This document shows positions 1-32,000 of a stretch of 32,000 nt of DNA, piece after piece. Position 1 is the first letter of the stretch, and every line of letters begins with the position of its first letter. The translations under genes were made by a program, and so were the position numbers. The notes under the pieces were generated by a model. The model was not told the DNA's origin. It worked only from the letters and a program-made list of their open reading frames with translations, and ran no database searches. This DNA is from Pseudoalteromonas tetraodonis. GTDB lineage: Bacteria > Pseudomonadota > Gammaproteobacteria > Enterobacterales > Alteromonadaceae. The stretch lies in NCBI RefSeq assembly GCF_002310835.1, contig NZ_CP011041.1, positions 1,410,001 through 1,442,000 on the forward strand, in the 5' to 3' direction.

Positions 1-495
1 GATGTTTTAGTGAATAATGCCGGTATTACGCGCGATAATTTATTAATGCGCATGAAAGAGAGTGAGTGGGACGATATTATCGACACCAACTTAAGCTCTA
101 TTTTCCGTTTATCTAAAGCGGTACTTCGCCCAATGATGAAGAAAAAGAACGGCCGTATTATCAATATTGGCTCAGTAGTGGGCACTATGGGTAACGCTGG
201 CCAAGCGAACTACGCGGCCGCTAAAGCGGGTGTTATCGGTTTTTCTAAATCATTAGCGCGTGAAGTTGCTTCTCGTGGTATTACTGTTAACGTGGTTGCA
301 CCGGGATTCATCCAAACAGACATGACGGATGATTTGACAGATGAGCAAAAAGCAGCAACGCTTGCAAACGTACCTGCGGGTCGTTTAGGCCAGCCAGATG
401 AGATTGCAGCAGCTGTGTGTTATTTAGCATCTGACGCCGCTGCGTACGTATCAGGTGAAACTTTGCATGTAAATGGTGCGATGTACATGGTTTAG
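1..495 (+). CDS. fabG: 3-oxoacyl-[ACP] reductase FabG, 5'-truncated by the window edge
   Basis: Frame 1 is open from nt 1 ([13 protein letters not shown]...). It has SDR motifs NNAG and YAAAKAG (Tyr-x3-Lys) and the C-terminus [13 protein letters not shown], with stop TAG at 493-495. It lies upstream of acpP-fabF, as in the conserved fab cluster. Confidence 0.9.
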
Positions 496-745
496 CTTCG
501 CAATGCGAAATAGTTAAACCACAAATTACCAATGAGTTTGCTAAAAAATATTGAATTTTTCGCAAACTTGCTTTAAACATACTTGAAATCGCTGTGAAAA
601 TAAGCGATAAAAGATAAAATAAACACTCAAGAGGTTTGACCAGCAAATTATTTATGGTCAAAAGATTGAATCAGAGAATTATCGGACGTAAACTACGCCG
701 CAATCTGAAAATAACGCATTGGCGTTTTTAATAAAGGAAAGAAGA

Positions 746-982
746 ATGAGCGATATCCAAGAACGCGTAAAGAAAATTATCATCGAACAGCTAGGTGTTA
801 AAGAAGAAGAAGTTAAAAACGAAGCTTCATTCGTTGATGACCTAGGTGCAGACTCTCTTGATACTGTTGAATTAGTAATGGCTCTTGAAGAAGAGTTCGA
901 CACTGAGATCCCAGATGAAGAAGCTGAAAAGATCACTACAGTACAATCTGCAATCGATTACGTTACAGCTCACGCTGAGTAA
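746..982 (+). CDS. acpP: acyl carrier protein
   Basis: [18 protein letters not shown]...[18 protein letters not shown] carries the phosphopantetheine-attachment DSLD motif. The ATG at 746 is preceded by AAGGAAAGAAG. The track's TTG start at 719 would add 9 unlikely residues. Confidence 0.95.
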
Positions 983-998
983 TTAATCGCAAATTAAG

Positions 999-1020
999 GG
1001 CAGCATCCGCTGCCTTTAAT
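999..1020 (+). terminator. putative rho-independent terminator/attenuator after acpP
   Basis: Stem GGCAGC (999-1004), loop ATCC, stem GCTGCC (1009-1014), followed by TTTAAT. The stem is short and the T-run weak. Confidence 0.45.
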
Positions 1021-1251
1021 CTTTATATCCAAACCACCTCAAAGTACATGATTCAATTCCAAACCCTCACCTATCATCAGCAATTAAGTTGTTATTGCTC
1101 AGCGTTGGTTATTGGTTTGAGACTCGCACTTTGAGGTAGCTTGGGTATGATCATCCCCAATACTAATAACATAACTAGCAACAGCGTTAACGCTGAAATA
1201 AACTGAGCTAAGTTAATTGGTATAATAATAATTCCTTATTGGAGGCAAACC

Positions 1252-2490
1252 GTGGCTAAACGTCGTGTCGTCGTAACTGGCTTAGGAATGTTGACGCCGC
1301 TAGGCAATGATGTGCAATCAACCTGGCAAGGCTTATTAGATGGTAAAAGTGGTATTCAAAATATTACCCACTTTGATACATCAAAATTTGGTACTCACTT
1401 CGCTGGTTTAATCAATGATTTTGATGCATCGGCTTATATGTCGCCAAAAGATGCTAAAAAAATGGATTTATTTATCCAGTATGGCATTGCAGCGGGTGTT
1501 CAAGCTTTTCAAGATTCAGGCCTCGAAGTAACAGAGCAAAACGCAACCCGTATTGGTGTAGCGGTAGGTTCAGGCATTGGTGGCTTAACCCTAATCGAAG
1601 AAAACCACATTAAATTACTAAACAGCGGTCCACGAAAGTTATCGCCGTTTTATGTACCGTCTACCATTATTAATATGATCTCGGGTCACTTATCAATAAT
1701 GCACGGTTTGCGTGGTCCTAATATTTCAATTGTAACCGCATGTACCACAGGTCTGCATAATATTGGCCATGCAGCGCGAATGATTGCCTACGGCGATGCC
1801 GATGCAATGGTTGCTGGTGGCGCAGAAAAAGCGTGTACGCCAATTGGTATGGGTGGCTTTAATGCCGCACGTGCGCTTTCAACGCGTAACGACGATCCAC
1901 AAGCAGCGTCGCGTCCGTGGGATAAAGACCGTGATGGCTTTGTGCTTTCTGATGGCGCTGGTGTGGTGGTTGTTGAAGAATACGAACACGCTAAAGCACG
2001 TGGTGCTAAAATTTATGCAGAACTTGTTGGCTTTGGCATGAGTGGCGATGCCTACCACATGACTTCACCACCAGAAGACGGCGCAGGTGCAGCGCTGGCT
2101 ATGGAAAACGCATTAAACGATGCGCAAGTAAATGCAGAGCAAGTTGGCTACATTAACGCACATGGTACGTCTACTCACGCGGGTGACAAAGCCGAAACCT
2201 CAGCGGTTAAAACCATTTTTGGTGATTCAGCGAAAGATGTGATGGTAAGCTCATCTAAATCGATGATGGGTCATTTACTAGGTGCAGCGGGCTCTGTTGA
2301 GTCGATAGTGTCTATCTTATCGTTGACCGAGCAAAAAGTAACACCCACGATTAACCTAGACAACCCAGATGAAGGGTGTGATTTAGATTACGTTCCGCAC
2401 ACAGCGCGAGACGCCAAACTTGATTACGCTTTGTGTAACTCATTTGGTTTTGGTGGTACTAATGGCTCGTTACTGTTTAAAAAGGTATAA
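1252..2490 (+). CDS. fabF: 3-oxoacyl-[ACP] synthase II
   Basis: GTG start after GGAGG. It has N-terminal [15 protein letters not shown], active-site Cys in IVTACTTG, His motifs YHMTSP and [11 protein letters not shown], and C-terminal [14 protein letters not shown]. Confidence 0.95.
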
Positions 2491-2517
2491 TCTTTTTTAA
2501 CAACGAACGACAATAAG

Positions 2518-2544
2518 AACCCAGTTGTTTAACTGGGTTTTTTT
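2518..2544 (+). terminator. rho-independent terminator after fabF
   Basis: Stem AACCCAGTT (2518-2526), loop GTTT, stem AACTGGGTT (2531-2539), then TTTTT (2540-2544). Confidence 0.7.
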
Positions 2545-2558
2545 ATGTGTAAAAAAAT

Positions 2559-3350
2559 ATGCAAACAATAATAACAGCAACTGAAACCAGTAGCGTAAGT
2601 ACCCGCGATAGAGGCTTAAACTATGGCGATGGCTTTTTTACAACCGCAATTATTACTCATGGACAGGTTGAGCATTGGGTTTATCACAAAGCGCGTTTAA
2701 TTGAATGCGCGCAGCGTTTAGGGTTTCCGGCGCTTGAGTTTAGCGCACTTGAGTCGCACATTACTCAGCAAATAGCATCACAGGTTCAAGCGGTTCTTAA
2801 AATAGTGGTAACACGAGGCGAGGGTGGGCGAGGCTATGCGCCGCCAAGCGAATGTAATTTAAACATTATTGTGAGTGTTTTACCTTATCCAGCGCATTAT
2901 CACAGCTTACGCGAAACAGGAATTAGTTTAGCTATTAGCCCAATTAAACTGGCTTTACAGCCTCATTTAGCTGGGCTTAAAACCCTAAATAGGCTTGAGC
3001 AAGTACTGATCAAAAATGCCCTACAAACCGAGCAAAGTGATGATGCACTTGTACTTGACTACAACAACAATGTAATTGAAACCTCAGCGGCTAATATTTT
3101 TGCAATAAAAAATAATAAAGTAATTAGCCCCAGGCTTGATGAGTGCGGCATTAAAGGTGTTTTTCTGCAATCTTTATGTGATAAATTAGCAATTGAATTT
3201 AAAACTATCAGCGTTGATGAGCTTACCCAAGCAGACGCGGTATTTGTATGTAATAGTTTAATGAAAATTGTGCCGGTAAAAAGCATAGGCGAGCACTGTT
3301 TTGATATTGCTCACAGTAAGTCATTACTAACAGTAGCCAAGGAGGCTTAG
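2559..3350 (+). CDS. pabC: aminodeoxychorismate lyase (class IV aminotransferase fold)
   Basis: N-terminal RGLNYGDGFFTT and the size (263 aa) fit the family. The position between fabF and mltG matches the conserved fabF-pabC-mltG-tmk-holB order of gammaproteobacteria. Confidence 0.75.
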   Translation: MQTIITATETSSVSTRDRGLNYGDGFFTTAIITHGQVEHWVYHKARLIECAQRLGFPALEFSALESHITQQIASQVQAVLKIVVTRGEGGRGYAPPSECNLNIIVSVLPYPAHYHSLRETGISLAISPIKLALQPHLAGLKTLNRLEQVLIKNALQTEQSDDALVLDYNNNVIETSAANIFAIKNNKVISPRLDECGIKGVFLQSLCDKLAIEFKTISVDELTQADAVFVCNSLMKIVPVKSIGEHCFDIAHSKSLLTVAKEA

Positions 3351-4336
3351 TGTTAAAAGTTATAGTATCAGTATTATTGCTGGCTTTTTTTAGCTCAGTG
3401 ATTGGCTATCAGCAATTACAGGCAACCATTCAAACGCCATTACAGATAGCCGATAACACCCAATTTGAAGTTAAAAAAGGCACCGGCTTTAATAAGTTGT
3501 GCCGTCAATGGCAGCAGCAACAGTGGGTAGAAGACTGTTGGCGTTTTCAAATATTAGCTAAGCTCGACCCAACCTTGACCGATTTAAAAGCAGGTTTGTA
3601 CGAATTAAGCTCAGATAGCGTGCTTAATAACATCAAAAAAATTAACCAAGGTCAGCAAATTAGCTTTAGCTTTACCATTATTGAAGGCCAAGCACTTAGA
3701 GATGTTTTAAATACTCTGAGTACTTCTACACACTTACAAAACGATTTAAAACTTGAGCAACTTGGCGAGCAAATAATAGGTAAGCAAACCCATCTAGAAG
3801 GTTGGTTATTCCCCGATACCTATCATTACCATAGCAATGATACTGCCAGCAGTTTACTAAAACGTGCTGCGCAAAAAATGCAGCAAACGTTGGCTGATGC
3901 TTGGCAGCAACGGGCAAGTGATTTACCTTACGATACCGCCTATGAAGCACTGATCATGGCCTCTATTATCGAAAAAGAAACCGCGCTTGCCAGCGAGCGT
4001 CCGTTAATTGCATCGGCATTTATAAATAGATTAAATACCAATATGCGCTTACAAACTGATCCAACCGTAATATATGGGCTAGGCGAAGATTTTGACGGTG
4101 ATATTAAACGTAAAGACTTGAGAAATTACACACCGTATAATACTTATCGTATTAACGGATTACCGCCCACGCCAATTGCTATGCCATCCAAAGAAGCGAT
4201 TTTAGCCGCGGTAAACCCGCCTAAAAGCGAGTATGTTTACTTTGTAGCAAAAGGCGATGGCAGCCATCAGTTTTCAACCACATTAAAGCAACATAATGCG
4301 GCGGTTAACCGGTATATTTTAAATAAAAAGAATTAG
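3350..4336 (+). CDS. mltG: endolytic murein transglycosylase MltG (YceG family)
   Basis: GTG start overlaps the pabC stop by 1 nt. It has an N-terminal TM helix and YceG motifs LEGWLFPDTY, MASIIEKETA, LQTDPTVIYG and YNTYRINGLPPTPI. Confidence 0.9.
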   Translation: MLKVIVSVLLLAFFSSVIGYQQLQATIQTPLQIADNTQFEVKKGTGFNKLCRQWQQQQWVEDCWRFQILAKLDPTLTDLKAGLYELSSDSVLNNIKKINQGQQISFSFTIIEGQALRDVLNTLSTSTHLQNDLKLEQLGEQIIGKQTHLEGWLFPDTYHYHSNDTASSLLKRAAQKMQQTLADAWQQRASDLPYDTAYEALIMASIIEKETALASERPLIASAFINRLNTNMRLQTDPTVIYGLGEDFDGDIKRKDLRNYTPYNTYRINGLPPTPIAMPSKEAILAAVNPPKSEYVYFVAKGDGSHQFSTTLKQHNAAVNRYILNKKN

Positions 4337-4341
4337 TGTTT

Positions 4342-4968
4342 ATGAAACCAAAATTTATAGTTATAGAAGGCCTAGAGGGCGCGGGTAAATCAACCGCTAT
4401 TGCCCTGTGCCAAGACTTTTTAAACCATCATCATATTGATTTTATTAATGTCCGTGAACCCGGTGGCACACCACTGGCCGAATCGTTACGTACCTTAGTA
4501 AAAGCAGAGCATCAAGAAGAAATCGCCTTTGAAACTGAGCTACTTATTATGTACGCAGCTCGTTCACAGCTAATGCACAATGTAATAAACCCAGCATTGG
4601 AACAAGGGCAATGGGTATTGGCTGATCGTCACGATTTATCGTCACAGGCGTACCAAGGCGGTGGACGCGGAATTAGTGCAAACACGTTAGCGTCGTTATC
4701 CTCTATGGTGTTAAAAGGATTAAAACCCGATTTAACCATTTACCTTGATATTGACCCTGTTATTGGTCTTGAACGTGCAAAAGGGCGGGGTGAACTCGAT
4801 AGAATTGAACAAGAAGCCATTGAGTTTTTTCAGCGCACCCGTATGCGTTACATTGAGCTTGCAAATGATGACGACAGCATTAAAACCGTTGATGCTAACC
4901 AAAGTATTGATAAAGTACACCGTGATATTACCAATGTACTGCGCACATTTTTTTCAGGATTAAAATAA
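4342..4968 (+). CDS. tmk: thymidylate kinase
   Basis: MKPKFIVIEGLEGAGKST (P-loop), REPGGTP and LADRHDLSSQAYQG. The start could instead be the GTG at 4336, which overlaps the mltG stop. Confidence 0.9.
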   Translation: MKPKFIVIEGLEGAGKSTAIALCQDFLNHHHIDFINVREPGGTPLAESLRTLVKAEHQEEIAFETELLIMYAARSQLMHNVINPALEQGQWVLADRHDLSSQAYQGGGRGISANTLASLSSMVLKGLKPDLTIYLDIDPVIGLERAKGRGELDRIEQEAIEFFQRTRMRYIELANDDDSIKTVDANQSIDKVHRDITNVLRTFFSGLK

Positions 4969-4969
4969 T

Positions 4970-5884
4970 ATGGCATTGCCATGGCTTAACGATGTAGAGC
5001 AACGCTTAGCTCAAAGCTATAAAGCGCAGCGCTTTCATCACGCGCAGCTATTTTGCGGGCCTATTGGGGTAGGCAAGTTTGAGCTAAGCGATCAATTAGC
5101 TAACAGTTTGTTATGTCATAATACACAATCGCAGTTAAGTGCACCTAATAGCGTGTTAACGCCGTGTGGGCAGTGTAAAAGCTGCTCGTTAAACCTAGCT
5201 GGGACGCACCCAGATAAACGCGTTACTCAAGTAGAAGGGCAAAGCATAGGTGTAGACGACATACGCGGCATAAGCGATTTTATGCACCAGTCGGCGGCGC
5301 AAAATGGCAACAAAGTGGCGATTATTGAAAACTGCGAAAAAATGACAACGGCAGCAGCAAATGCATTATTAAAAACCTTAGAAGAGCCAAGTAACAGCCG
5401 GTTTTTAATTCTCACAACCAGCCAAGCGGCGCAATTACCAGCGACTATTTTAAGCCGCTGTGCTAAAACTGAGGTCAAAGTAACCAACAGCCAGCTAGCA
5501 CAGCAGTGGCTAAGTTCTTTAGATGTGCCTAACTACCCATGGTTATCATTGTTTTACAGTCAACCCCTGCAAGTAAAGCAATGGCAACAGCAAAATCAGC
5601 TAGAAAGCATTGATACACTCTATAAATTTGCAACTGAGTTTAAACAAAGCCATAATTTCAATGCGTTAGTCGATATAATAAATAAACAGCCTGAGCTTGT
5701 TCGTATTTTTACCTTATTTTTAAGTGAGCAGCTAAAACAGCAGCTTTTAAACGGCATGAGTTTTGAAGCCTACCAAGTTGCACAGCAAGCCTTGAATGAT
5801 TTTTTACAAAATAACATACAAATTCTTGGGCTAAACTTACCGCTTGCGGTATCACGACTAGCGTATACATTACGCAACCAATAA
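4970..5884 (+). CDS. holB: DNA polymerase III delta-prime subunit
   Basis: HAQLFCGPIGVGK (degenerate Walker A), zinc module CGQCKSC and sensor motif ILSRCAK. It sits directly after tmk. Confidence 0.85.
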   Translation: MALPWLNDVEQRLAQSYKAQRFHHAQLFCGPIGVGKFELSDQLANSLLCHNTQSQLSAPNSVLTPCGQCKSCSLNLAGTHPDKRVTQVEGQSIGVDDIRGISDFMHQSAAQNGNKVAIIENCEKMTTAAANALLKTLEEPSNSRFLILTTSQAAQLPATILSRCAKTEVKVTNSQLAQQWLSSLDVPNYPWLSLFYSQPLQVKQWQQQNQLESIDTLYKFATEFKQSHNFNALVDIINKQPELVRIFTLFLSEQLKQQLLNGMSFEAYQVAQQALNDFLQNNIQILGLNLPLAVSRLAYTLRNQ

Positions 5885-5896
5885 AAAGGATTAGAT

Positions 5897-6223
5897 ATGC
5901 AAGAGCTATTAGTTGATATAGATGACCTTGACGAACTATATCGCTGCTACATGCCTTTTTTAAAAAAAGGGGGGCTATTTGTACGCACCAATATGCGTTA
6001 TGAGCCTGGGTATTCACTCGCTTTACGAGTAACCTTACCTGATGCCTTAGAAGACGATGTGGTCACCGGCAAAGTTACGTGGATCACTCCGCAAGGTGCA
6101 CAAAGTTCAAACCCTCCGGGGATCGGCATCAGCTTTTTAGATGATAAAACAAACCTAAACGCGAAGATCGAAAAACTGCTGGGGACTATGTTAAACTCCG
6201 GCAATCCAACTTATACCATGTAG
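5897..6223 (+). CDS. pilZ: PilZ-domain protein (type IV pilus assembly PilZ-like)
   Basis: 108 aa with YMPFLKKGGLFV...GKVTWITPQG...PGIGISF. The holB-pilZ-tatD arrangement matches that known from Pseudomonas. Confidence 0.75.
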   Translation: MQELLVDIDDLDELYRCYMPFLKKGGLFVRTNMRYEPGYSLALRVTLPDALEDDVVTGKVTWITPQGAQSSNPPGIGISFLDDKTNLNAKIEKLLGTMLNSGNPTYTM

Positions 6224-6240
6224 TAAAAACAGGCCTTATT

Positions 6241-7020
6241 TTGATTGTAGATTCTCATTGCCATTTAGACCGTCTTGATTTTGATAAACTCGATTTAAAC
6301 CTAGACCAAGTACTTGATAACGCCCGTGCCAAAAAAGTAGAACACTTTTTATGTGTGAGTGTCACACTTGATCAGTTCCCTAATATGCTAGAGCAAATTA
6401 AGCATTACGACGACGTATCAGCGTCATGTGGTGTACATCCGCTTGATCAAAAAGACGCGCTCAACAAACAGCAATTAATTGATTTAGCCTCGCACCACAA
6501 AGTAGTGGCCATTGGCGAAACCGGGCTTGACTACTATTACGCAAAAGACACTCACGCAGTGCAGCAAGCAAGCTTTGTTGGCCATATTGAAGTAGCCAAC
6601 GAATTACAAAAGCCACTTATTATTCATACCCGCGACGCACGTGCCGACACCATTAATTTAATGCGTGAACACAAAGCAGAAAACTGCGGTGGGGTATTAC
6701 ATTGCTTTACCGAAGATTGGGATATGGCTAAAAAAGCCATTGATATGGGTTTTTATATTTCTATTTCAGGTATTGTAACCTTCAAAAATGCGGTAGAACT
6801 TAAAGAAGTGGTAAAACAAATCCCACTTGATCGACTGCTTATTGAAACCGACTCGCCGTATTTAGCCCCAGTACCGTACCGTGGTAAAACTAATCAGCCA
6901 GCGTATGTGGAAGACGTTGCTTATTATATTAGTGAACTAAAAGGCATTAGCTTTAACGAATTGGCAAAGGCCACCACCGATAATTTTTATTCTTTATTTA
7001 AATTAGCAGCTAAAGGCTAA
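6241..7020 (+). CDS. TatD-family metal-dependent hydrolase (YcfH-like)
   Basis: TTG start. Motifs are VDSHCHLD, AIGETGLDYYY, IIHTRDA, LHCF and IETDSPYLAP. Confidence 0.85.
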   Translation: MIVDSHCHLDRLDFDKLDLNLDQVLDNARAKKVEHFLCVSVTLDQFPNMLEQIKHYDDVSASCGVHPLDQKDALNKQQLIDLASHHKVVAIGETGLDYYYAKDTHAVQQASFVGHIEVANELQKPLIIHTRDARADTINLMREHKAENCGGVLHCFTEDWDMAKKAIDMGFYISISGIVTFKNAVELKEVVKQIPLDRLLIETDSPYLAPVPYRGKTNQPAYVEDVAYYISELKGISFNELAKATTDNFYSLFKLAAKG

Positions 7021-7024
7021 CCAC

Positions 7025-8884
7025 ATGACGACTCTCTCGGTGCAACACCCGCTGTTACTTATGGGGCCTATGGTGCGCCGAGCAGAAAAAACCACAGTTT
7101 GTATTCATTTTGCTACCTCAAAGCAGGTAAACGGCCGTATAGAGCTAATGGGCTACGAATGCTATAGCGAACAAAACAGCGTTAGACTGGGTGAACATTT
7201 ATTTTTACAGTTCATAGTTATTAAACCCATAAACAGTCAGTTCCCGCGCGACATATTACTACAATATCAGTTATTTTTTGATGACAGCCCCGTTGATTTA
7301 TCAGCGTTTAGTTTTAATGATGGCGCGTTACCTGCGTTTGTGATCCCCAAAAGATTGACGCAAATATTGCATGGCTCGTGTCGCAATGCACATCATCCCG
7401 CAAAAGATAGCCTAGTTAGTTCAAGTCAGTGGCAAGCTACTCAACGCAGTAATAATCAGCAAGGTGCGCAGTTGCTATTGCTCTCGGGCGATCAGGTATA
7501 TGCTGACGATGTAGCAGGGCCTATGTTATTAGCTATCCATCAACTCATTAAGCAATTAGGCATTTACAAAGAGCAACCGCTTGCGCTGGATTTACCCGAC
7601 GATATTAGCCAACAGCTTTATGGCCGCCATCATTTACTCCCTACCACCTCATGGAAAAAGCGCTCTAAATTAGGCATAGGTTACTGGTTAAAAAAAGACG
7701 AGCCGCATTTTTCTAGCGTAAAAGCGTATAACCACCTTATTCATTTTGAAGAGTTTGTAGCACTGTATTTACTTAATTTTAGTAGTACCGCGTGGCAATA
7801 TGTTGACTTATCAAAGCTAAATTACTCAGGCGATAACGAAAAAAGCCAAGCATTGTTTAGCACAGAAAAAGCCACACTCATTGATTACGCTAAAGGCTTA
7901 GCTGAGGTAGAGCGATTATGTGCCAATGTGTCTACCTTAATGATGTTTGACGATCACGATGTAACTGATGATTGGAACCTCACCGCCGGATGGGAGCAAG
8001 CCATTAATCAAAACCCCAGTAGCAAGCGTATTGTAAATAATGGCTTAGCAAGCTATTGGCTGTTTCAGGGAATGGGGAACGACGCACTACAAAAAACCGG
8101 TGCGCTACTTACTCCATTTACAACAAGTCTAGCTGGGGATAAGCAATGGCAATTCAAAGCATTTGATAAACATCTAAACGATTTTAACCATTGGCATTAT
8201 GAGCTAACGACTATTCCTAAAGTGGTGGTGCTTGATACCCGAACACACCGCTGGCGTAACGAGCAGAACTTTAATGAACCCTCAGGCTTGTTAGATTGGG
8301 AGCGACTCACTGAGCTTGAAGAAAGCCTACTCAGCCATGACCAAGTCATTATTGTATCGCCCGCACCGGTGTTTGGGGTTAAATCAATAGAGGCGATTCA
8401 AGCGGTGTTTAACATGTGTGGGCAACCGCTTATGGTTGATGTAGAAAACTGGATGGCGCACGAAGGCTCAGCTAAAAAATTGCTCGACACATTTAGACGC
8501 ACCGACACCCCAAATGAAACGCTGATTTTATCAGGCGACGTGCATTATTCGTTTTGTTTTTCAGTGCAAAAGCGTTTTGGCGATCACCCCAACAGAATTT
8601 GGCAGCTCACAGCTAGTGGCATTAAAAACGAGTTCCCGCGTAAGCTAATAAATGTGCTTGATAAGCTCGACTCCATTTTATATGGCCCTAAAAGTCCGCT
8701 TAACTTTTTTACCAAACGCTGGCACATGGAAGTCGACAAACACCAAACTAAAGGCAAAGGGCAAAAGTACCTAGTAAGTGATTCGGCTATTAGTTTGGTT
8801 TCCCTTAAAGGCGGTAATTTAGTCCGTTACCAGCTCATACACGGCGACGGCCACACCACCGAATTTGATTTAGAAGAGCAGTAA
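7025..8884 (+). CDS. PhoD-like metallophosphatase family protein, function unknown
   Basis: Metallophosphatase-type motifs LLLSGDQVYADD, MMFDDHDVTDDWN and ILSGDVHYSF. I see no Sec or Tat signal at the N-terminus. The ATG lies 4 nt after the tatD-family stop. Confidence 0.5.
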   Translation: MTTLSVQHPLLLMGPMVRRAEKTTVCIHFATSKQVNGRIELMGYECYSEQNSVRLGEHLFLQFIVIKPINSQFPRDILLQYQLFFDDSPVDLSAFSFNDGALPAFVIPKRLTQILHGSCRNAHHPAKDSLVSSSQWQATQRSNNQQGAQLLLLSGDQVYADDVAGPMLLAIHQLIKQLGIYKEQPLALDLPDDISQQLYGRHHLLPTTSWKKRSKLGIGYWLKKDEPHFSSVKAYNHLIHFEEFVALYLLNFSSTAWQYVDLSKLNYSGDNEKSQALFSTEKATLIDYAKGLAEVERLCANVSTLMMFDDHDVTDDWNLTAGWEQAINQNPSSKRIVNNGLASYWLFQGMGNDALQKTGALLTPFTTSLAGDKQWQFKAFDKHLNDFNHWHYELTTIPKVVVLDTRTHRWRNEQNFNEPSGLLDWERLTELEESLLSHDQVIIVSPAPVFGVKSIEAIQAVFNMCGQPLMVDVENWMAHEGSAKKLLDTFRRTDTPNETLILSGDVHYSFCFSVQKRFGDHPNRIWQLTASGIKNEFPRKLINVLDKLDSILYGPKSPLNFFTKRWHMEVDKHQTKGKGQKYLVSDSAISLVSLKGGNLVRYQLIHGDGHTTEFDLEEQ

Positions 8885-8892
8885 ATTTGAAC

Positions 8893-8927
8893 AGGCGATA
8901 GGTTTTAGGTGCTAGGTATCAGGTCGA
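8893..8927. repeat. five period-7 units AGGYNNN
   Basis: AGGCGAT AGGTTTT AGGTGCT AGGTATC AGGTCGA, read directly from 8893-8927. Confidence 0.5.
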
Positions 8928-8983
8928 TATTATTGCCGACTTGTAGCAGCGACTTCATGTCGCGGCATTCTTTGATGTCGTGA

Positions 8984-9041
8984 GCGACGGGCGACGGGCG
9001 ACGGGCGATGGGCGATGGGCGACGAGCGACGGGCGACGGGC
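8984..9041. repeat. heptanucleotide microsatellite (GCGAYGG), 8 units
   Basis: The units are GCGACGG x3, GCGATGG x2, GCGACGA x1 and GCGACGG x2, followed by GC. They lie in the gap between convergent gene ends. Confidence 0.9.
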
Positions 9042-9062
9042 TTCGAGTTGCGGGCTAAATAA

Positions 9063-9522
9063 CTAAAAGAGCAGCGTCTCTTAACCCTCTTTGTGCATAC
9101 TTTTCTTAAAGATCTTATTGAACTGAGAGAAGAGAATGAGGAGTAAATGAGAAGATAAAACAAGTGTTAGGGATTAGGCCCGCAGCCCGATAACTTTCGA
9201 CTTTAACCTCTAAAAGCGCAGCGTCTCTTAGCTCTCTTTGTGCATACTTTTCTTAAAGATCTAATTGAACTAAGAGAAGGGAATGAGGAACAAATGAGAA
9301 GGCCAAAAAGATGTTAGGATACAGCTCGTGACTCGCTCCCCGCAGCCCGTTAACTTTCGACTTTAACCTCCAAAAGCGCAGCGTCTCTTAGCCCTCTTTG
9401 TGCATACTTTTCTTAAAGATCTAATTGAACTAAGAGAAGGGAATGAGGAACAAATGAGAAGGCCAAAAAGATGTTAGGATACAGCTCGTAACCCGCTCCC
9501 CGCAACCCGTTAACTTTCACTT
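9063..9522. repeat. tandem array of three 147-160-nt units
   Basis: Unit starts (C[T/C]AAAAG[A/C]GCAGCGTCTCTTA...) are at 9063, 9210 and 9370. Units 2 and 3 differ by about 5 substitutions in my manual alignment. Unit 1 is more diverged and 13 nt shorter. Unit 3 runs across the stop codon (9510-9512) of the minus-strand Wzy_C gene. Confidence 0.9.
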
Positions 9523-10847
9523 CGCCGTTTTTTAATCCGTTTTGGTGCTGGCAACTTATTGGTTAATAAAGCTAAACATAACACCACGATAAACAACATC
9601 GAATTAGCCCCCGCCTGCAGCGAATAATCAACCGACGAATGCAGCATCATTGCCACAATAGCTGTAGCACAACCAAACGCCACACCCTGATAAAGGGCCG
9701 TTTTGCGCGTTCGCATAGTATTAATACATAACCATAAACAATAAACCACTAACAGCCCCAATAACGCCGTTGCAGGAATACCCAGCTCAACTGCAAATTG
9801 CACATAATCGTTGTGCGCATTGTCGTAATAACCAGAGTAGGGCTCAGACTGATACGCAGGAAACGCAGTATAAAAAGTACCGCCGCCCGAGCCTAATAAC
9901 GGGTTATCTAAAATCAGCGGGATTGAGTCGCGTACAACTTCATCGCGAGTTTCCGATTGTAAACTGGTTTCGCTAATACGTTGTTTTACCTTTTCTACAT
10001 CGAAAATGGCACCAATGATGATTAAATCGATAATGAAAAAGCTGACAATCAGCAATTTAAATGCTTTAGGCTTTTGCTTATAAACAAACAGCGCCAGTAA
10101 GCTCACTATAATTAAGGCGATAAAAAAAGCCGAATTACCCATGCGACTACGGGTTAAAATAAGTGCCACAATTATAATAATTAGCGATATACGCAAAATT
10201 ATTTTAGAGCTTAATATAATCTCAGCCCAAGCACGTAAGGTTTGTTTTAAAGTAGGCTTGTAGCCGTTGTTAGTGCGTTTTAGTTCGCTAATTAAAACAC
10301 CAATGCCTAAGCATAAACACAGCGCTAAATAGTTAGCTAAAAAGTTAGAATAGGTAAAAGTACCAATAGCTCTGTCGGTGTGTTTGTAGCCAAATAAAGG
10401 GCTAACAATATCGGGCGATAAGTTTAAGTAACTAGCATACAAAGCCTGAAAAACACCGGCGCAAATGACGGCGTAAATTAATTTTTTAATACGATTTACA
10501 TTATTACAGTAATTAAATATTAACCAGCTCAACATTATTAAAAAACTGGTTTTTAATAACATTTGTTTTGTTTGAAAAGCATCAACACTTACGCCAAATA
10601 ACTGGACCCCGCACACCAAAGCAACAATGCCTAAGGCAGTAAATAATGGCCAAGTATATCGAGGAGGGAAAAGTGCTTGGTGGTTATTTAAAACACTGTT
10701 TGCCAAGTGAGTAATAAAGGTAAAGCTAGTTAAAATACCAATAGCTAAAATTGCCCAAGGCCTGTAACTACCTAAAGGAAGGGGAAGCAAAAAAAGGATC
10801 AGACAAATAAGAAAAAATATAAAACGATTCAAAATAAACTCAAACAA
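9510..10847 (-). CDS. Wzy_C-family membrane protein (O-antigen ligase WaaL-like or PglL-like O-oligosaccharyltransferase)
   Basis: 445 aa with many hydrophobic segments. It has N-terminal LPLPLGSYRPWA, a large loop with the motif YDNAHNDYVQFAVELGI typical of Wzy_C, and a basic C-terminus. The start is uncertain: only TTG codons are available, at 10847 or 10832. Confidence 0.75.
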   Translation of the reverse strand: MFEFILNRFIFFLICLILFLLPLPLGSYRPWAILAIGILTSFTFITHLANSVLNNHQALFPPRYTWPLFTALGIVALVCGVQLFGVSVDAFQTKQMLLKTSFLIMLSWLIFNYCNNVNRIKKLIYAVICAGVFQALYASYLNLSPDIVSPLFGYKHTDRAIGTFTYSNFLANYLALCLCLGIGVLISELKRTNNGYKPTLKQTLRAWAEIILSSKIILRISLIIIIVALILTRSRMGNSAFFIALIIVSLLALFVYKQKPKAFKLLIVSFFIIDLIIIGAIFDVEKVKQRISETSLQSETRDEVVRDSIPLILDNPLLGSGGGTFYTAFPAYQSEPYSGYYDNAHNDYVQFAVELGIPATALLGLLVVYCLWLCINTMRTRKTALYQGVAFGCATAIVAMMLHSSVDYSLQAGANSMLFIVVLCLALLTNKLPAPKRIKKRRSES

Positions 10848-10876
10848 AGTAAAAACGCAGCCAATTGGCTGCGTTT
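10848..10876 (-). terminator. rho-independent terminator after the 181-aa gene
   Basis: On the minus strand a perfect 10-bp stem, AAACGCAGCC - AATT - GGCTGCGTTT (10853-10876), is followed by TTTTTACTTTG. The T-tract abuts the TTG start of the next gene. Confidence 0.75.
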
Positions 10877-10896
10877 GAATATACTAATAGTAAAAA

Positions 10897-11442
10897 CTAG
10901 TTACCGACTTCAGATATACCGTTATCACCGCCTGTACCACCAGAACCTGGAGGTGTTGGTAATGTTGGTAAGCTGCCTACTGGCGGAGCAGGCTGACCCG
11001 CACCAGGACCTGCAGCAGTTGCTTCAGAAGCGGTTGTTGCATCAACACCTGCGGTAATTGCTGCTAGGGTAATTGCATCAGTATCTAAACCAGCATCCGA
11101 AAGAGCAGCTAAAAAGTCAGAAATTAATGGATTGTCTGCACCAAAACGTGCCACAACAGCAGCAACCATTGCATCTATATCAGCAGCGCCACAAGCGCCA
11201 TTAAGCAGTTTTTCGTCTAGCTTGATTTTTTCTTTATTTTTACAAATACGTTTAATCGCTTCTACTAAATCTTCGCGTAATTGCTCTGGCGTAGTATCTG
11301 CTGTTACGTTATTAAGAATATCAATAATGCTATTTATGCTCACTTCTTGAACCACAGCATTATTATCCGTTTGTGCATAGGTTGGCAAAGCAGTTAGAGC
11401 AGACGCACTAGCTACTAAGCCAGCTAAAATTAATTTTTTCAT
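10897..11442 (-). CDS. small secreted protein of unknown function with a low-complexity Ala/Pro/Ser/Thr/Gly tail
   Basis: Sec signal MKKLILAGLVASASALTALPTYA/QT, with AGGGA about 8 nt upstream of the ATG. It has two Cys residues (RICKNK...NGACG). The tail is DATTASEATAAGPGAGQPAPPVGSLPTLPTPPGSGGTGG. Confidence 0.75.
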   Translation of the reverse strand: MKKLILAGLVASASALTALPTYAQTDNNAVVQEVSINSIIDILNNVTADTTPEQLREDLVEAIKRICKNKEKIKLDEKLLNGACGAADIDAMVAAVVARFGADNPLISDFLAALSDAGLDTDAITLAAITAGVDATTASEATAAGPGAGQPAPPVGSLPTLPTPPGSGGTGGDNGISEVGN

Positions 11443-11463
11443 TTCTCGTCCCTTGGTTGAGTA

Positions 11464-13470
11464 CTAATTGCAAAATTTTAGCGCATCGGTGCAAAAAGTA
11501 AACTCTTTATTTACGCCATTTTCATTAGATTTAATAATTTTTGATGGTGGCAGTATTAAATTACCTTGTACCCCATCACATCCTAGGTATTCAAGTATTT
11601 CTAAAGTCTCGGTTTTTTCAATTAAACAGGCTAAAACTTTAATACCAAAGCCATGACAAATATTATTAACTGTTTGAATATAAAATTGACTTTGCGGGTT
11701 AGTTACCAAATCTTGAATGTAACTACCATCAATTTTAACGTACTCAATATCAAGACCTTGTAAATACCTAAACGACGTTAAGCTAGTACCAAAGTGCTCA
11801 ATACACACATTAATACCCAGCTCTTTAATTGCATCTATATGTAAAGACGCAACATGCACGTTATAAAGCAAACCAATTTCATGTAGTTCAAACACTAAGT
11901 TTGTTTTAATTACCGGTTTAGTGTGCGAGTAAAGGGTAAGCCATTGTATAAAGTCGGCTGAATACAATGATGCTTTACTAATATTCAACGCAAACACATC
12001 ATTAGGGTAGTGCTCTTTTACATCTACAAAGCTACGTATAATTTTTTTATCGAGTTCTTCGGTTAAATTTAATTTTTCAGCCATCGCAAATAAGTGACCA
12101 TTATTTACCTTTTCACCTTCATGAATAAAGTGTGCAAATACCTCAAAGTAACACTGAGAATCAGTTTTATTAGCTTGTTTAACAGGTTGCACCGAAAAAC
12201 TCACTTCGCCAGCATTTATAATCGACTTAATTAAGGTACGCCATTGGTTAACACTAAATAATGACTCTTTATCGTTTTTATCAAACGTAGTGTCTTCACC
12301 TATAGTGCAACCAGTATCAAGTAGCGATAACACTTCACCTAAACTCGCTCCTTGCTCAACGCCAACAATCGCTAAATTAGCGTAACCGTTTATATGTAAG
12401 CTGTTTTCTTTTTGACTTAAATTATCAATGAGGTCTAAGCGGGCTTTATTTAAAAATAAAACGTCATATGGGGCCAGTAATACAAACGTACCCCCGTTAA
12501 GCCTAAATATGGTTGAATTTGGTAACTCATCGGCGACATGCTTAAGTATTTTAGCGGCATCAAGTACATGCTGATCACCATCTTGGTAGCTTACCACTTG
12601 GTTAATATTATTTAACGAGGGTAGGGTAAGCATCATCGCAGTAATTGGCGTATCGTCAGTAATATTATTTACAACAGAATTAAAGTGGTTTTCAAACGAC
12701 TTACGGTTACCCAACCCCGTTAACGAATCTATGTATACTTCTTCAGTAAGCGCTTGTGTTTGTTTGGTCAGCGAATCAAACGTACTTTGTAAGTTTATAA
12801 CCATGTTATTTATGGCTTGGGTTACAGTGCGAAGCTCCCGTGCTACTGGTATTTCTTTATTTAAGGTAAAGCGTTTTCGAGTAACTAAAGTGGCTTGATC
12901 TTCTACTGCTTTTAACGGCTTAAATACTGCGCGTAAAATTAAAAATGCAATAGCCAGTGATGCTGCTAATAGCAAAAATGAGCTATATAAGCTGCGGAGT
13001 GTGTGTTGCCATAAGGTAAGGTAAGATTGCCCAGTATGGCTGGTTACATCAAGTGTGCCTGCCATCATCCAACCATTGTTTATTTCAGAGTGCATAGTGG
13101 GCGCACTCAGTTCAACAGCACTAATAAACCAACCAGGAACAGATTCAACGCGTTTAGGGTTTTGTAACTCAAACACTATATTATTTTGCACATCAGTAAA
13201 TTTAATTTGGCTGTAATAACCAGAGTCAAAAATAGCGGTTGCCATCGTTTCGGCAATTACTAGGCTATCGTCTTCTAAATAAGGAGATATAGAAAGCCCT
13301 AAACTGGTAGCGGTGTCTTGCGCATGGCTGGCCATTTGCGTTTGTAAATAATTACGGGTTGTATCCACATCGGTAATAACGCGTACACAAAATGAAATAA
13401 CCGAAATTAATATGATCAAGCCATATACTTGAGTTTTTAAACTCAATCCATATTTAAATATTCGAGACAT
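11464..13470 (-). CDS. lapD: LapD-like inner-membrane c-di-GMP receptor (TM - periplasmic domain - TM - HAMP - degenerate GGDEF - degenerate EAL)
   Basis: Preferred start is MSRIFKYGL (ATG 13470, AAGGA 10 nt upstream), followed by a TM helix. The periplasmic segment contains PGWF. A second TM helix and a HAMP-like segment follow. The GGDEF site reads RLNGGTF. EAL-domain motifs are degenerate: EVF for EAL and IEHFGT for DDFGTG. Confidence 0.8.
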   Translation of the reverse strand: MSRIFKYGLSLKTQVYGLIILISVISFCVRVITDVDTTRNYLQTQMASHAQDTATSLGLSISPYLEDDSLVIAETMATAIFDSGYYSQIKFTDVQNNIVFELQNPKRVESVPGWFISAVELSAPTMHSEINNGWMMAGTLDVTSHTGQSYLTLWQHTLRSLYSSFLLLAASLAIAFLILRAVFKPLKAVEDQATLVTRKRFTLNKEIPVARELRTVTQAINNMVINLQSTFDSLTKQTQALTEEVYIDSLTGLGNRKSFENHFNSVVNNITDDTPITAMMLTLPSLNNINQVVSYQDGDQHVLDAAKILKHVADELPNSTIFRLNGGTFVLLAPYDVLFLNKARLDLIDNLSQKENSLHINGYANLAIVGVEQGASLGEVLSLLDTGCTIGEDTTFDKNDKESLFSVNQWRTLIKSIINAGEVSFSVQPVKQANKTDSQCYFEVFAHFIHEGEKVNNGHLFAMAEKLNLTEELDKKIIRSFVDVKEHYPNDVFALNISKASLYSADFIQWLTLYSHTKPVIKTNLVFELHEIGLLYNVHVASLHIDAIKELGINVCIEHFGTSLTSFRYLQGLDIEYVKIDGSYIQDLVTNPQSQFYIQTVNNICHGFGIKVLACLIEKTETLEILEYLGCDGVQGNLILPPSKIIKSNENGVNKEFTFCTDALKFCN

Positions 13471-14161
13471 AACTACTAGTTCCTTTATTGTTACTGGCGG
13501 CGGAGGCAAGCTCACCTTGTTCAATTCGTTCAAGCATAGTGTTCCAAGCAGAAACGCCACGACTATTTTTAACCTTATTACCTAACCCTTTCGATTTGGC
13601 TAACCATAAACCTTGGCCATTAAAACTGTATATAGGTTTTAAATCGCCCCGATTGCTTGCAGGCACTAATTTTGTATTAAAGTTATCAAGCACCAACGGT
13701 ATTTGGTTTGGTTGTTCAAAGTATATAAGCACCATGTGTGGTTGATTAACCGTACGCTGGCGTACATACATAAAGCGTATTTTATCTTCGGGGATACCTA
13801 AAGCGATTAAAGTAAAATATTTAGCAATAACATAATCTTCACAGTCACCCATGCCGACACCTAGGCTTTCTAGAGGGGTGGCCCAGTAATCTTTTTTTTG
13901 CCAAAGTTCGTCATCGGTTTTGTACTTTATATGCTTGTTAAAAAAATCATTAACTAAATGAATTTTTTGCCATTCGCTCTTATCGGCAGAGTCATCTATA
14001 AAACTCAGCCACGTTTTTATACGTTGGTGGCCTGCATCGCCGTAAAACTGTTTGGCACGGCTTATTATATCGCTATTTCGCAGATGCAAAAGCATGTCTT
14101 GTGCACAAGCAAAAAAAGACACTAATATAATGATGCAAATTCCAACGCGCACAAAGCCCAT
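13454..14161 (-). CDS. lapG: LapG-like periplasmic transglutaminase-like cysteine protease (BTLCP family)
   Basis: Preferred start is MGFVRVGICIIILVSFFACA/QD (signal peptide, ATG 14161). It has the catalytic-Cys motif GMGDCEDYVIAKY, later PHMVL (His) and VLDN (Asp). The stop at 13454 overlaps the lapD-like start by 17 nt. Confidence 0.8.
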   Translation of the reverse strand: MGFVRVGICIIILVSFFACAQDMLLHLRNSDIISRAKQFYGDAGHQRIKTWLSFIDDSADKSEWQKIHLVNDFFNKHIKYKTDDELWQKKDYWATPLESLGVGMGDCEDYVIAKYFTLIALGIPEDKIRFMYVRQRTVNQPHMVLIYFEQPNQIPLVLDNFNTKLVPASNRGDLKPIYSFNGQGLWLAKSKGLGNKVKNSRGVSAWNTMLERIEQGELASAASNNKGTSSYVSNI

Positions 14162-14284
14162 CCCTAAAATGTTAACAAAGCCATTATATTCCCATTGAAA
14201 GTAAATTGATAGATTACAAAAAAAGCAAAAATAACCCGTTAACATAAAATTAACCTAAAACAATCAAAAAGGCTGCTTTTTATA

Positions 14285-14312
14285 TTGAGCGATTATTTGT
14301 GTTGTGTATAAT
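14285..14312 (+). promoter_or_regulatory. candidate sigma70 promoter for the galU-led polysaccharide operon
   Basis: TTGAGC (14285-14290), a 16-nt spacer, then TATAAT (14307-14312), about 100 nt upstream of the galU GTG. This is a sequence match only. Confidence 0.3.
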
Positions 14313-14411
14313 ACCCGCCCATCTGGTTAGTAGTATTTAAAACTCGCTACTCGCAGCGGTATTTTATAAATAGCTACGTTATAACCAAAAGTAACTATAA
14401 AAGGAATTGAA

Positions 14412-15308
14412 GTGAAAGTATTAAAAGCAGTCTTGCCTGTTGCAGGCTTGGGTACCCGTATGTTACCCGCTACCAAAGCAACACCAAAGGAAATGCTTCC
14501 ACTAGTCGACAAACCTCTCATTCAATACGTTGTAAACGAAGCCGTAAAAGCCGGTATTAAAGAAATTGTACTGGTTACTCATGCTTCTAAAAACGCAATA
14601 GAAAATCATTTTGATACCAGTTTTGAGCTAGAAGCTACTTTAGAAGCGCGTGTAAAACGCAGCCTATTAGAAGAGGTGCGTTCAATAATCCCGCGTGATG
14701 TAAGCATTATATCGGTTCGTCAATCGGCGCCATTAGGTTTAGGCCATGCAATACTTGAAACACGTCCAATTATAGGCAACAACCCTTTTGCTATTTTATT
14801 GCCCGATGTAATTATCGATCAATATAAGTCAAATCTTAAGGTTGATAACCTAGCGCAAATGATCGCCCAATTTGAACGTACTCAACATAATCAAATTATG
14901 GTTGAACCTGTCCCTCATGAGGAAGTGCACAACTATGGTGTGGTTGATTTGGCAGGTAAAAATATTGCGCCTGGCGAAAATGCAACCATTACCAACATGG
15001 TTGAAAAGCCAAACAATGACGAAGCACCCAGTAATTTAGCCATAACAGGGCGCTATGTTGTATCACCCGCTATTTGGGATTTACTCGAGTTTACGCCTCC
15101 AGGGGCTGGCGGCGAAATACAATTAACGGATGCATTACTGCAGTTACGTCATCTTGAAACAATTGAAGCGTATCATTTAAAAGGTAAGTCACACGACTGC
15201 GGCTCAAAATTAGGTTACATGCTTGCAAACGTAGAATACGCAATGCAATCAAACCTAATGGGTGAAGAATTTACAAAGCGCGTTAAGCAATTAATGGCAA
15301 ATGCATAA
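14412..15308 (+). CDS. galU: UTP--glucose-1-phosphate uridylyltransferase
   Basis: GTG start after AAGGAA. Motifs are [35 protein letters not shown] and later VEKP. Confidence 0.9.
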
Positions 15309-15347
15309 AGTTATGCAAAACCGGTTAGTAAAAAATTAAGGGAAATC

Positions 15348-16481
15348 ATGGCTATTAAAGTATTAAGTATTTTTGGTACGCGACCTGAAGCAATAAAAAT
15401 GGCGCCACTTGTTAAAGCACTAAATGCAGCAGAAGGTATTGACGCAAAAGTATGTGTTACTGCCCAGCATCGTGAAATGCTTGACCAAGTTTTAGAGTTG
15501 TTTGAAATTGTACCAGATTACGATTTAAATATTATGAAGCCGGGTCAAAGCTTATACGATGTAACAACAAATATTTTGTTAGGCTTAAAACCTATTCTTG
15601 AAGAGTTTAAACCAGATTTAGTCCTTGTTCATGGCGATACAAGTACGACTTTATCTGCAAGCTTAGCGGCGTTTTATCAGCAAATTCCAGTAGGGCACGT
15701 AGAAGCGGGTTTACGCACAGGTAACTTAAGTTCACCATGGCCGGAAGAGGGTAACCGTAAACTCACTGGCGCTATTACAAAGTTACACTTTGCACCAACG
15801 CAAACATCACAGCAAAACTTACTCAACGAAGCAGTAAATGCTGACGATATCGTAATTACTGGTAACACCGTTATTGATGCATTACTACAAGTGGTTGATA
15901 AGGTAAAAACTGATACCGCTTTAATTTCAACTCTAAAAGCTAAGTTTCCAGAGCTCGATGAAACTAAAAAACTTATTTTAGTAACAGGGCACCGCCGTGA
16001 GAGTTTTGGTGGCGGTTTTGAGCGAATTTGTGAGGCGTTAGTAGAAATTGCAACCGCGCATCCAGATACACAAATTTTATACCCAATGCATTTAAATCCT
16101 AATGTACGCGAACCGGTAAACCGCATATTAAAAAATGTTGATAATGTGCATTTAATCGAGCCGCAAGACTATCTCCCATTTGTGTACTTAATGAATCAAG
16201 CTCACATAATAGTAACCGACTCAGGTGGCGTACAAGAAGAAGCGCCAAGCCTTGGTAAGCCTGTACTTGTTATGCGTGACACCACAGAACGCCCAGAAGC
16301 GGTAGAAGCAGGTACAGTTAAACTAGTGGGTACAGATAAAGCTCGTATTGTGAGTGAAGTAAATAACTTACTAACAAATGCTCAAGAATATCAATCAATG
16401 AGCCGTGCACATAACCCTTATGGTGATGGTAAAGCGTGTGAGCGCATTGTGGCAAAAATTAAGCAACACTTTAAAGATTAA
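15348..16481 (+). CDS. wecB: UDP-N-acetylglucosamine 2-epimerase (non-hydrolysing)
   Basis: [63 protein letters not shown]. Confidence 0.9.
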
Positions 16482-16514
16482 AATAAAGTTTAAAACTTTT
16501 TCAAGGATTTAGTA

Positions 16515-17765
16515 ATGACAATTAAAACAGTTTCAGTTGTTGGTTTAGGCTATATAGGTTTACCAACTGCAGCGGTTATTGCATCGCGTGGTATGAAAGT
16601 AATTGGTTTAGACGTAAGCGAAAAAGCAGTTAATACCATTAATGCCGGTGAAATACACATAGTAGAGCCTGATCTCGACATAATAGTTCGTGGCGTAGTA
16701 TCTACTGGTAATTTAAGAGCGACTACAACGCCAGAAAAAGCCGACGCGTTTATGGTAGCTGTACCTACACCATTTATTCACAGCGAAAGTGGTAACCACA
16801 GTGCCGACTTAAGCTATATTGAATCGGCTGCAAAAATGATTGCCCCAGTGCTTGAAAAAGGTAACTTAGTTATTTTAGAAAGCACCTCACCTGTAGGTGC
16901 AACGGAGCAGCTAGCTGCTTGGTTAAGTGAAGCGCGCCCTGACTTAACATTCCCACAAGATAAAGGTGATGCCGCCGACATTAACATTGCGCATTGCCCA
17001 GAACGTGTATTACCAGGTTATGTATTACAAGAGCTTGTATCAAACGACCGCGTTATAGGTGGTATGAGCAAAGCATGTAGCGAAAAAGCGGTTAAGTTAT
17101 ATGAAACTTTCGTGCGCGGCGAGTGTATTATTACTAATGCCCGTACCGCTGAAATGGCTAAGTTAACCGAAAACTCATTTCGCGATGTAAACATTGCCTT
17201 TGCCAATGAATTGTCGGTCATTTGTGACAAATTAAAAATTAATGTATGGGAGCTTATTAAGCTTGCTAACCGTCATCCGCGTGTAAATATTTTAAACCCA
17301 GGCCCAGGTGTTGGTGGCCATTGTATTGCGGTTGACCCTTGGTTTATTGTTGCAAGCTGCCCAGACGAAGCAAAAATAATTAAACAAGCGCGCTTAACTA
17401 ACGACGCAAAACCATTTTACGTAATTGAAAAAGTAGCAAAAGCCGCTGATGAATTTAAACGTCCAGTAATTGCATGTTTAGGCCTTTCATTTAAAGCCGA
17501 TATTGACGATCTTCGTGAAAGTCCGGCATTAAATATTGTTGAAGAATTAGCAGCAAAAAATATTGGTGAAATACTTGCGGTAGAGCCAAACATTTCAGAG
17601 CTACCAGCCAACCTTGCAGATAAAAATGTTAGCTTAGTATCGCTAGAAAGCGCACTAGAGCAAGCAAACGTCGTTGTAGTATTAGTTGATCATAAACAAT
17701 TTAAAGCAGCAGATAAAACAGAGTTTGCTTCAAAGGTTGTTATTGATACTCGTGGGATCTTATAA
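16515..17765 (+). CDS. wecC: UDP-N-acetyl-D-mannosamine dehydrogenase
   Basis: N-terminal Rossmann VSVVGLGYIGLPTA, catalytic-Cys region GPGVGGHCIAVDPWF, about 416 aa. It sits directly after wecB. Confidence 0.85.
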   Translation: MTIKTVSVVGLGYIGLPTAAVIASRGMKVIGLDVSEKAVNTINAGEIHIVEPDLDIIVRGVVSTGNLRATTTPEKADAFMVAVPTPFIHSESGNHSADLSYIESAAKMIAPVLEKGNLVILESTSPVGATEQLAAWLSEARPDLTFPQDKGDAADINIAHCPERVLPGYVLQELVSNDRVIGGMSKACSEKAVKLYETFVRGECIITNARTAEMAKLTENSFRDVNIAFANELSVICDKLKINVWELIKLANRHPRVNILNPGPGVGGHCIAVDPWFIVASCPDEAKIIKQARLTNDAKPFYVIEKVAKAADEFKRPVIACLGLSFKADIDDLRESPALNIVEELAAKNIGEILAVEPNISELPANLADKNVSLVSLESALEQANVVVVLVDHKQFKAADKTEFASKVVIDTRGIL

Positions 17766-17971
17766 GAGAAAATATTTATAGTTATAGGCTCATTTAGATC
17801 AATAAAGTCCTTATTTAGAGCACTGCGAGGTGCTCATTGAAGTTTCTAAAAGTTATCGGCGAATTTTTTAGCTCAATTAAATAATATTATAAAAATATTT
17901 GTAACAATTATTATGGTTGGCGTATTAAATCAATAGTTAAGCCGAACCTTATTATAAAAGGAATACTAATA

Positions 17972-19309
17972 ATGTTCACAAGCAAAGCTTACACCTTAAG
18001 CCCGGTCATAGTGCAGAGTTTAATGTTAAGTGTAAGAGCTTTTTTACGAAAAAGGTTGAGGGAAAACAAAAGCTGCGAGCAATTTACTGATATTTTAATC
18101 AGTCATGATTATAGTGAAGTGCTCCTTAGAGGTTATTCACAGCATAAATTAGAACAAGTATTAACAGAAGCTAGTAAAAACACCCTGTATTACAAAAATT
18201 TTGGAACGAATATTAGTAGTTACCCTTTTATTGATAAAATAGAAGTAAATAGAAAGGAAGAACAATTTTTATCAAAAAATAGTAAAGGGATTTCTATAAA
18301 AGGCAGTACAAGTGGCACTACTGGTTCACCTTTGTCTGTACCTCAGAATATGAAATCTGTTATTGCAGAACAAGCATTTATAAATAGAATGATGCATTGG
18401 GCGGGTGCGAAAGCAAAAGATAAAAGAGCATGGATAAGAGGCGATATGATAGTACCTCTTACTCAAAAGAAAGGGCCGTTTTGGCGTTACTCTTATTTCG
18501 AAAATATGATTATGCTTTCATCGTTTCATATGGCAAATAAAAATTTACAGTCATACATAAATGCGATGGTTGATTTTGGTGTGCAAGTTATTCAGGCCTA
18601 TCCTTCTTCTATAGTGACTCTAGCTAAATATTTAGAAGTGAATAATCAATATTACCCAGGAAACTTAAAGTCTATTATTACTTCATCTGAATCACTAACA
18701 AAAGAAGATAAGCTGCTTATTGAAACACGCTTTAAATGTACTGTCTTTGATTGGTATGGTTTATTTGAACGTGTAGCTGCTATTGCAAGCTGTGAGTATG
18801 GTAGATACCACATATTGACAGATTACTCCTATGTAGAGTTCCTTCCAGCAAATAAAACTGAAGATGAGCGGGAAAGAGCTGAAATAGTGGGCACTAACTT
18901 TAACAATTCTCTCTATCCATTAATACGATATAAAACAGGCGATCACGTTGTATTCTCAAATGAAACTTCTTGCCCTTGTGGACGAGTTCATCCAATAGTA
19001 GATTCAATAGAAGGGCGAATTGGGGACTATTTGATAGGTGAAGATGGACAAAAAGTATACATATTAAATCATATACCTAAAGGAGTTAATGGATTAATAG
19101 CTTTGCAGTTTGTTCAGGTCATTAAAGGTGAAATCACCATTCGAGTTGTTACAGACAACAATCTATTTGATGAAAAACAACGCCTAATTTTAATAAATAA
19201 TGCAAAAGATAAACTTGGTGAGTCAATTACTTTTTCTATAGACGAAGTAAGTGCTATCCCAAGAACTAAAAACGGCAAAATACGACAAGCGATTTGTTCT
19301 CTACAATAA
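17972..19309 (+). CDS. CapK-like adenylate-forming enzyme (phenylacetate-CoA ligase / F390 synthetase family)
   Basis: ANL-type motif GSTSGTTGSPLSVP, YRTGD-like YKTGDHV, and a C-terminal Lys region (PRTKNGKIR). AAGGAA precedes the ATG. Confidence 0.7.
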   Translation: MFTSKAYTLSPVIVQSLMLSVRAFLRKRLRENKSCEQFTDILISHDYSEVLLRGYSQHKLEQVLTEASKNTLYYKNFGTNISSYPFIDKIEVNRKEEQFLSKNSKGISIKGSTSGTTGSPLSVPQNMKSVIAEQAFINRMMHWAGAKAKDKRAWIRGDMIVPLTQKKGPFWRYSYFENMIMLSSFHMANKNLQSYINAMVDFGVQVIQAYPSSIVTLAKYLEVNNQYYPGNLKSIITSSESLTKEDKLLIETRFKCTVFDWYGLFERVAAIASCEYGRYHILTDYSYVEFLPANKTEDERERAEIVGTNFNNSLYPLIRYKTGDHVVFSNETSCPCGRVHPIVDSIEGRIGDYLIGEDGQKVYILNHIPKGVNGLIALQFVQVIKGEITIRVVTDNNLFDEKQRLILINNAKDKLGESITFSIDEVSAIPRTKNGKIRQAICSLQ

Positions 19310-19317
19310 GGATAATT

Positions 19318-20454
19318 ATGAGACTTACTTACCCTATCAAGCATAGACTTCTGGATCACATCCGTTTTTTTTATCACGTTTTGACGAATGAACGTATGAA
19401 AGAGCATTTTAGACGGTTTAAAACGACATTAAATAAAAAACCTAAATCTGTTATAAAAAATGAGTTAAAGCAACTTCGAGATTATTGGTCTTGTATACCA
19501 ACACAGTATTATACCCATGATTTTTACTCGTTAGATTGCGATTTAACTATGGAAGAAATGAAAAAATATATACCTTCATACTACTTCTACAAAGTTATTT
19601 TCCCTCAATACGACAATGTAAAAGCTGTGATACCACTTATTGAAAATAAAATTACAATGAATCAGTTATTTAGTCGTATAGGCTTGCAACAGTCAAATAT
19701 TGTAGTGGTCAAAAGAAACGAAAAGTTAACAAGCTTTAATAATAAAAATTTGACGACAGAGAGTATCGATGAATTATTCAAAAATCTTACCTGTAGTAAG
19801 TTGTTTATCAAGCCTGTTATGGGAAGAGGTGGTAAAGGGATAATTATCGCAAAACGTGTAAGTGAAAGTTATGAATATAACGAAGAAAAGATAACGTATA
19901 ATTATTTGCAGGCCTTAAAAGGTGATTATGTAGTCGAATCTGCTATTGAGCAACATAGTTATTTAAATTCTATCTATCCTAATAGTGTAAATACGTTAAG
20001 AGCAATCACTGTTAGGAATAATAATGGTACGGTAGATTTTATCGCCGCTACCTTAAGAATGGGGGTTGGCGGTAATCAAGTAGATAACAGCTCTGCTGGT
20101 GGGTTATTAATCGGTATTGATTTAAATACAGGTATGGGTTTAAAGCCTTACGCGACATATGAGTACGGTATAGAAAAATTTGAGAAGCATCCAGATACTG
20201 GTTTTAGTTTTTTTGACTTACGAATACCTAATTGGGAGTGTACCAAAAACGAGATAATAAGCGCGGCAAAAAAATTGACGCAATTAAATCTTGTTGGTTG
20301 GGACATAGCAATAACGCAAAAAGAAATAGTTATAATTGAAGCAAATACACTTTTTGGTCTTGATCACACACAAGCAGGCATTGGTGGCATGAAAGATTTT
20401 TTTGTTAATAACGATCCAAAAAACTTAAAAAACATCCATAACTTCAAAGGATAA
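19318..20454 (+). CDS. ATP-grasp enzyme (sugar-transfer-associated ATP-grasp-like)
   Basis: KLFIKPVMGRGGKGIIIA, LRMGVGGNQVDNSSAGGLLIGID and IIEANTLFGLD resemble ATP-grasp ligases. The ATG at 19318 with AAGGA upstream is preferred over the overlapping ATG at 19294. Confidence 0.6.
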   Translation: MRLTYPIKHRLLDHIRFFYHVLTNERMKEHFRRFKTTLNKKPKSVIKNELKQLRDYWSCIPTQYYTHDFYSLDCDLTMEEMKKYIPSYYFYKVIFPQYDNVKAVIPLIENKITMNQLFSRIGLQQSNIVVVKRNEKLTSFNNKNLTTESIDELFKNLTCSKLFIKPVMGRGGKGIIIAKRVSESYEYNEEKITYNYLQALKGDYVVESAIEQHSYLNSIYPNSVNTLRAITVRNNNGTVDFIAATLRMGVGGNQVDNSSAGGLLIGIDLNTGMGLKPYATYEYGIEKFEKHPDTGFSFFDLRIPNWECTKNEIISAAKKLTQLNLVGWDIAITQKEIVIIEANTLFGLDHTQAGIGGMKDFFVNNDPKNLKNIHNFKG

Positions 20455-20706
20455 GTAGTATTTACTTTATACTAAATACATAGTTCGAGTTATTTAAAAC
20501 TCTTTAACATAATAAAAACTGTTAATTTCATATTGTGCTTTTTGCGTTTTAATAAAAATTGCACTCCCAATTTGTGGGCTTGAGTATTAATAAATATTTT
20601 TAAAATAATTTATTTCTATGGCCTGCTGCTAAAGCTTAGGCAATCTCATAGATATTAAGTAAGTAAGTAAATAAAATATGTTGATAACTTCCAGGATTAA
20701 AATTTG

Positions 20707-21900
20707 ATGTTTAAAAGGTTAACGGTTTTGATAAGCACAGGTTTACCTGGGTTAATCAGACTTCTAGTTTTTTTAGTAGTTGAGACAGAATACAACTTGA
20801 TTGACTTTGGTCACTTCGCTAGTGATTTATCGTTAGTTCAATTGATTTCATTTTTTACAGCTATAAGCTGGGCTGCCTTGGTGATGACAACAGTAACGCA
20901 ATCGGAGCAACCTGAAAGAGCTTTGTTTAAAGTTATGAATACTGGTGTTGTATATCTTTTGCTATTTTGCTTAATCCCTTTTGTGTTGTATAAATTGGAT
21001 ATAATAAAAGATTCTTTAGGGACAATCTGTTTTATTGTTGGATGGATGTTTTATCAAATATCAAGACACTACATCATTACAAAAAAAGAATTTACACGGA
21101 TAATAATATTTGACTCATTAAATTTATTGTTATTTATTATTGTTTTATTTTTAGGTGTTACTCCACTAATAGCGCTAACTTTATCACATCTAACCTTTGT
21201 AGTTTTTAATTTACCTAAACTTAAACACTATAGTTTAAGCTTAGTGACAATTGAACAACAGCTAAATGGTCTTAAAAATGGCCTAAGTACATTTTTACTT
21301 GGATTAGGTGTTTATAGCCTCCCTGTGATTTTTGGGCTTGTTTTAGGTGCTGAATATTCAGTGCTAATGGGGTTATCCACATCTTTGCTAATTATGATTC
21401 AATTAGTTCCTCGCTCTATTAGTGCATATTTTCTTCCAACTATCTCTAAAACATTACTGTCTGATAAGACGTTTGCGTTAAAAATGCATCGACAACAAGT
21501 ATTTTATACAATTATATCGACTGCTTTATTATCTGCGTTAGGGATTATTTTTGTATATTTTGTTTATAAATTAGCCATTTTTGAGGTTGTATTAATTGAT
21601 GGAGCTTTGAGTTTAATTTTCCTCCTTTTGTTTAATATTGTCATTACAGTTTTGGCATTTCCCTTTAGTGATCTACTGATGTCACATGGCAATTTTAAAG
21701 TCAATTTAACAGGTAGCTTTATTTACTCACTGGTAGTTACTGCTGCGCTTATTTTATTTTTAATTTATGGAGACAATACTTTACATGCAACACTGCTAAT
21801 GGTTGCATACTCGTTTTCTGGCTGTATGCGTTTTTTATATGTATTTCATAATGCTAGAAAGCTTCTATTCATAGGGAAAAGTGAGTTACTAAATGCTTGA
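20707..21900 (+). CDS. polytopic membrane protein, probable Wzx-type repeat-unit flippase
   Basis: About 397 aa and almost entirely hydrophobic helices. It lies just upstream of, and overlaps, the Wzy-like gene in a glycan locus. I recognised no diagnostic motif by eye. Confidence 0.45.
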   Translation: MFKRLTVLISTGLPGLIRLLVFLVVETEYNLIDFGHFASDLSLVQLISFFTAISWAALVMTTVTQSEQPERALFKVMNTGVVYLLLFCLIPFVLYKLDIIKDSLGTICFIVGWMFYQISRHYIITKKEFTRIIIFDSLNLLLFIIVLFLGVTPLIALTLSHLTFVVFNLPKLKHYSLSLVTIEQQLNGLKNGLSTFLLGLGVYSLPVIFGLVLGAEYSVLMGLSTSLLIMIQLVPRSISAYFLPTISKTLLSDKTFALKMHRQQVFYTIISTALLSALGIIFVYFVYKLAIFEVVLIDGALSLIFLLLFNIVITVLAFPFSDLLMSHGNFKVNLTGSFIYSLVVTAALILFLIYGDNTLHATLLMVAYSFSGCMRFLYVFHNARKLLFIGKSELLNA

Positions 21901-23128
21901 TATAAAAAACTTTAAAGCTAAAATTTTCCTTGTATTCTTAATAACACTTACATTATTACCTAATTTAATTAGGGATATGAAAGTACTTTTGGTTTTCTTT
22001 TTCTTAGCATTAGTATTAGCTTTCGAATTGATCCGGAAAGGCTTTCCAAAAAATAACTCTTTGATATATCTTTTTTTATTTTCTAGTCTGTGTTTGATCT
22101 ATGCGCTCTTCTCTTGGTTTTTTGGAAACTGGACTTATTTATACGAATTTGATCACCGCTATGTATTTCGGCAGGCTTACTTTGCTGTGATGGCACCTAT
22201 TTTTTTACTTGCTACTATCCAGATTTCAAAAGGCCTTGGTACAGACTTTTACAACTTTATAGCTAAAAACAGTATGAAATTGTTATTGGTTATATTTATG
22301 TTGGATATTATAACAGCCTTTCTTTTTGGCGATCCCCGCTTTTATTTTTATAACAATTACACATATCATCTTGATAAAGGATTTATTTGGCTTTTTGTCG
22401 CATTTTTAAGCTTTCATAGTATTTTTTGTACGAATAATGCCTCGGGTGTTACTTTGGTTGTTATATTAGGATTTGTTGCGCAAAATGTTGTTGGTTATGG
22501 AACTATGTTTACTGCAGCTACTGGACAAACTGTATTTGTTTTAATATTACTTAACTACTTCGTTTTACAGTTAACTAAAAAAGTTAAACTTTGCTATTTA
22601 ATGAACTTATCCGCTTTAGTCGCAGTAATTCTTTTTGTTTTAATTACTCCGTTTTTTTCTGATCTATTTATAAATGATTTAAATACTTATTGGCGACTTG
22701 AATCTTGGTATAAAAATATTTCTGCAGTGGCGTCAAATTTAGGTTTTGGCAGTGGCTTTGGAGTTTCATACTTTCCAATAACTCATGATGTAGTAGATGA
22801 AGCATACAAGGCTTATAGTCCAGAAGCTACCGGTGGTGGATTGTTAGATCAACTTTTTGTTCGAGGTCAGCACTCATCTATCATTAATGTGTTGTTTCGA
22901 ACTGGTGTTTTAGGCTTACTACTATTTCTTTGTTTTATTGGTAGTGCAATGTTTAACCTCAGGAAATATATGAATAGTAGGATAACATTTGCTGTACCTG
23001 TTGCAATATGCGCCGTGTTTAATGTTGCAACACATGTTGGATTAGAATCGCCACCTTTCATGATTAGCTTTTCGATAGCTTTCGGTTACCTAGTTAGCGT
23101 AAGTTGGAGTCGTAATAAGTATTTTTAA
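21893..23128 (+). CDS. polytopic membrane protein, probable Wzy-type polymerase (Wzy_C-like)
   Basis: 411 aa with many TM segments. It has a periplasmic-loop motif RGQHSSIINVLFRTGVLGLLLF that resembles the Wzy_C His motif. It overlaps the upstream gene by 8 nt. Confidence 0.55.
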   Translation: MLDIKNFKAKIFLVFLITLTLLPNLIRDMKVLLVFFFLALVLAFELIRKGFPKNNSLIYLFLFSSLCLIYALFSWFFGNWTYLYEFDHRYVFRQAYFAVMAPIFLLATIQISKGLGTDFYNFIAKNSMKLLLVIFMLDIITAFLFGDPRFYFYNNYTYHLDKGFIWLFVAFLSFHSIFCTNNASGVTLVVILGFVAQNVVGYGTMFTAATGQTVFVLILLNYFVLQLTKKVKLCYLMNLSALVAVILFVLITPFFSDLFINDLNTYWRLESWYKNISAVASNLGFGSGFGVSYFPITHDVVDEAYKAYSPEATGGGLLDQLFVRGQHSSIINVLFRTGVLGLLLFLCFIGSAMFNLRKYMNSRITFAVPVAICAVFNVATHVGLESPPFMISFSIAFGYLVSVSWSRNKYF

Positions 23129-23467
23129 CTAATTGTAAATAGATTTTTAAATGGTTGGGAGTTTAGTGTTTTTAGAATTAAAACTATTGGTCTATGTGCA
23201 CAAGAAATATCTACTTGTTGTAAAAGGAAAATAAACGAAAAAACTATCAAAAATTTAAAGCTCCTAAACAAAGTGATTTATAAAGGGGGTTAAAAAATCG
23301 TTCTTAGATAAAAAAACAACGTTTGAGTAAATGAAATGATAGAAAAGAGAAATACCCATTTAGAGCCTTTATAGTTATTCAATTCCAAGAGCTTTGAAGG
23401 TTTAGGCAGTTAGGCCTGCTATTATTCACATAGTAAAAATATTATTTCATGTGAATAATCAATATTA

Positions 23468-23938
23468 ATGTACAAAGGTAGTATGATGAATTTAATAAAC
23501 TTTTATAATTTTGGGCATTGGGCACATAAAAAAAATATTCCACTAATACAACCGATAATTAAAATTATGATTTTTATCTTATTTAATTCTGTTGTGCCCA
23601 GCTCAGTAAGAATTGGTAAGCGTAGCCGTTTTATGTATGGTGGTATAGGCTGCGTAATACATAAAAAAGCCATAATTGGTGAGCGCGTATGTATAGGACA
23701 AGGGATCACAATAGGTAGAAAACTTAGAGAATCTTGCCCAGTGATTGGAAACGATGTTTATATAGGTGCAGGTTCTCGAATTTTAGGTGATATAACCATA
23801 GGTGATAACGTTATAATTGGTGCTAATTCAGTTGTTGTAAGTGATATCCCTTCAAATTCAATTGTAGCAGGGTCTCCTGGTAAAGTGTTAAAGAAAATTG
23901 ATAAGTCAATCTGGGATGAGCTAGGTGAAATTTTATGA
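23468..23938 (+). CDS. hexapeptide-repeat (LbH) O-acetyltransferase, serine-acetyltransferase-like
   Basis: Left-handed beta-helix repeats IGERVCIGQGITIG, IGNDVYIGAGSRILGDITIGDNVIIGANSVV and AGSPGKV. The start could instead be the ATG at 23483 or 23486. Confidence 0.8.
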   Translation: MYKGSMMNLINFYNFGHWAHKKNIPLIQPIIKIMIFILFNSVVPSSVRIGKRSRFMYGGIGCVIHKKAIIGERVCIGQGITIGRKLRESCPVIGNDVYIGAGSRILGDITIGDNVIIGANSVVVSDIPSNSIVAGSPGKVLKKIDKSIWDELGEIL

Positions 23939-25131
23939 CAGATAGCATACAAGTCATAACTAAAAAATTAATACGTGACGTAAGAAAATTAAATTACGCA
24001 GGACAGGATCCTTTTGATGGACTCAATAGTAAGTTTTTTAATTGTTTTCCTCGTTTTAAAAAAGGGTTGGTTGGTCTGGCGTGGATACAGTTACATAAGC
24101 GTTCTGCAATAAACTTAAGGTTCTTATTTGGTGTGCCCAAGAAGCGAAACCCAAAAGGCATTGGTTTATTTATTTTGGGGTTCCTGGAAGACTATAAAGC
24201 CACCAATGAGCAAAAGTACTTACATGAGGCCATAGAGCTAGCTGATTGGTTGTTAACTCAGCAAAGCGATAAAACTATTTGGCAGCATAGTTGTTGGGGC
24301 TATCATTTTGATTGGAATGCCCGTGCGTTTTTTGTACCTAAAGGTAAGCCGAATGTTATTACTACTATATATGTAGCACAGGCGTTATATGCACTAAGCG
24401 AAGTTACTAATGAAAGTAAATACTTAGACCCTGCAATTGATAGTGCCCACTTTATTGTAAAAACGTTATACAAAGAATGTGATGACAGGCAATTTTTTGG
24501 CTACATACCCGGTGAAACTGCCTTTGTACATAATGCTAGTCTTTGGGGCGCAGCGTGGGTTGCTAAAGTAGCCGTACTTACTAATAACCAACACTACAAA
24601 CAGCTTGCTTTAAATGCTGCTAGACAGTCGGTAAGCGAGCAGGGGGCTGATGGCTCATGGGTATATGGAACTCGCCATCATCACCAGTTTATTGATGGCT
24701 TTCATACCGGTTATAACCTAGAAGCGTTGCGTTTACTGAGCGATGAGTTACAAACGGATGAGTTTGAGGATGCAATTGCAAAAGGCCTTATTTATTATAA
24801 AGCGCATTTGTTTGAGCAAGATGGTACCGCAAAATATTACAACAATAACCGTTACCCACTAGATATGCATAGTGTGTCGCAGGCTGTTTTTACGCTATTG
24901 AAAGTAGGTAAGACACCAGATGACTTTGCGATGGCCGAAAAAGTAATAAACCGCGCTATTCAAACCTTGTATATGCCTAAAAAGCAGCGTTTTATTTATC
25001 AAAAAAACAAGTACTTCACTAATAAGGTTAATTACATACGTTGGACGCAAGCATGGGTTTATTATTCGTTTGCTTATTTTAATCATTACAAAATAAATAG
25101 TACTACTAGCAAAAATGTTGAACAACTTTAA
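23935..25131 (+). CDS. uncharacterised glycan-locus protein, possibly an (alpha/alpha)6-barrel fold
   Basis: 398 aa in a long ORF, with ATGA start/stop coupling to the acetyltransferase. Motifs are DPFDGLNS, WGYHFDWNARAFFVPKGKPNVITT, HNASLWGA, DGSWVYG and FIDGFHTGYNLEAL. The fold assignment is my recollection of similar proteins, not a computed result. Confidence 0.55.
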   Translation: MTDSIQVITKKLIRDVRKLNYAGQDPFDGLNSKFFNCFPRFKKGLVGLAWIQLHKRSAINLRFLFGVPKKRNPKGIGLFILGFLEDYKATNEQKYLHEAIELADWLLTQQSDKTIWQHSCWGYHFDWNARAFFVPKGKPNVITTIYVAQALYALSEVTNESKYLDPAIDSAHFIVKTLYKECDDRQFFGYIPGETAFVHNASLWGAAWVAKVAVLTNNQHYKQLALNAARQSVSEQGADGSWVYGTRHHHQFIDGFHTGYNLEALRLLSDELQTDEFEDAIAKGLIYYKAHLFEQDGTAKYYNNNRYPLDMHSVSQAVFTLLKVGKTPDDFAMAEKVINRAIQTLYMPKKQRFIYQKNKYFTNKVNYIRWTQAWVYYSFAYFNHYKINSTTSKNVEQL

Positions 25132-25145
25132 AAGCGGACATTAAA

Positions 25146-25877
25146 ATGAAACGTATTGAATTTTTAAAAGCACCAATGGATATTGCCACCATGCAAGAGA
25201 CGGTGTCTTTTATTGAAAGTAGAATTGAGCAAAAGCAGTTTTTACAGCATGTTGTGGTTAATGTAGCTAAAATAGTAAATATGCAAAAAGACCCTGTTTT
25301 AGCTGAGTCGGTTAAAGCGTGTGAAGTAATTAATATTGATGGTATGGGCGTTGTTTTTGGCGCACGCTTTTTAGGACACAATGTACCAGAGCGAGTAGCT
25401 GGGGTTGACCTTTTTCATGAACTGTTATCAATGAGCGCCAAGCGCGACTTCCCTGTGTTTTTACTTGGTGCCACCGAAGAGGTGGTTAGCAAAACAGTAA
25501 GCAAAGTTAAAGCGCAGAACCCAAATTTAAACATAGCAGGTTATAACGATGGCTACTTTTGGGATGATGAAGAGGCCGTTGTCACTAAAATACGCGAGTC
25601 GGGCGCTAAGTTATTATTTGTTGCGATTACCTCGCCTAAAAAAGAAAACTTCATAAATAAGTGGCAAGACAAACTCGGTGTAGACTTTGTTATGGGAGTA
25701 GGCGGTACGTTCGATGTTGTAGCAGGTAAAGTAAAGCGTGCACCCCTGTGGATGCAAAAGGCCGGTTTAGAGTGGCTATATAGGGTAATTCAAGAACCAG
25801 GTCGAATGTGGAAACGTTACTTAATTACAAATTCTAAATTTGCATACCTTTTGATAAAAGATAAGTTTAACGGTTGA
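25146..25877 (+). CDS. WecG/TagA/CpsF-family glycosyltransferase (ManNAc/ManNAcA-type transferase)
   Basis: VVNVAKIV, INIDGMGVVFGARFLG, RVAGVDLF, FLLGA, GVGGTFDVVAGKVKRAP.WMQKAGLEWLYRVIQEPGRMWKRY. Confidence 0.85.
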   Translation: MKRIEFLKAPMDIATMQETVSFIESRIEQKQFLQHVVVNVAKIVNMQKDPVLAESVKACEVINIDGMGVVFGARFLGHNVPERVAGVDLFHELLSMSAKRDFPVFLLGATEEVVSKTVSKVKAQNPNLNIAGYNDGYFWDDEEAVVTKIRESGAKLLFVAITSPKKENFINKWQDKLGVDFVMGVGGTFDVVAGKVKRAPLWMQKAGLEWLYRVIQEPGRMWKRYLITNSKFAYLLIKDKFNG

Positions 25878-25956
25878 TATTGAGAAGCCTATTTAAAGGT
25901 ACTTATCCCCTCACACAATTCTACTATACCTCTTCAGAGATTAACGACAAAAAGAT

Positions 25957-25989
25957 AAGATTAACGTGAAATCGTTGATCTTTTCTTTT
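25957..25989 (+). terminator. rho-independent terminator after the WecG-like gene
   Basis: Stem AAGATTAACG (25957-25966), loop TGAAAT, stem CGTTGATCTT (25973-25982, one U-G pair), then TTCTTTT. Confidence 0.6.
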
Positions 25990-26266
25990 AAATGTGAGTA
26001 TTAACTAAAAATTAACATTTTGCAGTCCTTTATGGTGTTTTTTTTGTTTTTTTAAATTTTTTTTTATTAAAACGAACTGTAAGTCATTGATATAAAGTTT
26101 TTACTCTTTTTTAGGTACAATAAATTAGTACTTTCGTAGTGTTTTTTGTTCCTTTTGATTTTATTTGTGTATATAATGTTCACCAATTATTCGATGAATT
26201 AACTTTCATTAAACAAATGACTTAAATTTGGTGCCATCATGCACTTTTTCATTTTCGAGGGATAAA

Positions 26267-28468
26267 ATGACTAACTCACTATTAAAATTTAAAAAATTGA
26301 GTGCAGTGATCGCACTTACGCTAGCCAGTTCTACAACACTGGCTGCAGATTTAGGCGTTGCCAATGATTTTTCTGCATTTGTTTTTAATGATTTTAAATC
26401 GAATTTTGGCCGAGCTGATGGCGCTATTGCAGCAGGTGAAATTGATCTTAAAGGTTACAGCGTAGGTTACACCCGCCCATACAGCCCAGAAGAATATTAC
26501 CTAATTAGTGAATCTACCATTGCCTTTAAATATGGTCGCCAATATGTAGGTAGCATGATCGCTGGTGGCGGTACTGATATTCACTGGGGTGTACGTTGGG
26601 GTATGGAGTGGGGTTCTAAAATCCTTTCTAATCAAAATGAATCGGCCATGCCATTTAACTTTGATGAACAAGAAGAGTATTACAAAAATTTAAGCGCCGA
26701 GTTAAACCAGTTAAGCCAAACAGGTACAGTTTACCGTAAATGGGGTGGCCTTTACTTACAAGGTGATGGCAGTTCTGATAGACAAGTATTTAATTTAGAT
26801 GCTCGTGATTTTGCCAAAGCGCACACATTTAAAGTGTGGGGTATACCTGCTGATGCCACAGTAATTTTTAATATTACAGGTGATGACAATGTAGTTGTAA
26901 AAGGCAAGAGTTTTGCCCGTTTACGCCACCATGCAAGTAAAACAGTATTTAACTTTACTAATGCTCAAAAGCTAGACATTAAGGGCAACCGCTGGGAAGG
27001 CGTTGTATTAGCACCATATGCCGATATTAGAGGTGTATATGGTACAGCTAAAATGCCTATTATCGGCCAAAGCTTTTACGGTTCAATGGCGCTATTAGGT
27101 GGTGAATTTGATGGTGATTTACCATCAGTGGCACAGCCAATTTCCCCATTTGCAATCGAGCAAAAGTGGCACTGGAATTCAAGTGATTTCATGCCTGATT
27201 ATAACCAAGTTATGGCGACTCCTGTTGTTGTTCAATTAAATGATGATAACGGTGATAGCGTTATTGATAACAACGATGTGGCAGATGTGGTTGTTGTTTC
27301 TTACAAAGGAAAAGACTTATCTAATGGTATTTTAAGAGCGTTAAGCGGAATTGATGGCACTGAACTTTGGAGTTATGATGCTGGCCAGGTTGTTGATGCT
27401 AGGCATACTCCTGCTGCTGCTGATTTAGATGGAGATGGCCTGGTCGAGATAATAGTTTCTAATAAATTGGATGATTTTATAACTATTGTTGACAATAAAG
27501 GCGTTACTAAAAAGCAAATGTTAAAAGCAAGTTCAAAATGGGAAGGTACTGGGAATATTGCAATTGCGGATATTGATAGTGATGGTATTCCTGAGTTTAT
27601 GCTAGGAGACAGTGTATATAATTATAACTCTGGTGTTATATTTACCTACGGTTGGTCTGCTTCTCCAATTGCGTTTGACTCTAATAACGATGGTGTCCAA
27701 GAGGTTTTTGGTAAAGGCGAGTTAATTGATAAAGACGGAACAGTATTGTGGTCTTATTTGGGTGATGATTTAAGCTGGTTCTCATCCATAGCTGATATTG
27801 ATAATGATAGCCAGCCCGAGGTCATTCTTTCTATACCTTCAACTTCTGGCAAAAGTAGTATTGTTGTGCTAGAGCAAAATGGTAATGTTAAATGGCAAGT
27901 AAACAATCCGGCTAACCCTGGAGGCGGTGCTCAAGCTATTTCAAATTTCTTAGGCGCTGATGATTTGGGTATAGTTTACTCTGGTTTTAGCTCGATAGAT
28001 ATGTACAGCCCAGCTGGTGATATCGTTTGGACAGTAACTAACGATGACAAATGGAGCGGGAAAATGGGCGTTAGCGCGTACGACTTTAATGGCGATGGCA
28101 TTGATGAAGTAATAGTACAAGATCACTTTAAAGTAAGAGTACTAAATGGCCTTAATGGTGAGGTACTATCGACTGTTGCAAACTCTACTGCAACACTTTG
28201 GGAGTACCCAATTGTTGTTGATCTTGAGGGTGATAATAATGCAGAGCTGATTGTGGTTTCAAACAATTCTGATAGCAATTATATTATAAATAATGGTGTT
28301 ACTGTATATGGTACTGCCGATACCAGTAAGCCTTGGAAAAATGCTACCCGCATTTGGAACCAGCACTCTTACCACCAAACTAATATTAATCAAGATGGAA
28401 CTGTACCAACTGTGGAGTCACCAAGCTGGTTAAATAACAATACTTACCGCTCTAGTACACTTAAATAA
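26267..28468 (+). CDS. secreted protein with an N-terminal choice-of-anchor-A-like domain and a C-terminal FG-GAP/VCBS beta-propeller
   Basis: The ATG at 26267 follows GAGGG. Signal peptide is MTNSLLKFKKLSAVIALTLASSTTLA/AD. The N-domain has FSAFVFNDFKSN..ADGAIAAGEIDLKGYSVG and VFNFTNA...GVVLAPYADI. At least six Ca-binding-like repeats follow (DLDGDGLVEIIV, ADIDSDGIPEF, FDSNNDGVQEV, ADIDNDSQPEV, YDFNGDGIDEV, VDLEGDNNAEL). Confidence 0.8.
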   Translation: MTNSLLKFKKLSAVIALTLASSTTLAADLGVANDFSAFVFNDFKSNFGRADGAIAAGEIDLKGYSVGYTRPYSPEEYYLISESTIAFKYGRQYVGSMIAGGGTDIHWGVRWGMEWGSKILSNQNESAMPFNFDEQEEYYKNLSAELNQLSQTGTVYRKWGGLYLQGDGSSDRQVFNLDARDFAKAHTFKVWGIPADATVIFNITGDDNVVVKGKSFARLRHHASKTVFNFTNAQKLDIKGNRWEGVVLAPYADIRGVYGTAKMPIIGQSFYGSMALLGGEFDGDLPSVAQPISPFAIEQKWHWNSSDFMPDYNQVMATPVVVQLNDDNGDSVIDNNDVADVVVVSYKGKDLSNGILRALSGIDGTELWSYDAGQVVDARHTPAAADLDGDGLVEIIVSNKLDDFITIVDNKGVTKKQMLKASSKWEGTGNIAIADIDSDGIPEFMLGDSVYNYNSGVIFTYGWSASPIAFDSNNDGVQEVFGKGELIDKDGTVLWSYLGDDLSWFSSIADIDNDSQPEVILSIPSTSGKSSIVVLEQNGNVKWQVNNPANPGGGAQAISNFLGADDLGIVYSGFSSIDMYSPAGDIVWTVTNDDKWSGKMGVSAYDFNGDGIDEVIVQDHFKVRVLNGLNGEVLSTVANSTATLWEYPIVVDLEGDNNAELIVVSNNSDSNYIINNGVTVYGTADTSKPWKNATRIWNQHSYHQTNINQDGTVPTVESPSWLNNNTYRSSTLK

Positions 28469-28490
28469 AAGCTATTTATAGCAAATAAAA

Positions 28491-28520
28491 AGCCAATTAA
28501 GTTTTAATTGGCTTTTTATT
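28491..28520 (+). terminator. rho-independent terminator after the beta-propeller gene
   Basis: Stem AGCCAATTAA (28491-28500), loop GTT, stem TTAATTGGCT (28504-28513), then TTTTATT. Confidence 0.8.
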
Positions 28521-28542
28521 ATTAAATAGTTGTTTAAAATAA

Positions 28543-28977
28543 TTGGCAATTAATAATCACGTTGAATTTGAGGTTTTTTTGTCGAACTTACAGCAAGACC
28601 CCGCTATTAGAAGTTTACTAGAGCGAATGCCTAAAAACATTCAATCTACCTTTACTGATGAACAGTTAGCGCATCTAAAAATAGCCATTGGTGCTAGGCA
28701 GTGGGGTAACCATGCCGTTGATTGTAGAGGCGTAGTTAAGTTTTTTAAATACCGTTATTACTATGTTTTTTTAGCAGGACGTAATAGGCGTGAATTAAGT
28801 GCAAAAGAGCAAAAAGTAGCAAGGTTTACTCAAGCATTAATTTTAAGTACCGCAACTACTTTTTTTATTTTATTTACATTGCTGGTTTTATATTTGATTA
28901 AATCTGCATTGGGAATTGATGTTTTTGAAGGATATTCGTTTGGTGTTTGGAGTTGGTTTAAGGGCTTATTTAATTAA
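28543..28977 (+). CDS. hypothetical small membrane protein
   Basis: 144-aa ORF with a basic middle (RNRRELSAKEQK) and one clear C-terminal TM helix (ALILSTATTFFILFTLLVLYLI). The start is uncertain: TTG at 28543 without an SD, or ATG at 28627. Confidence 0.4.
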   Translation: MAINNHVEFEVFLSNLQQDPAIRSLLERMPKNIQSTFTDEQLAHLKIAIGARQWGNHAVDCRGVVKFFKYRYYYVFLAGRNRRELSAKEQKVARFTQALILSTATTFFILFTLLVLYLIKSALGIDVFEGYSFGVWSWFKGLFN

Positions 28978-29166
28978 ACTTAAATAAAATGTGAGTATTT
29001 ATTTTAATACTTACTAACAAAGCAAGAGTTAGCTAAAAGATATAAACATTAATTTTAGTACTTTTGTCGGAATCAGCAATTGAACAAAATTGGCTAATAC
29101 TATATTATCCCCATGGATTTTGTGGGGCGTCACTCACACTGAATTAGCTATAAGGAATTAAGCAAA

Positions 29167-30570
29167 ATGACATCTCCAAGGACTTTTAAACCTTCAGGTT
29201 CCTCTGATGCCAATTTTTACCGATTATTTGATATATTTGCGTTGTTTTTAGCTTTTCAGTGCGCAGCCCTAATTTATGATTTTAAACTCACTCCTATTTA
29301 TGCCGCTTCTGCATTAGCTGTTGCACTTAGCTACTTGTACAGTGCTGAGCTTTTTTCTACCTACCGTTCTTGGCGTGCTGGTAAATTTAGAACCATGGTA
29401 ATGTGTGCATGGGGTAGTGTTTTAATTGCCTTTGCGTTTTTACTGGTTGTGTCTTTTTTATTTAAGTTTACTGAGTCGCTTTCTCGCGTGGGAATCGCGA
29501 TTTGGTTTATGCTTAGTGTGGCGTATTTATATATTTGGCGTTTGGGTGCTTATTTATACAAACGCAATCGCCGTAAACTAGGTTTGTCGCAGCGGTGTGT
29601 TGCCATTATTGGTGCTACAGAGTCTGCTGCTTATTTACATGCAGAAATTGTAAAACACGACGAGCTAGGTTTTAACTTTAAAGGCTTTTACGATGACAGA
29701 AGCCCTGAACGTTTGTTTGAGCAACTTGAACAGCAAGGTGTTGAGGGCGGTATACAAAGTGCAGTAGATGCAGCACGTAATGGCGAAATAGATATACTTT
29801 ATATTGCACTCCCTATGAAAGCGCAAAAACGCATAGCTGATATTTTATTACAGCTTGGTGATACCACAGTAGATGTGCACATAGTGCCCGATTTTTTACT
29901 CTCAAACTTAATACATGCCCGTATTGAGCATGTGGGCGATGTAGATACTTTAAGCGTTTTTGAAGCGCCGTGTATTGGTGCTCACGAATTTATAAAACGA
30001 ACAGAAGATATAGTTGTTTCGGCTATTATTGTTATTTTAATCACCCCATTATTATTGACTATTGCTGCCGCAATAAAGCTAACATCTAAGGGGCCTATTA
30101 TATTTAAGCAAGATCGCTATGGCTTAGATGGCCGCAAAATAAAAGTGTGGAAGTTTCGCTCGATGACCGTGACCGAGAATAGTGATGTAGTGACTCAGGC
30201 AACCAAAAACGATGCCCGCATTACTCCACTAGGTGGTTTTTTACGCCGTACTAGCCTTGACGAACTGCCGCAATTTATAAATGTTTTAAAAGGCGATATG
30301 TCGATTGTTGGGCCAAGGCCCCATGCTGTTGCTCATAACGAAGAGTACCGAAAAAAAGTAGAATTTTACATGTTTAGGCATAAAACCAAACCGGGAATTA
30401 CCGGTTGGGCACAAATTAATGGCTGGCGCGGCGAAACCGATACTTTGGATAAAATGGCTAAGCGAGTTGAATACGACCTACATTACATTAAACATTGGTC
30501 TTTATGGTTTGATGTTAAAATAATTTTTATGACAATTTTTAAGGGATTTAAAAGTGAAAATGCGTACTAA
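29167..30570 (+). CDS. undecaprenyl-phosphate hexose-1-phosphate transferase (WbaP/WcaJ/VpsL-type initiating enzyme)
   Basis: N-terminal TM bundle, central Rossmann-like CVAIIGATESA, and the C-terminal bacterial sugar-transferase domain KGPIIFKQDRYGLDGRKIKVWKFRSM...DELPQFINVLKGDMSIVGPRPH. Confidence 0.9.
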   Translation: MTSPRTFKPSGSSDANFYRLFDIFALFLAFQCAALIYDFKLTPIYAASALAVALSYLYSAELFSTYRSWRAGKFRTMVMCAWGSVLIAFAFLLVVSFLFKFTESLSRVGIAIWFMLSVAYLYIWRLGAYLYKRNRRKLGLSQRCVAIIGATESAAYLHAEIVKHDELGFNFKGFYDDRSPERLFEQLEQQGVEGGIQSAVDAARNGEIDILYIALPMKAQKRIADILLQLGDTTVDVHIVPDFLLSNLIHARIEHVGDVDTLSVFEAPCIGAHEFIKRTEDIVVSAIIVILITPLLLTIAAAIKLTSKGPIIFKQDRYGLDGRKIKVWKFRSMTVTENSDVVTQATKNDARITPLGGFLRRTSLDELPQFINVLKGDMSIVGPRPHAVAHNEEYRKKVEFYMFRHKTKPGITGWAQINGWRGETDTLDKMAKRVEYDLHYIKHWSLWFDVKIIFMTIFKGFKSENAY

Positions 30571-31768
30571 TACAATTACCACTTTACTTGTTGCGTTAGG
30601 CTTAAGTGCACCTGCATTGGCAGTAGAATTACAACCAGGCAGTGTAATGACTAAAGACGGCGCTGAGATTACACCTACGCTACAGTTAGGTGTGAGCAGC
30701 AACGACAACTTTTTTATGACGCCGTCTGCCACTCAGTCACGTTTAATATGGAATATAGCGCCGAGTTTAAATGCATTGATTGAAGATGGCCCAGACAGTT
30801 ATAAATTTGATATTGCATCAAGCACGTCGTTTCATAATAAAGACACAACCGATAACTTTACTCAAGTAAATGTAGGCGCAGGTGTGCATAAAGAGTTTAC
30901 TAGTCAACACCGTTTAGATGTTACTGGTGATGCCGACTGGTTGTACGAGCCACGTGGTGGCGGATTAACTGAAGGCCAGGGCAGCGCTCTAGATGAGCTT
31001 GTAAATTATCAGCAACAAAACCTAACTGCTCGCTACGAATACGGCGCACAAAGCTCTAAAGCAATGGTTGCTTTAACTGCGGGTTACTATAACAAAAATT
31101 ACCAAAATTTTACGGCTATATCTCAATTTCGTAATTACGATAAACCTATGTTAGGTGTTATTGGTTATTATAATACCCAAGCAGGCACGCGCGCATTTTT
31201 AGAAGTAAAGCAAGAAAACTACCAATACGATGTGATTGATTCAAACGGTATTACCCGTGACTCAGACGACGTAAAAGTATTATTAGGTATGGAATGGGAA
31301 GCCACAGCCGTTACTACTGGTTCATTTAAAGTCGGTTACCAAAATAAAGATTTTGAGTCAAGCCTGCGCGATAACTTTAGTGGTTTAAGCTGGGAAGCCG
31401 CAGCTGTTTGGAAGCCGTTGACCTATTCAACTTTACAATTAGTTACCAGTCGTGCCGCTAAAGACCCTTTATTAGAAGGCGATTACATTCGCGAGAGTGT
31501 TTACGGTGCAACGTGGCAGCATGATTGGAGCGAGTATTTAAGCTCGGTAGTCAGTGCTAATTATGTTGATCAACAGTACTCTGGTAATTTTAATCGTAAA
31601 GATAAAGTTAAAAATGCCCGCCTAGGCTTAAATTATTTAGCCAGTAACTTTGGTATGGTAACCGGCTATGTTGATTTTATTGATCGTAATTCAACTCAAG
31701 CGGACATTGAATTTGACCGCGTGATTGTGGGCCTAAACTTTACATTTGCATTAAAGGGAAATGAATGA
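30554..31768 (+). CDS. putative outer-membrane beta-barrel protein of the polysaccharide export module (VpsM-like position)
   Basis: Signal peptide MRTNTITTLLVALGLSAPALA/VE. The sequence is rich in alternating aromatic/hydrophilic strands (YEYGAQ, GYYN, FKVGYQN, GLNFTFAL). It overlaps the transferase gene by 17 nt (11 nt if the ATG at 30560 is the start). Confidence 0.5.
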   Translation: MKMRTNTITTLLVALGLSAPALAVELQPGSVMTKDGAEITPTLQLGVSSNDNFFMTPSATQSRLIWNIAPSLNALIEDGPDSYKFDIASSTSFHNKDTTDNFTQVNVGAGVHKEFTSQHRLDVTGDADWLYEPRGGGLTEGQGSALDELVNYQQQNLTARYEYGAQSSKAMVALTAGYYNKNYQNFTAISQFRNYDKPMLGVIGYYNTQAGTRAFLEVKQENYQYDVIDSNGITRDSDDVKVLLGMEWEATAVTTGSFKVGYQNKDFESSLRDNFSGLSWEAAAVWKPLTYSTLQLVTSRAAKDPLLEGDYIRESVYGATWQHDWSEYLSSVVSANYVDQQYSGNFNRKDKVKNARLGLNYLASNFGMVTGYVDFIDRNSTQADIEFDRVIVGLNFTFALKGNE

Positions 31769-32000
31769 AGGTTAAAATTTTAACTGGCTTAATATTGTTA
31801 CTGAGCTTTTGTAGTTTTGCGAACGATTCGCAAAACTACATTTTAGGTGCAGGTGATAAAATAGAAATTAAAGTATTTGGCCAGCCTGATTTAGATGTAA
31901 CCTCACTGCTTGGCAATAGTGGTGAGATTAACTACCCATTTTTAGGTAAGGTGAAACTTGTGGGTTTAAGTGTTTCGCAAGTTGAGCAAACAATAAGCGA
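31765..32000 (+). CDS. polysaccharide export protein (Wza/VpsN family), 3'-truncated by the window edge
   Basis: This ORF is not in the track because it has no stop. The ATG at 31765 overlaps the preceding stop. Translation is MKVKILTGLILLLSFCSFANDSQNYILGAGDKIEIKVFGQPDLDVTSLLGNSGEINYPFLGKVKLVGLSVSQVEQ, the typical Poly_export N-terminal motif. Confidence 0.8.
   Translation, partial: MKVKILTGLILLLSFCSFANDSQNYILGAGDKIEIKVFGQPDLDVTSLLGNSGEINYPFLGKVKLVGLSVSQVEQTIS

What the first reader, a model, noticed from the sequence alone, without database searches (positions are those of the whole stretch)
10897..14161. lapG-lapD c-di-GMP proteolysis switch whose operon continues into a small Sec-secreted protein carrying a TAAG motif
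Seen in sequence:
- Three minus-strand genes are tightly packed. The LapG-like stop (13454) overlaps the LapD-like start (13470) by 17 nt.
- The LapD-like stop (11464) lies 21 nt from the ATG of a 181-aa gene (11442), which has its own AGGGA ribosome-binding site.
- The only strong terminator (10848-10876) follows that third gene.
- The 181-aa product has a Sec signal peptide and the tetrapeptide T-A-A-G (nt 11008-11019, about 40 residues from its C-terminus).

Established knowledge: in the Pseudomonas fluorescens Lap system, LapD binds c-di-GMP and sequesters the periplasmic protease LapG. LapG otherwise cleaves the giant T1SS adhesin LapA at a di-alanine site with consensus [T/A/P]-A-A-[G/V].

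Inference: no giant RTX adhesin or T1SS gene lies in the window. The co-transcribed small protein may therefore be a non-canonical LapG substrate or an accessory partner. A 4-residue match inside an Ala/Gly-rich region could also be chance.
Basis: partly seen in the sequence, partly recalled or inferred. Interest (0 to 1): 0.75.

Follow-up and report, generated by a model that had tools for sequence, protein, structure and literature searches.

The report
Small secreted LapG substrate in lapGD operon
A marine bacterium's c-di-GMP-controlled protease switch (LapG/LapD) is followed in the same operon by a small exported protein carrying a copy of the protease's full recognition site from giant adhesins, which points to a new and easily testable kind of target for this biofilm switch.

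Summary

- **Genes.** lapG (13454-14161), lapD (11464-13470) and a 181-aa Sec-signal gene, here "X" (10897-11442), are packed on the minus strand. A strong terminator follows X.
- **The motif alone is weak.** TAAG or its consensus occurs by chance with P = 0.04-0.23.
- **The extended match is strong.** X residues 128-149 match real Pseudomonas LapA retention modules (15 of 19 identical). This covers the end of the targeting helix, D-[A/P], the same spacing, TAAG-P and then a poly-Gly-(I/H)S motif.
  - hhalign gives probability 91-95% and E = 1e-6 to 6e-8.
  - X scores 24.6 bits against a maximum of 12.3 bits in 6400 shuffles.
  - 17 of 37 family members hit NCBIfam retention_LapA.
- **Fold.** The rest of X is an unrelated helical bundle.
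- **Gene context.** X homologues occur in Pseudoalteromonas, Colwellia, Rheinheimera and related uncultured genomes. In all but two of 65 loci, both cut short upstream, X lies next to LapG and/or LapD. It usually precedes an O-antigen-ligase-family gene.

Best reading: X is a periplasmic LapG substrate, a third substrate class after type I-secreted (T1SS) adhesins and CdrA. Cleavage, its output, and whether a LapA-like adhesin lies elsewhere in the genome are all untested.

The parts
13454..14161 (-). lapG: periplasmic Ca-dependent cysteine protease of the BTLCP / Peptidase_C93 family. The start may instead be GTG 14152, and the ORF is open up to 14245.
   Evidence: Pfam PF06035, E = 6.9e-18. 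NCBIfam CystProtLapG, E = 7.8e-66, 221 bits, below the 320-bit equivalog cut-off. Matches PDB 4u65_E at 1.5e-49 and 4fgo_A at 5.5e-46. GDCEDY, HMVL and VLDN align with the Ca-site and the Cys-His-Asp triad.
11464..13470 (-). lapD: inner-membrane c-di-GMP receptor with LapD_MoxY_N periplasmic domain, HAMP, degenerate GGDEF (NGGTF) and EAL domains.
   Evidence: Pfam hits. NCBIfam LapD, E = 4.2e-103, 346 bits, below the 1020-bit cut-off. PDB matches 3pjw, 4u64 and 3pjv. The periplasmic loop reads NNGWMMAG: Trp is kept, but the Q of GWxQ is M.
10897..11442 (-). X: a 181-aa Sec-exported protein, the candidate LapG substrate. Public records call it 'hypothetical', 'signal peptide protein' or 'orphan protein'.
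   Evidence: ORF and signal peptide. No Pfam or NCBIfam family at E <= 0.001. Family found with 76, 113 and 57 hits in three searches. AF2 model: helical bundle at residues 30-143 (pLDDT 70-88) and a disordered tail at 146-181. No fold match in the PDB.
11374..11442 (-). Signal peptide of X, residues 1-23, with predicted cleavage after T-Y-A.
   Evidence: Read directly from the sequence. The n-, h- and c-regions are conserved in alignment A1. The cleavage site is inferred.
11005..11082 (-). LapG-recognition module of X, residues 121-146: helix DAITLAAITAG, then V-D134-A-TTASEA, then T142-A-A-G145-P. The predicted scissile bond is A143|A144.
   Evidence: ATAAG is invariant. hhalign against real LapA-like retention modules: probability 91-95%, E = 1e-6 to 5.6e-8. 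17 of 37 members hit NF033682. Shuffle control: 24.6 bits against a maximum of 12.3. Published LapG site rule: PMC13090378 sections 7-8 and bioRxiv 10.1101/198937.
11008..11019 (-). T-A-A-G tetrapeptide, residues 142-145.
10900..10950 (-). Conserved C-terminal tail motif G-S-G-G-T-G-G-D-N-G-I-S-E-V-G-N (poly-Gly then I-S), residues 165-181.
   Evidence: G166, G168, G169, G171, G172, D173, G175, I176, S177 and E178 are invariant. With the broad profile this stretch aligns to LapA 'GGGGALGGGHS'. Kept as GGGGGG-[IV]S-x-N-x in most distant relatives, and as a modified form (GGGTGxGDxxLASGx) in the Rheinheimera type.
11449..11454 (-). Ribosome-binding site AAGGGA, 6 nt before the ATG of X.
   Evidence: Read from the sequence.
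10843..10876 (-). Intrinsic-terminator-like hairpin AAACGCAGCC-AATT-GGCTGCGTTT plus a T-run. It lies in the 64-nt gap between X and the next gene.
   Evidence: A hairpin plus T-run is found at the same position in nearly all of the 21 regions checked, including the window. The stem sequences are specific to each genus.
9510..10832 (-). O-antigen-ligase-family (Wzy_C) membrane protein of 440 aa, starting at TTG 10832. It is the conserved fourth gene of the cassette.
   Evidence: Pfam Wzy_C, E = 3.9e-22. The exact sequence equals WP_174818645.1, 'O-antigen ligase family protein'. It lies downstream of X in the great majority of loci. Membership in one functional unit is inferred.

Best explanation
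**Proposed mechanism**
- lapG, lapD and X form one transcription unit.
- X is exported by Sec and folds in the periplasm into a helical bundle (residues ~30-143) with a flexible 36-residue tail.
- At the bundle-tail junction X displays the same recognition element that LapG uses on giant adhesins: a docking helix, a D-[A/P] turn, six residues, then T-A|A-G-P, followed further on by a poly-Gly-(I/H)S motif.
- At high c-di-GMP, LapD holds LapG at the inner membrane and X stays intact.
- At low c-di-GMP, LapG is free and cuts X between A143 and A144. This separates the helical domain from the conserved C-terminal peptide.
- X would then be a third class of LapG substrate: Sec-exported, small and non-adhesin. 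The known classes are T1SS retention-module adhesins and the two-partner-secreted (TPS) adhesin CdrA.

**What is shown**
- Gene order and domain content.
- Conservation of the site.
- Homology of the site region to LapA retention modules.
- Persistent linkage to LapG and/or LapD.

**What is inferred**
- Export, co-transcription and cleavage.
- The c-di-GMP dependence, which is carried over from P. fluorescens, Legionella and Vibrio LapD/LapG.
- The downstream consequence. It probably concerns the cell surface, because the cassette sits in polysaccharide loci next to an O-antigen-ligase-family gene.
For: **1. Packing**
- 17-nt overlap, 21-nt gap, own ribosome-binding site, and a terminator only after X.
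- A terminator hairpin recurs after X in other genera with different stem sequences.

**2. Site conservation**
- A141-T-A-A-G145 is invariant in 30 homologues down to 45% identity.
- [T/A]AAG is kept in Colwellia, Rheinheimera-type and uncultured relatives.

**3. Extended homology to real LapA-like proteins**
- Bait hits named 'retention module-containing protein' were recovered and aligned.
- AITAGVDATTASEATAAGP in X matches AIAAGVDPTTELEATAAGP in LapA at 15 of 19 positions.
- hhalign: probability 91% and E = 1e-6 (A1 vs A4); probability 94.7% and E = 5.6e-8 (A2 vs A4). The second alignment extends to the poly-Gly-[IH]S motif.
- An HMM of LapA positions 86-127 scores X at 24.6 bits. The maximum over 6400 composition-matched shuffles is 12.3 bits, and 33 of 64 family members beat every shuffle.
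- 17 of 37 members hit NCBIfam NF033682 at the linker positions. The next most frequent family has 3 of 37.

**4. Agreement with the published rule**
- The rule is targeting helix + DP + xxxLxx + [T/A/P]AAG (PMC13090378; bioRxiv 10.1101/198937).
- X has the same spacing from D to TAAG. Some orthologues have D-P.

**5. Structure**
- The site lies at the boundary between the folded domain and the disordered tail, so it should be accessible.

**6. Enzyme and receptor look competent**
- GDCEDY, His and Asp align with solved LapG structures.
- LapD keeps the anchoring Trp and the degenerate GGDEF.

**7. Linkage**
- 65 loci from genomes and metagenomes were examined (some are duplicate records of the same genome or near-identical contigs).
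- lapG-lapD-X-Wzy_C is kept wherever the contig allows.
- It is kept although the outer flanks differ.
- Rearranged variants still pair X with LapG (L031, L032) or with LapD (L033, L034).
Against:
- **Imperfect site.** The window's X has D-A rather than the conserved D-P. It has Ser where LapA has the Leu of 'DPxxxLxx'.
- **Catalytic Asp missing in relatives.** In 23 of 53 related loci (a Pseudoalteromonas subclade, not the window) the LapG catalytic Asp is Gly, yet X keeps TAAG. Either the Asp is dispensable or conservation of the site is not driven by cleavage.
- **Degenerate sites elsewhere.** Some distant members have TASG, TSAY, TAVG, TAAR, TAWG or TAGF but keep the docking helix and the tail. 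That fits binding better than cleavage.
- **Divergent LapD.** LapD here lacks the Q of the 'strictly conserved' GWxQ loop and scores far below the NCBIfam LapD equivalog cut-off.
- **Other substrates not excluded.** A LapA-like adhesin elsewhere in the genome could not be searched for, so X need not be the only or the main substrate.
- **Output unknown.** What cleavage would achieve is not known.
Confidence: 0.6

Rival explanations
1. X is a pseudo-substrate, decoy or buffer rather than an effector. It docks on LapG through the mimicked LapA module, cleaved slowly or not at all. This titrates free LapG and sets the c-di-GMP threshold for releasing a LapA-like adhesin encoded elsewhere. In genomes without LapD it would stand in for LapD.
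For: - X copies the part of LapA that binds LapG.
- Variants with a broken di-alanine keep the helix, D[AP]T and the tail.
- The two LapD-less loci carry exactly such variants, TASG and TSAY.
- The LapG Asp-to-Gly subclade keeps X unchanged.
- Stoichiometric co-expression from one operon would suit a titrator.
Against: - The scissile A-A is invariant in the great majority of members. A pure binder would not need that.
- The conserved C-terminal tail has no role in this model.
- No LapA-like adhesin has been shown in these genomes.
- The LapD-less observation rests on only two loci.
Confidence: 0.2
2. X works mainly with the downstream O-antigen-ligase-family enzyme. Its flexible Pro/Gly-rich tail, with the invariant Ser in G-I-S, would be glycosylated by that enzyme or would regulate it, as pilins are modified by PilO/TfpO-type ligase homologues encoded next to them. 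LapG cleavage at TAAG would then release or inactivate the (glyco)peptide, so that c-di-GMP controls a surface polysaccharide or glycoprotein rather than an adhesin. This can hold together with the best explanation.
For: - Wzy_C follows X in the great majority of loci. This includes loci without LapD (L031, L032) and one where a toxin-antitoxin pair precedes X (L015).
- The gaps are short, 43-83 nt.
- The cassette always lies in or beside polysaccharide gene clusters with a divergent galU.
- A second Wzy_C paralogue in the cluster (21893-23128) could be the polymerase.
- The poly-Gly-[IV]S tail is kept even where TAAG is lost.
- The gene order 'substrate followed by ligase homologue' is recalled from the pilA-tfpO and comP-pglS literature. 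It was not checked here.
Against: - No PglL_A or Wzy_C_2 signature, no NCBIfam family and no PDB relative were found for the enzyme. It may simply be the housekeeping WaaL.
- A terminator separates X from it.
- L033/L034 keep LapD-X without Wzy_C.
- X has no membrane anchor, so the benefit of glycosylating it is unclear.
- There is no direct evidence of glycosylation.
Confidence: 0.15
3. Coincidence. X is an unrelated periplasmic protein that stays beside lapD only through inherited gene order. The TAAG region is an Ala/Gly/Thr-rich low-complexity stretch that resembles LapA by chance.
For: - The tetrapeptide alone is expected by chance (P = 0.04-0.23).
- X is Ala-rich at 17%.
- All carriers are related marine gammaproteobacteria, so shared ancestry explains part of the synteny.
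- Single-sequence hits to NF033682 are weak (E = 0.17 for the window protein).
Against: - Profile-profile E = 1e-6 to 5.6e-8.
- No shuffle among 6400 reaches half the real score.
- 17 of 37 members independently hit the same HMM region.
- The site block is the most conserved part of the protein.
- Linkage survives rearrangements, insertions of toxin-antitoxin genes and loss of LapD.
Confidence: 0.05

Closest known systems
Lap system of Pseudomonas fluorescens (LapD-LapG-LapA/MapA) and its orthologues: Legionella CdgS9/LapG/RtxA, Vibrio cholerae LapD/LapG/FrhA/CraA, Bordetella, Shewanella Bpf
   Same: - A BTLCP protease with Cys-His-Asp triad and Ca-site.
- A LapD-type receptor with LapD_MoxY_N, HAMP, degenerate GGDEF and EAL domains.
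- Overlapping lapG-lapD genes.
- A substrate site made of helix, D-[P/A], six residues, TAAG-P, then poly-Gly-[HI]S. It matches LapA at 15 of 19 positions.
   Different: - The candidate substrate is 181 aa and Sec-exported. Its N-terminal domain is a helical bundle, not a beta-rich plug.
- It has no RTX repeats and no T1SS signal.
- No lapEBC genes are nearby.
- The site lies in the C-terminal third of the protein, not near the N-terminus.
- The LapD loop reads GWx[M/I/L], not GWxQ.
- The cassette sits in polysaccharide loci next to an O-antigen-ligase-family gene.
CdrA/CdrB of Pseudomonas aeruginosa (two-partner-secreted adhesin cleaved by LapG at a C-terminal TAAG)
   Same: - It shows that LapG substrates need not be T1SS proteins and that the site can be C-terminal.
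- Like CdrA, X has conserved cysteines (C67 and C84). In X they are N-terminal of the site.
   Different: - CdrA is a large fibrillar adhesin exported through CdrB.
- X is small, and no gene annotated in the window has a TpsB-type domain.
- The Cys pair of X lies inside the helical bundle, not in a terminal 'hook'.
DvhG/DvhD/DvhA of Desulfovibrio vulgaris
   Same: An example of the same regulatory logic built from diverged parts. The protease recognises a targeting helix plus [T/A/P]AAG.
   Different: - The Dvh receptor is an HD-GYP/dCache protein, and its substrates are still giant T1SS adhesins.
- Here the receptor is LapD-like, and it is the substrate that differs.
Dedicated O-oligosaccharyltransferase and substrate gene pairs (pilA-pilO/tfpO, comP-pglS), recalled from the literature and not checked here
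   Same: A small exported protein with a flexible tail and a conserved Ser near its C-terminus, encoded immediately upstream of a Wzy_C-family membrane enzyme.
   Different: - X is not a pilin: it has no class III signal and no pilin fold.
- No O-OTase-specific domain was detected in the enzyme.
- Glycosylation is purely hypothetical.

Membership tests
LapG (BTLCP, Peptidase_C93) | Peptidase_C93 / transglutaminase-like domain | tested here: met
   PF06035, E = 6.9e-18, 65 bits against a 27-bit cut-off. PDB matches 4u65_E at 1.5e-49 and 4fgo_A at 5.5e-46.
LapG (BTLCP, Peptidase_C93) | Cys-His-Asp catalytic triad with Asp/Glu flanking the Cys for Ca2+ binding | tested here: met
   GDCEDY, HMVL and VLDN align with the same residues of solved LapG proteins. 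Note that 23 of 53 related loci, but not the window, have Gly at the Asp position.
LapG (BTLCP, Peptidase_C93) | NCBIfam equivalog score (NF045674, 320 bits) | tested here: not met
   221 bits, E = 7.8e-66. It is a diverged member, not an equivalog by NCBI's threshold.
LapD (c-di-GMP receptor) | Architecture: TM, LapD_MoxY_N periplasmic domain, TM, HAMP, degenerate GGDEF, EAL | tested here: met
   LapD_MoxY_N 8.8e-43, GGDEF 2e-11 with NGGTF in place of GGDEF, EAL 2.4e-44. HAMP is only 18.9 bits, below its cut-off.
LapD (c-di-GMP receptor) | GWxQ loop of the periplasmic domain, with the Trp that anchors LapG | tested here: inconclusive
   The window has G-W-M-M: Trp is kept and Q is replaced by M. 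Every cassette LapD in which the loop was detected has GWx[M/I/L]AG. The motif is called strictly conserved in PMC4359373.
LapD (c-di-GMP receptor) | NCBIfam equivalog score (NF045673, 1020 bits) | tested here: not met
   346 bits, E = 4.2e-103.
LapD (c-di-GMP receptor) | Binds c-di-GMP at the EAL domain and sequesters LapG | not testable with these tools
   Only sequence similarity to 3pjw and 6pwj is available. The EXLXR position reads E-V-F-A-H.
LapG substrate site | [T/A/P]-A-A-[G/V] di-alanine motif | tested here: met
   T142-A-A-G145, invariant in the genus and nearly so in the wider family.
LapG substrate site | Targeting helix and D-P turn at fixed spacing before the motif ('Helix 1 and DPxxxLxx') | tested here: inconclusive
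   AF2 predicts a helix at 121-130. D134 is invariant and sits at the LapA spacing. The next residue is A in the window and P in some orthologues. The Leu position is Ser.
LapA-like retention-module adhesin (NCBIfam NF033682) | Whole retention module: N-terminal beta-rich plug domain plus linker | tested here: not met
   Only HMM positions 89-116 of 145 match (12 bits against a 50-bit cut-off). The N-terminal part of X is a helical bundle.
LapA-like retention-module adhesin (NCBIfam NF033682) | Giant size, RTX repeats, C-terminal T1SS signal and neighbouring lapEBC | tested here: not met
   X is 181 aa with a Sec signal. No ABC, MFP or TolC gene was found in the window. The rest of the genome was not searched.
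CdrA-type TPS substrate | Large TpsA adhesin with partner TpsB pore and a C-terminal Cys hook | tested here: not met
   X is small. No gene annotated in the window has a TpsB-type domain. Only the shared feature of a non-N-terminal TAAG applies.
O-antigen ligase / O-oligosaccharyltransferase family (Wzy_C) for gene 9510-10832 | Wzy_C domain | tested here: met
   PF04932, E = 3.9e-22.
O-antigen ligase / O-oligosaccharyltransferase family (Wzy_C) for gene 9510-10832 | Signatures separating protein O-OTases (PglL_A, Wzy_C_2) from WaaL | tested here: inconclusive
   No such hit even at E <= 10. No NCBIfam family and no PDB sequence relative. PilO/TfpO-type enzymes also lack these extra domains (from memory).

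The most novel reading that the evidence does not exclude
lapG-(lapD)-X-Wzy_C is a four-gene cassette in which c-di-GMP-gated periplasmic proteolysis controls surface glycan display, not an adhesin.
- X would be a carrier or regulator for the neighbouring O-antigen-ligase-family enzyme. For example, it could be O-glycosylated on the invariant Ser177 of its poly-Gly-I-S tail with the product of the adjoining polysaccharide cluster.
- LapG cleavage at TA|AG would detach that tail from the helical domain.
- This would give the many 'orphan' LapGD systems without LapA-like adhesins a new output.
Probability: 0.15. Interest if true: 0.9.

Novelty: new variant of a known kind. Interest (0 to 1): 0.72.

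Why it matters
**The gap it addresses.** LapD/LapG is the textbook example of inside-out c-di-GMP signalling. All known substrates are giant surface adhesins: T1SS retention-module proteins, plus CdrA. The original survey found lapGD in about 120 genera but LapA-like substrates in only about 50 (bioRxiv 10.1101/198937). What the other systems cut is an open question.

**What this finding offers.** It gives a concrete candidate for one widespread marine group (Pseudoalteromonas, Colwellia, Rheinheimera and relatives). The candidate is a 150-260-aa Sec-exported protein carrying a transplanted LapA recognition module, encoded inside the lapGD operon.

**Why it is testable.** It can be tested in a day with purified proteins. 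If it holds:
- the range of known LapG substrates widens;
- Lap signalling becomes linked to polysaccharide/LPS loci;
- a minimal natural LapG-cleavable cassette becomes available for engineering.

**Annotation.** Public records miss the system. LapD is labelled 'GGDEF/EAL protein' or 'CsrD', and X is labelled 'hypothetical'.

Tried and rejected
- **Tetrapeptide significance.** TAAG alone is not significant (P = 0.04-0.23), so it was dropped as evidence.
- **Fold search.** Foldseek of the AF2 model of X against the PDB found nothing at E <= 0.001. The best sequence-profile PDB hit was to designed helical-repeat proteins. That says X is a helical hairpin repeat and nothing about function.
- **Profile search for giant adhesins.** The X profile searched against 1.84 billion representatives gave no hit to a giant adhesin through the site region. 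The link to LapA appeared only in profile-profile and HMM comparisons.
- **Tool failures.** Protein comparison failed twice, so hhalign was run in Python instead.
- **Complex model.** No complex model exists.
- **Genome scan.** The broad alignment A2 was too diverse to scan genomes. The trimmed alignment A3 was used instead.
- **LapA-like adhesin in these bacteria.** tblastn of a retention module against plasmids found nothing. The literature searches were uninformative, and no supplementary tables of the survey paper were held. The question stays open.
- **Prior descriptions.** No paper was found that links LapG to a small Sec protein or to an O-antigen ligase.
- **Classifying the Wzy_C enzyme as WaaL or O-OTase.** Inconclusive.

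Full report
**Observation**

On the minus strand the window carries three tightly packed genes.
- A LapG-like ORF ends at 13454. Likely starts are ATG 14161 or GTG 14152.
- A LapD-like gene runs 13470..11464. It overlaps lapG by 17 nt.
- After a 21-nt gap with an AAGGGA ribosome-binding site comes a 181-aa ORF, 11442..10897, here called X.

The strongest terminator-like hairpin of the region follows X. It lies at 10876-10853, with a 10-bp stem, 6 G-C pairs and a T-run. Promoter-like sites are no more frequent than in shuffled sequence.

- LapG: Peptidase_C93.
- LapD: LapD_MoxY_N, a weak HAMP, a degenerate GGDEF (NGGTF) and EAL.
- LapG aligns with solved LapG structures at E = 1e-46 to 1e-49. 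The Ca-site/Cys block GDCEDY, the His and the Asp are all in place.
- Both proteins score well below NCBI's equivalog cut-offs, so they are diverged members.
- LapD keeps the LapG-anchoring Trp, but its loop reads GWMM instead of the 'strictly conserved' GWxQ.

X has a classical Sec signal peptide and matches no Pfam or NCBIfam family. T-A-A-G lies at residues 142-145 (nt 11019-11008).

**Is TAAG meaningful?**

Alone it is not. In composition-matched shuffles of X the LapG consensus [TAP]AA[GV] turns up in 23% of cases, and exact TAAG in 4%. The context changes the picture.

- *Conservation.* X belongs to a family first seen only in Pseudoalteromonas (76 hits). In 30 members that are 45-85% identical, the block G-V-D-A-T-x-A-S-E-A-T-A-A-G-P is the most conserved part and A-T-A-A-G is invariant. 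Two cysteines and a C-terminal G-x-G-G-x-G-G-D-x-G-I-S-E motif are also invariant.
- *Published rule.* LapG's optimal site is described as a 'targeting helix', then a conserved D-P, then the [T/A/P]AAG motif (PMC13090378). An earlier paper writes it as 'Helix 1 and DPxxxLxx' (bioRxiv 10.1101/198937). X has a predicted helix at 121-130 and an invariant Asp134 at exactly that spacing. The next residue is Ala in the window and Pro in several orthologues.
- *Real LapA sequences.* To compare properly I used my recollection of the LapA N-terminus only as bait. It returned database proteins up to 98% identical, named 'retention module-containing protein'. Their alignment has the consensus LQQAIAAGxDPTxxLEATAAGPGAGGGxGGAxGGGHSFVML.
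- *Pairwise match.* X reads AITAGVDATTASEATAAGP where LapA reads AIAAGVDPTTELEATAAGP, 15 of 19 identical.
- *Profile-profile comparison.* The genus alignment gives probability 91% and E = 1e-6. The broad family alignment gives 94.7% and E = 5.6e-8. In the second case the alignment runs on to pair X's terminal GGTGG-DNGIS with LapA's GGGGALGGGHS.
- *Composition control.* An HMM of LapA positions 86-127 scores X at 24.6 bits. The best of 6400 shuffles reaches 12.3 bits, and 33 of 64 family members beat every shuffle.
- *Independent check.* 17 of 37 family members hit NCBIfam retention_LapA (best E = 1.6e-4) at the linker positions. No other family is hit by more than three.

So X carries a copy of the C-terminal half of the LapA retention module. 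The rest of X is different: AF2 predicts a helical bundle at residues 30-143 and a disordered tail, with TAAG at the junction. No fold relative was found in the PDB.

**Linkage**

An exhaustive profile search showed that the family is wider than one genus. It consists of small Sec-signal proteins built from helical repeats, ending in ...GVD[AP]T[IVL]AS[EQ]ATAAG, a linker, and GGGGGG-[IV]S-x-N-x.

I examined 65 loci from genomes and metagenomes (some are duplicate records of the same genome or near-identical contigs).
- The order lapG-lapD-X-Wzy_C, with a divergent galU-like gene upstream, is present wherever the contig is long enough.
- It occurs in Pseudoalteromonas, Colwellia, an Alteromonadaceae MAG, Rheinheimera texasensis and unnamed metagenomic relatives.
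- It persists although LapD falls to 33-39% identity.
- It persists although the outer flanks differ, including inserted toxin-antitoxin genes and different downstream genes.

Five loci show other arrangements.
- L031 and L032 have LapG-X-Wzy_C without LapD. Their X sites are degenerate (TASG, TSAY), while the LapG triad is intact.
- L033/L034 have LapD-X without Wzy_C.
- L015 has a toxin-antitoxin pair, then X-Wzy_C. The contig ends 1.4 kb upstream of X, so its Lap genes could not be assessed.
- L030 has X, a porin-like gene, then Wzy_C. Its upstream side is also cut.

X is therefore always beside a Lap gene where this can be judged. It is about equally faithful to the O-antigen-ligase-family gene. 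A terminator-like hairpin follows X in almost every locus, with stems specific to each genus, which argues that the feature is functional.

**Interpretation**

The best-supported reading is that X is exported to the periplasm and is a LapG substrate. It would be cut between A143 and A144 when c-di-GMP is low and LapD releases LapG. That makes it a third substrate class after T1SS adhesins and CdrA.

Gene order, domains, site homology and linkage are shown. Export, co-transcription, cleavage and c-di-GMP dependence are inferred from the studied orthologues.

Several points weigh against a simple substrate model.
- X has D-A rather than D-P, and Ser at the Leu position of the published motif.
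- Some distant members have a broken di-alanine but keep the docking parts.
- A Pseudoalteromonas subclade (23 of 53 loci, not the window) has Gly at the LapG catalytic Asp while X is unchanged.
- The LapD loop is atypical.

These points keep a pseudo-substrate or titrator model alive (about 0.2). The tight linkage to the Wzy_C gene and to polysaccharide clusters suggests the output concerns surface glycans. A more speculative version has the enzyme acting on the conserved Ser-containing tail (about 0.15, and compatible with the main model). Pure coincidence is unlikely (about 0.05).

**What could not be done**
- The rest of the genome could not be searched for a LapA-like adhesin or for lapEBC, so 'no giant adhesin' holds only for the window.
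- No paper in the library describes this protein or links LapG to an O-antigen ligase.
- The exact proteins occur in Pseudoalteromonas tetraodonis and its relatives. There X is annotated 'hypothetical' or 'signal peptide protein', and LapD is annotated generically or as 'CsrD'.

**Verdict**

This is a real and conserved feature. It is a Lap-type c-di-GMP proteolysis switch with a new kind of operon-encoded candidate substrate, so I class it as a new variant of a known kind. Interest is 0.72. A specialist would be surprised by a Sec-exported mini-substrate that copies the LapA site. The finding also makes the question of what orphan LapGD systems cleave directly testable.

Noticed in passing
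window ~13690-13700 (LapG 'VLDNF'); related loci L001, L003-L005, L008, L009, L040, L042-L045, L047-L055, L057-L059: The Asp of the LapG Cys-His-Asp triad is present in the window. It is Gly in 23 of 53 related loci, a Pseudoalteromonas subclade. In those loci the Cys, His and Ca-site are kept, and X still has an invariant TAAG.
   Followed up: partly
window ~13090-13115 (LapD 'NNGWMMAG'); cassette LapDs in L001-L064: The LapD periplasmic loop is GWx[M/I/L]AG in every cassette LapD in which the loop was detected. It is never the GWxQ described as strictly conserved. The anchoring Trp is kept. This may mark a distinct LapD subfamily.
   Followed up: partly
L031 2593-5365; L032 9226-12157: These are LapD-less versions of the cassette (LapG-X-Wzy_C). 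The X di-alanine site is degenerate there (TASG, TSAY). The docking helix, D[AP]T and the poly-Gly-IS tail remain, and the LapG triad is intact.
   Followed up: partly
window 10843-10876; the same position in L001-L032: A terminator-like hairpin plus T-run lies between X and the Wzy_C gene in nearly all of the 21 regions checked, including the window. The stems are unrelated and specific to each genus. The gaps are only 43-83 nt, leaving little room for a separate promoter. It may act as an intra-operon attenuator.
   Followed up: partly
window 9510-10832 and 21893-23128: There are two Wzy_C-family genes. One is conserved and lies next to X (440 aa). The other is a weaker match (E = 8e-8) inside the variable polysaccharide cluster and is probably the polymerase. 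Which of the two is the true O-antigen ligase is unknown.
   Followed up: no
window 26228-28468: A 746-aa protein with a pAdhesive_15 (ice-binding-like adhesive) domain and FG-GAP repeats sits inside the polysaccharide cluster. It has no [TAP]AA[GV] motif.
   Followed up: no
X residues ~85-133 (window 11044-11190); PDB 8v2d_J: The helical repeat unit of the family (G-x-D-S-P-L-I-x-x-I-L-x-A-A-x-x-A-G-V-x-x-D-T-V-T-A-I-A) matches computationally designed helical-repeat proteins at E = 1e-12. It appears to be a natural helix-loop-helix repeat of variable copy number (X proteins of 144-262 aa).
   Followed up: no
proteins P0106 (1574 aa) and P0117 (1334 aa): Two long proteins match the N-terminal helical part of the X profile, 9 and 4 times respectively. 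They do not match the TAAG region. Their nature and gene context are unknown.
   Followed up: no
metagenome scan: 467 metagenomic stretches encode [IVL]AS[EQ]ATAAG, but only 31 were confirmed as X relatives. The other 436 were not examined. They could include further carriers of the LapG-site module.
   Followed up: no
window 5897-6223: A small PilZ-domain gene (108 aa) lies between holB and tatD. The assignment rests on synteny with L001 and L002. It is another c-di-GMP-related gene 5 kb from the cassette, and it is probably the common holB-linked pilZ.
   Followed up: no
public annotations of window 11464-13470 and 10897-11442: LapD is recorded as 'GGDEF/EAL domain-containing protein', 'diguanylate phosphodiesterase' or even 'RNase E specificity factor CsrD'. 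X is recorded as 'hypothetical', 'signal peptide' or 'orphan' protein. Current annotation therefore does not show the Lap system in these genomes.
   Followed up: yes

Follow-up and report, generated by a model that had tools for sequence, protein, structure and literature searches.

Introduction

The beta-propellers of the Vibrio cholerae adhesins RbmC (VC0930) and Bap1 (VC1888) bind VPS experimentally and act as “double-sided tape” (Huang et al. 2023, PMC10102183). Both proteins are stated to carry at least one beta-prism lectin domain (PMC11451748, PMC10102183). A variant called “RbmC with beta-helix” has been reported from five genes in two Vibrio species, V. alfacsensis and V. sp002608565 (PMC11451748). 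It consists of a signal peptide, an N-terminal beta-helix and a propeller, lacks beta-prism and M1M2 domains, and is encoded directly after vps-1 genes (Yang et al., bioRxiv 2024.08.19.608685 / PMC11451748). The beta-helix was inferred to have replaced M1M2 and the prisms (PMC11451748).

Domains of the choice-of-anchor-A (CAA) type have been described in other settings. They occur in the cellulose-binding Jonah cyst-wall lectin of Acanthamoeba (PMC6541295) and in Trailins, the adhesive-trail proteins of diatoms (10.1101/2023.03.06.531300). Typical bacterial CAA proteins end in a PEP-CTERM, LPXTG or T9SS signal, as does P0127, which has a PEP-CTERM tail. Such a C-terminal sorting signal gave the family its name; it is the usual accompaniment of the domain and is not demanded by the domain model.

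Here we describe a gene of Pseudoalteromonas tetraodonis that joins a CAA domain to a propeller. The window, meaning the whole stretch of DNA analysed, comprises 32,000 nt (GCF_002310835.1, NZ_CP011041.1, positions 1,410,001 to 1,442,000 of the forward strand). We consider it likely that the product is a secreted biofilm-matrix adhesin in two parts, belonging to the RbmC/Bap1 family and, within it, to the “RbmC with beta-helix” variant, and that it works in the manner proposed below.

Results

The gene occupies the rbm slot of a vps-like locus

The CAA-propeller gene (26267-28468, plus strand, 733 aa) lies between homologues of vpsK and vpsL, the position of the rbm genes in V. cholerae. Annotated genes around it are:

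9510-10847, minus strand: rbmD homologue, displaced to a site upstream of the cluster and encoding a Wzy_C / O-antigen-ligase-like membrane protein (PF04932, 79 bits)
17972-19309, plus strand: vpsH homologue, CapK-like ligase (445 aa aligned with V. cholerae VpsH at 55% identity)
23935-25131, plus strand: vpsJ homologue, proposed C5-epimerase (57% identity to V. cholerae VpsJ)
25146-25877, plus strand: vpsK homologue closing the vps-1-like module, WecG-family ManNAcA transferase (PF03808, 208 bits)
29167-30570, plus strand: vpsL homologue opening the vps-2-like module, WcaJ-type initiating phosphoglucosyltransferase (TIGR03023, 543 bits)
30554-31768, plus strand: vpsM homologue, BBP2_2 outer-membrane barrel (PF10082, 107 bits)

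Placement between two vps-like modules had been suggested by a first-pass annotation of this DNA, and direct homology to VpsH, VpsG, VpsJ and VpsK upstream and to VpsL and VpsM downstream bears it out. The vpsK homologue is 72% identical to V. cholerae VpsK over its full length, the VpsG homologue upstream in the window is 47% identical to its counterpart, and the vpsL and vpsM homologues show 52% and 26% identity, the latter at E 7e-34. In V. cholerae, VpsH adds glycine to GulNAcA, and VpsJ is the proposed C5-epimerase making L-GulNAcA (PMC13463779). Homologues of the glycosyltransferases VpsI and VpsD, of VpsE/F and of RbmA/RbmB are missing from the window, so the polymer of this locus is not VPS itself. 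The rbmD homologue is 46% identical to V. cholerae RbmD and 42-45% identical to a gene that lies 2-4 kb downstream of the CAA-propeller gene in Vibrionaceae loci.

In all 21 loci inspected beyond the window, the CAA-propeller gene was found downstream of vps-1-type genes. Most of the loci, which span six genera, have it directly after the vpsK homologue, as seen in Aliivibrio, Enterovibrio, Grimontia, Vibrio and most Pseudoalteromonas loci; the exceptions are a few Pseudoalteromonas loci in which another gene intervenes or the upstream genes are a different set.

A candidate separate transcription unit

Three elements flank the coding sequence:

25957-25982, plus strand: terminator-like hairpin and T-run after the vpsK homologue, ending the vps-1-like operon (terminator scan, folding)
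25990-26266, plus strand: AT-rich leader/promoter region (GC content, conserved last ~170 nt)
28484-28520, plus strand: strong terminator-like hairpin 3′ of the stop codon (folding)

Flanking terminators had been noted in the first-pass annotation, and both hairpins were more stable than every shuffled control (0/200 in each case), with a dG of -17 kcal/mol (z -4.2) for the upstream hairpin with its T-run and -23.6 kcal/mol (z -5.3) for the downstream one. Other Pseudoalteromonas loci carry a different hairpin in place of the upstream one. The leader is AT-rich, as had been proposed, with 23.8% GC as against 38.2% for the window. Conservation of its final ~170 nt, with a TATAAT at 26172-26177, extends over six Pseudoalteromonas loci that have different genes upstream, and a small hairpin with a U-run (26230-26245) lies immediately 5′ of the ribosome-binding site. 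A sigma-70 scan of the leader returned no consensus promoter, and no Rfam family, riboswitch or other known RNA, matched there. The idea that the gene forms its own transcription unit thus draws support from the flanking hairpins and the conserved TATAAT block but not from a sigma-70 consensus; as a prediction, a separate unit is plausible.

Signal peptide and CAA domain

The open reading frame stands as first annotated: the ATG at 26267 is preceded by GAGGGA, and orthologues share the same start methionine. The protein is divided as follows:

26267-26344, plus strand: Sec-type signal peptide, residues 1-26 (predicted cleavage TLA|AD; orthologues keep the signal)
26345-27121, plus strand: CAA / pAdhesive_15 domain, residues 27-285, putative outward-facing adhesive module (TIGR04215, PF20597)
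27122-27154, plus strand: variable linker, residues 286-296, apparent joint of the domain mosaic
27155-28465, plus strand: Bap1/RbmC-type beta-propeller, residues 297-733, putative exopolysaccharide-binding module (6MLT profile match, Foldseek)

The signal peptide, MTNSLLKFKKLSAVIALTLASSTTLA|AD, has the basic n-region, hydrophobic core and small residues at -3/-1 expected from the earlier Sec assignment, and is the sole hydrophobic segment of the protein. As the protein has no cysteine, it has no lipobox. No PEP-CTERM, LPXTG or T9SS signal, hydrophobic tail or sorting motif was found at the C-terminus, again as first annotated; the chain ends with the last propeller strand, and its final residues pair with those that close the Bap1 propeller. 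A candidate LapG cleavage site (“IAAG”, residues 54-57, with LapD/LapG nearby) was discarded, since the motif belongs to the conserved CAA core G-x-[LI]-A-x-G and the protein is Sec-dependent, with no LapA-type retention module. Vibrionaceae have “LAIG” or “LAVG” at this point of the core.

The N-terminal domain belongs, over its full length and with high scores, to the choice-of-anchor-A family, as the first-pass annotation had read from its pattern: TIGR04215 (choice_anch_A) matched residues 33-282 with 179 bits (cut-off 29, E 1.3e-52) and PF20597 (pAdhesive_15) scored 137.8 bits (cut-off 23.8). It differs from typical members in its C-terminal partner, which here appears to be a propeller of the polysaccharide-binding type in place of a sorting signal; the diatom Trailins resemble the 733-aa protein in having no membrane or cell-wall anchor. 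A first AF2 model built from 24 close orthologues left residues 1-160 unmodelled, a gap that was closed with 42 sequences including Vibrionaceae. In this second model most 10-residue blocks from ~40 to 280 have a pLDDT of 73-93, and the domain is predicted to be a beta-solenoid, formed of strand coils or stacked strands, with one long flanking helix (residues 132-147).

When the full model was searched with Foldseek, the top 50 matches were all propellers and none was to the CAA fold; a CAA profile found only chance matches among PDB sequences (E above 0.09). Because neither search yielded a CAA relative, the ice-binding-protein-like character of the fold rests on the Pfam description and a diatom study (10.1101/2023.03.06.531300). 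That likeness raises the thought of an ice adhesin, by which cold-adapted Pseudoalteromonas would hold its matrix or cells to sea ice through the solenoid, and orthologues do occur in P. arctica and further cold-water strains. The T-[AG]-x-[TN] ice-binding motif is absent from the domain, though, and the same architecture is found in Vibrio alfacsensis, Grimontia indica and Enterovibrio. None of these three is known to be cold-adapted. The diatom study itself judged CAA domains unlikely to bind ice (10.1101/2023.03.06.531300), and we regard the chance of an ice-binding role as slight. Used on its own as the query against a 5.8-billion-protein set, the CAA domain retrieved just 7 short proteins with no diversity.

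The propeller is homologous to those of Bap1 and RbmC

A profile of 24 orthologues gave a single strong match in the PDB, V. cholerae Bap1 (6MLT, E 1.1e-164). Residues 293-570 align with 9-291 of 6MLT_A and residues 562-733 with 438-609, skipping chain residues 292-437, which form the Bap1 beta-prism. Comparison of the predicted structure, a check on the first-pass proposal, gave the same answer: Foldseek matched 6mlt with E 2e-46 and a TM of 0.70 (range 0.59-0.71), and the next match was at E 8e-11. The propeller is 54% identical to that of Bap1 over 441 aligned positions; against V. cholerae RbmC, identity is 48% and 67% in two matched stretches and 57% over the tree alignment. The propeller is therefore a true homologue of the Bap1/RbmC propeller, a closer relation than the architectural analogy originally suggested.

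By homology with Bap1 it has eight blades. FG-GAP_3 (50.3 bits) and FG-GAP (34.8 bits) both exceed their cut-offs. The earlier count of at least six calcium-binding repeats holds under a relaxed pattern (last position G/S/N, third D/N/E), which finds seven by adding residues 326, 510 and 652, but not under the strict D-x-[DN]-x-[DN]-G motif, which occurs four times (residues 386, 435, 471 and 606).

With Bap1 the propeller shares a KW-W Velcro strand at its N-terminal end and a WNQ...R motif at its C-terminal end, and W301 and W303 of the N-terminal strand are invariant among orthologues. Both proteins have a Sec signal and no cell anchor. They differ in that the Bap1 beta-prism insert is replaced here by about four residues, the 57-aa lipid- and abiotic-surface-binding loop of Bap1 is absent, the CAA domain has no counterpart in Bap1, and bap1 lies elsewhere in the V. 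cholerae genome (PMC11451748), whereas the present gene is inside the polysaccharide cluster. With RbmC the protein shares the homologous propeller and the genomic slot between vpsK and vpsL, and by analogy it may share the overall logic of a polysaccharide-binding propeller joined to an outward-facing module. RbmC, however, carries two beta/gamma-crystallin (M1M2) mucin-binding and two beta-prism domains where this protein has a CAA solenoid. PF16458 did not match the 733-aa protein, and with no beta-prism lectin domain it is not a “standard” RbmC or Bap1, while the published “RbmC with beta-helix” group still fits.

The missing beta-prism also bears on the names “hemolysin” and “Hemolysin-related protein RbmC” given to several orthologue records, which would make the protein a haemolysin or cytolysin. 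Such names presumably go back to the older “hemolysin-related” label of VC1888/VC0930, itself based on their beta-prism lectin domain. The 733-aa protein lacks that domain and matched no pore-forming or RTX family, and we give the cytolysin reading practically no credence.

Sixteen Bap1 residues that contact VPS have been published (bioRxiv 10.64898/2026.08.03.742583). With the numbering verified beforehand at 16/16 sites, ten of the 16 proved identical in the propeller. In Bap1 numbering these are M53, R118, S551, K553, T597, L598 and the four tryptophans that cradle the VPS tetrasaccharide, W164, W202, W243 and W599, which correspond to W425, W463, W504 and W645 here. At the other six, the Y88 position is gapped and the changes are Y119H, L266S, Y528F, N550W and G596A. 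In Bap1, N550 and G596 are linked with the Mg site, and Y528 and L266 with the glycine contact, so the ligand or the binding mode may differ from that of Bap1. Some loci with vpsJ/K homologues encode propellers that lack three of the four tryptophans.

These residues also weigh on whether the propeller could be catalytic, serving as a lyase or hydrolase for the locus polymer in place of the missing RbmB. Calcium-binding eight-bladed propellers are catalytic in PL11 rhamnogalacturonan lyases, two of which, YesW and YesX, are among the Foldseek matches after Bap1 (E about 1e-9), and P0143 combines a propeller of related type with a GH16-like domain. The PL11 likeness is nevertheless generic, with 15-16% identity and a TM of 0.37-0.45 as compared with 54% and 0.59-0.71 for Bap1. 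What is kept from Bap1 is the set of tryptophans of a binding cradle, no PL or GH family profile matched the 733-aa protein, and Bap1 and RbmC are described as VPS-binding adhesins, with no enzyme activity reported in either source (bioRxiv 10.64898/2026.08.03.742583, PMC10102183). An enzymatic function is accordingly very improbable, and we retain binding as the favored role.

Distribution and a mosaic domain structure

The combination of CAA domain and propeller forms more than 100 clusters at 90% identity. It is the standard form across Pseudoalteromonas and is present too in Aliivibrio, Enterovibrio, Grimontia and Psychromonas. The first-pass view that a CAA domain without an anchor is unusual is thus contradicted for this lineage, and anchoring, to the polysaccharide, is plausibly provided by the propeller.

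All the features given above for “RbmC with beta-helix”, in domain content and in position directly after vps-1 genes, are shared by the present protein, and V. alfacsensis P0315 and P0320 belong to the same family by profile search, with 47-48% identity to it. The differences concern identification, host, locus and history. The published beta-helix was not identified as a CAA domain. The host here is Pseudoalteromonas, in which the architecture is the genus norm. The present locus has neither rbmA nor rbmB, its rbmD is displaced, and its vps-1 genes form a different set that varies. Finally, whereas the beta-helix was described as a replacement, in our distance tree RbmC/Bap1 propellers are nested among CAA-type propellers.

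Mean pairwise identity among 24 orthologues is 82% for the CAA domain, 56% for the propeller and 55% for the linker, whose residues 287-291 have a pLDDT below 50. Identities on either side of the linker are discordant among orthologues, which suggests, from sequence comparison, that the two domains have discordant histories and that the protein is a mosaic. Propeller identity was not significantly correlated with similarity of the upstream biosynthesis genes across 13 Pseudoalteromonas loci (rho 0.39, p 0.19), and only the closest pair, the window and L041, was clearly concordant.

The uneven conservation admits another interpretation of the CAA half, as part of a matrix cross-linker or cell-surface retention factor that binds a second bacterial polymer (cellulose, another exopolysaccharide, or LPS/outer membrane) and so stiffens the matrix or keeps the polymer on the cell. 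A CAA domain that stays at 82% beside a propeller at 56%, despite differing polysaccharide genes, fits an invariant ligand that is self-derived or generic; the one CAA protein with a binding assay in the literature consulted, the Jonah lectin, binds cellulose (PMC6541295); and most bacterial CAA domains are on cell-anchored proteins such as P0127. Set against this, the non-propeller modules in V. cholerae point toward the environment, with no binding of Bap1 to the cell surface (PMC10102183), the diatom CAA proteins are in adhesive trails on the substratum and not in a biofilm matrix (10.1101/2023.03.06.531300), and the window contains neither bcs nor a second polysaccharide locus. On balance we find cross-linking or retention distinctly less probable than an environment-facing CAA domain.

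A bolder reading would make the CAA-propeller protein the ancestral and most widespread “double-sided tape” adhesin of marine Gammaproteobacteria, its halves being cassettes swapped through recombination at the linker: on one side a near-invariant CAA “universal underwater glue”, on the other rapidly diversifying, polysaccharide-matched propellers. We offer it tentatively, at perhaps one chance among several. Under the ancestral-form reading, diatoms and amoebae too would have “borrowed” the CAA domain. If it is true, a genetically tractable Pseudoalteromonas would provide a first bacterial genetic system for finding the CAA ligand.

Discussion

Homology, domain architecture, synteny and conservation of pocket residues support the initial suggestion of a matrix or adhesion protein; on that basis we infer the secretion route, the ligand of each domain, the regulation and the phenotype as follows. 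The protein would be exported by Sec and then, by analogy with Bap1 and RbmC, probably by type II secretion. Its C-terminal propeller, again by analogy, would have a central pocket, lined by the four tryptophans, that binds the VPS-like exopolysaccharide of the strain itself. That polysaccharide would be made by the flanking vpsA/B/H/G/J/K and vpsL/M homologues, with a Glc-GulNAcA(amino-acyl, O-acetyl) unit as a predicted constituent. The CAA solenoid would replace the beta-prism and beta/gamma-crystallin modules of Bap1/RbmC as the sticky module that faces the environment. With the propeller on the polysaccharide and the CAA domain facing outward, the adhesin would act like double-sided tape, joining the matrix to a substratum or to a further polymer. 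Expression would come from the gene's own transcription unit, driven by the conserved and probably activator-dependent promoter.

The mosaic structure and the hypervariable propeller suggest how matrix adhesins may follow changing exopolysaccharides, although the correlation in our loci was not significant (p 0.19). Misleading “hemolysin” labels in databases can be corrected, and a variant known from only five Vibrio genes turns out to be the common form across several genera. The CAA domain, which is present in diatom adhesive trails and amoebal cyst walls as well, gains a defined partner and a testable role as the outward side of an adhesin anchored to polysaccharide. VPS with RbmC and Bap1 in V. 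cholerae, the biofilm matrix system that is understood best, is extended to Pseudoalteromonas, a dominant colonizer of marine surfaces.

Results

A Bap1/RbmC-type propeller joined to a choice-of-anchor A domain

The open reading frame at 26267-28468 (+), encoding 733 aa, is genuine: GAGGGA, a good ribosome-binding site, precedes it, and its orthologues share the start methionine. The N-terminus (MTNSLLKFKKLSAVIALTLASSTTLA↓AD) is of the typical Sec type, as the first-pass annotation had proposed, and is the sole hydrophobic segment of the protein. The sequence has no cysteine, which excludes a lipoprotein. In a profile scan, residues 33-282 matched the choice-of-anchor A (CAA) family TIGR04215 at 179 bits (cut-off, 29), and PF20597 (pAdhesive_15, in Pfam a "putative ice-binding-like adhesive domain") was matched at 137.8 bits. 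The C-terminal part matched the FG-GAP_3 and FG-GAP profiles above their cut-offs. The count of at least six Ca-type loops held with a relaxed motif (7 loops) but not with the strict pattern D-x-[DN]-x-[DN]-G (4 loops). In a second AF2 model, built with 42 sequences (mean pLDDT 82.6), the CAA domain was confidently predicted as stacked strands with one long helix (residues 132-147); the linker joining it to the propeller (residues 287-291) was of low confidence.

When a profile of 24 orthologues was compared with all PDB sequences, one strong match was obtained, chain A of the V. cholerae Bap1 crystal structure (6MLT_A; E 1.1e-164, 553 bits), with target residues 293-570 aligned to 6MLT_A residues 9-291 and residues 562-733 to 438-609. 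The target has no C-terminal sorting signal, as first described; its final residues align to the extreme end of the Bap1 propeller. Foldseek comparison of the predicted structure also ranked 6MLT first (E 2e-46), naming V. cholerae biofilm matrix protein Bap1, followed by BamB (8e-11), and the Bap1 result was reproduced with the second, better AF2 model. Where Bap1 carries an inserted beta-prism (chain residues 292-437), the target has only about 4 residues. Identity to Bap1 is 54% over 441 aligned propeller positions; to V. cholerae RbmC it is 57% across the tree alignment, with 48% and 67% in the two stretches that matched. The resemblance to RbmC and Bap1, first described as analogy, was thus correctly seen and understated, as the relationship is one of homology.

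A crystal structure of Bap1 with bound VPS tetrasaccharide, the V. cholerae exopolysaccharide, is accompanied by a list of contact residues (2026 preprint, bioRxiv 10.64898/2026.08.03.742583). Bap1 numbering matched the residue letter at all 16 named contact positions before these were mapped onto the target. The four tryptophans of the Bap1 cradle are kept as W425, W463, W504 and W645 of the target, as are the Bap1 contacts M53, R118, S551, K553, T597 and L598. Changes were found at Y88 (a gap in the target), Y119H, L266S, Y528F, N550W and G596A. In Bap1, N550 and G596 form part of an induced Mg site, and Y528 and L266 contact glycine (bioRxiv 10.64898/2026.08.03.742583). Substitution at these Mg-site and glycine-contact positions suggests that the target propeller probably binds a relative of VPS rather than VPS itself.

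Bap1-type propellers were also seen fused to a GH16-like hydrolase domain (related protein P0143) or to RCC1-like repeats (P0134), and embedded in proteins of 2,000-5,000 residues. One Photobacterium jeanii locus (L017) encodes a 3,645-aa protein with CAA-like sequence at its start and a Bap1-type propeller within. These varied fusions identify the propeller as a widely reused module.

The gene lies within a vps-type cluster

Proteins of the V. cholerae rbmC locus were compared directly with those of the window; the part of the vps cluster compared was vpsE-vpsQ.

Counterparts of V. cholerae vps and rbm genes in the window (identities are to the V. cholerae protein of the same name)
9510-10847 (-), RbmD homologue, 46% identity
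15348-16481, WecB-type gene, corresponds to VpsA
16515-17765, WecC-type gene, corresponds to VpsB
17972-19309 (+), VpsH homologue, 55% identity
23468-23938, VpsG homologue, 47% identity
23935-25131 (+), VpsJ homologue, 57% identity
25146-25877 (+), VpsK homologue, 72% identity
29167-30570 (+), VpsL homologue, 52% identity
30554-31768 (+), VpsM homologue, 26% identity (E 7e-34)

The target gene is flanked by the vpsK and vpsL homologues, the position taken in V. cholerae by rbmA-F. In VPS assembly, VpsL begins the repeat unit with glucose, ManNAcA is added by VpsA, VpsB and VpsK, VpsJ is the proposed epimerase converting ManNAcA to L-GulNAcA, and the polymer is decorated with glycine by VpsH and acetyl by VpsG (2026 mBio, PMC13463779). 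Each of these seven proteins has a homologue in the window, and none was found there for VpsI and VpsD (third and fourth sugars), VpsE, VpsF, RbmA or RbmB; the window carries instead an ATP-grasp gene, a 10-TM protein and a different Wzy. This pattern of shared and missing homologues marks a vps-type biofilm matrix cluster. We infer that its polymer has a Glc-GulNAcA(amino-acyl, OAc) part in common with VPS and differs in the rest.

The ATP-grasp_ST gene (19294-20454, +; 175 bits) adjoins the VpsH-like ligase gene and has no counterpart in the vpsE-vpsQ part of the V. cholerae cluster. It is also present in loci L041, L044 and L027 (an Aliivibrio MAG; 58%). Its product may decorate the polymer with a second amino acid.

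A pair of genes for the c-di-GMP receptor LapD (E 5e-103) and the protease LapG (E 8e-66) lies at 11464-14245 (-), a little upstream of the polysaccharide genes, and adjoins the rbmD homologue and a 181-aa ORF (9510-11442, -). No LapA-type substrate was found in the window. The target's "IAAG" (residues 54-57) was considered as a LapG site and rejected, being a CAA core motif. Between housekeeping genes (tmk, holB, tatD-like) and the rbmD/lapDG block lies a 619-aa ORF (7025-8884, +) with a weak PhoD-like phosphatase match (37 bits).

A probable independent transcription unit

The hairpins that were proposed to bracket the gene as terminators, each followed by a T-run, were supported by folding, at 25957-25982 upstream (dG -17 kcal/mol, z -4.2) and 28484-28520 downstream (dG -23.6 kcal/mol, z -5.3), and the leader is AT-rich as described (23.8% GC vs. 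38.2% for the window). About 170 nt before the start codon (26095-26266) are strongly conserved in 6 Pseudoalteromonas loci, even where upstream genes differ. Together, this conserved block and the two flanking predicted terminators support the proposed monocistronic unit. Inside the block, a TATAAT (26172-26177) with a poor -35 element suggests an activator-dependent promoter, and a 5-bp hairpin (26230-26245) followed by a U-run lies immediately 5′ of the ribosome-binding site. The block may serve as a regulator site or as a small attenuator; the 5′ region matched no Rfam family.

Distribution and synteny

Full-length orthologues form more than 100 clusters (90% identity) in Pseudoalteromonas, at 56-100% identity. 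A scan of one genome per species detected the full-length CAA-propeller architecture in Aliivibrio, Enterovibrio, Grimontia and Vibrio; further members, from Psychromonas and Vibrio alfacsensis, came from a profile search. In most Pseudoalteromonas loci, and in the Vibrionaceae loci that have the complete architecture, the adhesin gene is directly 3′ of the vpsK homologue. An extra gene intervenes in the Pseudoalteromonas loci L001, L002 and L045. In L045 it was called as an Acyl_transf_3 protein (8689-9645); L001 (8640-10000) and L002 (8622-10000) have about 1 kb of extra sequence and keep the adhesin's conserved promoter block. In Vibrionaceae loci an rbmD homologue lies 2-4 kb downstream of the adhesin gene, and L007 also has an RbmB-like beta-helix gene. 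No vpsH, vpsJ or vpsK homologues were found in the Pseudoalteromonas loci L040, L043, L003 and L012.

In Pseudoalteromonas the downstream module is constant, with a small TM protein followed by VpsL-, M-, N- and O-like genes, a CpsB/CapC-family gene and a 237-aa protein, whereas the biosynthesis genes upstream differ between strains. The vpsL-to-vpsO-like genes are 90-97% identical in most loci, and the variable central genes (17972-23128) have 32% GC vs. 38% for the window, an arrangement that resembles cassette exchange in O-antigen loci. The ORF that separates the adhesin gene from the vpsL homologue (28543-28977, +) encodes 144 aa, or 132-134 aa in the majority of orthologous loci, with a single predicted TM segment. 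It is kept in nearly all Pseudoalteromonas loci; tblastn detected no homologue in L002. It had no Pfam or NCBIfam match, and similarity to V. cholerae RbmE/F or VpsQ could not be detected.

The two domains have discordant histories

Among 24 Pseudoalteromonas orthologues, mean identity is 82% in the CAA domain and 56% in the propeller, falling to just 42-49% for the blades in residues 371-560. Orthologues P0109-P0116 are 92-94% identical to the target in the CAA domain but only 38-40% in the propeller, whereas P0003 is 79% identical in the CAA domain and 92% in the propeller. This discordance points to recombination near the linker (27122-27154). In locus L041, which encodes P0003, the upstream genes are the same set as in the window, and this fits co-inheritance of propeller and polysaccharide type. 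Over 13 loci, propeller divergence was weakly and not significantly correlated with that of the upstream biosynthesis genes (rho 0.39, p 0.19), and no co-variation is claimed.

Propellers were placed in a neighbour-joining tree, of which a version with Kimura distances was bootstrapped 200 times. In this crude, distantly rooted analysis, which the domain mosaic could mislead, the CAA-type propellers were monophyletic in none of the 200 replicates; RbmC and Bap1 formed a clade in 189, and this clade is nested among the CAA types. The topology hints that the CAA form may be older than the prism form, opposite to the direction that Yang et al. proposed (PMC11451748).

Proposed function

Homology, architecture, synteny, pocket conservation, the signal peptide and the absence of an anchor were obtained directly for the target; secretion by the type II route, what each domain binds, how the gene is regulated and its phenotype are what we infer. 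The target is most likely a secreted adhesin of the RbmC/Bap1 family. Its propeller would anchor it in the strain's VPS-like polysaccharide, and the predicted CAA solenoid would be the outward-facing sticky part, in place of the prism and crystallin modules.

Other roles were weighed. An ice adhesin, as the Pfam description might imply, is unlikely: a motif scan of the CAA domain found no T-[AG]-x-[TN] ice-binding motif, and family members come also from V. alfacsensis, Grimontia indica and Enterovibrio, which are not known to be cold-adapted. A Foldseek resemblance to PL11 lyases is generic (15-16% identity), making a lyase role unlikely. One family member, from Grimontia indica, was returned by the profile search under the database name "Hemolysin-related protein RbmC"; the "hemolysin" label is unsupported for the target, which lacks the beta-prism domain.

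Discussion

The proposed adhesin role resembles the "double-sided tape" model of Huang et al. (2023), which assigns VPS binding to the propeller and an outward orientation to the other modules (PMC10102183). CAA domains have been tied experimentally to adhesion in two eukaryotic borrowers (PMC6541295; 10.1101/2023.03.06.531300): the Jonah lectin of Acanthamoeba cyst walls is a cellulose-binding CAA protein (PMC6541295), and Trailins are CAA proteins of diatom adhesive trails, for which the fold was predicted to be ice-binding-protein-like and ice binding was judged unlikely (10.1101/2023.03.06.531300).

Yang et al., who surveyed the genus Vibrio, described an "RbmC with beta-helix" variant in a text that mentions neither choice-of-anchor A nor genera outside Vibrio (PMC11451748). 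For Aliivibrio, a genome paper records "rbmC/bap1" homologues next to a VPS-type locus, and our literature search found no paper reporting this cluster or protein in Pseudoalteromonas. The target is not a new kind of protein; it is a Pseudoalteromonas representative of a recently noticed, uncharacterised RbmC variant. Four points extend beyond the literature consulted: the beta-helix is a CAA domain, the CAA-propeller family is broad outside Vibrio, the tryptophan cradle is conserved, and the CAA and propeller domains form a mosaic.
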